Below, one piece after another: positions 1 to 64,000 of a stretch of 64,000 bases of DNA. Under the pieces are notes generated by a model, which was given only the letters and a program-made list of their open reading frames with translations, made no database searches and was not told the origin of the DNA. Origin of the DNA: an uncultured Chloroflexia bacterium. Its GTDB lineage: Bacteria > Chloroflexota > Limnocylindria > Limnocylindrales > CSP1-4. A program made the translations under genes and the position numbers. Position 1 is the stretch's first letter; each line of letters starts with the position of its first letter. The stretch is from contig OY970218.1 of the NCBI GenBank assembly GCA_963713975.1, positions 3,560,742 to 3,624,741 on the forward strand, in the 5' to 3' direction.

Positions 1-532
1 CCGCGAAGGCATCGGCGGCTGGTCGCAGCGAGTCGTAGATGGTCTTGTCCCCCATCCGGCACCTGCCTCGTCGCGCCAGTCCCTCCGCGGCGGCATCCAG
101 CGCCCGGGCGGTGTCCTCCGGCGCGAGCGCCCGCAGGCCCGCGACCGCGATGCCGGCCTCGATGAAGGCCGTCCCGTACAGGGAACCCCCCGCCCCGCCG
201 ACACCAGAGACCAGCTGGTGCCCCAGCCGGCGCAGGACGTCCCCCACATCGTCTGAAGTGCCCGCCGGCTCGAGGGCCCGGACCGCGTCGCCAAAACCCG
301 CGGCCATGTTCTCGCCGTGGTCGCCGTCACCGAGCTCTGCGTCCAGGCGGTCGAGGAGGATCCGGTTCCGGGCGAGCAGGCGGAACGCCCGGACGACGAC
401 CGCTGTCAGGTCGGTCCCGTCGAACGACCCCGACGGATGGCCGTCGCTGCGCCCGATGCCGCCACCTGGCCGGCTCCCGGTGTCGCCCGCGGGGTGGAGC
501 GTGGAGGGCTCATCGCCGCTGCGGGTGCTCAT
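1..532 (-). CDS. dhaL: DAK2-domain dihydroxyacetone kinase subunit L paralog; runs off the window edge, absent from the ORF track
   Basis: Manual translation: MSTRSGD...LDAELGDGDHG...VSGVGGAGGSLYGT...GRCRMGDKTIYDSL; ATG at 532 preceded by GGAG. Confidence 0.85.
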   Translation of the reverse strand, partial: MSTRSGDEPSTLHPAGDTGSRPGGGIGRSDGHPSGSFDGTDLTAVVVRAFRLLARNRILLDRLDAELGDGDHGENMAAGFGDAVRALEPAGTSDDVGDVLRRLGHQLVSGVGGAGGSLYGTAFIEAGIAVAGLRALAPEDTARALDAAAEGLARRGRCRMGDKTIYDSLRPAADAFA

Positions 533-610
533 GCTCCAGCGTAGTGTATGGCCCAGCGCCGGTCCCGCGGACGGCTCGCCGCGATCGCCTGGGCGAGATG
601 CGGCGGCTCG

Positions 611-1051
611 ATGCGCAACGGCGCCGAACGGAGGATCGTCGGCTTGGTCGGTCTGGTGCTGGTGGCGCACAGCCAGGACGTGGTGCGTGGCCTGATGGCC
701 ATGGTGGCCCAGGCCGCCCCGGCCGTGCCCGTCGCCGGGGCCGGCGGCCTGGGTGGGGACCGGCTGGGTACAAATGGCCTCGAGGTCGCCGATGCGCTCC
801 GCGATGCCCTCGCGCGGACGGCGGACGACGGTGTGCTGGTGCTGCTGGACCTGGGCAGCGCCTCGCTCGCCCTGGACGTGGCGCTCGACGAGCTCGACCC
901 AGGGGTGCGAGGCCTCGTCCGCGTCACGGAGGCGCCCTTCGTCGAGGGCGCGGTGATGGCCGCGGTGGCGGCTGCGGGCGGCGCCAACCTGGACGCCGTG
1001 GCCATGGCCGCCGATGGCGCGTGCTCATTACCCAAGCGGCCCCGCGACTGA
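611..1051 (+). CDS. dhaM: DhaM-type PTS EIIA(Man) phosphotransferase subunit
   Basis: GLVLVAHS with phospho-His, AGG..LGT, LLDLGSA, APFVEGA; start uncertain (548 or 611). Confidence 0.85.
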   Translation: MRNGAERRIVGLVGLVLVAHSQDVVRGLMAMVAQAAPAVPVAGAGGLGGDRLGTNGLEVADALRDALARTADDGVLVLLDLGSASLALDVALDELDPGVRGLVRVTEAPFVEGAVMAAVAAAGGANLDAVAMAADGACSLPKRPRD

Positions 1052-1052
1052 G

Positions 1053-1784
1053 GTGGCAGCCACGTCCGCGGCGCCCGACCCGTTCCGGGGCCAAGTGGGC
1101 GTCATCGAGGCGTGGCTGCGCTGCGCCGCCGAACGCGTCCACGAGCACCGGATCTGGCTGACCGACCTCGACGCGGCGATCGGTGACGGCGACCACGGCA
1201 TCAACATGGATCGGGGCTTCACCGCCCTGGTGGCCGACCTGGACGCAGGGGCCCTCCCGACCGACGGCATCGGCCGCCTCCTGGCCGCGGCCGGCCGGCG
1301 CCTGCTGGGCAACGTGGGTGGCGCCAGCGGCGCGTTGTACGGCCGAGGCCTCATGGCAGCCGGCGACCGCATCGGAGGGGGGTCGATCGACGCCGATGCC
1401 GGCGGTCGGACCCTCCTGGAGCTCGCCCTCGCGGCGGCCGTCGACGGCGTTGCAGCGCTGGGGCGATCGGGCCCGGGGGACAAGACGATGCTCGATGCCC
1501 TCGTCCCGGCGCTGGCTGCGATCCGAGCGACCGCCCCGGCCATGCCGGTCGCGCAGGTGGTGGCCCTGGCCGCAGGGGCCGCCGAGGCGGGTGCCGCGGG
1601 CACGATCCCGATGGTCGCGCGGAGAGGGCGGGCCAGCTACCTGGGAGAGCGGGCCGCCGGGCACCTCGATCCCGGGGCGGCATCGAGCGCCATCCTGGTG
1701 CGCGCCCTCGCGGACGTCCTCGCCGCAGTCGAGTCCGGGGCCGAGCATGAGCCACGCCGCAGAGAAGGTCCCACGCGACCCTGA
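1053..1784 (+). CDS. dhaL: Dihydroxyacetone kinase subunit L paralog
   Basis: [53 protein letters not shown]; GTG right after upstream stop. Confidence 0.9.
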   Translation: MAATSAAPDPFRGQVGVIEAWLRCAAERVHEHRIWLTDLDAAIGDGDHGINMDRGFTALVADLDAGALPTDGIGRLLAAAGRRLLGNVGGASGALYGRGLMAAGDRIGGGSIDADAGGRTLLELALAAAVDGVAALGRSGPGDKTMLDALVPALAAIRATAPAMPVAQVVALAAGAAEAGAAGTIPMVARRGRASYLGERAAGHLDPGAASSAILVRALADVLAAVESGAEHEPRRREGPTRP

Positions 1785-2095
1785 AACGCCGGTCGGACCG
1801 GGATGCGACCGGGTGGCGGCAAGGATGCAGAACGGATTCACGTTGTCTTGAGATTCCGCGACCCGGCACGCCCCTAGAGTCCACTTAACCGCGCTTGCAG
1901 CGGCGGGTCTTGGCACGACCGGGTCGCCCGGCCCGCCCGTCGATGGTTGCGAAAGGAGGAGCCACCGGAGGAGGGATAGCCCGACACGGCCCACCTGCCC
2001 GCGCCGCGCCAACAGTTCGCCGCAGGGCCGCAGACCGGGCCACCGTCGATCGAGCCCCGGGGACCGGGGCCAATCCACTAGAGGGAGTTCGAGGC

Positions 2096-2839
2096 ATGGT
2101 TTGGGATACCAACATTTTCCTCGCCGAAGTGTTCGGGACGGGACTCCTCGTCCTGCTCGGTGACGGCGTGGTCGCAGGCGTCCTGCTCGCGAAGTCCAAG
2201 TCCAACAACGCTGGCTGGATCGTCATCACAGCGGCATGGGCGTTCGCCGTGTTCGTCGGCGTCGTCGTCGCCGGCCCGATCAGCGGCGCGCACCTGAACC
2301 CGGCGGTCACGATCGGCCTCGCCGTCCAGGGCGCCACCCCGTGGGACCAGGTCCCCGTGTACCTGCTGGGCGAGTTCGTCGGGGCCTTCATCGGCGCGAC
2401 GCTCGTCACGATCCACTATTGGGATCACTACAAGCAGACCGAGGACCAGGGCCTCAAGCTCGCCACGTACTGCACCGCTCCGAACATCCGCAACTACCCG
2501 CTCAACTTCGTCTCAGAGGTCATCGGCACCTTCGTGCTGGTGTTCGTGATCTTCACGTTCGGCACCAACGGCAGCTCGGCCGGCCTCGCATCGCTGGGGG
2601 CCCTGCCCGTCGCGATCCTCGTGTTCTCGATCGGCATGTCGCTCGGCGGCACGACCGGGTACGCGATCAACCCGGCCCGTGACCTCGGGCCCCGCATCAT
2701 CCACGCGATCCTGCCGGTCCCGGGCAAGGGTGGCTCGGACTGGGAGTACTCCTGGGTTCCGGTCGTCGGCCCGGTTGTCGGTGGAATCCTGGCGGCGTTG
2801 GTCTACAACGGCGTCTGGGTCAACGTGATGGGGATGTAG
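2096..2839 (+). CDS. glpF: Glycerol uptake facilitator (MIP/aquaglyceroporin)
   Basis: SGAHLNPAVT and GYAINPARDLGPR NPA motifs; hydrophobic; RBS-like GAGG upstream. Confidence 0.95.
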   Translation: MVWDTNIFLAEVFGTGLLVLLGDGVVAGVLLAKSKSNNAGWIVITAAWAFAVFVGVVVAGPISGAHLNPAVTIGLAVQGATPWDQVPVYLLGEFVGAFIGATLVTIHYWDHYKQTEDQGLKLATYCTAPNIRNYPLNFVSEVIGTFVLVFVIFTFGTNGSSAGLASLGALPVAILVFSIGMSLGGTTGYAINPARDLGPRIIHAILPVPGKGGSDWEYSWVPVVGPVVGGILAALVYNGVWVNVMGM

Positions 2840-2865
2840 CGACACCATCCTGACGAACGGCGCGC

Positions 2866-2900
2866 TCGTCGCCGGGGCGCCCTCCGGTCCCCGGCGGCGA
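2866..2900 (+). other. Intercistronic stem-loop between glpF and dhaK
   Basis: TCGTCGCCGGGG ... CCCCGGCGGCGA, 12-bp stem with one G-U pair, no U tract. Confidence 0.45.
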
Positions 2901-2926
2901 TCCCTCCACCAGTACGGGGAGAGCTC

Positions 2927-3925
2927 ATGAAGAAGCTCATCAACGCACCCGAGAACGTCGTCGACGAGGCCCTCGCGGGGATGCTCGCCGCCCACCCGGG
3001 CTACATCCGGGTCGAGGAGCCGAACATCGTCGTCCGCAAGGACGCCCCGCGCGCCGGCAAGGTCGGCGTGATCTCGGGTGGTGGCTCGGGCCACGAGCCG
3101 ATGCACGGCGGCTTCGTCGGCATGGGCATGCTCGACGCGGCCTGCCCGGGTGCCGTGTTCACGTCGCCCGTCCCGGACCAGATGCTCGCGGCCACCAAGG
3201 CCGTGGACGGTGGCGCGGGCGTGCTCCACATCGTCAAGAACTACACCGGCGACATCATGAACTTCGAGATGGCGGCCGAGATGGCACGCGCCGAAGGGCT
3301 CGAGGTCACGGCGGTCGTCATCGCGGACGACGTCGCGGTCAAGGATTCGCTGTACACGGCCGGCCGGCGCGGCGTCGGCGGCACGGTGCTCGCGGAGAAG
3401 ATCGTCGGCGCGGCCGCCGAGGCGGGTGCCGACCTGGCCACCGTCACGGCGCTCTGCCAGAAGGTCCAGGACAACGTCCGCTCCATGGGCATGGCCCTCA
3501 CGAGCTGCACGGTGCCCATGGCCGGCAAGCCGACATTCGAGATCGCGGACGACGAGATGGAGATCGGCGTCGGCATCCATGGTGAGCCGGGCCGGTCCCG
3601 CGAGAAGCTCGCCACGGCCGACGAGATCACCGAGATGCTCGCCACGCCGATCCTCGACGACCTGCCCTTCGAGAGCGGGGACAACGTCCTCGCGTTCGTG
3701 AACGGCCTCGGCGGCACCCCGCTCGTCGAGCTCTATGTCGTCTACAACAAGCTTGCCCAGATGTGCGCCGCACGAGGCGTGACGATCACCCGCAACCTCA
3801 TCGGCAGCTACATCACGTCGCTCGACATGGCCGGCTGCTCCATCACCCTGCTCAAGCTCGACGACGAGCTGACGAAGTACTGGGACGCCCCGGTCAACAC
3901 GCCTGCGCTCCGGTGGGGCGTCTGA
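2927..3925 (+). CDS. dhaK: Dihydroxyacetone kinase subunit K
   Basis: [43 protein letters not shown]. Confidence 0.97.
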
Positions 3926-3959
3926 CCCGGCGACCCGATCTGCGAGCGGGAGAACCACG

Positions 3960-4607
3960 ATGAGCACCGCGCCACACATCAGCTACGACGACGTCGTGGC
4001 ATGGGTCAGTCTGCTGGCCGAGCGGTTCCACGCCGAGAAGGAGTACCTCACGGCGCTGGACTCCGCGATCGGGGATGCCGACCACGGCATCAACATGGAT
4101 CGCGGCCTCGGGGCCGTGATGGTCAAGCTGCCGGCGCTGCCAACCGGCGATGTCGGCGCCTTCCTCAAGGGCGTGGGGATGACGCTCGTCTCCACCGTCG
4201 GCGGCGCGAGCGGTCCGCTCTACGGCACCTTCTTCCTCCAGCTCGGTGGCGCGACCGCCGGCAGGACGGAGATCGAGCTCGGTGACTTCGCCACGGGGCT
4301 GGAGGCCGGCGTCGCCGGGATCCAGCGCCTGGGCAAGGCCGAGCCGGGCGACAAGACCATGCTCGACGCACTCCTGCCGGCACGCGACGCGCTGCGCGCG
4401 GGCGTTGACCGGGGCGACAGCCCGGCCGACGCTCTTGGCGCGGCCGTCGCGGCGGCCGAGCAGGGCATGGTCGCCACCATCCCGCTCGTCGCCCGCAAGG
4501 GTCGGGCGAGCTACCTCGGGGAGCGCAGCGCGGGTCACCAGGACCCGGGTGCGACGTCCTCCCATCTCCTCCTCAAGGCTGCCGCCGATTCCTGGTTCCA
4601 AGCCTAG
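3960..4607 (+). CDS. dhaL: Dihydroxyacetone kinase subunit L
   Basis: [49 protein letters not shown]; adjacent to dhaK. Confidence 0.96.
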
Positions 4608-4638
4608 GCATCCTTCACACACAGGAGCTCGCATCTTC

Positions 4639-6135
4639 ATGACCAAGTATGTCGGGGCCCTCGACCAGGGCACCACGAGCACCCGCTTCATGATCTTCGA
4701 CCACGCGGGCGGCGTGGTCGCCATCGACCAGAAGGAGCACGAGCAGATCTTCCCCAAGCCCGGCTGGGTAGAGCACGACGCGATCGAGATCTGGACCCGC
4801 TGCCGGGAAGTCATCAAGGGCGCCATGGCCAAGGCCGGCATCACCGCCGCCGACCTCGCCGCCGTGGGCATCACCAACCAGCGCGAGACCGCGCTGGTCT
4901 GGGACAGGAAGACCGGCATGCCGGTCTTCAACGCGATCGTCTGGCAGGACACTCGAACCGACGTCCTCGTGAACGAGTTCGCCAAGGAGGGCGGGCAGGA
5001 CCGCTTCCGCGCGAAGGTCGGCCTGCCGCTGGCCACGTACTTCTCGGGGCCCAAGGTCCGCTGGATCCTGGACAACGTCCCCGGCGCGCGCGCAAAGGCG
5101 GAGGCCGGCGACCTGGTGTTCGGCAACATGGACACCTGGTGCATCTGGAACCTCACGGGCGGCGTCAACGGCGGCGTCCATGTGACGGACGTCACCAACG
5201 CCAGCCGCACCATGCTCATGGACCTCGAGACCCTGTCCTGGGACGATGAGATCCTCGGCATCATGGGCATCCCGAAGTCCATGCTCCCGGAGATCAAGGC
5301 ATCGTCCGAGGTCTACGGCACCTGTGTCGGCGACCTCGCCGGCGTGCCGGTTGCGGGCGACCTCGGCGACCAGCAGGCGGCCCTGTTCGGCCAGACGTGC
5401 TTCTCGCCCGGCGAGGCGAAGAACACCTACGGCACCGGCTGCTTCATGCTCATGAACACGGGCGAGAAGGCTGTCCCGTCCAAGAGCGGCCTGCTCACCA
5501 CGATGAGCTACAAGATCGGCGACCAGCCGGCGGTGTACGCCCTCGAGGGGTCCATCGCGATCACCGGCGCGCTCGTGCAGTGGCTGCGCGACAACCTCGG
5601 CATGATCGCCAAGTCCGAGGACGTGGAGGCGCTCGCGGCCACGGTCGATGACAACGGCGGCGTCTACTTCGTCCCCGCGTTCTCCGGCCTGTTCGCCCCG
5701 TACTGGAAGAGCGACGCTCGCGGTGTCATCGCGGGCCTCACCCGTTACGTGAACAAGGGTCACATCGCGCGTGCCGTCCTCGAGGCGACGGCGTGGCAGA
5801 CCCGCGAAGTGCTCGACGCCATGAACACCGACTCCGGTGTTCCGCTGACGGCCCTCAAGGTCGACGGTGGCATGGTGTTCAACAACATGCTCATGCAGTT
5901 CCAGGCCGATGTCCTGGGCGTCCCGGTCATCCGGCCGGTCGTCGCCGAGACCACGGCCCTGGGCGCGGCCTATGCCGCCGGCCTCGCGGTCGGCTACTGG
6001 GCCGAGATCGAGGACCTGCGCGAGAACTGGGCGCGTGACGCCGAGTGGACCCCGGAGATGGCTGCCGAGATCCGCGAGAAGGACTACGCCCAGTGGAAGA
6101 AGGCCGTCACGCGGACCTTCAACTGGGTCGACTAG
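4639..6135 (+). CDS. glpK: Glycerol kinase
   Basis: [48 protein letters not shown]; AGGAG RBS. Confidence 0.98.
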
Positions 6136-6159
6136 CCTCCGTTCGCGTCTGAACGGACC

Positions 6160-6192
6160 CGGCCCCGACGCCCATCACGGGCGTCGGGGCCG
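6160..6192 (+). terminator. GC-rich hairpin after glpK (terminator or mRNA-stabilising stem)
   Basis: CGGCCCCGACGCCC-ATCAC-GGGCGTCGGGGCCG perfect 14-bp stem; no U tract. Confidence 0.55.
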
Positions 6193-6212
6193 TCACCTGA
6201 CAGGGAGGGATC

Positions 6213-6617
6213 ATGCAACCAGGCGTCGCCTGCGTCGGGCTCGTCGTGGTCTCACACTCGAGCCGGATCGCCGAGGGAACGGCCGAGCTGGCCGGACAGA
6301 TGGCCGGACCCGACGTCCGCATCCGGCCGGCCGGAGGGATGGAGGACGGCTCCATCGGCACGGATGCCGCCCGCATCGCCATGGCCATCGGCGAGGCCGA
6401 TGCCGGCGCGGGGGTCGTGGTCGTGGCGGACCTCGGCAGCGCCGTGCTCGCCACCCGCACGGCACTGGAGCTGCTGGGTGACCCGGGGAACGTGCGCCTC
6501 AGCCGCGGCCCGATCGTCGAGGGCGCGGTCATGGCCGCCGTCCAGTCGAGCACGGGTTCTGACCTGGAGCAGGTCCTCGAGGCGGCCGAGGGTGCCGCGT
6601 CCCTGCCCAAGGGTTAG
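6213..6617 (+). CDS. dhaM: DhaM-type PTS EIIA(Man) phosphotransferase subunit (second copy)
   Basis: GLVVVSHS, AGGMEDGSIGT, ADLGSAVL, PIVEGA; GGGAGG RBS. Confidence 0.9.
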   Translation: MQPGVACVGLVVVSHSSRIAEGTAELAGQMAGPDVRIRPAGGMEDGSIGTDAARIAMAIGEADAGAGVVVVADLGSAVLATRTALELLGDPGNVRLSRGPIVEGAVMAAVQSSTGSDLEQVLEAAEGAASLPKG

Positions 6618-6705
6618 AGTGGGGGCCGGGCGTCCGCCCGTGGCGGGCCCGCGAACGAGTCAGCTTGGGCGCGTCGGCCTGCGCCCACACAGCGAGGTGA
6701 ACCAC

Positions 6706-8388
6706 ATGACGGTGCCGCACGCCGTCGACGTCCTCGTCATCGGAGGAGGCGCGACGGGTGCCGGGGTCCTCCGCGACCTGGCGCGGAGGGGCCTGCGGGC
6801 CCTGCTCGTGGAGCGCAGCGACTTCGGGACCGGGACGACGGGCCGCTACCACGGCCTGCTGCACTCCGGCGGCCGTTACGTGGGCAAGGACAAGGTCGCC
6901 GCCCGTGAGTGCATCGTCGAGAACCGCGTTCTGCGCCGGATCGCCCCCGCGAGCATCGAGGATACGGGCGGCTACTTCGTGGCCACGCCCGACGATCCCG
7001 ACGACTACGTGGAGGCATTCGCGGAGAACTGCCGCCTCTCCGGTGTCGACTGCGAGGAGGTCAAGGTCGCGGACCTGCTTGCCCGCGAGCCGGCGCTCAA
7101 CCCGAGGATCCGGCGGGCATTCCGCGTGCCGGACGGCTCCGTGGAACCGTGGCAGCTGATCGAGGCGACCGTCACCGACGCCCGCCGCCACGGCAGCGAG
7201 GCCCTCGCCTACCAGCGCGTGATCGGGATGGATCTCAGCGGCGGCCGGATCGCGGCCGTGACCTTGCGCGACGAGCGGACGGGCACTGTGTCGCAGGTCT
7301 GGACCCACTTCGTGATCTCGGCGGCCGGCGCCTGGGCGGGACAGATCGCCGCCCTGGCGAGGGTCAACGTCGAGATGACCCCCGGCAAGGGCACGATGCT
7401 CATCTTCAATCACCGGATGACCGATGCCGTGGTCAATCGCTGCCATCGCTCAGCGGACGGCGACATCATGGTCCCCGTCCACACGGTGGCCATCCTGGGC
7501 ACCACCGACATCAAGGTTCCCGATCCCGACGACTACGAGATCACCCGGGAGGAGGTTCGGCGTCTCGTCGGCGAGGGCTCCAAGATGTTCCCGGATCTCC
7601 CGCGGATGCGCATCCTTCGCGCGTATGCGGGCGTGCGTCCCCTCTACCAACCGCCGGCGGCAACGGTGGCCGAAGCGGGCAATCGGGCGATCACCCGGGC
7701 CCACTCCATCCTCGACCATGCCGACCAGGGCGTGGAGAACTTCGTCTCGATCGTTGGGGGCAAGCTGACCACGCACCGCCTGATGGCCGAGGAGACCGTG
7801 GACGCGGTCGCGGCCAGGATGGGCGTCTCGGCGCCGTGCACGACGGCGGACGAGGTCCTGCCGGACCAGGACGGCGGTCACACCTACTGGCTGGGCCACC
7901 GCCTCGCAGACCACGAGCAGGAGGGCGGCGGTGACGCCAACCTCGTATGCGAGTGCGAGATCGTCACCCGGAAGATGGTAGAAGGCTACCTGGACACGCA
8001 CTGGCCCTGCTCCATCGACGACGTCCGGCGTGGCACCCGCGTCGGCATGGGACCGTGCCAGGGGGCGTTCTGCACCTTCCGGGTCGCGGGCCTCATGGCG
8101 GAGCGACTCGATGCGCACACGGCGGCCACAGGGCAGCCGGCGCCGGGTGCCCACGTCGTCGACGGGCACCACCCTGGGAGCAGCGCGCTGCACGCGGCCA
8201 TCGCGGACCGGGCGCTGACGGCATTCCTCCGGGAACGGTTCAAGGGCACCCGGCCCATCGCCGACGGCCGGCAGCTCCAGGAGCTGATGATGACCAACGG
8301 GATCTATCTCGGCGTCCTGGGCCTGGAATCGATGGTGTCCGCGCCGGTCCCGGCGCTCGACGAGGAGAGCCTCGATGCCGCACGCTGA
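6706..8388 (+). CDS. glpA: Anaerobic glycerol-3-phosphate dehydrogenase subunit A
   Basis: VIGGGATG, GTTGRYHGLLHSGGRY, GGKLTT, C-terminal CECE...GMGPCQGAFC BFD-like [2Fe-2S] domain. Confidence 0.93.
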   Translation: MTVPHAVDVLVIGGGATGAGVLRDLARRGLRALLVERSDFGTGTTGRYHGLLHSGGRYVGKDKVAARECIVENRVLRRIAPASIEDTGGYFVATPDDPDDYVEAFAENCRLSGVDCEEVKVADLLAREPALNPRIRRAFRVPDGSVEPWQLIEATVTDARRHGSEALAYQRVIGMDLSGGRIAAVTLRDERTGTVSQVWTHFVISAAGAWAGQIAALARVNVEMTPGKGTMLIFNHRMTDAVVNRCHRSADGDIMVPVHTVAILGTTDIKVPDPDDYEITREEVRRLVGEGSKMFPDLPRMRILRAYAGVRPLYQPPAATVAEAGNRAITRAHSILDHADQGVENFVSIVGGKLTTHRLMAEETVDAVAARMGVSAPCTTADEVLPDQDGGHTYWLGHRLADHEQEGGGDANLVCECEIVTRKMVEGYLDTHWPCSIDDVRRGTRVGMGPCQGAFCTFRVAGLMAERLDAHTAATGQPAPGAHVVDGHHPGSSALHAAIADRALTAFLRERFKGTRPIADGRQLQELMMTNGIYLGVLGLESMVSAPVPALDEESLDAAR

Positions 8389-9709
8389 CGTCGTCGTCAT
8401 CGGTGCCGGGCTCGCCGGGATGGTCGCCGCGACACGGCTCGCCGAGGCGGGCGCAGTGGTGACGCTGGTCGCCAAGGGCCACGCGAGCACCCACTGGGGC
8501 TCGGGCGGGCTGGACGTCGCGGCGCCGACCGGTGCAGCCACCACGGCCGACGGGGTCGCGCGCCTCGCGAGGCTCGAGCACCCGTACGCGTTCCTGGCTC
8601 CGGACGTCGCGCCGTCCGTCGGCTGGCTCCTCGATCGGCTGGAGGCAGGGGGGCTCCCCTACTCAGGAACGCTCGACACGCCCATCCGGCGCGTGCCCAC
8701 GGCCATCGGCGGCACGCGGCGCGTCGCGATCGTGCCCGAGGCCCAGGCCGCGGCGCAGCGGGCATGGCAGGGGGACGAGGTCCTGGTGGTCGCCGGCCCA
8801 ACCGGGTTCAAGGACTTCTGGCCGGCCGCGATCGCGGGCAGCCTGGGTCGTGAGGCCGTGTGGCACGGCGCGGACCGGCCGGACCGGCTGGTGGGCGTGG
8901 CCGTGGACCTGCCCGGTCTCTCGGAGCGGAACAACCTGAACGCGCTCCTGCTGGCGGGCCGATTCGATGACCCGTCCCGGTGGTCGGACGACATCGGCCG
9001 GATCGCCAAGGCAGTCGAGCGGGCCGCCGGGGGTCGGCCGGGGCGCGTCGCCCTGCCCGCGATCTTCGGCCTGAGCCGGCACACGGAGATCTGGGCCGAG
9101 CTCCGGGCGCGGCTGTCCCTCGAGCCGTTCGAGGTTCCGCTGGTGCCCCCCAGCATCCCGGGCATCCGCCTGTGGCGGCTGCTCCGCGAGCACCTCCGAG
9201 CGGCCGGCGGTCGCATCCAGGTGGGTGAGGCCGTGGCGAGGATCCACGTCGAGGCAGGTCGAGTGACCGCGGTGGAGATGGAGGCCGCCACCCGGACCCA
9301 CCTGATCCGCACCGAGGCCATCGTCCTGGCAACGGGCGGCATCGCCGGGGGCGGGCTCGTTGCCCACGGCGACGGCCGCCTGGCCGAACCCCTGCTCGAC
9401 CTGCGCGTCGACGCCCCCGAGCACGACCTGTGGCTGGTCAAGGACGCCCTGGACCCGGCGGGCCACCCGATCGAGGCGGCGGGCGTGCCGACGGATCCCG
9501 GCCTCCGGCCGCTCGGCCCCGCACACCAGGTCTCGCACGCCAACGTGCTCGTCGCCGGTGCGCTCCTCGCCCGACAGCGCGCCCTGCGGGAGCGCTGCGG
9601 GGACGGCGTGGCCGTCGCATCGGGCTGGCGCGCCGCCAACCAGTTGGCCGCCGGCGCCACCCGCCATCCTGTCGGCCGCGAGCCGGTGACCCCGAGGTTC
9701 GAGCAGTGA
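8375..9709 (+). CDS. glpB: Anaerobic glycerol-3-phosphate dehydrogenase subunit B
   Basis: VIGAGLAG, PPSIPGIRL, VLATGG, CGDGVA; lies between glpA and glpC. Confidence 0.92.
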   Translation: MPHADVVVIGAGLAGMVAATRLAEAGAVVTLVAKGHASTHWGSGGLDVAAPTGAATTADGVARLARLEHPYAFLAPDVAPSVGWLLDRLEAGGLPYSGTLDTPIRRVPTAIGGTRRVAIVPEAQAAAQRAWQGDEVLVVAGPTGFKDFWPAAIAGSLGREAVWHGADRPDRLVGVAVDLPGLSERNNLNALLLAGRFDDPSRWSDDIGRIAKAVERAAGGRPGRVALPAIFGLSRHTEIWAELRARLSLEPFEVPLVPPSIPGIRLWRLLREHLRAAGGRIQVGEAVARIHVEAGRVTAVEMEAATRTHLIRTEAIVLATGGIAGGGLVAHGDGRLAEPLLDLRVDAPEHDLWLVKDALDPAGHPIEAAGVPTDPGLRPLGPAHQVSHANVLVAGALLARQRALRERCGDGVAVASGWRAANQLAAGATRHPVGREPVTPRFEQ

Positions 9710-11043
9710 GCATCGCCGACGTCGTCCGGGAGGCGGCCGCAGACCGGCCCGTGTCGTCCACCGCCGACGAGTGCCTCAAGTGCAACGTCTGCAACACGGT
9801 CTGCCCGGTGATGCGGGTCACGGACCTGTTCGCCGGCCCCAAGTACGAGGGCCCGCAGGCGCAGCGCCTACGCATGGCCGCCGGGCAGGTGATCCAGGGG
9901 CCGCACTCGAGCAATCCGCGCTCCCCCGACCACTCGGTGGACTACTGCTCCGGCTGCGGCTGGTGCACGACCGCGTGTCCGGCGGGCGTGAAGATCGCCG
10001 AGATGAACAACCAGGCCCGCGGGCGGCTCCGCGAGGGCAAGCGGCCCAGGCTTCGTGACTGGACCCTCGGCCAGACCGACCTCACGGGGTCGATGGGCGT
10101 GCTCTTCTCGCCGCTCGCCAACTTCGCCTTCCACAACCGCGTCGTGCGGGCGGTGGTCGAGGTCGGCTTCGGCGTCCACCGCAAGGCGCCGTTCCCCCGG
10201 TTCGCGAAACGCACCTTCGCCTCGACCTGGAAGAAGCGCCAGGCCAGGAGCGGCGACGGGGGAAGGCCGAAGGGCCGGCCGGGTCCGGACGCGGCCATCG
10301 TCTATTTCCATGGCTGCTCGGCCAACTACTACGAGCCGCACGTGGCCGAGGCCGCGATCTGGGTGCTCAAGCGGAACGGCTTCGAGACGATCGTCCCCGA
10401 GCAGGTCTGCTGCGGACTGCCGCTGATCAGCAACGGGCTCTACGACGACGCTCGCGAGCGTGCGTGCACGAACACGAAGGTGCTCGCCGAGTACGCCCGG
10501 GCCGGCTACCGGATCATCGGCACCTCCACCTCCTGCACCCACACGCTCAAGGCCGAGTACGAGGAGATGCTCGACATGCGCGACGACGATACCCGCGCCG
10601 TCGCCCATGCCACCTGGGACATCTGCGAGTTCCTGCTGCACCTGCACGAGGAAGGGCGCCTCGACACCGGCTTCGGCCGCCTGGACGAGGACCTCGCCTA
10701 CCACGCCCCGTGCCAGCTCCGGAGCCACGGCATCGGGCTGCCGGCGCTCGATCTGTTCGCCCTCGTCCCGGGGCTGCGGGCCGTGGACATGGACCACGAC
10801 TGCTGCGGCATGGCGGGCACGTATGGCCTCAAGCGCGAGAAGTACGACATCGCGGCCAGGGTCGGCGAGCCGCTCTTCCGTAAGGTCAGGGAATCGGGCG
10901 CCAGCGAGGCGGCCTGCGACTCCGAGACCTGCCGCTGGCAGATCGAGACGGCGACCGGGGTCCGGACCCGTCACCCGGTCGAGATCCTGCGGGACGCCTA
11001 CCGGTCCGCGGACGAGGCGACGGCACCCGCCACAGCGGGTTGA
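9706..11043 (+). CDS. glpC: Anaerobic glycerol-3-phosphate dehydrogenase subunit C
   Basis: CLKCNVCNTVCP, CSGCGWCTTACP, two CCG domains (CCGLP, CCGMAG), CETCRWQI; GTGA overlap with glpB. Confidence 0.93.
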   Translation: MSIADVVREAAADRPVSSTADECLKCNVCNTVCPVMRVTDLFAGPKYEGPQAQRLRMAAGQVIQGPHSSNPRSPDHSVDYCSGCGWCTTACPAGVKIAEMNNQARGRLREGKRPRLRDWTLGQTDLTGSMGVLFSPLANFAFHNRVVRAVVEVGFGVHRKAPFPRFAKRTFASTWKKRQARSGDGGRPKGRPGPDAAIVYFHGCSANYYEPHVAEAAIWVLKRNGFETIVPEQVCCGLPLISNGLYDDARERACTNTKVLAEYARAGYRIIGTSTSCTHTLKAEYEEMLDMRDDDTRAVAHATWDICEFLLHLHEEGRLDTGFGRLDEDLAYHAPCQLRSHGIGLPALDLFALVPGLRAVDMDHDCCGMAGTYGLKREKYDIAARVGEPLFRKVRESGASEAACDSETCRWQIETATGVRTRHPVEILRDAYRSADEATAPATAG

Positions 11044-11144
11044 GGGTTCGGACGGCCCATCAAGGTCACCTTCCGGGCCCCGAGGACGGTCGGATCGACA
11101 CTCGACACGAGTGCGGTCGGGGCGCGAACCTTGTCTCGATTGCG

Positions 11145-12332
11145 ATGGAGTCAAGCAGCGCTCCTCAGGTGGTGATCGTCGGTGGCGGTGGCACAGGCGG
11201 TGCTCTCGCCCACGACCTCACGCTCCGTGGACTCAGGGTCGTGCTCGTAGAGCGCCACGGGCTGACGTCCGGGACCACGGGGCGCCACCATGGACTGTTC
11301 CATTCGGGCGCCAGGTACGCGGTCAACGACCCCGAATCCGCCGCCGAGTGCATCCGCGAGAACCGCATCCTCCGTCGGATCTGTCCCGGCTCGTTCGAGC
11401 TCAACGACGGCCTGTTCGTTGCGCTCGACGAAGAGGACTTGGACTTCCGCGAACGGTTCATGCCCGCCTGCGAGGCCTCCGGCATCCCCGTCCGCTGGCT
11501 GACCGCCGCCGAGGCACTGCGCCTCGAGCCCAACCTCGACCCCGGACTCCTGGGCGCCGCCCAGGTTCCCGATGGGACCATGGATGCGATGCGCCTGCCG
11601 CTGCGCTTCTTTGCGACCGCCCTGGCCAACGGCGCCGCCATCAACCCGTACACCGAGGTCACGGGCCTGAATGGCTCCTCCGGTTGCGTGACGGGCGTCC
11701 GGGTCCTGGACCGGATGACGGGTCGGGCCTATGCCATCGGCGCCGATGTCGTCGTCAATGCCGCTGGCCCGTGGGGCGGCCAGGTCGGACGGATGGCCGG
11801 TGTCGACGTGCCGGTGCGGCCGTCGCCGGGCGTACTCGTGGCGATGTGCGGCCGCCACAGCGAGATGGTCGTGAGCCGCCTGCACGCATCGTCAGACGGC
11901 GACATCGTGGTGCCCCAGCGGGCACTCTCGATCATCGGGACCAGCTCCTGGCTGGCGGAGGACCCGGACGAGCTCGACGTACCCGAGGATCACGTCCAGC
12001 GGATGCTCACGGAAGGTGCCCGGCTCCTCCCGTCGCTGCGGGGAGCGGAGATGCGGGCCGCGTGGTCGGCGGCGCGGCCGCTGGTCGGCGATCGCGGCGG
12101 GGAGACCGGGCGCGAGCTGAGCCGCACCTTCAAGTGCTTCGACCACGCGGCGGACGACGGCGTCGAGGGCTTCGTCACGATCTCCGGCGGCAAGGGGACG
12201 ACCCTGCGCGGCATGGCGGAGCTCACGGCGGACGTCGTCTGCCGCAAGCTGGGGATCGAAACCCCGTGCCGCACGGCGGAGACGGTCCTGCTGCCCCACA
12301 CCGCCTTCCATCGCGTCCCGGTGGCGGCCTGA
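11145..12332 (+). CDS. Second GlpA-family FAD-dependent oxidoreductase lacking the C-terminal BFD [2Fe-2S] domain
   Basis: IVGGGGTG, GTTGRHHGLFHSGARY, NAAGPW, GGKGTT; ends at CRTAETVLLP with no CxC...CQGxxC. Confidence 0.88.
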   Translation: MESSSAPQVVIVGGGGTGGALAHDLTLRGLRVVLVERHGLTSGTTGRHHGLFHSGARYAVNDPESAAECIRENRILRRICPGSFELNDGLFVALDEEDLDFRERFMPACEASGIPVRWLTAAEALRLEPNLDPGLLGAAQVPDGTMDAMRLPLRFFATALANGAAINPYTEVTGLNGSSGCVTGVRVLDRMTGRAYAIGADVVVNAAGPWGGQVGRMAGVDVPVRPSPGVLVAMCGRHSEMVVSRLHASSDGDIVVPQRALSIIGTSSWLAEDPDELDVPEDHVQRMLTEGARLLPSLRGAEMRAAWSAARPLVGDRGGETGRELSRTFKCFDHAADDGVEGFVTISGGKGTTLRGMAELTADVVCRKLGIETPCRTAETVLLPHTAFHRVPVAA

Positions 12333-12333
12333 C

Positions 12334-13122
12334 ATGACGACCCTGCTCGATCGGTCGGCCGAGGCGCCCGAGGCGGCGCCCGTGCCGTCCCGCCCGTTCC
12401 GGATCCTGCGCCACCACCGGGGCCGGGAGCCTCGCTGGGACCACTACCGGGCGCCCGTGACGTCCGCACGGACGACGGTCCTGGATGCCCTGACCTGGAT
12501 CCGTGCCCACCTGGATCCGACCCTGGATGTCCGCCACTCGTGCTTCCACGCCTCGTGCGGGACATGCGGCATGCGCGTCAACGGCCGCGACGTGCTCGCC
12601 TGTGTCACGCGGCTGGCCGACCTCGGCCCGGGCGAGGTGACCGTCGAGCCGCTGCTCAACCAGCCGATCGTGAGCGACCTGGTCGTGGACATCGAGGCAC
12701 TCTACGAAGCGTTTGACGGAGTGGGCCTGCCGCTCGTCCGCCGGTCCGAGGCCATGGGCGGCTCGCGCCCGGCTGATGGCGTGGACCACCTGACCCGATT
12801 CGAGGACTGCATCGAGTGCGGGCTGTGCGTGTCGGCCTGCCCGATCGAGGCCAGCGACGCCGCCTACGTCGGCCCCGGCGTGCTCGCGGCCGCCTGGAGG
12901 GTCATCGACGAGCCCCGTGACGCAGATCCGGCGCGAGCCTTCGCGCTCGTCGACGGCGACCAGGGCGCGTGGCGCTGCCACCTGGCCTTCGAGTGCAGCG
13001 AGGCGTGCCCGTCGGGTGCGCTGCCAGCCGAACAGATCATGCACCTTCGGCGCGGGCTCCTGCGCCACCGCCTCCGGGCGGTGTTCGGACGCGCGGCCGG
13101 AGGTGACGGGAGGGCGTCGTGA
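12334..13122 (+). CDS. SdhB/FrdB-family iron-sulfur subunit
   Basis: SCFHASCGTC..NG..VLAC ([2Fe-2S]), CIECGLCVSACP ([4Fe-4S]), CHLAFECSEACP ([3Fe-4S]). Confidence 0.92.
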   Translation: MTTLLDRSAEAPEAAPVPSRPFRILRHHRGREPRWDHYRAPVTSARTTVLDALTWIRAHLDPTLDVRHSCFHASCGTCGMRVNGRDVLACVTRLADLGPGEVTVEPLLNQPIVSDLVVDIEALYEAFDGVGLPLVRRSEAMGGSRPADGVDHLTRFEDCIECGLCVSACPIEASDAAYVGPGVLAAAWRVIDEPRDADPARAFALVDGDQGAWRCHLAFECSEACPSGALPAEQIMHLRRGLLRHRLRAVFGRAAGGDGRAS

Positions 13123-13529
13123 TGGACCGCGTCGAAGGGCGACGGGCGGACGCGCCACGGAGGCGCGGCATCGCCGGCTGGTTCGATCCGCGCCACCGGC
13201 ATCTCGGCGAATGGGCGTTCGCCCTCAACCGCCTGTCGGGACTGGGCGTGCTGCTCTACCTGTACCTGCACCTCGTGATCCTGTCGCTGCTTGCGCGCGG
13301 CCCGGATGAGTGGGACGCCTTCGTCGGCATCGCGACGAGCCCGGCGATCCTCGTCTTCGATGTGGTGCTGCTTGCCGGGCTGCTCATCCACGGCTTCAAC
13401 GGCGTCCGCCTCACCCTGCTGGGCTCCGGGCTGGTGGTCGGCCGCCAGAAGGCGCTCTATGTGGCGCTGATGGTGATCGCCGGGGTCGTGCTGCTGACCG
13501 GTGCCATCCGGATCTTCGAGGTGGCCTGA
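13122..13529 (+). CDS. SdhC-like cytochrome b membrane anchor
   Basis: 3 TM segments, WAFALNRLSG..LYLHL, HGFNGVRL. Confidence 0.85.
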   Translation: MDRVEGRRADAPRRRGIAGWFDPRHRHLGEWAFALNRLSGLGVLLYLYLHLVILSLLARGPDEWDAFVGIATSPAILVFDVVLLAGLLIHGFNGVRLTLLGSGLVVGRQKALYVALMVIAGVVLLTGAIRIFEVA

Positions 13530-13530
13530 C

Positions 13531-13914
13531 ATGGCCGTGACGTGGACCCCGGAAGCCGCCGAGCGCATCCGAGCCGAACGGGACTGGGCATGGGTCATCC
13601 AGGCCGCGACGGGGGCCGCGGTGCTGGTCCTGGTCACGGTCCACATGATCGCGAACCACTTCATCCTGCCCGATGGGCTGCGGGGCTTCGCGGAGGTCGT
13701 GGCCTACCTGTCCAACCCGGTGATCGTCGCTCTTGAGCTCACCTTCCTCGTGACGGTGACTTGGCACGCGCTGCTGGGTGTCCGGGCCGTGCTGTTCGAC
13801 TTCGGGTTCTCGTCGCGGGCCGAGATCCGGATCACGCGCCTGTTGGCCGTCGTCGGCGTGCTCACGGTCGGGTATGGTCTCTGGCTCACGGCGGTGATCA
13901 CCGGCCAGGGCTGA
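13531..13914 (+). CDS. SdhD-like hydrophobic membrane anchor
   Basis: 3 TM segments, WVIQAATG..VHM, WHALLGVRAVLFDF. Confidence 0.85.
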   Translation: MAVTWTPEAAERIRAERDWAWVIQAATGAAVLVLVTVHMIANHFILPDGLRGFAEVVAYLSNPVIVALELTFLVTVTWHALLGVRAVLFDFGFSSRAEIRITRLLAVVGVLTVGYGLWLTAVITGQG

Positions 13915-13942
13915 TCGCCGCTCGACCCTCAGGAGGAGCGAC

Positions 13943-15013
13943 GTGCCCGAAGCGCCCGAAGCGCCAGCACCGCTGCGGGTGGTGGTGATCGGGTCCGGCG
14001 CCGTGGGCTCGTTCCTGGGGGGCTCGCTGGCTGCCGCTGGTCACGCCGTGACCCTGCTGGGCCGGCGGCCGGCCACGGGTGCCGATGCCGGGCTGCTGCT
14101 CCTCGAGGGCCCGGACGAGACGCGCCGGGTGCCCGTCCAGCAGACACATGACGCGGCGGAGGCGGACGTCCCGCAGCTCGCCATCGCTGCCGTCAAGATG
14201 TTCGATCTCGAGGAGGCGCTGGCAACGGCGGCCCGCTGGCCGGACGCCGTGATCATGACCGTCCAGAACGGCGTGGGCGCCGAGGAGGTCGCGCGGGCGG
14301 CCCGGACGTCACCCCTGATCGCCGCTTCCCTCACCACGGCCGTGGAGCCCGTCCCGGGCGGCGTGCGACGGCTGCGCACCGGGGGCATTGGCGTGGCCGC
14401 GGTACCCGGCGACGGCACCGCCGCCGCGGGTGCGACGGCCCGGCGTCTCGCGGAGTCCCTGGCCGCGGCCGGCCTGCCGGCGCGCGTCTACCCCGATGCC
14501 GCCGCGATGAAGTGGTCCAAGCTCCTCGCGAACCTCGTCGGCAACGCGACGAGCGCCATCCTGGACATGAGCCCGGGCGAGATCTACGCGGACCGCCGCC
14601 TCTACCCCATCGAGCGGCGCCAGCTCCAGGAGGCGGCAGCGGTGATGCGGGCCCTCGGCCTGGAGACGGTGGCACTGCCCGGGGCGCACGTGCAGCTGCT
14701 GCTGAGGGGCCTGGCTCTGCCAGCGGCGATCGGCCGCCCCGTGATCGCCCGGGCGATCGCCGGCGCCCGGGGCGGCAAGTCCCCATCCCTCCGCCTGCAT
14801 GTCAGGGGTGGCGGCAGCGGCCCGACCGAGGCGCGCTGGCTCAACGGCGCAGTCGCAACCGCGGGCATCCGGACCGGCGTGCCAGCACCCGTCAATGCCT
14901 GCCTGGCCGCGCTCGTGGACGAGGTGGCGGCGGACCCTGGACGCGCTGCGTGGTTCGCCGGCAGGCCGGACCGGCTCGCGGACGCCGTGGCCGCGTGGCC
15001 GACACGCCCGTAA
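13943..15013 (+). CDS. Ketopantoate reductase (PanE/ApbA)-family oxidoreductase
   Basis: IGSGAVG, AVK, VQNGVG, KWSKLLANL, KSPSL, TEARWLNG; AGGAG RBS. Confidence 0.85.
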   Translation: MPEAPEAPAPLRVVVIGSGAVGSFLGGSLAAAGHAVTLLGRRPATGADAGLLLLEGPDETRRVPVQQTHDAAEADVPQLAIAAVKMFDLEEALATAARWPDAVIMTVQNGVGAEEVARAARTSPLIAASLTTAVEPVPGGVRRLRTGGIGVAAVPGDGTAAAGATARRLAESLAAAGLPARVYPDAAAMKWSKLLANLVGNATSAILDMSPGEIYADRRLYPIERRQLQEAAAVMRALGLETVALPGAHVQLLLRGLALPAAIGRPVIARAIAGARGGKSPSLRLHVRGGGSGPTEARWLNGAVATAGIRTGVPAPVNACLAALVDEVAADPGRAAWFAGRPDRLADAVAAWPTRP

Positions 15014-15028
15014 CGAACGCCCCGGGCC

Positions 15029-15034
15029 TATACT
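15029..15034 (+). promoter_or_regulatory. -10 box for a probable leaderless plsY transcript
   Basis: TATACT 8 nt before GTG 15043; no SD. Confidence 0.55.
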
Positions 15035-15042
15035 CCGCCTCC

Positions 15043-15672
15043 GTGGAACCCTTCGACCTCCTGCGCGCCGTCCTCATCGTGGCCGCCGCCTACCTGATCG
15101 GTGGCATCCCCTGGGGCGTCATCGTCGCCAAGGTCACGGGGGGGCCGGATCCGCGCAGCATGGGCAGCGGCCGGACAGGCGGCGCCAACACGATGCGGGC
15201 CCTCGGGCCGCGCCTGGCCCTCGTCTCGGGGCTGCTCGACATGCTCAAAGGCACGGTCGCGGTGCTCCTGGCGCAGGCGCTCGGTGGCGGCGTGGGCGTC
15301 GAGGTCGCGGCGGCTCTGGCGGCGATCGTCGGCCACAGCCGCTCCCCGTTCCTGGGCTTCGGGGGTGGACGCGGCGTCGCGCCAGCCTTCGGCGGGCTCC
15401 TGGCCTTCCAGCCGCTCATCGCCCTGGCCATCATCCCGCTCTTCGCCGGGGTGATCCTGGTCACCCGCTACTCGTCGCTGGGCTCGCTGGCCGGCTCAGC
15501 CGCGGCAGGGATCCTGCTGGTCATCGCGACCGTGACCGTCCCCCTGGACCCGTGGATGTACGTCTACGCGGTGGGCGGCACCGGGCTCGTCTGGCTGTTC
15601 CACATGGACAACATCCACCGGCTCCTCAACGGCCAGGAGCGCAAGCTCGGGTCCCCGCGACCCGAGGAGTGA
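15043..15672 (+). CDS. plsY: Glycerol-3-phosphate acyltransferase PlsY
   Basis: YLIGGIPWG, GSGRTGGAN, DMLKG, GHS..F.GGRGVA, RYSSLGS, HMDNIHRL. Confidence 0.93.
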   Translation: MEPFDLLRAVLIVAAAYLIGGIPWGVIVAKVTGGPDPRSMGSGRTGGANTMRALGPRLALVSGLLDMLKGTVAVLLAQALGGGVGVEVAAALAAIVGHSRSPFLGFGGGRGVAPAFGGLLAFQPLIALAIIPLFAGVILVTRYSSLGSLAGSAAAGILLVIATVTVPLDPWMYVYAVGGTGLVWLFHMDNIHRLLNGQERKLGSPRPEE

Positions 15673-15707
15673 CCCGGGAAGTCGCCCGGACCTCGAGGCC
15701 GTCACCC

Positions 15708-15992
15708 TCAGTCGGGGATCGCCTCGCCCATCCCGCCGTCGACGAACCCCTCGAGGGTCTCGATGGCGGTGTCCTCGTCCTCGCCCTCCGCCACCAGCCG
15801 GATCCGGTGGCCCTTCGCCACCCCGCTGCCCATCACCATCAGGATCGACTTGGCATCCACCGGTGCCGAACCCCGCTCGAGGTTCTCGAGGGTGATCCTG
15901 GAGGTGAACGACGCCGCGGTCCTGACGAACATGGCGGCCGGACGCGCATGCAGGCCGCTGGGGTTGAGAACGGTCCGTTCGGTGCTCCGCAT
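15708..15992 (-). CDS. ptsH: HPr-family phosphocarrier
   Basis: NPSGLHARPA (His15), DAKSILMVM (Ser46), AEGEDE. Confidence 0.92.
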   Translation of the reverse strand: MRSTERTVLNPSGLHARPAAMFVRTAASFTSRITLENLERGSAPVDAKSILMVMGSGVAKGHRIRLVAEGEDEDTAIETLEGFVDGGMGEAIPD

Positions 15993-16024
15993 GTCCGCAG
16001 GGTACCCGACGCGTGTCCTCCTGA

Positions 16025-17209
16025 TCAGGCGTCGGGCAGGGTGGCGGCCATCACCCGCAGCACGTTCTCGCCCATCACCGCGCGGATCGCGGCGTCCTCC
16101 AGGCCCGCGGCCAGCAGCGCGTCCGTGAGCCAGACCACGTTGGCCGCGTCGAAGGGGACGGCCACCGCGCCGTCCCAGTCCGAGCCCAGGGCGACGTGCT
16201 CCACGCCCACGCGCTCCACGGCGTAGGCGATCGAGCGCGCGATGGCAGCCGCGTCCGGACCGCCGCTCGCCGTCTCCCAGAAGCCGATCCCCACCAGGCC
16301 GCCGGTCGCGGCGATCCCCTCGAGGTGCTCGTCGGAGAGATTGCGGGCGTTGTCGCAGATCCCTCGGACACCGGTGTGCGACGCGACAACCGGCCGGCTG
16401 GAGATCGCCAGGGCGTCGTCGATGGTCCGTGCCGAGCTGTGCGCGACGTCGAGGACCACGCCCCGGGCCTCCATCCGGTGGATCATCTCGCGCCCGGCGC
16501 CCGTGAGGCCGTGCTGCTCCACGCCATGGGCAGAGCCACCGAACGCCGTGTCGAAGAAATGGGCGGGCGAGATCATCCGGATCCCCGCATCGGCGACGAC
16601 ATCCACGTTGGCCGGGTCGCCGTCGAGCGCGTGGGCGCCCTCGATCGACAGCATGCCGGCGGTGATCGCCTCGTTGCCCGCGCGGTCGGCCAGGTAGGCC
16701 GCCAGCTCCGCCCGCGTCCCGATGATCCGGAAGGCGCCGTCGGACGCCGCCGCAAACCGTCGGGCGCTTGCCGCCAGGTGCAGGACACGTGGCATCAGGC
16801 GGCGCCACGTCGCCGGCGGCCAACGCTTGGCCAGGGCGAGCCTGATCACGTCGTCCGAGGTGTCCTCGTTGCGATCGATGTTGAGGCCGCGCGGCGTCTT
16901 GACTGCCATCGAGAATACCTGGAGCGCCACCCGGCCCTCGATCATCCGCGGCACGTCCACGTGGCCGCGGTCGCTGCGACGCAGCAGGTCACGACCGAAC
17001 AAGAGGGAATCCGCGTGGAGGTCCGCGACGCGCAGGGTCGCGTGGAGCTTGCGCGCACGATCACCGACCGGCCCGGAGGGTTCGGGCCCCACGGGGTTCA
17101 TCTGCGCCTCGGTACGGGCCACCAGGGCGTCCAGTGCCGGCCGTGCGGCGACCAGGGCACCTGCGACCGCCACGCCGGTGGCCAGGGCCGCGACCCGCCG
17201 GCCGCTCAT
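16025..17209 (-). CDS. Membrane dipeptidase (peptidase M19) with N-terminal signal/anchor
   Basis: DLHADS, SIEGAH, DVAHSS, ASHTG, RNLSD, ALGSDWDG; N-terminus MSGRRVAALATGVAVAGAL. Confidence 0.88.
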   Translation of the reverse strand: MSGRRVAALATGVAVAGALVAARPALDALVARTEAQMNPVGPEPSGPVGDRARKLHATLRVADLHADSLLFGRDLLRRSDRGHVDVPRMIEGRVALQVFSMAVKTPRGLNIDRNEDTSDDVIRLALAKRWPPATWRRLMPRVLHLAASARRFAAASDGAFRIIGTRAELAAYLADRAGNEAITAGMLSIEGAHALDGDPANVDVVADAGIRMISPAHFFDTAFGGSAHGVEQHGLTGAGREMIHRMEARGVVLDVAHSSARTIDDALAISSRPVVASHTGVRGICDNARNLSDEHLEGIAATGGLVGIGFWETASGGPDAAAIARSIAYAVERVGVEHVALGSDWDGAVAVPFDAANVVWLTDALLAAGLEDAAIRAVMGENVLRVMAATLPDA

Positions 17210-17631
17210 GCGCCGAAGGCCCGGCCGCGGGTGGGGCGGATCCGCAGCGGCACGTTGTAGATCGTCGCCATCTCCTCGGCCGACGTGAGGTAGTCGGTGA
17301 TCCACGCTCCGTACTTGGCGAGGTACGCAGCGTGGTCGGGGACCTGCGGCGTCGCCTGGTCCACGCGCGCCTCGCCCTCGATGACGACGACGTCGCCACC
17401 CTTCCCGTCGTCGTTGAGGTGGAGGGTGACCCGCGGATTGTGGGTGATGTTCAGGTTCCGCTTGGCGCGCTTGTCCGAGAAGACCAGCGCCTCGCCGTCC
17501 TCCCACAGGAACCAGATCGGGAAGGTCTGGGGCTGGCCATCGGGCGTGACGGTCGTCAGCCAGCCGATCATGTCCGTCCGGAGGCGCGCGAGCGCGTGCG
17601 CGTCCGCTTCGGAGCCGGAGTCGAAGACCAT
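17206..17631 (-). CDS. PPOX-class (probably F420-dependent) oxidoreductase
   Basis: IGWLTTV..DGQPQ..PIWFLW, KRNLNITHNPRVTLHLN, VVVIEGEA. Confidence 0.85.
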   Translation of the reverse strand: MVFDSGSEADAHALARLRTDMIGWLTTVTPDGQPQTFPIWFLWEDGEALVFSDKRAKRNLNITHNPRVTLHLNDDGKGGDVVVIEGEARVDQATPQVPDHAAYLAKYGAWITDYLTSAEEMATIYNVPLRIRPTRGRAFGA

Positions 17632-17647
17632 CGGGTATCCCTCCACG

Positions 17648-18433
17648 TCAGGCCGGCGCGGGCTTGGCCGCAGGCCGGTGTCGAACCTCGTCCAGGAATG
17701 CGAGCGAGCGCGGGTCCCGCTCCAGCGCGATCCGCATGAACTCGCGCATCGCCCCCTCCACCTCACGTTCCACCGCGGGCGACAGGCGGAGGGTCGCGAT
17801 CGCCTCGATGTCCAGGCGCTGGTAGGCCTTGAGCAGCTTGAGCGCGTCGAGCGACAGGGCGACGCGGTCGGCCGGCGGCCCCGGGCAGCGGGCGCAGATC
17901 ACGCCTCCCAGCGGCGGGACCCAGCGGAACGCCTCCGTGGCATCCAGCATCCGGTCGCACTCCACGCAGCGGTCCACCTCGGGGCGCTGGCCCAGCTCGT
18001 CCGCGAGGTGCATCTCGTACCAGCGGGCGACGCGTCCGGGCGCCATGCCGGCATCCAGCAGTTCGTAGGCGCGGCGAAGGAGCGCGTACAGCGGCTGCGC
18101 CTCGTGGCGCTCCTCCAGGCTGCGATCCGCCAGCTCCGCCAGGTACCACGCGGTGGCGGCGCTCTCGAGGCTGTCGCGCAGGCGGAGCCAGGCGTGGCCG
18201 ACGCGGACCTCGGTCACGACGTCGAATGTCCGCCCGCGGGCGAGCGCGACGGTCAGCTCGGCGAACGGCTCCAGGGAGCCGCCCAGGCGCGACGTCGGGC
18301 GGCGGATGCCCTTGGCGATCGCTTTGAGCTTGCCGTGCTCGGGGGTGACCAGGGTCAGCACCCGGTCGGCCTCCCCCAGGTCGAACCGGGAGAGGACGAT
18401 CGCATCGGTGACGTAGCGGCGCGGCGCGGGCAC
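17648..18433 (-). CDS. recO: DNA repair protein RecO
   Basis: AIVL..GEADRVLTL.T..HGK..AIAKG.RRPTSRLGG.LEPF; CVEC..CARC zinc finger. Confidence 0.95.
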   Translation of the reverse strand: MPAPRRYVTDAIVLSRFDLGEADRVLTLVTPEHGKLKAIAKGIRRPTSRLGGSLEPFAELTVALARGRTFDVVTEVRVGHAWLRLRDSLESAATAWYLAELADRSLEERHEAQPLYALLRRAYELLDAGMAPGRVARWYEMHLADELGQRPEVDRCVECDRMLDATEAFRWVPPLGGVICARCPGPPADRVALSLDALKLLKAYQRLDIEAIATLRLSPAVEREVEGAMREFMRIALERDPRSLAFLDEVRHRPAAKPAPA

Positions 18434-18543
18434 GCTCGGACGGTAGCACTCCCGAGCACGGAGGTCCGGCGGCCACCGGGCCGCACCAACAGGCTACTTT
18501 CAGCGAACACGTTTAGGGTCGGACCCGGTACACTCGCTCCACC

Positions 18544-19566
18544 ATGACCGTGACGAACGACATCGATCTCGCCCAGCTCCTGGCAGACACGGAGGCGGAG
18601 ATCCTGCGCGTCGTGGGCGAGCGCGACGGCGCCACGGCCGGCGTCTACGAGATGATCCGGTACCACCTGGGGCTGGACGGATCGGACGGGCCGCGCGGCA
18701 AGCGCATGCGCCCCCTGCTGGGCCTGCTCGCCTACTCCTCGATCGCCGGCGAGCACGCCCGTGCCCTGCCCGGCGCGGCGGCCGTGGAGCTTGGCCACAA
18801 CTTCAGCCTGGTCCACGACGACATCGAGGACGGAGACGTCGAGCGGCGACATCGGGCGACCCTGTGGGCGCTCCACGGCGTGCCGCAGGCGATCAACACG
18901 GGCGACCTCATCTTCAGCCTCAGCCGCGTCGCGCTGCACCGGCTGACGGACCTGGGGTTCAGCGACGCCAAGGTCCTGCGCCTCATGCGGTTGTACGACG
19001 AGACCTGCGTCCTGCTCTGCGAGGGCCAGTACATCGACATCGCCACGTCGGCTTCCGACGAGCCCATGACCGTCGAGCTCTACTTCGACATGATCGGGCG
19101 CAAGACGGCTGCCCTCATCTCGGGGTCCATCGAAGCCGGCGCGCTGCTTGCGACCGACGACGAGGCGGTGATCGGCGGCTACCGCCGGTTCGGCTGGGCG
19201 CTGGGCCTTGCCTTCCAGCTCAACGACGACCTCCTGGGCATCTGGGGCGTGGAGCAGCAGACGGGCAAGGTGCCCACCGACATCGCGCGCCGCAAGAAGA
19301 CCCTGCCGGTGCTCTACGCGTTCCAGCACGGCACGCCCGCGGACAGGGGGCGCCTGGCGGACCTGTACGCGGTTGCCGAGCCGGATGCGGCCGGCATCGA
19401 CGAGATCGTCGCCATCCTGGAGCGGTCCGGTGCGCGCGAGTTCACCCGGTCCGAGGCGCAGCGCTACCGCGACCAGTGCCTGGCGGAGCTGGACGCCCTC
19501 ACGATCGTGGACTCCGCGGCGCGTGAGCGGCTCCAGGGGATCATCGTCTCCGTCATCAGCGCGTAG
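18544..19566 (+). CDS. Polyprenyl synthetase, probably type-I geranylgeranyl diphosphate synthase
   Basis: GKRMRP, NFSLVHDDIED..RR (FARM), EGQ..D, KTAAL, AFQLNDD, KKTLP. Confidence 0.92.
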   Translation: MTVTNDIDLAQLLADTEAEILRVVGERDGATAGVYEMIRYHLGLDGSDGPRGKRMRPLLGLLAYSSIAGEHARALPGAAAVELGHNFSLVHDDIEDGDVERRHRATLWALHGVPQAINTGDLIFSLSRVALHRLTDLGFSDAKVLRLMRLYDETCVLLCEGQYIDIATSASDEPMTVELYFDMIGRKTAALISGSIEAGALLATDDEAVIGGYRRFGWALGLAFQLNDDLLGIWGVEQQTGKVPTDIARRKKTLPVLYAFQHGTPADRGRLADLYAVAEPDAAGIDEIVAILERSGAREFTRSEAQRYRDQCLAELDALTIVDSAARERLQGIIVSVISA

Positions 19567-19587
19567 CGCGTCGCGGGTCCGGCCCGG

Positions 19588-20925
19588 CTATTCGTCCTCG
19601 CCAGCCATCGACCGGTCATCGATCGAGCGCTCGCGCACCACGAGCACCTTGCCGACCCGGCGGCCGTCCGTGGTCTCCACGGTCAGGCGCAGGCCGTCCA
19701 CGCGGATCTCGTCACCGGGTGCCGGCACACCGCCGATCCGGTGGTACACGAGGCCGCCGACCGTGTCGTACTCGTCGTCGTCCTCGAGCTGCGTCCTCAT
19801 GTCCCAGATCTCGAGCATGTCCTCCACGGACGCGCGGCCGTCGACGCGGGCACGATCCGGGTCGAGCTGCTCGATGAGCGGCTCCTCCTCGTCGTACTCG
19901 TCCTGGATCTCGCCCACGATCTCCTCGAGCAGATCCTCGATAGTCACCAGGCCGGCCGTGCCGCCGTACTCGTCGAGCACGATCGCGATATGGACCTTGC
20001 GGCGCTGGAACTCGTGGAGCAGGTCGTCGATGGACATGGACTCCGGGACGAACACCGGTGTCCGGAGCATGGCCCGCACGTCGGGCCGGACGGCGGCGTC
20101 GGACTTGAGGTACGGGAGCAGGTCCTTGGCGTAGAGGATGCCGACGACCTCGTCCACCGTGGACTCGTAGACCGGTACCCTGGAGTGGCCCTCCTCGATG
20201 ATCGTGTCAATCGCCTCGTCGAAGGAGGAGGACACGGGCAGTGCGGCGATGGCGATTCGCGGGACCATGACCTCGTGGATGCGACGGCCACCGAGCTCGA
20301 TGACGGCGTTGATCATCTGCTCCTCCTCGGCCTCCAGGATGCCCTGCTCGCCACCCCGCTCCACGATCAGCCGCAGCTCGTCCGCGGTGATCCTCGCCTC
20401 CGTGCTGACGTCGGCCCCGAGCAGGCCTGTGACCCAGCGGGTGATCCCGGTCAACAGGGCCACGATCGGCGCCACGACGCGTCCGAGCACGTCGAGCGGG
20501 GCCGACAGGGTGAGAGCGAACCGCTCCGGGTGGGCAAGCGCGAGGGTCTTGGGCACGAGCTCGGCGAAGACGATCGTGAACAGTGCCAGGAGGACCGTCA
20601 CGACCACGAGGGCCATCACGTCCGCGGTGCCGGCATCCATCCCCGCGTCGGCCAGCAGCGCGCCCAGGCCCTGGCTGAGGCTGACGGCGGCGAAGGCCGA
20701 CGCCAGGAAGCCGATGAACGTCAGGCCGAGCTGGCTCACGGCGAGGAAGCGGCCCGGGTCCGCAAGCATGGCCTGCACCCGGCGCGCGCCCGGCCGCTTC
20801 TCGTCCACGAGCTGCTCGACGCGGCTCCGCCGGATCGACACCAGCGCGATCTCCGCCGCCACGAAGAAGGCCTCCAGCAGGGTCAGGAGGATCAGGAACA
20901 GGATCTCGGGGATGGGAAAGCTCAC
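19588..20925 (-). CDS. CNNM/hemolysin-family (DUF21-CBS-CorC) Mg2+ transport protein
   Basis: FFVAAEIALVS, AELVPK, GHSRVPV, DEYGGTAGLVTIEDLLEEIVGEI, YDTVGG. Confidence 0.92.
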   Translation of the reverse strand: MSFPIPEILFLILLTLLEAFFVAAEIALVSIRRSRVEQLVDEKRPGARRVQAMLADPGRFLAVSQLGLTFIGFLASAFAAVSLSQGLGALLADAGMDAGTADVMALVVVTVLLALFTIVFAELVPKTLALAHPERFALTLSAPLDVLGRVVAPIVALLTGITRWVTGLLGADVSTEARITADELRLIVERGGEQGILEAEEEQMINAVIELGGRRIHEVMVPRIAIAALPVSSSFDEAIDTIIEEGHSRVPVYESTVDEVVGILYAKDLLPYLKSDAAVRPDVRAMLRTPVFVPESMSIDDLLHEFQRRKVHIAIVLDEYGGTAGLVTIEDLLEEIVGEIQDEYDEEEPLIEQLDPDRARVDGRASVEDMLEIWDMRTQLEDDDEYDTVGGLVYHRIGGVPAPGDEIRVDGLRLTVETTDGRRVGKVLVVRERSIDDRSMAGEDE

Positions 20926-22385
20926 CCGGCGGGATCCTCGGGCGAGGGTCCCGCGGCGGCTTCGGGATCGTTCACCGCCGGCGGCGCGGACGCGGCCTCC
21001 ACGACCTGGGTGAAGCGCGGCTCGCGGATACGGGCCGGGACGCCCACGGCGAGCTTGCCCGGCGGGACGTCACGCGTGACGACGGCGCCGGCGCCGGTCT
21101 TGCTGTCGTCGCCCAGGGTCACCGGGGCGCGCAGCATCGTGTCGACACCCAGGAACACGCGCTCGCCGATCGTGGTTCGGTACTTGTGGACGCCGTCGTA
21201 GTTGGCGGTGATCGTGCCCGCACCGACGTTCGTGTCGGCGCCCACGTCGGCATCGCCGAGGTAGCTGTTGTGGTGCTGCCGGACGTGCTCGCCGAGGCGG
21301 CTGTTCTTGATCTCGGCGTAGTTCCCGATCTCCGACCGCGTCCCGATGTGCGCTCCGGGCCTGAGGTGGCTGAACGGCCCGATCGTGACCCGGTCCTCGA
21401 CGGTGGAGCGCTCGATGACGCTCGCCCAGATGACGCAGTCCGCCCCGACCACCGAATCCATGATCTGCGAGCCCGTGGCGATGCGCGTCCGCTCCCCCAC
21501 CCTGGTGGCCCCGCGCAGGATCACGTTGGGCTCCAGGATCACGTCCGGGGCCAGCTCGACGCCGTGGTCCAGGTAGACCGTGGACGGGTCGGTCATCGTG
21601 ACCCCGGCCCGCATCCAGCGGTCATTGACCTCGACCCGCATGTCCCACTCGGCGCGGGCGAGCTGGGCGCGGTCGTTGATGCCGGTGAGGCGCCCGTCAT
21701 CGTCGACGTCGACCACGGCCACGATCCGCCCGTCCTCGCGCGCGTAGCGCACGAGGTCCGTGAGGTACAGCTCGCCGGTGGCGGGCGATGGGCGCAGGTC
21801 GCCGATCCGGTGCCGCAGCCACGCGGAATCGAAGGCGTAGAGCCCGGCGTTGATCTCGGCGACCTGGCGCTCGTCGTCCGTGGCGTCCTTGTCCTCGACG
21901 ATCCGCTCGACCGTGCCGCCCTCGTTCCGGATCACCCGGCCGAGGCCCGTGGGATCGATGGCGTCCACCGCGACGAGCGAGATCGCCGCGTGGTCCATCG
22001 CCCGGGCCTCGAGCAGACCCAGGAGCAGGTCCGCGCGGACCAGCGGCACGTCGCCAGAGACCACGAGGATGTCCGCGACGTCGTCGTCCAGCATGTCGAG
22101 CGCGGCCCGGAGCGCGTCGCCCGTTCCGCGCGGCTCATCCTGGATGGCCGTGTCGGCCCGATCGATGACCACGGCGCGGATGGCCTCGGTCGCCGGCGAG
22201 ACCACCACCATCGGCCGGGATCGTGTCGCGGTGATGGCGGCGTCGAGGACGTAGTCGACCATGGGGCGCCCGCAGATCGGGTGCAGCACCTTGGGCAGGT
22301 TCGACTTCATCCGGGTTCCCAGGCCCGCGGCCAGCACCACGGCGACCGTGCGGCGCGGGAACGTGGATGTATTCGGGGTGGTCAC
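20922..22385 (-). CDS. glmU: Bifunctional UDP-GlcNAc pyrophosphorylase/GlcN-1-P acetyltransferase
   Basis: VLAAGLGTRMKSNLPKVLH, hexapeptide repeats, GAGTITANYDG. Confidence 0.97.
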   Translation of the reverse strand: MTTPNTSTFPRRTVAVVLAAGLGTRMKSNLPKVLHPICGRPMVDYVLDAAITATRSRPMVVVSPATEAIRAVVIDRADTAIQDEPRGTGDALRAALDMLDDDVADILVVSGDVPLVRADLLLGLLEARAMDHAAISLVAVDAIDPTGLGRVIRNEGGTVERIVEDKDATDDERQVAEINAGLYAFDSAWLRHRIGDLRPSPATGELYLTDLVRYAREDGRIVAVVDVDDDGRLTGINDRAQLARAEWDMRVEVNDRWMRAGVTMTDPSTVYLDHGVELAPDVILEPNVILRGATRVGERTRIATGSQIMDSVVGADCVIWASVIERSTVEDRVTIGPFSHLRPGAHIGTRSEIGNYAEIKNSRLGEHVRQHHNSYLGDADVGADTNVGAGTITANYDGVHKYRTTIGERVFLGVDTMLRAPVTLGDDSKTGAGAVVTRDVPPGKLAVGVPARIREPRFTQVVEAASAPPAVNDPEAAAGPSPEDPAG

Positions 22386-22474
22386 GGGGTCCGGTGCCGC
22401 ACGTCTGGCATTCGTGCCGCGGCAGCCGCCGAAACGGCGGCGCCGGCGCCCGGGAGGGTCAAGTGGATCGACAT
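22382..22474 (-). CDS. Candidate 30-aa leader ORF translationally coupled to glmU
   Basis: MSIHLTLPGAGAAVSAAAAARMPDVRHRTP*; begins just downstream of a promoter and its TGA overlaps the glmU GTG. Confidence 0.35.
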   Translation of the reverse strand: MSIHLTLPGAGAAVSAAAAARMPDVRHRTP

Positions 22475-22487
22475 GTGAGGCAGGCCG

Positions 22488-22516
22488 ATTCTGGGGTGGC
22501 TCACTGGGGGTGTCAA
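22488..22516 (-). promoter_or_regulatory. Sigma70-type promoter upstream of glmU
   Basis: TTGACA-N17-CAGAAT on the minus strand. Confidence 0.7.
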
Positions 22517-22550
22517 CCGACGCCTCCGGAGCCCGCGGCGCGTGGTGGCG

Positions 22551-22937
22551 TCATCCGTGGACACGACGGGCGATCGCCTCGATCTCCACGAGGCCTCCCT
22601 TGGGCAGCGCCGCGACCTGCACGGTGGACCGCGCGGGGGGCGGCACCGGCATGAACCGCCCGTAGATCGCATTCACGGCGGCGAAGTCCGCGATGTCCGC
22701 GAGGAAGATCGTGGTCTTCACCACGTCGGACCAGCCCAGCCCTGCGGCATCGAGCACCGCCGAGAGGTTGCGCATCGATCGCTCGGCCTGTGCCTCAACG
22801 CCCTCCACCATGTCTCCCGTCGCCGGGTCGAGGCCCAACTGTCCGCTGCAGAAGAGGAGCCCGTCGACGGCGATAGCCTGGCTGTAGGGGCCGATGGCAG
22901 CGGGCGCGCCACTGGTGGCGATGGCCTGGCGGGTCAT
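22551..22937 (-). CDS. ridA: RidA-family enamine/imine deaminase
   Basis: APAAIGPYSQA, SGQL, VVKTTIFL, PARSTVQVAALP, VEIEAIA. Confidence 0.93.
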   Translation of the reverse strand: MTRQAIATSGAPAAIGPYSQAIAVDGLLFCSGQLGLDPATGDMVEGVEAQAERSMRNLSAVLDAAGLGWSDVVKTTIFLADIADFAAVNAIYGRFMPVPPPARSTVQVAALPKGGLVEIEAIARRVHG

Positions 22938-23971
22938 GGGTTCCTCCGGTGATCCTGTTCGGCACGGCGATCGTGGCTCGGGGGGATGATGCGGGTAGCC
23001 GCGACGAACGGTTCGCGCGGGCCCGGTGCGGTCAGGTCGCCGGCGGTGATCGCCGCACGGACGGCGTCGGCGGCGACTGCAGCCTCGGCATGTGAAGGAT
23101 AGAGCGCCCAGTGCGTGGGGCCGGAGCCGGAAACGCCGACCGGCCGGCCAAGGAGGCGCAGCAGGGCCCGCTTGAACGGGACGAGCCCGGGCTCGACGAC
23201 CGCGGCGGCGGGCGCCAGATCGTTGGCGGAGGCGAGCACGGACGCCCGTGCCAGCAGGTCCGCCACGCGCAGCCCCCTGCGGAGCTCCTCGGCGAGATGG
23301 GCGGAGGCGAGGCGTGCTGCCCCGCCCGCGGTCCTGGTGCCGGCGTCCCACTCGGCGTAGGCGGCGGGCGTGGAGATGCCGCACGAGGGCGTCACGAGCA
23401 GGAGGCCGGGCCGATCGTCGCCGGCATCACGCAGCCAGGGCAGGGGGCTCAGGCGCTCGCCCCGCCCCTCGACCAGCGCTGGCCCGCCGGCCAGGAAGAA
23501 CGGGATGTCCGACCCCAATTCCGCGGCGAGCCGGTGGCGCGTGTCGGGGTCCAGCGTCACGCCCCAGGCCTCCAGGGCGGCGTCCAAGGCGGCGGCGGCG
23601 TCCGACGAGCCCCCGGCGAGACCGGACGCGATGGGGATGCGCTTCTCCAGACGGGCGGCGAGGGGGGGCGGCGGGACGCGACTCCCCCACTCCGGGCCGG
23701 AGGCACGGCGGGCTGCGGCGATCGCCCGCAGGACGAGGTTGTCGGCGACGGGGCCCGGGTCGTAGCCGTCCACGTGCAGGGTGTCCTCCCCGCCGGGCGG
23801 CAGGATCGCGAGCGACAGGCGATCCGCGAGGTCCAGCGGGACCATCACGCTGTGGAGGTCGTGGAAGCCATCCGGGCGGGTCCCCAGCACGGCCAGCGTC
23901 AGGTTGACCTTGGCCGGGGCGAGGCGGACCACGGGCTCAAGCCGCCGCGTGGGATCGGACGGGGCGGTCAC
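22934..23971 (-). CDS. ispE: 4-diphosphocytidyl-2-C-methyl-D-erythritol kinase
   Basis: APAKVNLTL, DGFHDL, KRIPIASGLAGGSSDAAA, LGSDIPFF, SGSGPT. Confidence 0.93.
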   Translation of the reverse strand: MTAPSDPTRRLEPVVRLAPAKVNLTLAVLGTRPDGFHDLHSVMVPLDLADRLSLAILPPGGEDTLHVDGYDPGPVADNLVLRAIAAARRASGPEWGSRVPPPPLAARLEKRIPIASGLAGGSSDAAAALDAALEAWGVTLDPDTRHRLAAELGSDIPFFLAGGPALVEGRGERLSPLPWLRDAGDDRPGLLLVTPSCGISTPAAYAEWDAGTRTAGGAARLASAHLAEELRRGLRVADLLARASVLASANDLAPAAAVVEPGLVPFKRALLRLLGRPVGVSGSGPTHWALYPSHAEAAVAADAVRAAITAGDLTAPGPREPFVAATRIIPPSHDRRAEQDHRRNP

Positions 23972-24849
23972 CCGGACCCCGGGATCGGACCGATCGCCTC
24001 GGCGAGGGCGAGCCACTCCCCCACGGCCAGCATCTGGGGGCGCCGGTCGCGGTCGATGCCGCAGGCGGCGAGGGCCGCGTCCACGCGGACCGGCTCGATC
24101 GGCAGCTGGCGGGCCAGCACGTTGTGGAGCATCTTGCGCCGCTCACGGAACCCGGCCTGGACGATCCGCCAGAGGTGGTCCTCCGCCTCGGGATCCAGGC
24201 GGTCGTCCCCATCGTAGGGCTCCAGCACCAGCACCGCGGACTCCACCTTGGGCTCGGGCTCGAAGGCACGCGCGGGCACCACGAACGCCACCCTCGCCCG
24301 GGCGTGGTACTGGCAGAAGACGGACAGGTACGACATGGCGCCGGGCGGGGCCGCGATCCGTTCCGCGACCTCGCGCTGGACCATCAGGACCAGGCACCGG
24401 GCACGGGGCGCCGTGCCGAGGAGGCGGTGCAGGACGGGGCTGGTGATGTGGTAGGGCAGGTTGGCGACGACGTCGTACGGAGGCGGGACCACGTTGACCA
24501 GGTCCTGGTCCAGCGCGTCGCCCTCGATGAGCCGGAAGAGACCGGCGTCCGCCTCCGCCGCGAACCGCTCCCGGAGCACGGCCGCAAGGCCCCGATCCAG
24601 CTCCACGGCCGTCACGCTTGCGCCGGCCGCGAGCAGTCCGCCCGTGAGGAACCCGAGCCCGGGCCCGATCTCCAGCACCGCGTCGCCGGGGCCCGGGTCC
24701 GCCTCGTGGAGGATCCCCTCGAGCACGTCGACATCGGCCAGGAAATTCTGCGACAGGTTGTGGCGGGCTCGCAGCCCGGCCTGCCGCAGCGTCCGTTGGA
24801 CGAACAGCGGGTCGAGCCGCAGGTCACTGGCGCCCCGGCCCCCGCTCAT
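23968..24849 (-). CDS. rsmA: 16S rRNA dimethyltransferase RsmA/KsgA
   Basis: SQNFL, LEIGPGLG, VELD, VANLPYHITSP, MVQREVAERI, RRKML. Confidence 0.96.
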   Translation of the reverse strand: MSGGRGASDLRLDPLFVQRTLRQAGLRARHNLSQNFLADVDVLEGILHEADPGPGDAVLEIGPGLGFLTGGLLAAGASVTAVELDRGLAAVLRERFAAEADAGLFRLIEGDALDQDLVNVVPPPYDVVANLPYHITSPVLHRLLGTAPRARCLVLMVQREVAERIAAPPGAMSYLSVFCQYHARARVAFVVPARAFEPEPKVESAVLVLEPYDGDDRLDPEAEDHLWRIVQAGFRERRKMLHNVLARQLPIEPVRVDAALAACGIDRDRRPQMLAVGEWLALAEAIGPIPGSG

Positions 24850-25910
24850 CGGGCGAGCGGCAGCGACGGGCGGGCGTCCAGATCCAGTCCCGCCCGCACC
24901 CCGGCGGCGAACCGGCGGGCGCCCGCCGCACCGATCATCGCCCCATTGTCCGTGCACAGCGCCGGGCGTGGGATGACCACGCCCAACCCGCGGGCCGCGG
25001 CCCCGGCCGTGATCCTGGCGCGGAGCTCGGCGTTCGCCGCGACACCGCCACCCAGCACGATCCCGCGCGCGCCGACCTCCTCAGCCGCCCGCAGCGTCTT
25101 GGTGGCCAGCACGTCCACCACGGAATCCTGGAAGCCCCAGGCCAGCTCCGCCGTCACCTCGTCGGGGAGCATGCCGCCATGCTCGTCCACCGGCAGACCG
25201 GCCTCGGCCCGGGCCTGCGCGATCACCCGCCGCGCCGCCGTCTTGAGCCCGGAGAAGCTGAGGTCGTACGAGTCGCCCATCCATGCCCGCGGGAACACGC
25301 GATCGTGCCGGGTCGCATCCTCGGCTGCCTTCGAGATGGCGGGTCCGCCCGGGTAGCCAAGGCCCAGCAGCCTGCCCACCTTGTCGAATGCCTCGCCTGC
25401 GGCATCGTCCACCGTGGTCCCCAGCAGCCGGTAGTCGAGGTGGTCGCGCATCTCCACCAGGAACGTGTGCCCTCCCGAGACCACCAGCCCGACCAGCGGG
25501 AACGGCGGCACCTCGCGTTCCGCCTCGGCGGGGTCCAGAAGCCAGCCGGCGTAGACGTGGCCCTCGAGGTGGTTCACCGGGACCAGCGGCTTGCCGTGGG
25601 CCCAGGCGAGCGCCTTGGCGAAGTTGATGCCCACCAGCAGCGAGCCGGCGAGACCGGGTCCGTAGGTGACCGCGACCGCGTCCATGTCGGACATGGTGGC
25701 TCCGGCTGTCGCGAGGGCATCATCGAGCACCGGCACGATCCAGCGCAGGTGGGCCCTGGCCGCCACCTCCGGGACGATCCCGCCGGTCGGTGCGTGGAGC
25801 GCCACCTGGCTCGCAACGACGTTGGCATGGATCCGGCGTCCGTCCTCGATCACCGCGATGCCCGTCTCGTCGCAGCTGGACTCGACCGCGAGGACCAGGG
25901 GCCCGCTCAC
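24846..25910 (-). CDS. tsaD: tRNA t6A threonylcarbamoyltransferase TsaD
   Basis: ESSCDETG, GGIVPEVAARAH, NHLEGH, VSGGHT, DDAAGEAFDK, CTDNGAMI. Confidence 0.97.
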   Translation of the reverse strand: MSGPLVLAVESSCDETGIAVIEDGRRIHANVVASQVALHAPTGGIVPEVAARAHLRWIVPVLDDALATAGATMSDMDAVAVTYGPGLAGSLLVGINFAKALAWAHGKPLVPVNHLEGHVYAGWLLDPAEAEREVPPFPLVGLVVSGGHTFLVEMRDHLDYRLLGTTVDDAAGEAFDKVGRLLGLGYPGGPAISKAAEDATRHDRVFPRAWMGDSYDLSFSGLKTAARRVIAQARAEAGLPVDEHGGMLPDEVTAELAWGFQDSVVDVLATKTLRAAEEVGARGIVLGGGVAANAELRARITAGAAARGLGVVIPRPALCTDNGAMIGAAGARRFAAGVRAGLDLDARPSLPLAR

Positions 25911-26512
25911 GAAGTGGCCGCCCGCTGGTCCGGCGCAGTCGGCGACGCCCCGTCGCGCGGCGCATCCTCGGCGTCCGGCTCCGGATCCGGGGGCGGCGAC
26001 GCGTCCAGGTCCGCGCGCAGACCGGCAAGCCGCTCGCGCATGGCGGGCAGCGTCAGGGGCTCGGTGGTCATGATCAGCGCGTCTTCCTGGTTGTCGCTGT
26101 AGTACCGGGGGCGGATGCCCACCGGCCGGAAGCCGTACTTCTCGTACAGCCGGCGCGCGGCGAGATTGGAGAGGCGAACCTCCAGCGTCGCCTCACGCGC
26201 GTGGCGATCCCGGGCGAGATCGAGGAGCGACAGCAGCAGGTGCTCACCGATCCGGCGCCGCCGGTATCGGGGATGGACGGCGAACGTGGTGACGTGGGCC
26301 TCGTCGACCATCAGCCAGATGCCGCCATAGGCCACGATCTCCCCGGCGATCGCTCCCACGAGGTAGTGCGCCAGGCGGTTCGCCTCCAGCTCCTGGCGGT
26401 ACGCGTGCGCCGGCCACGGCGTGGTGAACGAGGCGCGTTCGATGAGCTGAACGGCCGGCAGGTCGTCGAAGGTCATCGGCCGCAGATGCAGGACACGGGT
26501 CTCGATGCTCAC
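25907..26512 (-). CDS. rimI: Ribosomal-protein alanine N-acetyltransferase RimI
   Basis: DEAHVTTFAVHP, TLEVRLSN, LYEKYGF, RPRYYSDNQEDALIM. Confidence 0.93.
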   Translation of the reverse strand: MSIETRVLHLRPMTFDDLPAVQLIERASFTTPWPAHAYRQELEANRLAHYLVGAIAGEIVAYGGIWLMVDEAHVTTFAVHPRYRRRRIGEHLLLSLLDLARDRHAREATLEVRLSNLAARRLYEKYGFRPVGIRPRYYSDNQEDALIMTTEPLTLPAMRERLAGLRADLDASPPPDPEPDAEDAPRDGASPTAPDQRAATS

Positions 26513-27183
26513 GCCGTGCCACCGCTGAGCTCCACCGCATCGTTTGCGGAGCCGGCTCGCACACCGCGCGGCAGGGTCACGTACTCGGGGACCAGGCCGG
26601 CGAGATCATCCGCGTCGCCCGCGGCCAGGCGGGCGGCGCCTGCGGCGAGCAGTGACGCCGCAAGGCCCGCATGGGCGGCCTCGCCAAGCTCCGCGGCCGC
26701 ATCGGGAGCCCGCCCGTGGAGGTCGACCGCAATGAGGCGCTCACCGGGGCGGAGCTGCGGATCCGTGCCCCCCGCAAGGATCACGGACGCCTCGCCGGCG
26801 CGCGTCATGACCCGGTCCGAGGCGCCGGCGGGCTGGAGCAGGGCCATGGCACCGCCCCCGGCCGCCGAGATGAGGGCGGCGCCGGTCACGACTCCGGCGA
26901 TCGGCAGGCCAAGGGCATGGGCGAGCCCCTTGGCGGTCGCGATCCCGACCCGCAGCCCAGTAAACGCCCCCGGGCCCGTCCCCGCCACGAGCCCACCGAG
27001 CGCCGATGGCGCCAGGCCTCGATCCCGCAGCAGCTCGTCGATGCGGGCCAGGAGCTCCTCGCCGTGCCGGTAGCCGGCCGTCCACGTGCGCGCCTCCAGC
27101 AGCGTGCCATCGGGCATCCCGATCGCGATGACCGCCCGCGTCGTGGCGGTGTCGATGACCAGGATCGGACCGCCGGGGATCAC
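26509..27183 (-). CDS. tsaB: tRNA t6A biosynthesis protein TsaB
   Basis: LVIDTAT, GTGPGAFTGLRVGIATAKGLA, LVPEYV. Confidence 0.92.
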   Translation of the reverse strand: MIPGGPILVIDTATTRAVIAIGMPDGTLLEARTWTAGYRHGEELLARIDELLRDRGLAPSALGGLVAGTGPGAFTGLRVGIATAKGLAHALGLPIAGVVTGAALISAAGGGAMALLQPAGASDRVMTRAGEASVILAGGTDPQLRPGERLIAVDLHGRAPDAAAELGEAAHAGLAASLLAAGAARLAAGDADDLAGLVPEYVTLPRGVRAGSANDAVELSGGTA

Positions 27184-27653
27184 GCCGCGACCTCGAGGTA
27201 GCGGGCGTAGGCCGGGTCCGCGGACCGCAACGCGATCCGCCGGACCTCGTCGCCGCAGCCGTCGATCACGACATCCAGGCGAGCTGCCGGGAGGGCCGCA
27301 CCGAGTCGCTCCGCCCACTCGACGAGGACGACGCCCTCGAGCTGGCGCTCGTCCAGGAGCCCGCCCGCGATCGCGTCGGCCGCATCGTGAAGGCGGTAGA
27401 GATCGACGTGGAAGAGCGGCAGGCGCCCGACGTACTCGCCCATCAGCACAAAGGTCGGGGAGCTCACGACGTCCGTGACGCCGAGCCCGGCCGCGAACCC
27501 CTTCGCGAGCTGCGTCTTGCCGGCCCCGAGATCCCCCACCAGGCACAGCAGGTCTCCCGGGCGCGCGACCGCAGCGAGGCGGGCGCCCAGGGCCTGGGTC
27601 TGGGCGGCGTCACGCGTCGTCACGACGCGCTCGGCCATGGCGGGCGTGGTCAT
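27180..27653 (-). CDS. tsaE: tRNA t6A biosynthesis ATPase TsaE
   Basis: GDLGAGKT, VSSPTF, HVDLYRL, VEWAER. Confidence 0.95.
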   Translation of the reverse strand: MTTPAMAERVVTTRDAAQTQALGARLAAVARPGDLLCLVGDLGAGKTQLAKGFAAGLGVTDVVSSPTFVLMGEYVGRLPLFHVDLYRLHDAADAIAGGLLDERQLEGVVLVEWAERLGAALPAARLDVVIDGCGDEVRRIALRSADPAYARYLEVAA

Positions 27654-27747
27654 GACCCGAGGGTAGCCGAACCCGCGAGTAAGCATCCCAGCGTCTGTGC
27701 TGGCTCGACGACGGCCGTTGACGGCACGGGCGCCGCCGGCACCGTCG

Positions 27748-28764
27748 TCAGCGGAGGCGCTCGAGGTCCCCGAGGGGCACGTCGACGGTCGGTCCGTCGT
27801 CGATCGCCACCCGGGCCGCCTCCAGCACGACGTTGGCGGCGAACCGGCGAGGACCCAGCGGCGCCACGAGCCGCCCTTCGAGCCCCGCGCTTGATCCGCT
27901 CCGGATCCGCACCCAATCGGGCGGGATGGGCGGAAGGTCCTGGGGATCCTCGTCGAACACCAGTGCCGGCGGGTCGACCAGGAGTGCCACCCGCGTGCCG
28001 GCAAGACGCTCAAGGATCGCGGCGACGGGGCTGGGGATGGGGCGTCGGACGGCACCCTCCAGCACTAGCACGCCGAACGGCTGCGCCGGGTGCAGGGCGG
28101 CCCGCTGGCGACGCTCGGATGCCTGGAAGTCCCGCAGCTCCTTGCCCGGCAGCGTCGCGACCACGATCCCCCGGACGCCCATGGCTCGCGCACGGGTGAG
28201 CGCCTCGGCATCGATGCGCGCACCGACGACGAGGATGCTGCCGGCCCGCCCCACGTCGATGCCGCCGGGGCGCAGCTCGCCCCACGGGTCCGTGGCGAGC
28301 TCGAGGGGACCGCTTGCGGCGGACCCGGCGGCAAAGGCACCCCGGAGTGCGGGACCCGCGGCACGGACCCTGATCTCGGCCCCGGGACGCACCCCCGTGA
28401 CCTCCCCGCCGATCGGCGAGGCCAGCGGATCCCGGTGATCGCCCGCCACCATGCGCCAGCGCTGCTTCTTGCCGGGCAGCGGCGCGAGCAGCTCACCGTC
28501 CCGCTCGCGCTCACGATGGCGGCGACCACCGACCGTGGACCAGCGCGTGCCCGCCTGGGGCCGATCCTCATCCGGGGCGACCCGGACCTCCACCTCCTCG
28601 ACGCGGCGGTCGCGCAGGTGTTCCAGGAGCGGGTCGCCGGCGTTGATCAGCGAGCCGGACTCGACCAGCGGGCGGTCGCCCGGCGGCAGCGCGAAGCGAG
28701 CCTCGAGTCCGCGCTCCAGGATCGTGCGGGTCGGGATCTCCGCGAGCCAGTCGACGTCGGTCAC
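27748..28764 (-). CDS. Conserved hypothetical protein (sandwich-hybrid-like N-terminus, KOW-like C-terminus); partner of the GlmL-like gene
   Basis: Good GC3 bias, GTGA overlap with the upstream gene; LVESGSLINAGDPL, SPIGGEV, VRIRSGSSAGLEGRLV. Confidence 0.75.
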   Translation of the reverse strand: MTDVDWLAEIPTRTILERGLEARFALPPGDRPLVESGSLINAGDPLLEHLRDRRVEEVEVRVAPDEDRPQAGTRWSTVGGRRHRERERDGELLAPLPGKKQRWRMVAGDHRDPLASPIGGEVTGVRPGAEIRVRAAGPALRGAFAAGSAASGPLELATDPWGELRPGGIDVGRAGSILVVGARIDAEALTRARAMGVRGIVVATLPGKELRDFQASERRQRAALHPAQPFGVLVLEGAVRRPIPSPVAAILERLAGTRVALLVDPPALVFDEDPQDLPPIPPDWVRIRSGSSAGLEGRLVAPLGPRRFAANVVLEAARVAIDDGPTVDVPLGDLERLR

Positions 28765-30368
28765 GTGTCGATTCCTGCCCACATGGCGCCCTGCCAGGCG
28801 GCGAGCAGGTCCCGGCGCCGCTCGAGTCGGTCCGGGAGCCGCAGCGGCACGTCGCGCAGGTCGACGACCAGCCCCGCCAGGCCACCGGCGACCTCCACGG
28901 CCGCCTGCCTGACGCGGACACCGAGATCCAGGGGGTCCCGGAACTGTGCCTCGACCACGGCCCGTTCACCGGGGGCGAGGTCCACCAGCTCGAGCCCGCC
29001 GGGCACAAGGTCCAGCTCCGCTCGCCCGCTCGGTCCCTCCACCGTCAGTCGGCCTGCCGGCCGCCCGGGCCGAAGCCCACGGGGCATGAGCACGCTGCCC
29101 AGGGGCACCAGGAGGTCCTCGCGCAGGTCGGTCATGACCGAGCGCCGCTCGTCCGGATCCGCGATGGCCCCCAGGGGCGCGAGCAGCCTCGCATGGTCCC
29201 ATCCCAGGGCCCGGACGCCGGGCCGCCGGAGCACGTCCACCATGGCCAGGGCGACGGCGGGGCCCGGCGCGACGCTCCAGGCACCGCCCGATGCCACCAC
29301 CAGGTCCGGCGCGGGTCCGTCCGCAAAGGCGGGGGTCGCGGCGACCAGGCGGGCCAGCGCCGCTCGCACCGCCGCCATGCGCAGCAGCGCACCATCCCCG
29401 GCCGCATCGCCCCACGGCGCGATCGCGAGCTCGCGCAGCCGATCGCGGGTGCGCAACCGGTCCAGCGGCGTGGTCAGCCAGCCCGCGATGGCGTCCAGGT
29501 GCGCCTCCGTGAACGCGGCGGGTAGCAGCGCCGCGGACGGCACGTTCGCCCAGCGTGGCTCCGGAGCCTTGCCCATCGAGCGGCCGGCGATCGCCCTCGT
29601 CGCACCGGACTGGCCGACCTCGACAACCTCGACCCGGCGCCGGAGCACCTCGGCCAAGGTGACGGTGGCAGCCGCAAGCGCCCGCCGGCCGTCGGCCTCC
29701 CCGCCCCGCAACCCGTCGAGGAGCTCGCGCAGCGGCTCGCCGCCCCCGACGGCAGGCGTCGGACCCAGCACCGTCGGACCGGGGCGCCCGGGGGCGAACA
29801 GTGCCTCCAGCCTGCCGCCGGGCTCGGCGAGCCCCCCAGCGAGCACAGTGACGAGATCCGGGCGCCGGTCCGCTGCGGCGGCGACGAGCGCCCCGAGGTC
29901 CGGCAGCAGGGCTCGCTCGTCGGCTCCGGGCGGGTCCGATGCCCCGGCCAGCACGGCGCTGACGCGTGGGTCGGCGAGGGCCGTTGCCACGGGCAGGATC
30001 TCCGCCCCGTCGAGCACCAGCGGCCGGACGCGCCAGCCGGCCGCGCTGGCCACCGCCACGAGTGGGGCCAGCACTCGATCCGTGGCCGCGAGCACGGCCA
30101 TCTCCGGGGCCCTGGTCGTCGTGCAGGTGACCCGCGGGAGGTCGGTCGCGGCCCCCATGCCGGCGATGCCCAGTGTGGACGCAAGCTCCGGGTCCGCGGC
30201 CTCGAGGCGGCGGCGGAGGCGCTCGATGACGGCATCACCGTCGACCGTGCACGGCGCCGAACCGGCGCCAAGAAGCCTCCAGGCGCCTCCGACGCGGCCG
30301 ATCAGCGCCGCGGCGACGGTCGCGGTTCCGCTGTCGAGGGCGACGAACACCCGGGGCTGCCTGCTCAC
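28761..30368 (-). CDS. GlmL/MutL(Clostridium)-like ASKHA-fold protein (glutamate mutase L family), degenerate
   Basis: VALDSGTATV..IGRVGGAWRLLGAGSAPCTV, VLAGASD, VVEVGQSG, LVVASGG, C-terminal GGLAGLVVDLR..PLRLP. Confidence 0.65.
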   Translation of the reverse strand: MSRQPRVFVALDSGTATVAAALIGRVGGAWRLLGAGSAPCTVDGDAVIERLRRRLEAADPELASTLGIAGMGAATDLPRVTCTTTRAPEMAVLAATDRVLAPLVAVASAAGWRVRPLVLDGAEILPVATALADPRVSAVLAGASDPPGADERALLPDLGALVAAAADRRPDLVTVLAGGLAEPGGRLEALFAPGRPGPTVLGPTPAVGGGEPLRELLDGLRGGEADGRRALAAATVTLAEVLRRRVEVVEVGQSGATRAIAGRSMGKAPEPRWANVPSAALLPAAFTEAHLDAIAGWLTTPLDRLRTRDRLRELAIAPWGDAAGDGALLRMAAVRAALARLVAATPAFADGPAPDLVVASGGAWSVAPGPAVALAMVDVLRRPGVRALGWDHARLLAPLGAIADPDERRSVMTDLREDLLVPLGSVLMPRGLRPGRPAGRLTVEGPSGRAELDLVPGGLELVDLAPGERAVVEAQFRDPLDLGVRVRQAAVEVAGGLAGLVVDLRDVPLRLPDRLERRRDLLAAWQGAMWAGIDT

Positions 30369-30420
30369 CTCGCCGATGCTACCAGCGGCGGGCGTGTCAT
30401 CCGGGCCGGCCGTCGCCGGG

Positions 30421-30711
30421 TCAGGCGTCCCAGCCGTCGACCTCGTCGAGCTCCTCGAGCCGGTCGATCAGGGCCTCGATCCCGGCGTCATCGCCCAGCA
30501 GCTCCGTCGCCGACGGCGATTCGCCTCCGAACAGCTCGCCCAGGACCGGGTTGAAGAACAGCATCGCCGGGGCGCCGAGCGGCCGGTAGGGCCGGCTCGC
30601 CTCCAGGAAGTGGACGGCCGGGCCGGTCAGCCCGCGCAGCCGGATCTCCTGGGCGACTGCCTCCACGAGGGCATCGCGACGCTGGTCGAACGGCTCGCTG
30701 GGAAAGCTCAC
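30421..30711 (-). CDS. Small conserved hypothetical protein
   Basis: RGLTGPAVHFLEASRPYRPLG..AMLFFNP..IEALIDRLEE; GTGA-coupled to the macrodomain gene. Confidence 0.75.
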   Translation of the reverse strand: MSFPSEPFDQRRDALVEAVAQEIRLRGLTGPAVHFLEASRPYRPLGAPAMLFFNPVLGELFGGESPSATELLGDDAGIEALIDRLEELDEVDGWDA

Positions 30712-31274
30712 GCGGAGCCTTCGAAGGATGGCGCAGGCACCGGCTGGACCAGCGGCCGCGAGGGTGCCGGCTCATCGTCGGCGAGCGCACCGGCAAACGC
30801 CTGGTAGGCGGCGGCCCCACGCAGCGCGAACACCACATGCTCGACGGTCGGCGACTGGCGCAGCTCATCGCGGACGACGGTCACCGCGATGCGCGCCGCC
30901 TCGTCCAGGGGGAAGCCACCGAGCCCCGTGCCAAGCGCCGGAAACGCGACGCTCGACAGCCCGAGTTCGCGGACGCGGGCCATGGCGCTCCGGGCGGCGC
31001 GCTCGAGGGCTGGACCGCTCGTGTGGCGGTTGCGCTCGAGCGACACGGCATGGATCACGACCTTGGCGGCGAGCCGGCCGGCAGGCGTCACCACGGCGTC
31101 GCCGAGGGAGACCGGTGCCTGGCGCAGCGCGGCGAACTCGATCTCGTCACCGCCGGTCCGCTTGATCTCACCCGCCGTGCCCGTCGACATCCAGAGCGAC
31201 GTCGCAGCGGGACTCACGATGGCATCGACCTCGAGGTCGCAGATGTCGCCGTTCCAGAGCTCGATGCGCGCCAT
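30708..31274 (-). CDS. Macrodomain (ADP-ribose-binding) protein
   Basis: LWNGDICDLEVDAIV, AVVTPAGRL..VIHAV, SVAFPALGTGLGGFP; GGAGG RBS. Confidence 0.9.
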   Translation of the reverse strand: MARIELWNGDICDLEVDAIVSPAATSLWMSTGTAGEIKRTGGDEIEFAALRQAPVSLGDAVVTPAGRLAAKVVIHAVSLERNRHTSGPALERAARSAMARVRELGLSSVAFPALGTGLGGFPLDEAARIAVTVVRDELRQSPTVEHVVFALRGAAAYQAFAGALADDEPAPSRPLVQPVPAPSFEGSA

Positions 31275-32530
31275 TCGGACCTCCCTCCGGTGAGCGTCCG
31301 CATCCCCACGACGGAACCCGCGGCATGGTACACCCGGGCCAGCCGCCGGGACATCCCGGTGAAGATCTCGTAGCTGATGGTCCCCGCGAGCGATGCGAGC
31401 TCGAAGGCCGTGATGCGCTCCGTCCCCTGCTCGCCGAGGAGCACGAACTCTTCGTCGACCCCAACCGGAGGGCCGGCCACGTCGGTGACGTCGGCCATCA
31501 CGGCGTCCATCGCCACTCGCCCCACCAGCGGTACGCGCACGCCACGCACCAGGGCACAAGTCCTGTCCGAGAGCACCCGGTGCCAGCCGTCCGCGTAGCC
31601 CACCGGCAGCGTGGCAATCCGGCGCGGACGGTCGGTCACGTACGTCGGACCGTAGCTGACCCCATGCCCCGCCGCCAGGTCCTGGACGCGCACCGGGCGA
31701 GCCTTGAGCGCCATGACCGGCCGCAGGCCCGCCGCCGTCCGAGCCGTGGTCGCCGGTGGCACGAGCGCGTCGGGGACGATGCCGTAGACCGCGATCCCGG
31801 TGCGTACGTTGTCCCAGCGGGCGACATCCCCACCGAGCACGCCGCCACTGCCCGCGAGGTGCCGGCGCACACCGGGAGTTCCCCACGCCAGGACGCCATT
31901 GAGCGGGCCCAGGGCCTCCACGAAGAGCGAGTCCTGGTCCCGGGCGCTCGCCGGGATGTCGGCGGCGGCGAGGTGGCTCCAGATCCCACCGAGGCGCACT
32001 CCGGGGGCGGCCGTCAGCGCCGCGACGACGCTCGCCACATCCGCCGGCATGACGCCGCCGCGTCCCAGCCCCGTCTCGACCTCGAGGTGGACCTCCAGCG
32101 GCCGCGCTCCCGGTCGTTGGGCTGCCCTGGCCGCCGATCGAAGGACGCGCTCGAGCGGCTCGCCCGGCCCCAGGCTGACGGCGATCTCCGCGGCGGCGGC
32201 CTCGGGCGCGACCTCGGGCGGGATCGGGTAGATCACGAGCAGCGGCAGCGCGACCCCGGCGTCCCGGAGCTCGAAGGCCTCGTCCAGGGTGGCAACGGAC
32301 AGGCCATCGGCGCCCGCAGCCTCGAGCGCCAGCGCAACGGGCACCGCGCCATGACCGTAGGCATCCGCCTTCACCACGGGCTCGACACGTACCGACGGCC
32401 CGACCTCCGCGCGGAGGGTCGCGAGGTTCGCGGCCAGGGCGTCGAGGTCGATCTCGAGCCACGCCATGCGGGCGAGCGGCGACATGCCGGCGCTCGCAAG
32501 ACGCGCCTCGATCGGTGCGACGCCGGTCAT
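31214..32530 (-). CDS. alr: Alanine racemase
   Basis: VVKADAYGHG, ETGLGRGG, SHLA, GVSYG, PVGYADG, GRVAMD, GTISYE. Confidence 0.95.
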   Translation of the reverse strand: MTGVAPIEARLASAGMSPLARMAWLEIDLDALAANLATLRAEVGPSVRVEPVVKADAYGHGAVPVALALEAAGADGLSVATLDEAFELRDAGVALPLLVIYPIPPEVAPEAAAAEIAVSLGPGEPLERVLRSAARAAQRPGARPLEVHLEVETGLGRGGVMPADVASVVAALTAAPGVRLGGIWSHLAAADIPASARDQDSLFVEALGPLNGVLAWGTPGVRRHLAGSGGVLGGDVARWDNVRTGIAVYGIVPDALVPPATTARTAAGLRPVMALKARPVRVQDLAAGHGVSYGPTYVTDRPRRIATLPVGYADGWHRVLSDRTCALVRGVRVPLVGRVAMDAVMADVTDVAGPPVGVDEEFVLLGEQGTERITAFELASLAGTISYEIFTGMSRRLARVYHAAGSVVGMRTLTGGRSEWRASSSGTATSATSRSMPS

Positions 32531-32558
32531 CGGGTAGCGGGCCGCCCGTCGGGCGCGA

Positions 32559-33680
32559 TCACGACTCGTCCCCAGTCGTCCCGGCGCCCGGCTCCGCCGC
32601 CGCGTCCGGCCCCGACTGGGGAACCTGCTCCGGCCCTTCGTCCCGGGCCCCGAACCCCAGCCTGCGTCCGGCCCGCTGGCGCTCGGCAATCCGCGCCAGG
32701 CGCTTGCGAACCAGCGGCACCGCATCCGGCAGGTCCGACGCAAGCAGGCCGGCATCGCCAAGCCGCTCTCGGACGAGCTCTCCGGCCTGGCCATGGAGGT
32801 ACACGCCGAGCCGGGCCGCGTCGTAGGGAGCGAGACCCTGCGCGACCAGGGCCCCGATCGTCCCCGCCAGCACGTCGCCCGTCCCGCCGGATGCCATCGC
32901 GGGGTTCTCGAACCGGGCCATGGACACCGAGCCATCGGGCGCCGCGATCACGGTATTGGCACCCTTGAGCACGACCACCTGTCGCCACTCGGCAGCGGCG
33001 GCCGCGGCGGCGCGCACCCGGGCTCCATCGTCGGTGTCGATGGCCCCATCCTCGCCCGACTCATGGCCGCTGCCGGTGCGCAGCCGCGCAAACTCGCCCG
33101 CGTGCGGCGTGAGCACGCATGGCCGGGTCACCCCGGTCCACCACTCGTCCGCGGAGGCGAGGGTGCGCAGCGCCTCGGCGTCGAGGACCACCGGGGCGGC
33201 CCGGCTCTCCTCCGGTGCCGTGAGAAGAAGCCGCAGCAGGTCGGCCGTCGCAAGCGATGGACGCAGGCCAGGGCCGATCACCATGGCATCGTGCTCGTGG
33301 TCCAGGATCTTCGCCAGCGCCGGCTCCGGGTCGACCTCCTCGACGTCGTCCTCGGGGAGGGCCATCGTGGTCGCCTCGACCACCTTGGCGGCGAACAGCG
33401 GCTGGAGTGTCTCCGGCACGGCCAGCGTCACCAGGCCGGCTCCAGCCCTCCCCGCGGCGCGGCAGACAAGCAGCGCGGCCCCCGCATAGTCGAGCGAGCC
33501 CGCGATGACCAGGAGCTTGCCGAACGTGCCCTTGTGGCCGCGCGCGTCGCGAACCGGGACCAGGCGCGCCATCGCCTCATCGTCCAGGTGCTCGACGCCG
33601 GCCGGGACCTCGATGCCGTCACCGGCGGAGGAGGCGTCGTCCTCGCGCCGGCCGAACCCGACCGGCCGCCGGTCAACCAC
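32559..33680 (-). CDS. nnrD: ADP-dependent NAD(P)H-hydrate dehydratase (stand-alone, no epimerase domain)
   Basis: HKGTFG, AGS..YAGAA, GAGLV, IGPGL, VLDAEAL, LTPHAGE, LKGA, MASGGTGDVLAG. Confidence 0.92.
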   Translation of the reverse strand: MVDRRPVGFGRREDDASSAGDGIEVPAGVEHLDDEAMARLVPVRDARGHKGTFGKLLVIAGSLDYAGAALLVCRAAGRAGAGLVTLAVPETLQPLFAAKVVEATTMALPEDDVEEVDPEPALAKILDHEHDAMVIGPGLRPSLATADLLRLLLTAPEESRAAPVVLDAEALRTLASADEWWTGVTRPCVLTPHAGEFARLRTGSGHESGEDGAIDTDDGARVRAAAAAAAEWRQVVVLKGANTVIAAPDGSVSMARFENPAMASGGTGDVLAGTIGALVAQGLAPYDAARLGVYLHGQAGELVRERLGDAGLLASDLPDAVPLVRKRLARIAERQRAGRRLGFGARDEGPEQVPQSGPDAAAEPGAGTTGDES

Positions 33681-34242
33681 GACCGTCGTCCCCGGCCGGC
33701 TCCGCGAGCGCCTCGAGCCCGGTGGACGCCTCATGGAGCGCGCGCAGGCGCTCCATCCGGGCCAGGAGCTTGCGCTCCCGCTCGTCGAGCCTGGCGTCGA
33801 TGTCGAGGGGGAAGACATAGCGGCCACCGGCCGTCCGCACGCCGAACGCGACGGCGACCGCGAACTCCGCCTCATGGGTGATCGATACCGCGATCCGACC
33901 CATGCCGAGCTGCTCCGCTCGCTGCGCGGCCCGGCCATGGAGCACGATCGACGGCTGGCCGGTGGGCAGGCGCTCGACCTCGATGTCCTTCCAGCCGACG
34001 CCACGGACGCCCAGGCCGAGGACCTTGGACACGGCCTCCTTGGCGGCCCAGCGGCCCGCGAAGGTCTCGGGACGGGCCCGGACGTAGCGCTGCTCGCGGG
34101 CGGTCAGGACGCGGTCCGAGAACCGCTGCCCAAACCTGTCGATCGCCCGTTGGATCCGGTCCACCTTGACGATGTCCACGCCCAGCTCGGTCGTGCCCGG
34201 CGGCACGACGCCCGGAGGGATCGCGGGGTCGGGACCGGACAT
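33673..34242 (-). CDS. acpS: Holo-ACP synthase with C-terminal extension
   Basis: LGVDIV, FAGRWAAKEAVSKVLG, GQP, VSITHE. Confidence 0.92.
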   Translation of the reverse strand: MSGPDPAIPPGVVPPGTTELGVDIVKVDRIQRAIDRFGQRFSDRVLTAREQRYVRARPETFAGRWAAKEAVSKVLGLGVRGVGWKDIEVERLPTGQPSIVLHGRAAQRAEQLGMGRIAVSITHEAEFAVAVAFGVRTAGGRYVFPLDIDARLDERERKLLARMERLRALHEASTGLEALAEPAGDDGRG

Positions 34243-34244
34243 GC

Positions 34245-36074
34245 CTACTCCACCGTCACCGACTTGGCGAGGTTGCGCGGCTGGTCCACGTCGGTGCCCC
34301 GGGTGACTGCCATGTGGTAGGCAAGCAGCTGGAGGGGGATGACCGCCAGCACCGGCGACAGCGCCTCGTGCGTGTCGGGCACCCACAGGACGTCGTCGGC
34401 GAAGCGTTCGATCGCGGTGTCCCCATCGGTCGCGACCGCGATCACCCGAGCGTCCCGCGCCCGTCCCTCCATCACGTTGCTCATCAGCTTGTCGTAGCTG
34501 GAGGCCCGGGTGGCGATCGCGACCAGCGGGCACTCGGCGTCGAGCAGGGAGATGGGGCCGTGCTTGAGCTCGCCGGCCGCATAACCCTCAGCGTGGATGT
34601 AGCTGACCTCCTTGAGCTTCAGCGCACCCTCGAGCGCGCCCGGCAGCCCATAGCCCCGACCGATGAACATGAAGCCACGCGAGTTGACGTAGCGCCGGGC
34701 GATCTCGGGGATGCCGTCGCCTCGCTCCAAAACCCTGGCGGCCGCGTCGGGGAGGGCGCGCAGGGCGAGCCCGATCTCCAGCTCCTGCTTGCCGCCCATG
34801 GCTCCCCGGGCCTTCGCGATGGCCGCGGCCAGGACGACCAGGGTCGTCACCTGGGTCACGAACGTCTTCGAAGCGGCCACGGCGATCTCGGGCCCCGCCT
34901 GCAGGAACATGACCGCCTCGGCCTCACGGGTGATCGCGGAACCCACGGTGTTGGTGACAGCGACGACCGGGCATCCCCGCTCGCGCGCCCAGCGGGTGGG
35001 CGCGATCGTGTCCGCGGTCTCGCCGGACTGCGTGACGGCGATCACCAGGGTGGCGGTGTCGAGCGGCGGCGGCGCGTAGCGGAACTCCGAGCCCACGGTC
35101 ACCCTCGCCGGCAGGCCGGTCCACTCCTGGATCGCGGCCGCACCCACGAGGGCGGCATAGGACGCGGTGCCGCAGGCGACCAGCTCCACGCGGTTGACGC
35201 GCCGGAACACCTCGTGAAGCCCATCGACCTCGGGCGCGGCGATGTGCCCCGTGGCGGTCACGCGCCCGGCCAGGGACTGGCGCAGGGCGGCGGGCTGCTC
35301 GTGGATCTCCTTGAGCATGAAGTGATCGAAGCCGCCCTTCTCCGCGTCCTGCGGAGTCCAGTCGATGACCGTCACCGCCCGGACGAGCGCGCGACCCTCG
35401 AGGTCCGTCACCTGCACGCCCGTCGGCCGGACGTCCGCGACGTCCCCGTCCTCCAGGAACACGATCCGGTTCGTATGCGCCAGGATGGCGGCGACGTCGC
35501 TGGCGATAAATGTCTCCTCGCCGTTGAGGCCAACGACCAGCGGCACGTTCTGGCGGGCGCCGACCAGGCGGCTGATCTCGCCCTTGTGCATCACGACCAG
35601 CGCGTAGGCACCTTCGACCCGGTGCAGCGCCGCGCGGACAGCATCGGCAAGGTCGCCCTGGTACGCATCCTCGATGAGATGGGCGAGCGCCTCGGTGTCC
35701 GTCTCCGACGCGAGCGTGTGGCCGCCGGCCTCCAGCTCGTCCCGGAGCTCCCGGAAGTTCTCGATGATCCCGTTGTGGATCACCGTGATGTTGCCGGAGC
35801 AATCCTGGTGCGGGTGGGCGTTGAGGTCATTGGGTCTGCCATGGGTGGCCCAGCGGGTGTGGGCGAGACCGATGGCGGCGTGCGGCGTCCGGTCCGCGAG
35901 GGCGGTCTGGAGGTTGACGAGCTTGCCTGCCCTCTTCTCGAGAAACAGGTCTCCTTCCTCGTCAACAAGCGCGATGCCGGCCGAGTCGTAGCCGCGGTAC
36001 TCGAGGCGTCGCAGACCCTCGATCAGGATGGGGCCCGCCTCGCGCGGACCCGTGTAGCCGACAATTCCACACAT
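34245..36074 (-). CDS. glmS: Glutamine-fructose-6-phosphate transaminase
   Basis: MCGIVG, LEYRGYDSAG, HTRWATHG, QSGETADT, ELKHGPI, PRNLAKSVTVE. Confidence 0.98.
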   Translation of the reverse strand: MCGIVGYTGPREAGPILIEGLRRLEYRGYDSAGIALVDEEGDLFLEKRAGKLVNLQTALADRTPHAAIGLAHTRWATHGRPNDLNAHPHQDCSGNITVIHNGIIENFRELRDELEAGGHTLASETDTEALAHLIEDAYQGDLADAVRAALHRVEGAYALVVMHKGEISRLVGARQNVPLVVGLNGEETFIASDVAAILAHTNRIVFLEDGDVADVRPTGVQVTDLEGRALVRAVTVIDWTPQDAEKGGFDHFMLKEIHEQPAALRQSLAGRVTATGHIAAPEVDGLHEVFRRVNRVELVACGTASYAALVGAAAIQEWTGLPARVTVGSEFRYAPPPLDTATLVIAVTQSGETADTIAPTRWARERGCPVVAVTNTVGSAITREAEAVMFLQAGPEIAVAASKTFVTQVTTLVVLAAAIAKARGAMGGKQELEIGLALRALPDAAARVLERGDGIPEIARRYVNSRGFMFIGRGYGLPGALEGALKLKEVSYIHAEGYAAGELKHGPISLLDAECPLVAIATRASSYDKLMSNVMEGRARDARVIAVATDGDTAIERFADDVLWVPDTHEALSPVLAVIPLQLLAYHMAVTRGTDVDQPRNLAKSVTVE

Positions 36075-36119
36075 GTGGCGGGTTCTCCCCTGCGGACGCG
36101 CCGCTGCCCGGCCCGGCGG

Positions 36120-37454
36120 CTAGTGTAGACGCTCCCCTACCAGAGCCGCGATCGCGTCGGCCAGCTCCATCACGAGGATCGCGTCATGGCCCTCGACCAT
36201 CACCCGCAGGACGGGTTCGGTTCCCGAGGGACGCACGAGGATCCTCCCGTGCGGCGCGAGGCGGGCCTCCGCGGCGGCGATGGCGCCCTGCAGGACGTCG
36301 TCGTTCTCCCACTGGTCACGGTGGCGGACCCGGATCGCCCGCTGCTGCTGCGGTAGCAGCGGGATGGCCCGCGCCAGCTCGTCCAGACCGGCGCGCGCGG
36401 CCTGCATCACGCGCAGCAGCTCGATCGCGGTAACGATGCCGTCCCCGGACGTCGAGTGCTCGCGGATGATCACATGGCCGCTCTTCTCTCCACCCAGGCC
36501 GGCACCCGACACGAGCATCGCGGCAAGGATGTGCTTGTCCCCCACCGGCGTTCTCACGAGGCGGCCGCCGGCCGCCTCGACCGCCCGCTGGAGCCCGCCG
36601 TTGGAGAGCACCGAGACCACCAGGCTGTTGTCGTCGAGCGCGCCGCGGGCGAGCCGCTCCAGGGCCAGGATCCCCAGGACCTGGTCGCCGTCCACGATGT
36701 TGCCGCCGGCATCCACCGCGATGCACCGGTCCGCGTCGCCGTCGAGCGCGAAACCCACGTCCGCGTGCTGCTCACGGACCGCCGTCATGAGCGATTCCGG
36801 ATGGGTGGCGCCACAGTGAAGGTTGATGTTGTCGCCGTCGGGCGAGTCGTGGATCACGGTGACACGGGCGCCGGTCGCGCGCAGGATCTCGGGCGCCAGC
36901 CGGAACGCGGCACCGTTGGCCGTGTCGAGCACCACGTGCAGGCCGGCGCCCGCGACCCCCGAGGCGAGTCCCGTGCGGTGGCGCACGTACCCGGCCACGA
37001 GGTCGGTGGCGCGGATGTACCGTCCTACGTCCTGCGGGGGGGCGCCCGGCAGCTCGTCGGCACGCAGGATCAGCGACTCGAGCTCGTCCTCCAGGTCATC
37101 GTCGAGCTTCTGCCCGCTCGGCCCCAGGACCTTGAGCCCGTTGTCCTCGGCCGGGTTGTGCGACGCGCTGACCATGATCCCGGCCGCGAACGCCTCCGCG
37201 CCCGCCAGGTAGGCAAGTGCAGGCGTGGGCACGACGCCGACGTCGTGGACCACCGCGCCCATGCTGGTGGCACCCGCCGTGATCGCCGCCACGAACATGT
37301 CGCCCGATCGGCGAGTGTCCTGGCCGACCACCAGCGAGCCGCTGGCCCCCCCGATCTGGTGGGCCGTCGCACGCCCGAGGGCGAACGCGAGCGATGGGCG
37401 CAGGTCCACGTTGGCGGCTCCGCGAATTCCGTCGGTGCCGAAGAGGCGGGTCAT
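36120..37454 (-). CDS. glmM: Phosphoglucosamine mutase
   Basis: LFGTDGIRG, SASHNP, DGDADR, GGEKSGH, RPSGTEP. Confidence 0.96.
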   Translation of the reverse strand: MTRLFGTDGIRGAANVDLRPSLAFALGRATAHQIGGASGSLVVGQDTRRSGDMFVAAITAGATSMGAVVHDVGVVPTPALAYLAGAEAFAAGIMVSASHNPAEDNGLKVLGPSGQKLDDDLEDELESLILRADELPGAPPQDVGRYIRATDLVAGYVRHRTGLASGVAGAGLHVVLDTANGAAFRLAPEILRATGARVTVIHDSPDGDNINLHCGATHPESLMTAVREQHADVGFALDGDADRCIAVDAGGNIVDGDQVLGILALERLARGALDDNSLVVSVLSNGGLQRAVEAAGGRLVRTPVGDKHILAAMLVSGAGLGGEKSGHVIIREHSTSGDGIVTAIELLRVMQAARAGLDELARAIPLLPQQQRAIRVRHRDQWENDDVLQGAIAAAEARLAPHGRILVRPSGTEPVLRVMVEGHDAILVMELADAIAALVGERLH

Positions 37455-37492
37455 TCAGGTTCCTCGTGCGCGGGAGTCCGGGGGCGGCCGGG

Positions 37493-38776
37493 TCAGGGCG
37501 CCACTGATGGCGACGGTCCCAGGAATCCTGTCGGCGATGCCGGCGGGGCCGGCGTCGGACGCTCGGTGACTGTCACGGTGATGGTATCGGGCGAGGTGGC
37601 GGCGACGGTCACGGTCGACGGCAGCGTGGGGATCACGGGCACTTCGTGCGTGCCCGGATCCAGGCCGCTGACGTTGAGGGAGATCACGATCGGCGACGAG
37701 GCGAGACGGTCGAGGTCGGCGGTCGAGCCGAACAGCGTGAGGAGCACGCTCAGCTCAGAGGCCTCGTACTGCAGGCTGGGGCTCCGCCCGTCCAGGCTCA
37801 GCCCGGCCAGGAAGGTGCGCGTCTCGGTAACGGCCTCGACGCGGACCGTGACGGTCGCCGTCTGGGGGCCGATCACCGTCACCCCGGCCGGCAGCGAGAA
37901 TGCCACCTGGCGAGTCACGTCGCGCGTCGCCCCGGACACGATGACGGGATCCGTGTCGGCTGCGGTCAGCTCCGAGATCTGGTCCTGGTCACCCTCGACC
38001 GACACCACGAGCGGTTCGACATCCACCGAGGACACCCGGAACCCGCTTCCCGGCGTGCCCGTGACGATCGGGTTGACGGGGACCGTGCGGCTCTGCTTGT
38101 CCGTGTAGACGGGGATGGTGACGTGGACCAGCGCGGGCTCGATGTCGACACCGGTCACGGTCTCGCCCGCTATGTCCACCGCCTCGGGCGCGATGTCCCG
38201 GTCCACGTCGAGCGCGCTGGCATCGATCGACGCGCTGACACGCGCGGCAACGACCCGGCCGACGGCGGCGGACGGCCCGCTGACGCGGACGGTGGCCGGC
38301 GTCACGGTGACCTCGCCCACCTCCACCCCTGCGGGCGGTGTCGCCTGGACCACGGCGACCTCGACCGCCTTGGTCACGAGCTCGTCGAGCACCACGTTGA
38401 TGGACCTGGGCTGCACTTCGAGGATGGTCACGCGCGGGTCGACGGCAGTCAGCTGGACCGGCACCGCCACCGGCTCGACGGCCGGCTGGACGTTGGCCAG
38501 GTCGATGGTGGCCCGGAAGTCCTCGGCCTGGAGGCGCCCCAGGTCCGCCGGAGCGATGTAGCGGACCTCGCTGACATCCCGCAGCTGGTTCGTGATGACG
38601 GTTCCGGCCGGCTGATTGACGGGCGTGACGGTGATGGGACCGACGTAGGTGTCGCTGTCCTGGGACGCGACGAGCCCGGCGTAGAGGATCGTGGCCAGCA
38701 CGATGGCTGCGAGCTTGAGCGGCCAGTTATGGACGATCGTCCGTCCAAGCCGCCGGGCCGTGCGTCGCGCGCTCAC
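37493..38776 (-). CDS. cdaR: CdaR/YbbR-domain regulator of diadenylate cyclase
   Basis: HNWPLKLAAIVLA TM helix followed by repeated beta-rich YbbR-like domains; between cdaA and glmM. Confidence 0.88.
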   Translation of the reverse strand: MSARRTARRLGRTIVHNWPLKLAAIVLATILYAGLVASQDSDTYVGPITVTPVNQPAGTVITNQLRDVSEVRYIAPADLGRLQAEDFRATIDLANVQPAVEPVAVPVQLTAVDPRVTILEVQPRSINVVLDELVTKAVEVAVVQATPPAGVEVGEVTVTPATVRVSGPSAAVGRVVAARVSASIDASALDVDRDIAPEAVDIAGETVTGVDIEPALVHVTIPVYTDKQSRTVPVNPIVTGTPGSGFRVSSVDVEPLVVSVEGDQDQISELTAADTDPVIVSGATRDVTRQVAFSLPAGVTVIGPQTATVTVRVEAVTETRTFLAGLSLDGRSPSLQYEASELSVLLTLFGSTADLDRLASSPIVISLNVSGLDPGTHEVPVIPTLPSTVTVAATSPDTITVTVTERPTPAPPASPTGFLGPSPSVAP

Positions 38777-39771
38777 GGGTTGGGTGCCGCGGCAGCGGCG
38801 CTCTCATCGGCGGGCTGGTCCTGGCCCGCCGCGGGGGGTGCCGGCGACGGCGCCTCGGGGGCCGGCGACGGCGTCTCGGACGTCCCGGACGGCGCCTCGG
38901 GAGCCGGCGCGACGTGGCCGCGTCGCCGCGCGATCCGAAGGCGTCCCTCCGCCCGCCGCGAGGCCGATCCACCAAGGCTCAGGCCCCCGGGGACGGAGGG
39001 GGCCTCGAGGAGCGAAGTCAGCGCCCGGGCAAGCTGGGCCTCGCTTGGGACGCGGACGATCCGTGCCCGTTCCACGAGGCTCATCTGGCCGTTCTCCTCG
39101 GAGACGACCACGGCGATCGCATCCGTCTGCTCGGTGATCCCGAGGGCGGCCCGATGACGGGTTCCGTAGCGCTCCGAGAGCGTCATCTCGGTGAGCGGGA
39201 GCAGGGCCGCAGCTGCCAGGATCGCATCGTCGCGGATGATCACCGCGCCGTCGTGAAGCTCGGTGCGCGGCATGAAGATCGTGCACAGGAGCTCGTGCGA
39301 CAGGTCGGAATGGAGCATCACCCCGGTCTCTGCGATCTCCCCCAGGCCGGTTTCGCGCTCCAGCACGATCAGTGCACCGTGACCATCGTGCGATAGCTGT
39401 CCGGCGGCCCGGGAGACCTCGGCCGCGACATGCTCGACGCGCCGCTGTGCGGCGGGCGCGAACAGCCGGCCGACCTCACCGACACGTCCGATCCGCTCCA
39501 GCGCGCGCCGCAGCTCGGGCTGGAAGACGACCACCAGCGCGAACAACCCCACTACGGCGCCCGCCTGGAGCAGCTGCGTGAACAGGCGCAGCCCGATGAA
39601 CTGGGCGAGGGCATATACGCCCAGGAGGACCGTCACGCCGATCACGAGTGTCACGGCGCGGGTACCGCGGATCAGGCTGAACAGCCAGTAGATGAAGAGC
39701 GCCGTGATGGCAATGTCGAGCAGGGTCGTCAGCGTGTTCTGCCGGACGAGCGAGTCGACAAACGGGAGCAT
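38773..39771 (-). CDS. cdaA: Diadenylate cyclase CdaA
   Basis: 3 N-terminal TMs, VVFQPELRRALE, LHDGA, GTRHRAA, VVSEE. Confidence 0.94.
   Translation of the reverse strand: MLPFVDSLVRQNTLTTLLDIAITALFIYWLFSLIRGTRAVTLVIGVTVLLGVYALAQFIGLRLFTQLLQAGAVVGLFALVVVFQPELRRALERIGRVGEVGRLFAPAAQRRVEHVAAEVSRAAGQLSHDGHGALIVLERETGLGEIAETGVMLHSDLSHELLCTIFMPRTELHDGAVIIRDDAILAAAALLPLTEMTLSERYGTRHRAALGITEQTDAIAVVVSEENGQMSLVERARIVRVPSEAQLARALTSLLEAPSVPGGLSLGGSASRRAEGRLRIARRRGHVAPAPEAPSGTSETPSPAPEAPSPAPPAAGQDQPADESAAAAAPNP
38840..38909. repeat. Imperfect 21-bp tandem repeat (3.3 copies) in the cdaA 3' end
   Basis: GCCGGCGACGGCGCCTCGGGG / GCCGGCGACGGCGTCTCGGAC / GTCCCGGACGGCGCCTCGGGA / GCCGGCG. Confidence 0.7.
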
Positions 39772-39848
39772 CCTCGGGCGAGTGTACAACGGGCATCCTG
39801 CCGCCCGGCTGCCGGGTCCGCCGGGCGGGATCCCGCAGCCGGCCGGGC

Positions 39849-40826
39849 TCAGGCGCGCCCGGCCCTCGCGGCGGCGACGCGACCGACAGCTTCGTCGTCG
39901 TCGCCCAGCCCGACAAGCCGGTCCAGCAGGTCCAGCTTCTCGGTGGCCAGGGCCGACCAGCCGTGGTCGTCGTAGAGCTCGACCAGGGCGAGGTGCAGCC
40001 CGACGTGGTCCTGGCCGAGGGAGAGAGCGGCATAGCACGCGTCCATCGCGGCCGCCGGACGACCCGCCGACCGGTTGACGGAGGCGAGGTCGAGCAGGCG
40101 CTCGAACGCGATGTCGGGGTCACCGGCGTCGATCGCGGCCTCGGCGGCAGCCTCGAGGTCGGCGGCGTCCACGCCGGCCGGGATGTCCCGATCCAGCGCG
40201 GACCGGTGGACGATGGCTGCCTGCGGCGGCTCCGCCACGGCCTGCGGCTCCATACCGGTTCCGGCATCGACCGTCGTCTGGCCGCCCGTCCCGCCCGGAC
40301 CATCGGGTGCGGGCACGGCGACCGCCCGACCCTCCAGCACCACGAGGGCACGCTCGAGCGCGAGCTGACCCGGCTTGTCGGGCTCCGAGGCACGCAGGCG
40401 GGCGATCAGCCGCTCGAGGGTCCGACGCCGCTCCCGGCCCTCCGCGAGCTCGAGTCCCCGCCGGGCCGCGTCCACCGCGTCGGCCAGCCTCGCCTCGGTG
40501 ACCGTCGCCCCTGCGAGCCGGTCGAACGCCTCGGCGGCCTCGAGGCGGCGGCCGAGGTCGGCGAGCGCGTGCGCCCTGCCGGCAAGGGCCGGCTCGTAGC
40601 GCGGTGCGAGCCGCAGCGCCGCCTCGTGGCAGCGGAGTGCCTCGGCCGGGCGCCGGGCGCGCGCGAGGGCCGCACCGGCAGCCGTGTGAGGGGTCGGTCG
40701 CTCGGGCGCGATGGCGGACGCCTCGGCGTACGCGTCCAGCGCGTCCTGGAGCCGCCCGCGGAGGGATGCGACGTGGCCGCGCTTGAGCGCATCCTTGTAT
40801 CGCTCGTACAGCGCCTCGTCGCTCAT
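39849..40826 (-). CDS. Tetratricopeptide-repeat protein
   Basis: ALDAYAEASAIAP, ALRCHEAALRLAP and similar TPR-like helices; GGAGG RBS. Confidence 0.8.
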   Translation of the reverse strand: MSDEALYERYKDALKRGHVASLRGRLQDALDAYAEASAIAPERPTPHTAAGAALARARRPAEALRCHEAALRLAPRYEPALAGRAHALADLGRRLEAAEAFDRLAGATVTEARLADAVDAARRGLELAEGRERRRTLERLIARLRASEPDKPGQLALERALVVLEGRAVAVPAPDGPGGTGGQTTVDAGTGMEPQAVAEPPQAAIVHRSALDRDIPAGVDAADLEAAAEAAIDAGDPDIAFERLLDLASVNRSAGRPAAAMDACYAALSLGQDHVGLHLALVELYDDHGWSALATEKLDLLDRLVGLGDDDEAVGRVAAARAGRA

Positions 40827-40857
40827 CGCCTGTCCTCCCGGCCCATCAACCCGCCGC

Positions 40858-41796
40858 TCAGCCGGCCAGCAGCTCGACAAGCAGCGCCTTCTGCGCGTGC
40901 AGCCGGTTCTCGGACTGCTCGAAGATGATGCTCCTCGGGCCGTCCATGACATCGGAGGTGATCTCCTCGCCCCGGTGCGCCGGCAGGCAGTGCATCACGA
41001 CCGCGTCGGGCGCGGCCGCGAGTAGCCCGCCATTCACCTGGTAGGGCGCGAAGGAATCGCGACGTTCCTCCGCCTCGGCCTCCTGGCCCATCGACGTCCA
41101 GGCGTCCGTGTAGACCGCCGCGGCTCCGTCCACGGCTTCGCGCGGGTCGGCCGAGAAGGCGAGCCGGGCGCCAGTCCGCGTGGCGATCTCCCGGGCACGC
41201 GCCACGATCCGCTCGTTGGGCCCATAACCCACCGGGTGCGCGAGACGCACCTCCATCCCCAGGGTCGCACCCATCAGGGCCAGCGAGTGGTACACGTTAT
41301 TGCCATCCCCGACGAACGCCAGCACGACCCCCCTCAAGTCGCCGAACCGCTCGTGGAGCGTGAACAGGTCGGCCAGCGCCTGGCACGGGTGCTCGCGGAT
41401 GGTGAGGCCGTTGATCACCGGGATCGATGCCCGTGCGGCGAGCTCCACGACCACCTCGTGGGGACCGGTGCGGGCCATGATCCCGTCCACGAAGCGCTCC
41501 AGGTTACGCGCGACGTCCCCCACCGTCTCACGCCCTCCGAGGACGACGCCCTCGGTCAGATAGATCGCATGACCCCCGAGCTGGGTCATCCCGGCCTCGA
41601 ACGTCACCCTCGTCCGGAGGCTCGGCTTCTGGAACAGCATCGCCAGGGTGCGCCGCTCCAGGGGCGGGTTCGCGTGTCGCCGCTCCGTGGCGTACTCGGC
41701 CTTGAGCTCCACCGCACGCGTGAACAGGCGCCGGATCTCGTCCGCCGTCAGGTCGGCCGCGCTCACCAGGTTCCGTCCGCGAAGGCTGCTGGTCAT
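40858..41796 (-). CDS. argF: Ornithine carbamoyltransferase
   Basis: FQKPSLRTRVTF, HPCQALAD, VGDGNNV, TDAWTSMGQE, MHCLPAHRGEE. Confidence 0.95.
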   Translation of the reverse strand: MTSSLRGRNLVSAADLTADEIRRLFTRAVELKAEYATERRHANPPLERRTLAMLFQKPSLRTRVTFEAGMTQLGGHAIYLTEGVVLGGRETVGDVARNLERFVDGIMARTGPHEVVVELAARASIPVINGLTIREHPCQALADLFTLHERFGDLRGVVLAFVGDGNNVYHSLALMGATLGMEVRLAHPVGYGPNERIVARAREIATRTGARLAFSADPREAVDGAAAVYTDAWTSMGQEAEAEERRDSFAPYQVNGGLLAAAPDAVVMHCLPAHRGEEITSDVMDGPRSIIFEQSENRLHAQKALLVELLAG

Positions 41797-41820
41797 GGGT
41801 CTCAGTGCTCCTGGGCCGGG

Positions 41821-41864
41821 AAAGGCAATCGCCCGCGCCGCCGGACGGACCGGGGCGCGGGCGA
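41821..41864 (-). terminator. Probable intrinsic terminator after rpsI
   Basis: TCGCCCGCGCC...GGCGCGGGCGA stem followed on the minus strand by TTGCCTTT. Confidence 0.6.
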
Positions 41865-41901
41865 CATCATCGCTTGTCTGGCGGCCGTGCCGCGGCGATG
41901 T

Positions 41902-42300
41902 CTAGCGCTTGGTGTACTGGGGGGCCTTGCGGGCGCGCTTGAGGCCGTACTTCTTGCGCTCCTTCATCCGCGGGTCGCGGGTCAGGAGGCCGGCCTGGCG
42001 GAGCGGCACGCGGTTGGTCTCCGGGTCGATCTGCAGCAGGGCGCGTGCGATCCCGTGGCGGATGGCGCCGGCCTGACCCGTGGTCCCGCCGCCCTCGACC
42101 TTGATCAGCACGTTGTAGCGGCCCTCGGTCCCGGTAACCCGGAACGGGAGGAACAGCTCCGCCTCACCGAGGATCCCGCCGAAGTGCTCCTCCGGAGTCC
42201 GTCCGTTGACGACCATCTGGCCCTCACCGGGGATGAGGCGAACGCGGGCCACCGCCGTCTTGCGGCGGCCGGTGCCCCAATAGAACGCGGGCGTCGACAT
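41902..42300 (-). CDS. rpsI: 30S ribosomal protein S9
   Basis: [31 protein letters not shown]. Confidence 0.98.
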
Positions 42301-42752
42301 CAGCGCTCCTTGATCACGCGAGCGGCGAGCGGCTCGGGCTTCTGGGCCTGGTGCGGGTGGTCATTCCCCGCGTAGACCTTGAGCTTCCGGAGCATCTGGG
42401 TTCCCAGGCGGTTGTGCGGCAGCATCCCCTTCACAGTCCGGCGGATGACCTCCTCCGGACGGCGGTTGAGAAGATGACCCAAGGTCTCCTCCTTGAACCC
42501 GCCGGGATAGCCGCTGTGACGGGCGTAGACCTTGGACGTCAGCTTGTCCTTGGTCACGGTGATCCGCGACGCGTTGAGGACGATGACGTGGTCTCCGCTG
42601 TCCATATGCGGGACATAGGTGGGCTTGTGCTTGCCCTCGAGAACATGCGCGATCCGCGTCGCAAGGCGGCCGAGCGTCTCGTCCGTCGCGTCGACGACGT
42701 ACCAGCGTCGCTCGATCTCGCTCTCTCGAGGCGTATAGGTCTTCGCGCTCAT
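42300..42752 (-). CDS. rplM: 50S ribosomal protein L13
   Basis: WYVVDA, LGRLA, GKHKPTY.PH.D.GD, HSGYPGG, KGMLP. Confidence 0.98.
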
Positions 42753-43507
42753 TCCTCGTCTTCCTTGTCGTCCGTGCTCCGCCGTCCCAGGACGACGCGC
42801 CGGAGGCACAGCCCCTTTGCCGGGGCGGCTGCCCCGTTGAAGGCCGGCTCCCGCCCGGCGAGCGCCGCGCGGACTGCCGCTTCATCGATCTTGCCCGTGC
42901 CGACCTCCAGGAGTCCGGCAACCATGCGTCGCACCTGCCCCCGGAGGAACGAGTCCCCCCTGACGTCGATCGTCACGAGGTGACCCTTCTTCCGAACCCG
43001 GACCATGTGAACGGTCCGGACCGGTGACCGGTCCCCGCCCCCGAAGGCCGAGAAGTCGTGCCGGCCCTCGAAGACCGACCCGGCGCTCGCCATGGCGGCG
43101 ATGTCGAGCGGGGCCCGTAACCCGAGCGCAGAGCGCTCGCGCAGCGGACTTCGCGGCCCGTTCCAGACGGTGTAGCGATACTCCCGGTACCGCGCCGCAT
43201 AGCGGGGTTGGAACCCGTCGGGCGCCCGCCGCAGGTCGCGGATCGCGACATCCGGCGGAAGCAGGGCGTTGACCGCCCGCTGGAGCCTCGACCCGGGAAC
43301 CGCGCCGTCGTAGGTGAATGCGATCACCTGCCCGGTGGCGTGGACCCCTGTGTCGGTGCGTCCGGCCCCGTCGACCACCACCCGCTCGCCCCGGTTGAGG
43401 CGGGCGAGAGCGATCTCGAGCTCTCCCTGGACCGACCGGGCGTTCAGCTGGAGCTGAAACCCGGCAAAGTCCGTTCCGTCGTATTCACACCGGGCGCGGT
43501 AACGCAC
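42749..43507 (-). CDS. truA: tRNA pseudouridine(38-40) synthase
   Basis: [38 protein letters not shown]. Confidence 0.96.
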
Positions 43508-43550
43508 GGCGCGCCCTCTCGAGCGCTCTTCGTCCGGATCGGGCCGTCGG

Positions 43551-43907
43551 TCAGACGAGCTCGATCTGGAAGATCTCGGCGGCGTCGCCCTTGCGCTGGC
43601 CGATGTGCACGAGACGGGTGAACCCCGACTGCCGATCGGCGTACTTGGGGGCGATCACGTCGAACAGCTTCGCAATGACGAGCGGCTCGTTCGGAAGCTC
43701 CGAGACGACCGTCCGCCTGGCGGCGAGATCCCCGCGCTTGGCGAGCGTGATCATGCGCTCCACCCTGCCGCGGATTTCCTTGGCCTTGGCCTCGGTGGTC
43801 TGCACCCGCTCGTAGCGGAGGACCGAGACCGTCAGGTTCTTGTAGAGGGCGAGGCGCGGACCGCGCTTGCGGGAGAGCTTGCGGCCGTCGATCCGATGGG
43901 AAGACAT
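43551..43907 (-). CDS. rplQ: 50S ribosomal protein L17
   Basis: RKLSR, TTEAKAKE, ITLAK, R.GDAA. Confidence 0.97.
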   Translation of the reverse strand: MSSHRIDGRKLSRKRGPRLALYKNLTVSVLRYERVQTTEAKAKEIRGRVERMITLAKRGDLAARRTVVSELPNEPLVIAKLFDVIAPKYADRQSGFTRLVHIGQRKGDAAEIFQIELV

Positions 43908-43910
43908 GGC

Positions 43911-44909
43911 TCAGGCCTCCTCGTCGCCGTCGAACGGTGCTTCCGCGTCGTCGTCCTCGCCCAGCTCGACGTCAATCTCGGACTCGGGGAGGATGAAGCC
44001 ACGCATGCGAAGGCGCTCCTTCATCTCGTCCAGCGACTTCTTGCCGAAGTTGCGCATTCGGAGGAGGTCGTCGTCCTTCAGCTGGAGCAGCTGCCCGACC
44101 TTGACGATGTTGTTGCGCTTGAGGGAGTTGTAGGCCCGCATCGGCAGGTCAAGCTCCTCGATCGGCATGTCCAGCATGTTCGGGGGGAGCTGCGGGACGC
44201 CGGCCGCCGCCCGATCAGGAGCCACGGTCGGCACGCCGATGGTCACGAACGGCTGGAACTGGCGCACGAGCGTGTCCGCGGATCGCGACAGTGCCTCCTC
44301 GGGCGTGATCGTGCCGTCGGTCTCGATCTCGATCGTGAGCTTGTCGTAGTTGGTCATCTGGCCAACCCGCATGCCCTCGACCCAGTAGTTGACCTTGCGG
44401 ACCGGCGTGAAGATCGCGTCGACCGCGATGACCCCGATGGGCAGGGCCTCGGAGCGCTCCGCGGCCAGGTAGCCGACACCGCGCTCGATCGTCAGGTCCA
44501 TCTCGATCGTCACGTCGTCCGAGTCGATCGTCATGAGGACGAGCTCGGGGTTGACGATCTCGATGTCGGCAGACTCGGCGATGTCGGCAACCATCACCGG
44601 ACCGGCCCCGCTCTTGATGAGCCGGAGCTGGACGGGGTGAGACGCGAAGCTCTTGAGGCGGATCTTCTTGACATTCAGGACGATCTGGGTGACGTCTTCC
44701 TTGACGCCGGGGATCGTCGAGAACTCCTGGTACACGTCGCGGATCTGGATGGACGTCACGGCCGCGCCCTCGAGCGAGGACAGGAGCACGCGCCGGAGCG
44801 CATTGCCGAGCGTGACGCCGTAGCCCGCCTGGAGCGGACCGGCCTCGTACTTGGCGTATGTGCCGGCCTCCGCCACGGGCTCGATCTGCGGGGTCTCGAG
44901 TTCGATCAT
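43911..44909 (-). CDS. rpoA: RNA polymerase subunit alpha
   Basis: GYGVTLGNALRRVLLSSL, GVKEDV, RAYNSLKR, NFGKKSLDE; acidic tail. Confidence 0.98.
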   Translation of the reverse strand: MIELETPQIEPVAEAGTYAKYEAGPLQAGYGVTLGNALRRVLLSSLEGAAVTSIQIRDVYQEFSTIPGVKEDVTQIVLNVKKIRLKSFASHPVQLRLIKSGAGPVMVADIAESADIEIVNPELVLMTIDSDDVTIEMDLTIERGVGYLAAERSEALPIGVIAVDAIFTPVRKVNYWVEGMRVGQMTNYDKLTIEIETDGTITPEEALSRSADTLVRQFQPFVTIGVPTVAPDRAAAGVPQLPPNMLDMPIEELDLPMRAYNSLKRNNIVKVGQLLQLKDDDLLRMRNFGKKSLDEMKERLRMRGFILPESEIDVELGEDDDAEAPFDGDEEA

Positions 44910-44918
44910 GAAGGGCAT

Positions 44919-45545
44919 CTACCTCGAGTAGTACTCGACCACGAGCTGCTCATTGAAGTCGAGCGGCATCTGGTCGCGGCGCGGCATGGCAATCACGGAA
45001 CCGGCGAGCTTGCCGGCATCCAGGCTCAGCCAGTCAGGCGCCTGGTGCGAGCGAAGGGTCTCCTTCACCGTCTTGAACAGCTCTCGCTCGTGATGCGAGG
45101 TGCGAACCTCGATCCGGTCCCCGATCTTGGTCGAGTAGGACGGGATGTTGGTCGGCACGCCGTTCACGGCGAAGTGGCCGTGGGCCACCATCTGCCGGGC
45201 CGCCGCGCGTGATGGCGCGAAGCCCAGGCGGAAGACGACGTTGTCAAGGCGCAGCTCGAGCGAGCGAAGGAGCGATTCGCCGGTGACACCGGAGTGGCGG
45301 GTGGCCTCGATGAAGTAGTTGCGGAACTGCTTCTCGAGGACGCCGTAGACACGGCGGACCTTCTGCTTCTCGCGAAGCTGGAGGCCGTAGTCGCCAACCT
45401 TGCGGCGGCGGACACCGTGTTGGCCCGGCGGCGTCGGGCGCCGCTCGAACGAGCACTTCTTGGAATAGCAGCGGCTTCCCTTCAGGAAGAGCTTGAGCCC
45501 TTCCCGGCGGCAGAGCCGGCAGACAGCATCGGTATATCGGGCCAT
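44919..45545 (-). CDS. rpsD: 30S ribosomal protein S4 (zinc type)
   Basis: [35 protein letters not shown]. Confidence 0.98.
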
Positions 45546-45558
45546 GGTCTCTCGGTGC

Positions 45559-45954
45559 TCAGACGCGGCGCCGCTTGGGCGGGCGGCATCCATTGTGAGG
45601 AATGGGCGTGACGTCGGTGATCGCGCTCACCTCGAGACCGGCGGCCTGCAGCGAGCGGATGGCCTGCTCCCGGCCGGCGCCCGGTCCCTTGACGTAGACC
45701 TCGACCTGGCGCATGCCGTGCTCCATCGCGCGGCGCGCAGCCCCGTCGGCGGCCAGCGCCGCGGCGTAGGGTGTGCTCTTCCGGGAGCCCTTGAACCCGG
45801 CGATGCCAGCGGAACCCCACGAGATGACGTTCCCGGTGAGATCCGTGATCGTCACGATCGTGTTGTTGAAGCTCGCCAGAATGTGGACGTGTCCCTGGGG
45901 GACGTTCTTCCGCTCCCGGCGCCGCTGCTTTACGGCGCGCTTTCGATCGGCCAT
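45559..45954 (-). CDS. rpsK: 30S ribosomal protein S11
   Basis: [39 protein letters not shown]. Confidence 0.99.
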
Positions 45955-45971
45955 GCCTTAGCGGTTCCTCG

Positions 45972-46346
45972 TCACTTTGTCTTCTTCCGGGCGCCAACCG
46001 TCTTCTTCGGGCCCCGGCGCTGGCGGGCGTTGGTCTTGGTTCGCTGCCCCCGGACGGGGAGGTTGCGGCGGTGCCGCAGGCCGCGGTACGACCCGATCTC
46101 GATGAGGCGCTTGATGTTCAGCGCCACCTCGCGTCGGAGGTCGCCCTCGACCTTGAACGTGCGGTCGATGACCTCCCGGAGCCGGTTGACCTGCTCTTCC
46201 GTGAGGTCCCGGACACGCGTGTCCGGGTTGACGCTGGTCTGCTTGAGGATCTTCTGGCTGGATGACAGCCCGACTCCGTAGATATAGGTGAGCGCGATCT
46301 CGACGCGCTTCTCGCGCGGGATGTCGATACCGGCGATACGTGCCAT
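45972..46346 (-). CDS. rpsM: 30S ribosomal protein S13
   Basis: [30 protein letters not shown]. Confidence 0.99.
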
Positions 46347-46350
46347 AACG

Positions 46351-46464
46351 TCAGCCCTGCCGCTGCTTGTGCTTGGGGTTCTCGCAGATAACCATCACGG
46401 TGCCGTGGCGCCGGATGATCTTGCAGTTGTCGCACCGCGTCTTGACGGACGCTCTGACCTTCAC
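46351..46464 (-). CDS. rpmJ: 50S ribosomal protein L36 (below the ORF-track size cutoff)
   Basis: Manual translation: (M)[36 protein letters not shown]. Confidence 0.97.
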
Positions 46465-46476
46465 CGGGTTCCTCGA

Positions 46477-46695
46477 CTACTTCAGGCGGTAGGTGATTCG
46501 ACCCCTGGTGAGGTCGTAAGGAGACAGTTCAACGCGGACCCGGTCCCCGGGCAGGATCCGGATGAAGTTCATCCGGAGCTTGCCGCTGATGTGCGCGAGG
46601 ACGCGATGACCGTTCTCGAGCTCCACCGCGAACATCGTGTTCGGCAGCGGCTCGATGACGGTTCCCTCGACTTCGATCGCGTCCTTCTTCGCCAA
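46477..46695 (-). CDS. infA: Translation initiation factor IF-1
   Basis: TTG start; [35 protein letters not shown]. Confidence 0.98.
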
Positions 46696-46723
46696 CCTTG
46701 CTCCCTGGTCCTTCTCAGCACGA

Positions 46724-46786
46724 GTGTCGGCCCGTCCGGGCCGACACACGAACGGTGAGGATATCAAAGCTGAGCCGATCCGACAA
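46724..46786 (-). promoter_or_regulatory. Internal promoter plus 5' stem-loop for infA-rpmJ-alpha genes
   Basis: TTGTCG-N17-TATCCT with TG extension (46758-46786); GTGTCGGCCC-GGAC-GGGCCGACAC hairpin at 46724-46747. Confidence 0.6.
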
Positions 46787-46798
46787 CACTGGACCCTC

Positions 46799-47587
46799 CT
46801 AGACCGCCGTCAGGATCTCGGGCCCGTCGGCCGTGATCGCGATCGTGTGCTCGTAGTGGGCGGACAGGGACCGGTCGACGGTGACGACCGTCCAGGCGTC
46901 CTCGAGCGTCTCGGTGGCCTCGGCGCCGAGCGTGAACATCGGCTCGATCGCGAGGCAGTGGCCGACGGCCAGCTCGATGCCGGGCGACCGCGAGCGGAAG
47001 TTGGGGACCTGCGGATCCTCGTGCATGGAGGTGCCGATCCCGTGGCCCACGTACTGGCGGACGATGCCGAAGCCACCGGCCAGCGCCACGTCCTCCACCG
47101 CGGCCGAGATGTGACCGATCCGGTTGCCCGGCACGGCGGCAGCGATTCCCGCCATGAGCGACAGGCGCGTCGCCTGCAGCAGGCGCACCGCGCCGGGGCT
47201 TCCGGCCGCCTCGCCCCCGCAGATGAAGCTGCGGGCACCATCACCGTGCCAGCCATCGTAGATCACGCCGACGTCCACCGAGACGATCTGGCCGGCAAGG
47301 ACCTCGCGGTCGCCCGGGATCCCGTGGACGATCTCGTGATCGATCGAGATGCAGGTGGATGCCGGATACGCATGGGGATCACGGGCGTCGTACCGCCGGC
47401 CCCCCAGGTAGCCCAGGAAGGACGGGATGCCGTCCGACGCCCGGATGTGGCGCTCGGCGTCACGGTCCAGCTCGGCGGTGGAGATGCCGGGCCTGAGGCT
47501 CTCCTCCACCAGGGCGAGCACCTCGGCGACGATTCGGCCGGCCGATCGCATCCGGGCGATCTCGGCCTTGGACTTGCGGGTGATCAT
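46799..47587 (-). CDS. map: Methionine aminopeptidase type I
   Basis: [38 protein letters not shown]. Confidence 0.97.
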
Positions 47588-47588
47588 C

Positions 47589-48272
47589 TCAACCCGCCGC
47601 ATGCTCCGCGGCGGGAGCGATCCCGGCGGCCGTGAGCGCCACGTCGATGGCCGCGCCGACCTCCGCGATGCCGAGGAGTCCGTCGACGGTGACCAGGACG
47701 CCGGACGACCGGTAGTGCTCGATCACCTCGGACAGGGCACCGAGCTGCTGGTCCAGCCGGGCGCGGATCGTCTCGGGCTGGTCGTCCACGCGCTGGTAGA
47801 GCTCGGAGCCATCGAGGTCGCAGACCCCGGCGACCCGTGGCGGACTGAACACCTCGTGGTAGGGGTGCCCGGACGCGCGGCAGATCCAGCGTCCGGACAT
47901 GCGGCCCACGAGGACGTCGCCCGGGACGTCCACGAGGACGGCCGCCGAAACGGCCGCGCCGCGCGCCGTGAGCGCCTCGTCGAGGACCGCGGCCTGTGCC
48001 GCCGTCCGCGGGAACCCGTCCAGGATGACCCCTTCGGCCGCATCCTGGCGGGCCAGGCGGTCCTGCAGGAGTCGGACGGTGATCTCATCCGGGACGAGCT
48101 GCCCGGCGTCCATGTAGCGACGGGCCTCGATCCCCATCGGCGTCCCGTCCCGGACGGCCTCCCGGAACAGGGCACCGGTGGCGACGACCGGGAGCCCGAG
48201 CCGTGCTTCGAGCAGCGGGGCCTGGGTCCCCTTGCCGGCGCCGGGGGCGCCGAGAAGCACGACCACGTTCAC
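47589..48272 (-). CDS. adk: Adenylate kinase
   Basis: LLGAPGAGKGTQA, GQLVPD, LDGFPRT, LID domain, QRVDD. Confidence 0.97.
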   Translation of the reverse strand: MNVVVLLGAPGAGKGTQAPLLEARLGLPVVATGALFREAVRDGTPMGIEARRYMDAGQLVPDEITVRLLQDRLARQDAAEGVILDGFPRTAAQAAVLDEALTARGAAVSAAVLVDVPGDVLVGRMSGRWICRASGHPYHEVFSPPRVAGVCDLDGSELYQRVDDQPETIRARLDQQLGALSEVIEHYRSSGVLVTVDGLLGIAEVGAAIDVALTAAGIAPAAEHAAG

Positions 48273-49546
48273 CGGATGAAGCCTTCGTACTGCCTGATGA
48301 GCAGCTGTGCCTCGAGCTGCTTCATCGTCTCGACGACCACGGACACCACGATCAGGATGCCCGTGCCGCCCAGCGCGAGCCCGCTCAGCTGCGGCTGGAT
48401 CATCCCGATGAAGGGCGGCAGCGCCGCCACTATGCCCAGGAACAGGGCACCGGCGACGGTGATCCGGGTGACCACCCGCGCCAGGTAGTCCTGGGTGGGC
48501 CGGCCGGGCCGGATCCCCGGGATGAACCCGCCGTTCTTGCGCAGCTGCTCGGCCGTCTCGTCCGGCTTGAACGTGAACGCCGTGTAGAAGTAGGTGAAGC
48601 CGAACGTGAGCAGGAAGTACAGGATCACGTACAGCCACGATCCCTGCGACAGCCAGGTGGTGATGCCCGTCGCGATCTCCCCGACCAATCCCGGCGAGCT
48701 CGTGAAGTAGCTTGCGATCTGGGCCGGGAAGAGCAGGATGCTGACCGCGAAGATGATCGGGATGACACCTGCCTGGTTGACCCGGAGCGGCAGGAACGTC
48801 TGGCCGCCCTGGTACATGCGGCGTCCGCGCACGCGGGACGCGTACTGGATCGGAATTCGACGCTGGCCTTCCTGGATGTAGATGATCACCGCGACGGCGG
48901 CGATCGCCAGGATGCCGAACAGCACGAGCCGCGCGAGATCCGGGCTGTTGATGAAGGAGAGCACGGCGCCCGGCGCCCGGCTGACGATGCCCGCGAAGAT
49001 GATGAAGCTGACGCCGTTGCCGATCCCCTTCTCCGTGATCAGCTCGCCGATCCACATCAGGGTGATCGAGCCGGCCGTGAGGGTGACGATCTGGGTCAGC
49101 GTCTCCCAGCTGCCGAGGTCGAACGGCGTCGAGAGGACGCCGTTGGCATTCAGGAGCGCCATGAACCCGTAGGCCTGCAGGAGGGCCAGCGGCACCGACA
49201 GGTAGCGCGTGTACTGGTTGATCTTGGTCCGGCCGTACTCACCCTCGCGCTGGAGCGCCTGCAGCGAGGGGACGACGCCCGTCATCAGCTGCATGATGAT
49301 CGACGCGTTGATGTACGGGTTCACGCCCAGGGCAACGACCGAGAAGTTGGTCAGGCCACCGCCGGAGAACAGGTCGAGCAACCCGAAGATCGGGCTCTGC
49401 TCGAGGAAGTTCGCGAGCTGCGTGCGGTCGACGCCCGGAACCGGCACGTGGGCCAGCAGTCGGAAGACCAGCAGCATCCCCGCGACGAACATGATCCGGC
49501 GCCGGAGATCCGGCGCCCGGAACGCGTTGAGGAGGGCCTCGAACAC
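48269..49546 (-). CDS. secY: Preprotein translocase SecY
   Basis: LGVNPYINASIIMQL, GIGNGVS, AGVIPIIFA, GGFIPGIRPG. Confidence 0.99.
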   Translation of the reverse strand: MFEALLNAFRAPDLRRRIMFVAGMLLVFRLLAHVPVPGVDRTQLANFLEQSPIFGLLDLFSGGGLTNFSVVALGVNPYINASIIMQLMTGVVPSLQALQREGEYGRTKINQYTRYLSVPLALLQAYGFMALLNANGVLSTPFDLGSWETLTQIVTLTAGSITLMWIGELITEKGIGNGVSFIIFAGIVSRAPGAVLSFINSPDLARLVLFGILAIAAVAVIIYIQEGQRRIPIQYASRVRGRRMYQGGQTFLPLRVNQAGVIPIIFAVSILLFPAQIASYFTSSPGLVGEIATGITTWLSQGSWLYVILYFLLTFGFTYFYTAFTFKPDETAEQLRKNGGFIPGIRPGRPTQDYLARVVTRITVAGALFLGIVAALPPFIGMIQPQLSGLALGGTGILIVVSVVVETMKQLEAQLLIRQYEGFIR

Positions 49547-49552
49547 GGGCTG

Positions 49553-50131
49553 TTAGCCGTTGTCGGTCGTGTCGTCGGCCGCATCGGCCACGGGGGCCGC
49601 GACCGCCGGCTCGCCGGCAGGCTCGACGCCGAGCGCCGGGAGCGGCTCACTGGGGATCTCGATCACCTGGGCCGTGCCGCCGGCCGCCTCGATCTTCTCG
49701 CGAGCGGTCCGGGTGAAGGCGTCGGCGAGTACGAACAGCTTGGCCGAGACCTCGCCGTCGCCCAGGATCTTGAGCGGCAGCCGGTCGCGTCGGACGAGGC
49801 CCGCCGCCTTGAGGGTGTCGGCGTTGACCGTGACCGGCGCGCCCTTCTCCTGCTGCAGCCTGCCCGCCTCGATGGCGGCACTGATGGCGCCGACGTTGAC
49901 AACCTCGTAGGTGATGTCGTTGACGTTGCGGAAGCCGCGCAGCTTCGGGATCCGGATGTGAAGAGGCGTCTGGCCGCCCTCGAACCACGCGGGGATCGAG
50001 GCACCGGCGCGCGACTTCTGGCCCTTCGTGCCGCGGCCTGCGGTCTTGCCCTTGCCGGCGGCGATGCCGCGGCCGACGCGGGTCTTCTTGGTGACCGACC
50101 CCACGGCGGGGCGCAGGTCGTGGATCTTCAT
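49553..50131 (-). CDS. rplO: 50S ribosomal protein L15
   Basis: RVGRG, GKTAGRGTKGQKSR, FEGGQTPL. Confidence 0.97.
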   Translation of the reverse strand: MKIHDLRPAVGSVTKKTRVGRGIAAGKGKTAGRGTKGQKSRAGASIPAWFEGGQTPLHIRIPKLRGFRNVNDITYEVVNVGAISAAIEAGRLQQEKGAPVTVNADTLKAAGLVRRDRLPLKILGDGEVSAKLFVLADAFTRTAREKIEAAGGTAQVIEIPSEPLPALGVEPAGEPAVAAPVADAADDTTDNG

Positions 50132-50349
50132 CAGTTCGTCTCCGGGGTCGTCGCGTCCGCGCCCTCGGGGAGCTCCTCGACGGTCACGAGGAAGCGGACC
50201 TGGCGGACCATCCCGCGGACGGCAGGGTTGTCCGGCAGGGTCGACGTGCTGCCGATGCCATGCAGGCCCAGGGCGCGGATGGTCGCCCGGTTGCGGGCGA
50301 TGTGGCTGATGGTGCTCTTGGTCTGCGTGACGCGGAGCCTAGCGGCCAT
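50131..50349 (-). CDS. rpmD: 50S ribosomal protein L30
   Basis: [25 protein letters not shown]. Confidence 0.96.
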
Positions 50350-50878
50350 CGGCCACCTCCGTCACCGCGGCCGGCTGGCCGGGCACGACCAGGCGGATCT
50401 TCACGCCACGCTGGCGAGCCACGTCCTCGACGGAGCGCAGGCTCGTGAGCGCGTTGAGCGTCGCCCGGGTCACGTTCACGGGGTTCGTGGACCCGTGGAT
50501 CTTGGACAGGATGTCGCGGATGCCCGCGGCCTCGACGACGGCGCGCACGGCGCCACCTGCGATGACGCCGGTCCCCTTGGAGGCCGGCTTGAGCAGCACG
50601 CGCGCGGCGGCGTACTCCTCGCGGACCTCGTGAGGGATCGTGCTCCCGACCATGGGAATGCGCACGATGTTCTTCTTGGCGTCTTCGACGCCCTTGCGGA
50701 TGGACTCCGGCACGTCACCGGCCTTGCCCAGGCCGACGCCGACATGGCCGTTGCCATCACCCACGACGATGACCGCCGAGAACGAGAAGCGCCGGCCGCC
50801 CTTGTGCACCTTGGCGACACGATTGATCTGGACGACGCGCTCCTCGAGCGCGAGCTTGTTGGGGTCGATGCGGGCCAC
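50339..50878 (-). CDS. rpsE: 30S ribosomal protein S5
   Basis: [23 protein letters not shown]. Confidence 0.98.
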
Positions 50879-50889
50879 AGGCGTTTCCT

Positions 50890-51255
50890 CTAGAAGTCGA
50901 GACCGGCCTCGCGGGCCGCCTCGGCGAGCGAGCGAACCCGCCCGTGGTACTGGAAGCCCGCCCGATCGAACACCACCTTCTCCACCCCGGCCGCCCTGGC
51001 GCGCTCGGCGACGAGCTGGCCGACGCGCTTGGCGTCGTCCATCTTCGTGCCGGAGGCGCCCTTGGAGCCGGACTCGAGCGAGGATGCGGCGGCGAGCGTG
51101 CTGCCGCTGGTGTCGTCGATGACCTGGGCGTAGATGTGACTGAGGCTCCGGAAGACCGCGAGGCGCGGGCGCGACCCGGTCCCGGAGAGGCGGAGGCGGA
51201 GCCGCTCGTGGCGCTTGATGCGCGAGGACGTGCGGCTGGCGGCGACCTTCTTCAT
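50890..51255 (-). CDS. rplR: 50S ribosomal protein L18
   Basis: [32 protein letters not shown]. Confidence 0.98.
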
Positions 51256-51258
51256 GGG

Positions 51259-51810
51259 CTACTTCTTCCCGCCGATCTTGCCGGCCTTGCCCGCCTTGCG
51301 ACGGACCTTCTCGCCGGCATACCGGACGCCCTTGCCCTTGTAGGGTTCGGGCTTGCGGGTCGCGCGGACCTTGGCCGCCATCTGGCCGACGAGCTCCTTG
51401 TCGATGCCCACCACCGCGAGGCGGAGCGGGGTCTCGAGCTCGAAGCTGATGCCGGCAGGCGGATCGATCTCGACCGGGTGGCTGTAGCCGAGCGCGAGGA
51501 TGAGCTTCTCGCCCACCTTCTGCGCGCGGTACCCCACGCCGACGATCTCGAGGCCCTTGCGGTACCCGGCGGTCACGCCGACCACCATGTTGTTGACGAG
51601 CGTCCGCGTCAGGCCGTGGAGCGACTTGTCGAGCTTGGTCTCCGTGGGCCGGATGACCGTGAGCGTGTCGCCCTCGCGCTGGAACTCCATGCGCGGCGGC
51701 AGCTGCCGGGTCAGGGTCCCCTTGGGCCCGGCCACGGTGATGATGCGTCCGTCGAACGTGATGTCCACGCCTGCCGGGACGGTGATGGGTAGACGACCGA
51801 TACGGGACAT
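51259..51810 (-). CDS. rplF: 50S ribosomal protein L6
   Basis: [30 protein letters not shown]. Confidence 0.98.
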
Positions 51811-51814
51811 CGGA

Positions 51815-52213
51815 CTACCAGACGTAGGCGAGGATCTCGCCACCCAGCTGGGCCTGCTTGGCCTCGCTGCCGGTCATGATCCCCTTCGACGTGCTGACGA
51901 TCACGATGCCCAGACCGCCGAGGACTCGCGGGATGTCCGTCTTCTGCGCGTAGACGCGCAGGCCCGGCTTGCTGATCCGCTTGAGGCCCGAGACGACCGG
52001 CACCTTGCCGTCGACGTACTTGAGTTGCAGGCGCAGGAGCTGCGTCGGTCCCTCGCGTTCCTCGCTGACGTCGGCGATGAAGCCTTCAGCCATGAGGATC
52101 CGCGCGATCTCGCGCTTGGTGCGCGAGGCGGGAACGATCACCTCCGTGTGGCGCGCCCGGGACGCGTTGCGAACACGCGTGAGCATGTCCGCGATCGGGT
52201 CGGAGACGTTCAT
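51815..52213 (-). CDS. rpsH: 30S ribosomal protein S8
   Basis: [30 protein letters not shown]. Confidence 0.98.
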
Positions 52214-52217
52214 CTTC

Positions 52218-52403
52218 TTACCAGCTCGACTTCGTGACGCCGGGCAGCTCGCCGACGAGCGCGCGCTCGCGGAAGCAGATGCGGCACAGCGCGAAGCGGC
52301 GCATGTATGCGCGCGGCCTCCCGCACACGGAACAGCGGTGATACCCCTGAACCGGGTGCTTCGGCTCGCGGTTCGCTTTCGCGATCATGGACTTCTTGGC
52401 CAT
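52218..52403 (-). CDS. rpsN: 30S ribosomal protein S14 (type Z, zinc-binding)
   Basis: [26 protein letters not shown]; 61 aa. Confidence 0.98.
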
Positions 52404-52422
52404 CTGGACTCCTCCCCGCGCC

Positions 52423-52965
52423 CTAGCCGGCGAAGGGCATGCCGAGGAGTTCGAGCAGGCGCTTCGATTCCTCGTCGGTCTTCGCCGTCGTCACGATGCT
52501 GATCTCCAGCCCGCGGAGACGATCCACCTTGTCATAGTCGATCTCGGGAAAGGCAAGCTGCTCCCGGAGGCCGAGCGAGTAGTTGCCGCGCCCGTCGAAG
52601 GACTTGCTCGGGACGCCCCGGAAGTCACGGATGCGCGGCAGCGCGATCCGGGTGAGGCGCTCGAGGAAGTCCCACATCCGCTCGCCGCGAAGGGTCACCT
52701 TCACGCCGATCGGGTTGCCCGTGCGGACACGGAACTGGGCGATCGAACGCTTGGCCCGGGTGACGATCGGCTTCTGGCCCGTGATGAGCTGGATGTCTCC
52801 GACCGCCGCATCCACGGCTTTCGCGTTGCTGAGGGCCTCGCCCAGGCCGATGTTGACGACGATCTTGTCGACGCGCGGCACCTGCATCGGGTTCGTGTAC
52901 TCGAACTGCTTGCGCAGCGCGGGCACGACCTCCGCCGTGTAGCGCTCCTTGAGCTGGCCGCTCAC
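52423..52965 (-). CDS. rplE: 50S ribosomal protein L5
   Basis: [34 protein letters not shown]. Confidence 0.98.
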
Positions 52966-53402
52966 GACTTCACCTCCAGGGGATCGGCGCAATGGAGGCA
53001 GACGCGGACCCGGGAGCCGTTGTCCAGGGTCCGGTGGCCGACCCGCGTGGGGCGATCACAGTGGCCGCACACGACCATGACCCGGCTGATCGGCATCGGC
53101 ATGGCGTGGTCCAGGATGCCGCCCGGATCGACGGTCGGCATGGAGCCCGGGCCACCCTGCGACCGCTGGCGCGGCTTGGTGTGCTTGCGAGCGATGTTGA
53201 GACCCTCGACGACCACGTAGGCGCCGCCCTTGAGTGACACCCGGCGGTAGCCGGAGCGGACGGCCGACGGCGACGGGTCGCGGCGGATCACCCGATCCAC
53301 CTTGCCGCGCTTGCCGGCGTCCTTGCCCGCGATCACGATCACGGTGTCGCCCTTGCGGATCTCGGGCACCTTCGTCTGGTGCTCGATCGACCGTGTGGTC
53401 AT
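52962..53402 (-). CDS. rplX: 50S ribosomal protein L24 with insertions
   Basis: [39 protein letters not shown]. Confidence 0.95.
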
Positions 53403-53770
53403 CACAGCACCTCCGGGGCGAGCGAGACGATCTTCATGTAGTTGCGGTCCCGGAGCTCGCGCGCCACGGGCCCGAAGATCCGGGTGCCGCGCGGGTTGCC
53501 CTGGTTGTTGATCAGCACGGCGGCGTTCTCGTCGAAGCGGATGTAGCTGCCATCCGGCCGGCCGACCTCCTTCGACGTGCGGACGATCACCGCCCGGACG
53601 ACGTCGCCCTTCTTGACCGGTGCGTTCGGGGTCGCGGTCTTGACGCTCGCCACGATCACGTCACCGATCCCGGCGACGGTCTTGCGCGAGCGCCCCATCA
53701 CCCGGATGCACTCGATCGTCCGGGCGCCGGTGTTGTCGGCGACGCGGAGGCGGGTGGAAGCCTGGATCAC
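53402..53770 (-). CDS. rplN: 50S ribosomal protein L14
   Basis: [29 protein letters not shown]. Confidence 0.99.
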
Positions 53771-54150
53771 GCCTCGCCCTCCTCACCCTCGGCCTGCTTG
53801 CCGGGGTGGGCGCCGTGGATCGCCTCGGTGGTCGCGGCCTCCTCGGCCGGGATCACCTCGCCGGCCCGCTCCTCGCCCGAACGGGAGAGGACGGACACCA
53901 GGCGCCAGCGCTTGGTGGCCGAGAGGGGGCGCGATTCCTCGATCAGGACGGTGTCGCCGATCTTGGCCTCGTTGAGCTCGTCGTGGGCCGCGAACTTGGT
54001 CGAGGCCTTCATGACGCGCTTGTAGAGCGGGTGACGCGTCAGGCGCTCGACGGACACGACGATCGTCTTGTCCATCTTGTCGCTGACAACGCGACCGGTC
54101 TTGGTCTTGCGTTGTCCCTTCACGGGTGTTGTGGCTCCTGCGGTGGGCAT
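53767..54150 (-). CDS. rpsQ: 30S ribosomal protein S17
   Basis: [32 protein letters not shown]. Confidence 0.97.
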
Positions 54151-54160
54151 CCCGACGCTC

Positions 54161-54367
54161 CTACTCGGCCGAGCGCGGCGCGGTGGCGCGCTCGCGCTGG
54201 ACGGTGAGGATCCGGGCGATCGTCCGTCGTGTCGCCGGGATCTGGCTGTAGTCCTTGAGCTGGCGGGTCGACAGGGCGAACCTGGCCTGCCAGAGATCCT
54301 GCTTGGCCTCCCGGAGCTGGTCGTCGAGCTCGCGATCCGTCAGCTTCCGGACCTCACCGATCTCCAT
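54161..54367 (-). CDS. rpmC: 50S ribosomal protein L29
   Basis: [20 protein letters not shown]. Confidence 0.95.
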
Positions 54368-54791
54368 CGGTGACCTCCTTCGCGGTCTCGCGGACGACGA
54401 CACGGGTCGCGACCGGGAGCTTGTGGGACGCGAGGCGCATGGCCTCGACGGCCGCCTCGCGATCGACGCCGGCCATCTCGAACAGGATCCGGCCTGGGCG
54501 CACGACGGCGACCCAGTGATCCGGAGCGCCCTTGCCCGAGCCCATCCGGGTCTCGGCCGGCTTCTTGGTCGCAGGCTTGTCGGGGAACACGCGGATCCAG
54601 ATCTTTCCGCCTCGCTTGACCGAGCGGGTCATGGCGCGCCGGGCGGCCTCGATCTGGCGGGCGGTGATCCACGCCGGCTCGAGGGTGGCCAGCCCGTACT
54701 CGCCGAAGGCGACCGTGTGGCCGCCCTTGGCCTGTCCGGACATGCGGCCACGCATCACCTTGCGGTGCTTGACGCGTCGCGGCATCAGCAT
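54354..54791 (-). CDS. rplP: 50S ribosomal protein L16
   Basis: [27 protein letters not shown]. Confidence 0.98.
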
Positions 54792-54795
54792 GGCG

Positions 54796-55488
54796 TCAGA
54801 CCCCCTGCGCGGCGCCGGCCGCGGCACTGACGGTCGCGGCAGCAGCCTCGCGGCGCTTGCGCTCGACCGGGATCTCGCCCTTGTAGATCCAGACCTTGAC
54901 GCCGATCCGACCGTAGGTCGTGTGGGCGTGGACCTGGCCGTAGCTGATGTCGGCGCGCAGCGTGCCGAGGGGAATGCGCCCCTCGCGGTCCCACTCGCGC
55001 CGGCCCATCTCGGAGCCGCCGAGTCGACCGGCGAGGGCGATCTTGACGCCCTTGGCGCCCGCCTTCATCGACCGCTGGATCGACTGCTTCATCGCCTTCT
55101 TGTAGGCGACGCGGCGGGTCAGCTGCTGGGCGATGTTGAGGGCGACGAGGTACGCATCAAGCTCGGGCTGGCGGATCTCCTTGATCTCCAGCTTGACCTT
55201 GCGCTTCGAGAGCTCGCCGATCTCCTTGCGCAGGATCTCGACGTTCTGGCCGCCGCGCCCGATGACGATGCCCGGCTTCGCGGTGTGGATCGAGACCGTG
55301 ACGTGGTTGATTCCACGCTCGATCTCGATGCCGCTCACGCTGGCGTTCGCCAGCCGCCGCTCGAGCAGCCGCCGGATCGAGATGTCCTCCCTGAGGAGGT
55401 CTGTGTACTCCTTGTCGGCGTACCACTTGGCAGTCCACGTTCGGGTGTAGCCCAGGCGGTAGCCATACGGATGGACCTTGTGTCCCAT
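54796..55488 (-). CDS. rpsC: 30S ribosomal protein S3
   Basis: [40 protein letters not shown]. Confidence 0.98.
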
Positions 55489-55490
55489 GC

Positions 55491-55829
55491 CTAGGCCTCC
55501 CGGTCGGCGACGACGATCGTGATGTGGGTCATGGGCTTGTGGATCGGGAACGCCCGACCCTGGGCCCGCGGACGCCAACGCTTGATCGTCGGGCCTTCGT
55601 TCGCGATCGCGTCCGCGATGAAGAGCTCATCGGCGGAGCGGTTCATGTTGTTCTCGGCGTTGGCCGTCGCGCTCTTCAGCACGCGCGCGACATCGCGCGC
55701 GGCCGCCTGCGGCATGAACCGCAGGAGCGCAGCGGCCTCCTCCACCGGCTTGCCCTTGATCGCCTCGGTGATGAGGCGGGCCTTCCGGGTGGAGCCGCGC
55801 AGGTACTTGGCTGTGGCAGAGACGCGCAC
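55491..55829 (-). CDS. rplV: 50S ribosomal protein L22
   Basis: [29 protein letters not shown]. Confidence 0.97.
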
Positions 55830-55842
55830 GTCGTTGGCTCCT

Positions 55843-56127
55843 CTACCGCAGTCCGCCGGACCGGTCGGCGTTCTTGCCGTGCCCGCGATAGGTGCGGGTG
55901 GGGGCAAACTCGCCGAGGCGGTGTCCGACCATGTTCTCGGTGACGTACACCGGCACGTGCTTCCTGCCGTTGTAGACGGCAATCGTGTGCCCGATGAAGT
56001 CCGGGAAGATCACGGACGCGCGCGACCAGGTCTTCAAGACCTTGCGCTCGCTCCGCTTGTTCATGTCCTGCACCCTGGCGAGAAGCCGGGGCTGGACGAA
56101 CGGTCCCTTCTTGACCGATCGCGACAT
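55843..56127 (-). CDS. rpsS: 30S ribosomal protein S19
   Basis: [28 protein letters not shown]. Confidence 0.98.
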
Positions 56128-56141
56128 GCTCTAGCTCCTCT

Positions 56142-56972
56142 CTATGCCTTGCGATGGCGGCTGCGGACGATGAGCCTGCTCGTCGTCTTGCCGCGCCGGG
56201 TCCGGTAACCCATCGCCGGCTTGCCCCAGGGGGTCTTGGGCGGCATGCCGGTGGGACTCTTGCCCTCACCACCGCCGTGCGGGTGATCCCGCGGGGTCAT
56301 CGCCACGCCGCGGACCTCCGGACGCCTGCCCATGTGGCGGGCGCGCCCGGCCTTGCCGAGGCTCTGGTTCTCGTGATCGAGGTTGCTGACCTGGCCGACG
56401 GTCGCGATGCAGCGAAGCGGCACGCGACGCATCTCGCCCGACGGCAGCCGGACGGTGGCGTAGTCGCCTTCCTTGGCCAGGAGCTGGGCAGACGTGCCGG
56501 CGGACCGGACGATCTGGCCGCCCTTGCCCGGCACGAGCTCGATGTTGTGGATCGTGGTGCCGAGCGGGATGTTCGCCAGCGGCATCGCGTTGCCCACCCG
56601 AGCCTCGGCGTTCGGGCCGGAGACGATGATGTCGCCGACCTTGAGGCCGTGGGGGAGGAGCATGTAGCGCTTCTCGCCGTCCCGGTAGTGGAGCAGGCCG
56701 ATCCGCGCGGAGCGGTTCGGGTCGTACTCGATCGTCGCGAGACGGGCGGGCACGCCGAACTTGTCGCGCTTGAAGTCGATCCGCCGGTAGTGGGTCTTCT
56801 CGCCGCCACCGCGATGGCGCACGGTGAGGCGACCCTGGTTGTTCCGACCGGAGCCGCGCTTCATCGGCTCGAGGAGCGGCTTGTGCGGGGTGTCGGTGGT
56901 GATCTCCTCGAAGGTCGAGCGAGTCATGAACCGGCGACCGGGCGAGGTTGCCTTGTAGCTTCGCAGCGGCAT
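56142..56972 (-). CDS. rplB: 50S ribosomal protein L2
   Basis: [27 protein letters not shown]. Confidence 0.98.
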
Positions 56973-56974
56973 TC

Positions 56975-57289
56975 CTACACCCCCTCGAAGAATTCGATCT
57001 TCTGGCCGGGGGCCAGGGTGACGATGGCCTTGCGCCACGAGGACGTGTAGCCGGTGACCCGGCCGCGCTTCGTGCCGCGCCGCTTCTCCTTCGACTTCGT
57101 CGTCAGCACGTTGACGGCGACCACGGTCACCTTCTCCTTGCTGTACAGCTCCTCGACGGCGGCCTTGATCTGGATCTTGTTCGCCTTCTCGTGGACGGCG
57201 AAGGTGTACTTGCCGCGCCCGGACTCGTCGATGGACTTCTCGGAGATCACGGGGCGGAGGATGATGTCGGCGGCGGTCAGGGCGCTCAC
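56975..57289 (-). CDS. rplW: 50S ribosomal protein L23
   Basis: [27 protein letters not shown]. Confidence 0.97.
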
Positions 57290-57924
57290 GCGTACACCTC
57301 CTCCATGCGGGCCAGCGCCGGCTGCTCGATCAGCACCGCGTCCGCGTTGAGCAGGTCCACGACGTTGAGCGAGTCGGCGAGGATCACCGACACGGACGGC
57401 AGGTTCGCGGCAGACCGCAGGAGCATCTCGTCCTTCGCCGGGGCGACGACGAGGACGCGCCGCTCGTGGCCGTCGCCGGCACCGAGGGCCGCCAGCACGC
57501 CGGCGAACACCTTGGTCCGGGGCTCTGCGTCCATGCCGAAGTGGTCGACGACGCGGATGGCGTCGTCGCCGAACTTCGCGGTCAGCGCCGAGCGCAGCGC
57601 CAGGCGGCGCATCTTCTTGGGCAGCTTCTGCTCGTAGGAGCGCGGGTGGGGGCCGAACACGACGCCGCCGCCCTGGTAGTGCGGAGCGGTGCGCGAGCCC
57701 TGGCGGGCGCGGCCGGTGCCCTTCTGGCGGTACGGCTTCTTGCCGCCACCACGGACCTCGCCGCGGGTCTTGGTGTCGCTCGTCCCGAGCCGGCGGCCGG
57801 CCAGCTGGGCGACGACCGCCTGGTGGAGGACGGCCTCGTTCACCGGCGCTGCGAACAGCATCTCGGCGAGGTCGACGCTCCCGACGGCGGCGCCGGTGCG
57901 ATCGTAGAGGGTGGTCTGCGGCAT
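57286..57924 (-). CDS. rplD: 50S ribosomal protein L4
   Basis: [35 protein letters not shown]. Confidence 0.98.
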
Positions 57925-57926
57925 CG

Positions 57927-58538
57927 TCACGCCTTCCGGACGAAGGTGAGCGCGCCGGGGGCGCCGGGGACCGATCCCTTGACGAGGATCAGGTTCCGCT
58001 CGGCGTCAACGCGGACGACACGCAGCTTCTTGATCGTGACCCGCTCGTGTCCCATGTGGCCACTCATCTTGAGGCCCTTGTAGACGCGACCGGGCGTGGT
58101 GCCGGGGCCGATGGAGCCCGGCCTGCGGTAGTTGTCCGAGCCGTGGGTCTTGGGACCGCGCGAGAAGTTGTGGCGCTTCACGGTGCCCGCGAAGCCCTGG
58201 CCCTTGCTGATGCCGGTCACGTCGACCAGGTCGCCCTCGGCGAAGATCTCGCCGACGGTCAGCTGCTGGCCGACGGCGTAGCCATCCACGTCGTCCAGCC
58301 GGAACTCGCGGATGTTGCGCACCCGCGGCAGGTCCTTGAGCTGGCCGGCGAGCGGCTTCGTCAGCTTCTTGCGCTCGCCGGCGCCGAGCTGGACGGCCGT
58401 GTAGCCGTCACGATCGTCCGTCCGGAGACGCGTCACGGTGTTGGGGGTGAGCTCCACGACCGAGACGGCGACCATGGTCCCGTCCGGCTGGAACACCTGT
58501 GTCATGCCGACCTTGCGGCCGATCAGGCCAATGCTCTC
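57927..58538 (-). CDS. rplC: 50S ribosomal protein L3 (canonical start codon missing as sequenced)
   Basis: ..[38 protein letters not shown]; the expected start position reads GAG. Confidence 0.95.
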
Positions 58539-58546
58539 GATCCGCC

Positions 58547-58855
58547 CTACATCTTGATTTCGATGTCGACGCCCGCGGCAAGCGAGAGTCGCATCAGGGC
58601 GTCGACCGTCTTCGACGAGGGGTCCAGGATGTCGATGAGCCGCTTGTGGGTGCGGATCTCGAACTGCTCCCGGGAGTCCTTGTCGATGAACGGCGACCGC
58701 AGGACGGTGAACTTCTCGATCCGGGTCGGCAGCGGGACCGGTCCGACGACGTCGGCGCCGGTGCGCTGAGCCGTCTCGACGATCTGGGCTGCCGACTGGT
58801 CGAGCAGCCGGTGGTCGTAGGCCTTGAGGCGGATCCGGATCCGCTGCTTCGCCAT
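58547..58855 (-). CDS. rpsJ: 30S ribosomal protein S10
   Basis: [29 protein letters not shown]. Confidence 0.99.
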
Positions 58856-58859
58856 CTCG

Positions 58860-60057
58860 TTACTCGATGATGCTGGTGATCGCGCCGGCGCCGACGGTGC
58901 GGCCACCCTCGCGGATCGCGAAGCGCTGGCCGACCTCGAGGGCGATCGGGGTGATCAGCTCGACGGTCATGTCGACGTTGTCGCCGGGCATGATCATCTC
59001 GGCCCCGTCGGGGAGGCCGATGGACCCGGTGACGTCGGTGGTGCGCAGGTAGAACTGCGGCCGGTACCCGTTGTAGAACGGGGTGTGGCGGCCGCCCTCC
59101 TCCTTGGTCAGCACGTAGACCCGGGCGATGAACTTGGTGTGCGGCTTGACCGAGCCCGCCTTGGCCAGGACCTGGCCGCGCTCGATGTCGTCGCGCTCGA
59201 TGCCCCGCAGGAGGCAGCCGACGTTGTCGCCGGCCTGGCCCTGGTCGAGCAGCTTCTTGAACATCTCGACGCCGGTCACGACCACCTTGCGGGTGTCGTG
59301 GATGCCGACGATCTCGATCTCCTCGCCGACCTTGATCACGCCGCGCTCGATGCGCCCGGTCGCGACCGTGCCGCGGCCCTTGATGCCGAACACGTCCTCG
59401 ACCGGCATGAGGAACGGCTTGTCGACCGCGCGGATCGGGTTGGGGATGTAGGAGTCGACCGCGTCGATCAGCTCCTGGATGAGGACGTAGGCCGGGTCGG
59501 CCACGTCGGCGCCCGCCTCGAGGGCCTTGAGCGCCGAGCCGCGGATGACGGGGATGTCGTCACCCGGGAAGTGGTTCTTGGTCAGCAGCTCGCGGACCTC
59601 GAGCTCGACGAGGTCGAGCAGCTCGGGGTCGTCGACCATGTCGCACTTGTTGAGGAAGACGACGATGTACGGCACCTCGACCTGGCGGGCCAGGAGGATG
59701 TGCTCGCGGGTCTGGGGCATCGGGCCGTCGGTGGCCGCGACCACGAGGATCGCGCCGTCCATCTGGGCGGCCCCGGTGATCATGTTCTTGATGTAGTCGG
59801 CGTGCCCGGGGCAGTCGACGTGCGCGTAGTGGCGCGCGCCTCGGTCTCGTACTCGACGTGGGCGATCGCGATCGTGATGCCGCGCTCGCGCTCCTCGGGC
59901 GCGTTGTCGATCGTGTCGAACGCGCGGTACTCCGCCCGCCCTTGAGGGCGAGGTACTTGGTGATCGCGGCCGTGAGCGACGTCTTGCCGTGGTCGATGTG
60001 GCCGATCGTGCCGACGTTGACGTGCGGCTTCGTGCGCTCGAACTTCTTCTTGGCCAT
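58860..60057 (-). CDS. tuf: Elongation factor Tu (two apparent indels near 59835 and 59935, probably sequencing errors)
   Basis: [48 protein letters not shown] recovered across frames. Confidence 0.93.
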
Positions 60058-60107
60058 CCGGCTGGACTCCCGTACTGCTCGCTCGCGCTGGGGCGAGCCG
60101 ACCCTTC

Positions 60108-62186
60108 TTAGACCTTCGACTTGGCGATGAGCTCGGCCGCGAGGTTCGGGGGAACCTCGGCGTAGTGGCTGAGCTCCATGGAATAGCTGGCCCGACCCTG
60201 GGTCATGGACCGCAGGTCGGTGGCGTACCCGAACATCTCGGCGAGCGGGACGGCCGAGCGGACGACCTGGGTCGAGCCGCGGGGGTCCATGCCCTCGATC
60301 TGTCCACGCCGGCTGTTGAGGTCGCCGATGACGTCGCCCATGAACTCCTCGGGCATCGTCACCTCGACCCGCATCATCGGCTCGAGCACGACCGGGCTGG
60401 CCTTGGCGACCGCGTCCTTGATCGCCATGGAACCGGCGATCTTGAACGCCATCTCCGACGAGTCCACCTCGTGGTACGACCCGTCGATCAGCGTCACCTT
60501 GACGTCGACCATCGGCACGCTTCGCGTAGATGCCCGAGTCGAGCGTCTCGCGAATGCCCATGTCGATCGGCTTGATGTACTCGCGCGGGATCGTGGCGCC
60601 GACGATCTTGTCCACGAACTCGTAGCCGCCGCCCTTCGGGAGGGGCTCGACCCGGATGACGGCGTGGCCGTACTGGCCCTTGCCGCCGGTCTGGCGGACG
60701 AACCGTCCGTTGCCCTGCGCGGCCTTGCGGATCGTCTCGCGGTAGGCGACCTGCGGCTTGCCGACGTTGGCCGCCACCTTGAACTCGCGCACCATGCGGT
60801 CCACGAGGACGTCGAGGTGCAGCTCGCCCATGCCGGCGATCAGGGTCTGGCCCGACTCCTCGTCCGTCTTGACGCGGAAGGTCGGGTCCTCCTCGGCCAG
60901 GCGCTGGAGCGCGATGCCCAGCTTGTCCTGGTCGGCCTTGGTCTTGGGCTCGATGGCGACCTCGATGACCGGCTCCGGGAAGGTCATCGACTCCAGGATC
61001 ACCGGGTGGTCGGGATCCGTGAGCGTGTCGCCGGTGTAGGTGTCCTTGAGGCCGACGGCCGCGGCGATGTCGCCCGCGTACACGATGTCGATCTCTTCGC
61101 GGTGGTTCGCGTGCATCTGGAGGATGCGCCCGATCCGCTCCTTCTTGCCCTTCGTGGCGTTGAGCACGTAGGAGCCCGACTTGAGCGTCCCCGAGTAGAC
61201 CCGGAAGAAGGCCAGCTTCCCGACGAACGGGTCGGCGGCGATCTTGAAGGCGAGCGCGCTGAACGGCTCGTTGTCGTCCGGGCTCTTGAGGATCTCCACG
61301 TCGGTGCCCGGGCGGAGGCCGATCGTCGGCGGCACGTCGAGCGGCGACGGGAGGTAGTCCACCACCGCGTCGAGCATCGGCTGGACGCCCTTGTTCTTGA
61401 GCGCGGACCCGTTGAGGATCGGCACCCACTTGTACTGCAGGGTGGCGAGCCGGATGCCGTGCTTGATCTCGGCCTCGGTGAGCTCCTCGCCCTCGAGGTA
61501 CTTGTGGGCGAGCTCGTCGTCGACCTCGGCCACGGCCTCGAGCAGGCGCTCGCGGTGCTTGGCGGCCTCGTCGACGAGGTCCGCCGGGATCTCCGTCTCG
61601 TCGAAGGTGCTGCCGAGGTCGTCGCGCCAGACCAGGGCCTTCATGCGGACGAGGTCGACGACGCCCTCGTAGGTGCCCTCGATCCCGATCGGGATCTGGA
61701 TCGGCACCGGGCGTGACGCCGAGGCGGTCGCGGATCATGTCCACGTCGCGCCAGAAGTTGGCGCCCGTCCGGTCGAGCTTGTTGATGAAGCAGATCCGGG
61801 GCACGCCGTAGCGGTCCGCCTGGCGCCAGACGGTCTCGGACTGGGGCTCGACGCCGGCGACGCCGTCGAACACGACCACCGCTCCGTCGAGCACGCGCAG
61901 GCTCCGCTCGACTTCCATCGTGAAGTCCACGTGCCCGGGCGTATCGATGATGTTGATGCGGTGATCGTTCCACGCGCAGGTCGTAGCAGCGGCGGTGATC
62001 GTGATCCCGCGCTCCTGCTCCTGGGGCATCCAGTCCATGGTGGCCGCGCCCTCATGGACCTCACCGATCTTGTAGATCTTCTTCGTGTAGAAGAGGATCC
62101 GCTCGGTGACGGTGGTCTTGCCCGCGTCGATATGGGCGATGATTCCGATGTTCCGCGTTCGTGAGAAGCGGAACGGCTCGTGCCAC
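60108..62186 (-). CDS. fusA: Elongation factor G (three apparent indels near 62162, 61710 and 60520, probably sequencing errors)
   Basis: [51 protein letters not shown] recovered across frames. Confidence 0.93.
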
Positions 62187-62213
62187 GGTTGGTCTAGCTC
62201 CTCTGGGCTCGGA

Positions 62214-62678
62214 CTACCACTTGAAGTGGCTGAAGGCCTTGTTGGCCTCGGCCATCTTGTGGGTGTCCTCGCGCCGCTTCACCGCTGCGCCGAGGCCGTT
62301 CATGGCATCGACGAACTCCGCGGCGAGCTTCTCGCTCATGCTCTTGCCGTTGCGCTTGCGGGCGGCCTGGACGAGCCAGCGCACGCCGAGCGACATCCGG
62401 CGATCGCCCCGGATCTCGACCGGGACCTGGTAGGTGGCGCCACCGACACGACGGGGCTTGACCTCGATGATCGGCGTGGCGTTGCGCAGGGCGGCCTCGA
62501 GGACCTCGAGCCCCGGGCGCTTGGCCTGGAACTCGGCCCGGGCCAGGGCCTGGCGCAGGATGCGGTCCGACAGGGTCTGCTTCCCGTCGCGCATCAGCTT
62601 CGCGCGGAAGCGGTCCGTGACGCGGTGGGACTCGGCCTGGTACTTCGTCTTGCGGGCGATCGACTGGCGGCGCGGCAT
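62214..62678 (-). CDS. rpsG: 30S ribosomal protein S7
   Basis: [25 protein letters not shown]. Confidence 0.97.
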
Positions 62679-62682
62679 CCTG

Positions 62683-63111
62683 CTACTTCTTCCCGATCGC
62701 TTGGGCGGCCTTGGCGCCGTACTTGCTGCGACCCTGCTTGCGATCCTTGACGCCCGCGGCGTCGAGGGTCCCGCGGATGATGTGGTACTTGACCGAGGGG
62801 AGGTCCTTCACCCGGCCGCCACGCACCAGGACCACGGAGTGCTCCTGGAGGTTGTGGCCGATGCCCGGGATGTAGGCGGTGACCTCCATCTGGTTCGTGA
62901 GCCGCACGCGCGCGATCTTCCGGAGGGCCGAGTTCGGCTTCTTCGGGGTCATCGTCCGGACCTGCAGGCAGACACCCCGCTTCTGGGGCGCGCCGGGGAT
63001 GGGCACCTGGCGCTGTCGCAGGCTGTTCCAGTTCTTGCGCAGCGCGGGAGCCTTGACCTTTGCGATCTTCGGCTTCCGCCCGTGGCGCACGAGCTGGCTG
63101 ATGGTCGGCAC
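62683..63111 (-). CDS. rpsL: 30S ribosomal protein S12
   Basis: (M)[39 protein letters not shown]; AAAGGAG RBS. Confidence 0.98.
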
Positions 63112-63266
63112 GGAGACGCGGCTCCTTTCGTGTTGTGTCTTGTCAGTAGTGGTCGATCCGGCGGGTCCGCCCGTACCGGGGGTCCGGTTGGGGACCGGTC
63201 GGAGCTCTCCGGGGACGGTTCCCGACGCACACGGCGATCGGGGCCCCTTCGAGGCCACGGCCGCGA

Positions 63267-63296
63267 AGTGTAGCAAGCGGCCGAATTGAGTGTCAA
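63267..63296 (-). promoter_or_regulatory. Sigma70-type promoter for the str/S10 superoperon
   Basis: TTGACA-N18-TACACT with extended -10 TG. Confidence 0.75.
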
Positions 63297-63322
63297 ACGC
63301 CCCGGGCGGTTGCCCGGGGCGT
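63295..63322 (-). terminator. Hairpin downstream of rpoC (probable terminator)
   Basis: ACGCCCCGGGC-AACC-GCCCGGGGCGT stem followed by TT on the minus strand. Confidence 0.55.
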
Positions 63323-63347
63323 CGGAGGTGGTCTGTCTGGGCCGGCG

Positions 63348-64000
<653 letters not shown>

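Follow-up and report, generated by a model that had tools for sequence, protein, structure and literature searches.

Complex II is defined in textbooks by its SdhA/FrdA flavoprotein. Closest to the locus analysed here is 'GlpA-SdhBCD', a glycerol-3-phosphate (G3P) dehydrogenase proposed from synteny for Thermofilum pendens and its relatives (Schmerling et al. 2025, Commun Biol 8:539, PMC11962113). In the accessible part of that paper the proposal is archaeal, and bacterial glpA is said to co-occur consistently with glpB and glpC; the same part describes the GlpA-CoxG of Sulfolobus acidocaldarius, in which a truncated GlpA-like enzyme has a non-GlpBC partner for membrane association. The nearest solved relative is Sdh2 of M. 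smegmatis (6LUM), a dihaem succinate:menaquinone oxidoreductase according to the available text of Gong et al. 2020 (PMC7447783).

We analysed a module of four genes, encoding GlpA2s, SdhB', SdhC' and SdhD', in a window of 64,000 nucleotides from an uncultured Chloroflexia bacterium. Like the Thermofilum system, as outlined in the accessible part of PMC11962113, the module has a GlpA whose C-terminus is divergent or short, upstream of genes for counterparts of SdhB, SdhC and SdhD, in a glycerol-utilisation context, and both are read as combining membrane anchoring with electron transfer, whereas here the host is bacterial (Chloroflexota) and the module stands beside glpABC in one cluster. The partner in GlpA-CoxG is, in the same portion of text, a small CoxG-like protein without an Fe-S/haem relay, whereas the partner in the module is a full complex-II electron wire. 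GlpABC of the E. coli type shares with the module the DAO family of its catalytic subunit and the pathway context; GlpA2s, in contrast, has neither a BFD [2Fe-2S] domain nor the C-terminal region, and its partners are SdhB'C'D' instead of GlpB and GlpC. In our literature search, Schmerling et al. 2025 was the sole paper found on the GlpA-SdhBCD design, which is archaeal in the part available (PMC11962113), and no biochemical report was found on G3P:quinone oxidoreductase activity of such a complex. The novelty implied by the original prediction was overstated, the same design having been drawn for T. pendens in 2025 (PMC11962113). A JBC 2023 review of non-canonical complex II (PMC10238741) mentions neither glycerol nor GlpA.

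Anatomy of the module and its surroundings

The features that bear on the analysis are as follows.

4639..6135, + strand: glycerol kinase GlpK, named from its sequence and from homologues that are 70-87% identical
6706..11043, + strand: canonical glpA1-glpB-glpC set, complete, encoding a G3P dehydrogenase distinct from the module and inserted between it and dhaM
11145..12332, + strand: short GlpA-type FAD flavoprotein GlpA2s, ATG start, 395 aa, putative catalytic subunit without the BFD [2Fe-2S] domain
12334..13122, + strand: SdhB-type iron-sulfur subunit SdhB', 262 aa, with motifs for [2Fe-2S], [4Fe-4S] and [3Fe-4S]
13119..13529, + strand: SdhC-type membrane anchor SdhC', GTG start, 136 aa, with His51 and His91
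13531..13914, + strand: SdhD-type membrane anchor SdhD', 127 aa, with His38, His43 and His79
13943..15013, + strand: PanE/ApbA-family NAD(P) oxidoreductase (TIGR00745, 159.8 bits, above the cut-off), a frequent downstream neighbour

By ORF coordinates, the spacings between the four module genes are +1, -4 (an overlap) and +1 nt, and the start of GlpA2s at 11145 is the same site as in its homologues (alignment A2). A profile scan matched GlpA2s to the DAO family PF01266 (2e-50), and Fer2_BFD (PF04324) was not found in it by a domain scan. GlpA1 of the same window, to which GlpA2s is 39% identical, carries DAO plus Fer2_BFD and scores 582 bits against the GlpA equivalog model TIGR03377 (cut-off 552.8), whereas GlpA2s covers only profile positions 1-380 of 530 and scores 441 bits, below the cut-off. 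The nearest solved sequence to GlpA2s in a PDB sequence search is 3da1_A, a G3P dehydrogenase. SdhB' contains Fer2_3 (PF13085) and Fer4 domains and passes the general SdhB/FrdB model TIGR00384 (173.6 bits, cut-off 88); its cysteines C70, C75, C78, C90, C159, C162, C165, C169, C215, C221 and C225 are invariant in sets of 21 and 46 homologues.

Both anchors match PF01127 above the family cut-off (SdhC' at 2.6e-10, SdhD' at 7.9e-12), and their putative three-helix transmembrane topology is based on these matches and on alignment to 6lum_C. In SdhC', H51 and H91 are invariant among 70 sequences; in the alignment to 6lum_C they fall on His C47, a ligand of haem bD, and His C87, a ligand of haem bP. 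In SdhD', H38, H43 and H79 are invariant among 66 sequences, and the first and last of these share the alignment columns of His47 and His87 of the same chain. The haem ligands of Sdh2 are given in the available text of PMC7447783 as D107 and C87 for bP and D65 and C47 for bD. The SdhC'/SdhD' anchor thus probably carries two haem b.

These results bear out most of what had been claimed for the module itself: four tightly coupled genes with gaps of 1 nt or less, a GlpA/DAO flavoprotein without the BFD domain of the first GlpA, an SdhB/FrdB protein with all three Fe-S motifs (all 11 cluster cysteines are present), and four candidate haem-ligand histidines, now four invariant residues aligned to the bP/bD ligands of Sdh2. 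The motifs that had been pointed out (GTTGRHHGLFHSGARY; LHL, HGFNG; VHM, WHALLG) are present in the translations.

Sdh2 is matched by SdhB' at 4.5e-35 (6lum_B), by SdhC' at 1e-8 and by SdhD' at 1.5e-8, and the two complexes have the same 11 Fe-S cysteines and matching haem histidine positions, as far as the available text of PMC7447783 describes them. The flavoprotein of Sdh2 is an SdhA, whereas that of the module belongs to the DAO/GlpA family and has no FAD_binding_2 or Succ_DH_flav_C domain; the substrate of Sdh2 is succinate, whereas that of the module is presumably G3P. Set against complex II, the module therefore has an SdhB with ligands for all three clusters and, at the level of ligands read from sequence alone, a PF01127 anchor with bis-His haem ligation, and it has no SdhA/FrdA as catalytic subunit. 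Set against GlpA-SdhBCD, it has a GlpA-clade DAO flavoprotein without a BFD C-terminus, followed immediately by sdhB-, sdhC- and sdhD-like genes.

The surroundings of the module in the window form a glycerol/DHA cluster. GlpB (TIGR03378, 179.9 bits) and GlpC (NF008369, 471 bits) both score above their cut-offs, and glpC ends at 11043, 101 nt before the start of GlpA2s. A complete glpABC immediately precedes the module, so this single cluster probably equips the cell with two alternative G3P dehydrogenases. Elsewhere in the genome, at C1:2626103-2627536, a GlpD-like gene scores 289 bits, below its cut-off; with GlpABC directly upstream and this gene as well, growth on glycerol could be explained without the module, a point against the preferred reading given below. 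A search of positions 3500-15500 found no promoter-like sites and, on the minus strand, a single terminator-like one; shuffled sequences gave as many, so the search has no bearing on operon structure.

Evidence linking the short GlpA to SdhB'

The conservation of the arrangement was assessed by tblastn in the best 80 of 515 related loci, which come from Chloroflexota and Actinomycetota and have SdhB' proteins 50-87% identical to that of the window. Near homologues carry the name Candidatus Limnocylindrales. In this sample (best 80 of 515), a GlpA2s homologue lies directly upstream of sdhB' in all 79 loci with upstream DNA, 78 by the automatic test plus one (L103) in which a frameshift splits the short GlpA, so that the arrangement expected to recur in relatives does so. 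The ORF that corresponds to GlpA2s has 386-413 aa in 67 of 69 loci. The best 80 of 515 loci include 79 with SdhC' and 76 with SdhD'; the single SdhC' miss and three of the four SdhD' misses are contig ends, and one locus (L093) has SdhB' and SdhC' without SdhD'. In a draw from the phylum, 12 of 201 genomes, this one included, had a match at E <= 1e-50, and the weaker ones among these (43-48% identity) may represent related types of SdhB, for example SdhB-CCG fusions. In a quick tree with 13 outgroup SdhBs from one order, SdhB' groups separately from the sampled canonical SdhBs (SH-aLRT 96), in agreement with the expectation that it would not nest among them.

Natural fusion proteins link the same two subunits. 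GlpA-SdhB fusions with DAO and SdhB domains are represented by 24 clusters (23 representatives between 664 and 736 aa long, the remaining one 468 aa). Cultured strains contribute WP_259308777.1 from Cellulomonas sp. P24, WP_263730034.1 from Cellulomonas sp. SG140, and WP_304599531.1 and WP_304606165.1 from Isoptericola sp. b441/b490. SdhB'-SdhC' fusions also occur (L054, L067 and P0109). The N-terminal half of one GlpA-SdhB fusion (P0126) is 65% identical to GlpA2s over its full length. AlphaFold2 modelled this fusion with pLDDT 50.6 and pTM 0.44 from a 23-row alignment (A4), and with pLDDT 78.9 and pTM 0.75 from a 99-row alignment (A5), in which the linker 397-438 is disordered; the nearest folds to the flavoprotein half of the model are GlpD and GlpO.

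Structures of SdhA-SdhB complexes have been solved; PDB sequence searches found no GlpA-type/SdhB complex. Complex prediction yields a flavoprotein-SdhB interface, as the original prediction implied. The pair of GlpA2s and SdhB' received a score, that is, a model confidence, of 0.93 against 0.00 for the best of three controls. Of 157 solved complexes, 116 attain this mark, as do 2 of 215 mismatched pairs, a calibration that is only approximate for the present pair because our own alignments were supplied and FAD and a 2Fe-2S cluster were included. Three runs share at least 88% of contacts, with a partner pLDDT of at least 78. The confident contacts of the predicted complex fall on the [2Fe-2S] cysteine loop of SdhB' (65-75, 77 and 90-91) and, in GlpA2s, on 38-47 (the TSGTTGR loop) and on the conserved C-terminal tail 384-391, and the model thus supports an arrangement in which the [2Fe-2S] loop meets the flavin-side loop of GlpA2s. 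Conservation at the predicted interface exceeds that of the other positions only slightly in GlpA2s (0.85 vs 0.78; reached in 70 of 5000 permutations) and not distinguishably in SdhB' (0.69 vs 0.66; 1123 of 5000).

Proposed reaction and alternative readings

We consider it likely that the module is a G3P:menaquinone oxidoreductase built like complex II and independent of the upstream GlpABC. Gene order, domains, cofactor ligands, conservation, fusions, the lack of a spare SdhA and the absence of GlpB from the other carrier genomes searched are direct observations behind this reading, while the contact between flavoprotein and SdhB' is modelled. The central idea of the original prediction, a GlpA-type flavoprotein replacing SdhA on an SdhB/C/D scaffold, gains support from synteny, fusions and the predicted interface. 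We infer G3P as the substrate, menaquinone as the acceptor, the haem content and the direction of electron flow. The FAD of GlpA2s would oxidise G3P supplied by GlpK, yielding DHAP; electrons would pass from FAD to the [2Fe-2S] cluster of SdhB', the loop of which would dock on the flavin-side loop of GlpA2s, then through the [4Fe-4S] and [3Fe-4S] clusters within SdhB', and finally through the two-subunit, probably two-haem-b anchor SdhC'/SdhD' to quinone. The oxidation of G3P by menaquinone is exergonic by textbook potentials, so the usual reason for two haems in the anchor, succinate oxidation assisted by the pmf, would not apply here and would not account for the second haem, which counts against the preferred reading.

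The question arises whether the same architecture might serve another substrate, such as glycerol-1-phosphate, another polyol phosphate or a 2-hydroxy acid, oxidised via SdhB'C'D'. A pair of G3P dehydrogenases within one operon appears redundant, a PanE-family reductase accompanies the module in 44 of the best 80 of 515 loci, and GlpA2s scores below the GlpA equivalog cut-off. This shortfall, however, arises because the C-terminal 150 profile positions are missing, the rest being aligned end to end. Moreover, the gene immediately preceding the short GlpA is glpK in at least 58 of the best 80 of 515 loci (58 by the tblastn test, five further loci, L057, L064, L074, L080 and L082, having frameshift-split matches), most carriers being without a neighbouring glpABC. 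R57, R311 and K350 of GlpA2s are invariant in homologues, and we take them to correspond to the phosphate-binding residues of GlpD, for which our literature search found no paper naming the substrate-binding residues. The nearness of the modelled fusion half to GlpD and GlpO folds would also suit G3P, and on balance we regard a different substrate as improbable.

A second alternative, also raised in the original prediction, is that SdhB'C'D' is a shared or alternative anchor of GlpABC, GlpA2s being an accessory or spare catalytic subunit. Such a role would agree with the position of glpA1BC directly upstream on the same strand, in the window and in seven related loci. Those seven are, however, the only ones with glpABC in the best 80 of 515, the other 73 carrying the module without it, and in the SdhB' tree the glpABC-carrying loci are confined to one 9-row sub-clade (99*), which fits a single late insertion. 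GlpB (TIGR03378) was above cut-off in none of five other carrier genomes from different lineages searched genome-wide. By this result and the adjacency counts, the module does not share the obligate GlpB and GlpC partners of GlpABC, nor does it have a BFD-bearing GlpA above the equivalog cut-off. GlpC has Fe-S and CCG domains of its own, and the fusions join GlpA, not GlpC, to SdhB'. We therefore think it very unlikely that the scaffold anchors GlpABC as well.

Equally slight is the chance that SdhB'C'D' is a second succinate dehydrogenase/fumarate reductase scaffold that borrows the single SdhA of the cell, with GlpA2s acting alone as a soluble or monotopic enzyme. It would account for the passing score of SdhB' against TIGR00384, and some relatives do have a second true SDH (sdhA-C-D-B type), the SdhB of which is the nearest outgroup to SdhB' in the tree at 40% identity. 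No SdhA was found within the window, as had been claimed: the sole PF02910 match in the 3.62-Mb genome lies at C1:3350561-3350941, whereas the window starts at 3560742. This one SdhA, ~210 kb from the module, is directly beside its own canonical SdhB (34% identical to SdhB') in an sdh operon with its own SdhB and anchor; the sdhA that might have turned up elsewhere thus exists but is paired and not lone, and the genome has no spare SdhA. The five carrier genomes likewise have one SdhA each, one of them with an extra contig-end fragment, and SdhA occurs within 6 kb of the module in none of the best 80 of 515 loci. The presence of a short GlpA directly upstream in all 79 loci with upstream DNA, the natural GlpA-SdhB' fusions and a predicted interface centred on the [2Fe-2S] loop also argue against a borrowed SdhA. 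Finally, a pseudogene or relic was rejected in view of four open, conserved frames with tight spacing across lineages.

Possible modularity and distribution of the design

If the preferred reading of the module as a G3P:menaquinone oxidoreductase is right, SdhB, SdhC and SdhD have been kept while a DAO-family dehydrogenase was swapped in, and the Fe-S and haem wire would be modular. It would be a fourth route, beside GlpD, GlpABC and GlpO, for glycerol electrons into the quinone pool. Judged by sequence, the design occurs commonly among Chloroflexota and Actinomycetota of soil and freshwater. Much more speculative, and in our view rather doubtful, is the broader idea that SdhBCD is a reusable plug-in wire captured by non-SdhA flavoproteins, with electrons crossing the membrane, altered pmf coupling and maybe an origin independent of that in Thermofilum. 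With an anchor that probably keeps both haems, a G3P dehydrogenase of this kind would send electrons across the membrane to a distal quinone site; its pmf coupling would then be unlike that of GlpD or GlpABC, which would explain why this organism has retained a pair of G3P dehydrogenases in one operon.

Cultured strains of Cellulomonas and Isoptericola carry the design fused into one polypeptide, which makes biochemical and structural work practical. In sequence records, homologues of SdhB', SdhC' and SdhD' are routinely named succinate dehydrogenase subunits, and such labels inflate SDH counts in metabolic reconstructions.

Composition of the module and its setting

The window is the final 64 kb of a single 3.62-Mb contig and contains four adjacent ORFs, spaced by +1, -4 and +1 nt.

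The four genes of the module
11145-12332, + strand: short GlpA, DAO-family flavoprotein, 395 aa (PF01266, 2e-50)
12334-13122, + strand: SdhB' (SdhB/FrdB), 262 aa (Fer2_3 and Fer4; TIGR00384, 173.6 bits)
13119-13529, + strand: SdhC', 136 aa (PF01127)
13531-13914, + strand: SdhD', 127 aa (PF01127)

The original prediction described four tightly coupled genes encoding a GlpA/DAO protein without the BFD domain, an SdhB and two anchors. The analysis agrees with it: SdhB' exceeds the TIGR00384 cut-off of 88 bits, a domain scan of the 395-aa short GlpA revealed no Fer2_BFD, and all of the motifs quoted were found in the translated ORFs. The short GlpA aligned end to end with positions 1-380 of the 530 positions of TIGR03377 (GlpA equivalog), where the match ends, and for this reason its score (441 bits) falls under the cut-off of 552.8 bits. 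The canonical GlpA1 (6706-8388), which shares 39% identity with it, possesses Fer2_BFD and scores over the cut-off.

Such a design has already been proposed. Schmerling et al. (bioRxiv 2024; Commun Biol 2025; PMC11962113), the sole work linking GlpA with SdhBCD found in full-text searches, present in part of their paper a synteny-based drawing of a 'GlpA-SdhBCD (T. pendens)' complex, so this kind is known as a proposal and the window represents a further, bacterial member. A passage of the same paper states that bacterial glpA co-occurs consistently with glpB and glpC. Two features go beyond the proposed complex: the glpABC set in the same cluster as the window's module and the single-polypeptide fusions among its relatives.

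Does SdhB'C'D' have an SdhA of its own elsewhere? The SdhA/FrdA C-terminal domain (PF02910) had a single match genome-wide, at C1:3350561-3350941 (C1 being the window's contig). This sole SdhA adjoins a canonical SdhB (C1:3349843-3350532) just 34% identical to SdhB', and a PF01127-like anchor is located upstream of this SdhA. Thus, an ordinary complex II is complete elsewhere, with no spare SdhA, and SdhB'C'D' has none of its own. Two same-genus genomes (G016 and G006; loci L018 and L019) harbor a second true SDH/FRD set in the order sdhA-sdhC-(sdhD)-sdhB. Its SdhB is 40% identical to SdhB' and is the nearest outgroup in a quick tree; therefore, this set may be similar to the scaffold taken over by GlpA.

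Conservation of the locus and its relation to GlpABC

Among 40 relatives, SdhB' was detected at E < 1e-80 in 7 of 24 same-genus genomes and in none of the 16 genomes of a second genus; the order short GlpA-SdhB'-SdhC'-SdhD'-PanE was present in all seven same-genus loci. Of 201 evenly drawn Chloroflexota genomes, each at least 80% complete and counted by SdhB' match rather than neighbourhood, 12 had a match at E <= 1e-50, the window's genome included. A profile scan with one genome per species yielded 515 relatives, of which the best 80 (SdhB' 50-87% identical; Limnocylindrales, Anaerolineae, Promineifilaceae, Ardenticatenaceae and Actinomycetota MAGs) were analysed, with neighbours mapped by tblastn. 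In these best 80 of 515, short GlpA lies directly upstream of SdhB' in all 79 loci with upstream DNA (78 plus the frameshift-split L103; L034 begins at SdhB'), SdhC' was found in 79 and SdhD' in 76, and the tblastn map revealed SdhA in none of the 80. At L068, L071 and L077, the missing anchor gene is explained by the end of the contig. Of 69 loci, 67 have a short-GlpA ORF of 386-413 aa.

Locus L093 (Anaerolineales; L093:6001-8050) has short GlpA, SdhB' and SdhC' and genuinely lacks SdhD'; the ORF after SdhC' is thioredoxin/DsbA-like by eye, and the SdhB' of this locus sits on a long branch of the quick tree. Apparent frameshifts across glpK, glpA and sdh genes in seven long-contig MAG assemblies (L057, L064, L074, L080, L082, L096 and L103) appear to be errors of assembly, not signs of pseudogenes, and these loci were excluded from the alignments and the tree.

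Another question is whether SdhBCD also anchors GlpABC, the alternative raised originally. In the best 80 of 515 loci, glpA1BC precedes the module in just 7. glpK lies directly upstream of short GlpA in 58 by test and in 5 more with frameshift-split matches; different genes occupy this position in L070 and L093, and in 8 loci there is no DNA upstream. GlpB over the cut-off was found in none of five genomes that carry the module, chosen across lineages (L043, L048, L049, L090 and L105), where the sole matches were to a Rossmann N-terminus at about 20 bits. One SdhA was present in each of the five, with an extra contig-end fragment in one. These counts do not bear out a GlpABC anchor.

The SdhB' tree was built by a quick method with a narrow outgroup and is unrooted. 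In it, the glpABC-carrying loci and the window form one 9-row sub-clade (99*), which agrees with glpA1BC having been inserted once, and late, into a glpK-glpA-sdhB'C'D' operon that already existed. Nine Actinomycetota SdhB' (among rows L049-L109) form one clade (100*) nested among Chloroflexota, which hints at transfer between phyla.

Fusion proteins and the predicted GlpA-SdhB' contact

Longer SdhB' relatives comprised 35 proteins at E <= 1e-40. Twenty-four of them (23 of 664-736 aa, one of 468 aa) are GlpA-SdhB' fusions with a DAO + Fer2_3 + Fer4 layout, confirmed by Pfam on four; hosts include Cellulomonas sp. P24, Cellulomonas sp. SG140 and Isoptericola sp. b490/b441. The N-terminal half of fusion P0126 matches the window's short GlpA along the latter's full length at 65% identity; P0102 is one more such fusion, and L070 and P0121 are one and the same protein. 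In some Chloroflexota/Anaerolineaceae, SdhB' and SdhC' are themselves joined in a single 378-aa protein (L054, L067, P0109). The remaining 11 long proteins (P0145-P0155, about 530 aa) belong to a distinct class of SdhB-CCG fusions, in which the SdhB part is 43-51% identical to SdhB' and the cysteine-rich CCG domain is like that of TfrB or GlpC (P0150 checked); one comes from a Solirubrobacteraceae MAG.

The complex of GlpA (homologue alignment A2) and SdhB' (alignment A3) was predicted with FAD and a 2Fe-2S cluster included. It scored 0.93 against 0.00 for the best of 3 controls, a mark that 116 of 157 solved complexes attain, as do 2 of 215 mismatched pairs; this calibration is only rough given the custom alignments and the ligands. 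Three runs agreed in at least 88% of contacts, with partner pLDDT of at least 78. Confident contacts centre on the [2Fe-2S] cysteine loop of SdhB' (65-75, 77, 90-91) and involve, in GlpA, the TSGTTGR loop beside the flavin (38-47) and a conserved C-terminal tail (384-391). Conservation at the predicted interface was slightly higher in GlpA, 0.85 versus 0.78 elsewhere (70 of 5000 permutations as high); in SdhB', 0.69 versus 0.66 (1123 of 5000) is not a distinguishable difference. SdhA-SdhB complexes have been solved; PDB sequence searches revealed no GlpA-type partner of an SdhB. The model supports, as a prediction, GlpA-SdhB' binding.

Cofactor sites and putative electron path

Three cluster motifs and four candidate haem histidines had been noted, and both are conserved across homologues. 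In sets of 21 and 46 homologues, none of the 11 motif cysteines of SdhB' varies; H51 and H91 of SdhC' are likewise invariant in 70 sequences, and H38, H43 and H79 of SdhD' in 66. The nearest solved chains of SdhB', SdhC' and SdhD' all come from 6LUM (M. smegmatis Sdh2), in which, according to the structure paper (PMC7447783), His D107 and His C87 ligate haem bP, while haem bD is ligated by His D65 and His C47. The phmmer alignments place H51 of SdhC' and H38 of SdhD' in the column of C47/D65, and H91 of SdhC' and H79 of SdhD' in that of C87/D107; therefore, a two-haem anchor is likely.

Genes for glycerol and dihydroxyacetone use surround the module (1014-6617 and 13943-16100).

Genes of the surrounding cluster
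1014-1784: Dak2-domain protein
1895-2839: GlpF
2927-3925: DhaK
3960-4607: DhaL
about 15085-15672: PlsY (G3P acyltransferase)
15708-16100, minus strand: HPr

Further on from DhaL, the order is GlpK, DhaM, GlpA1BC, the module and a PanE/ApbA-family reductase. This cluster and the position of glpK next to the module in most loci make G3P the most likely substrate of the short GlpA, judging from gene context. G3P would be oxidised at the FAD, from which electrons would pass through the [2Fe-2S], [4Fe-4S] and [3Fe-4S] clusters of SdhB' to the anchor haem(s) and on to menaquinone. Transfer from G3P to menaquinone is exergonic (DHAP/G3P about -190 mV, menaquinone about -74 mV). A GlpD-like gene outside the window (G000 C1:2626103-2627536; NF008899, 289 bits, under the cut-off of 360) would be a third candidate G3P dehydrogenase of this genome.
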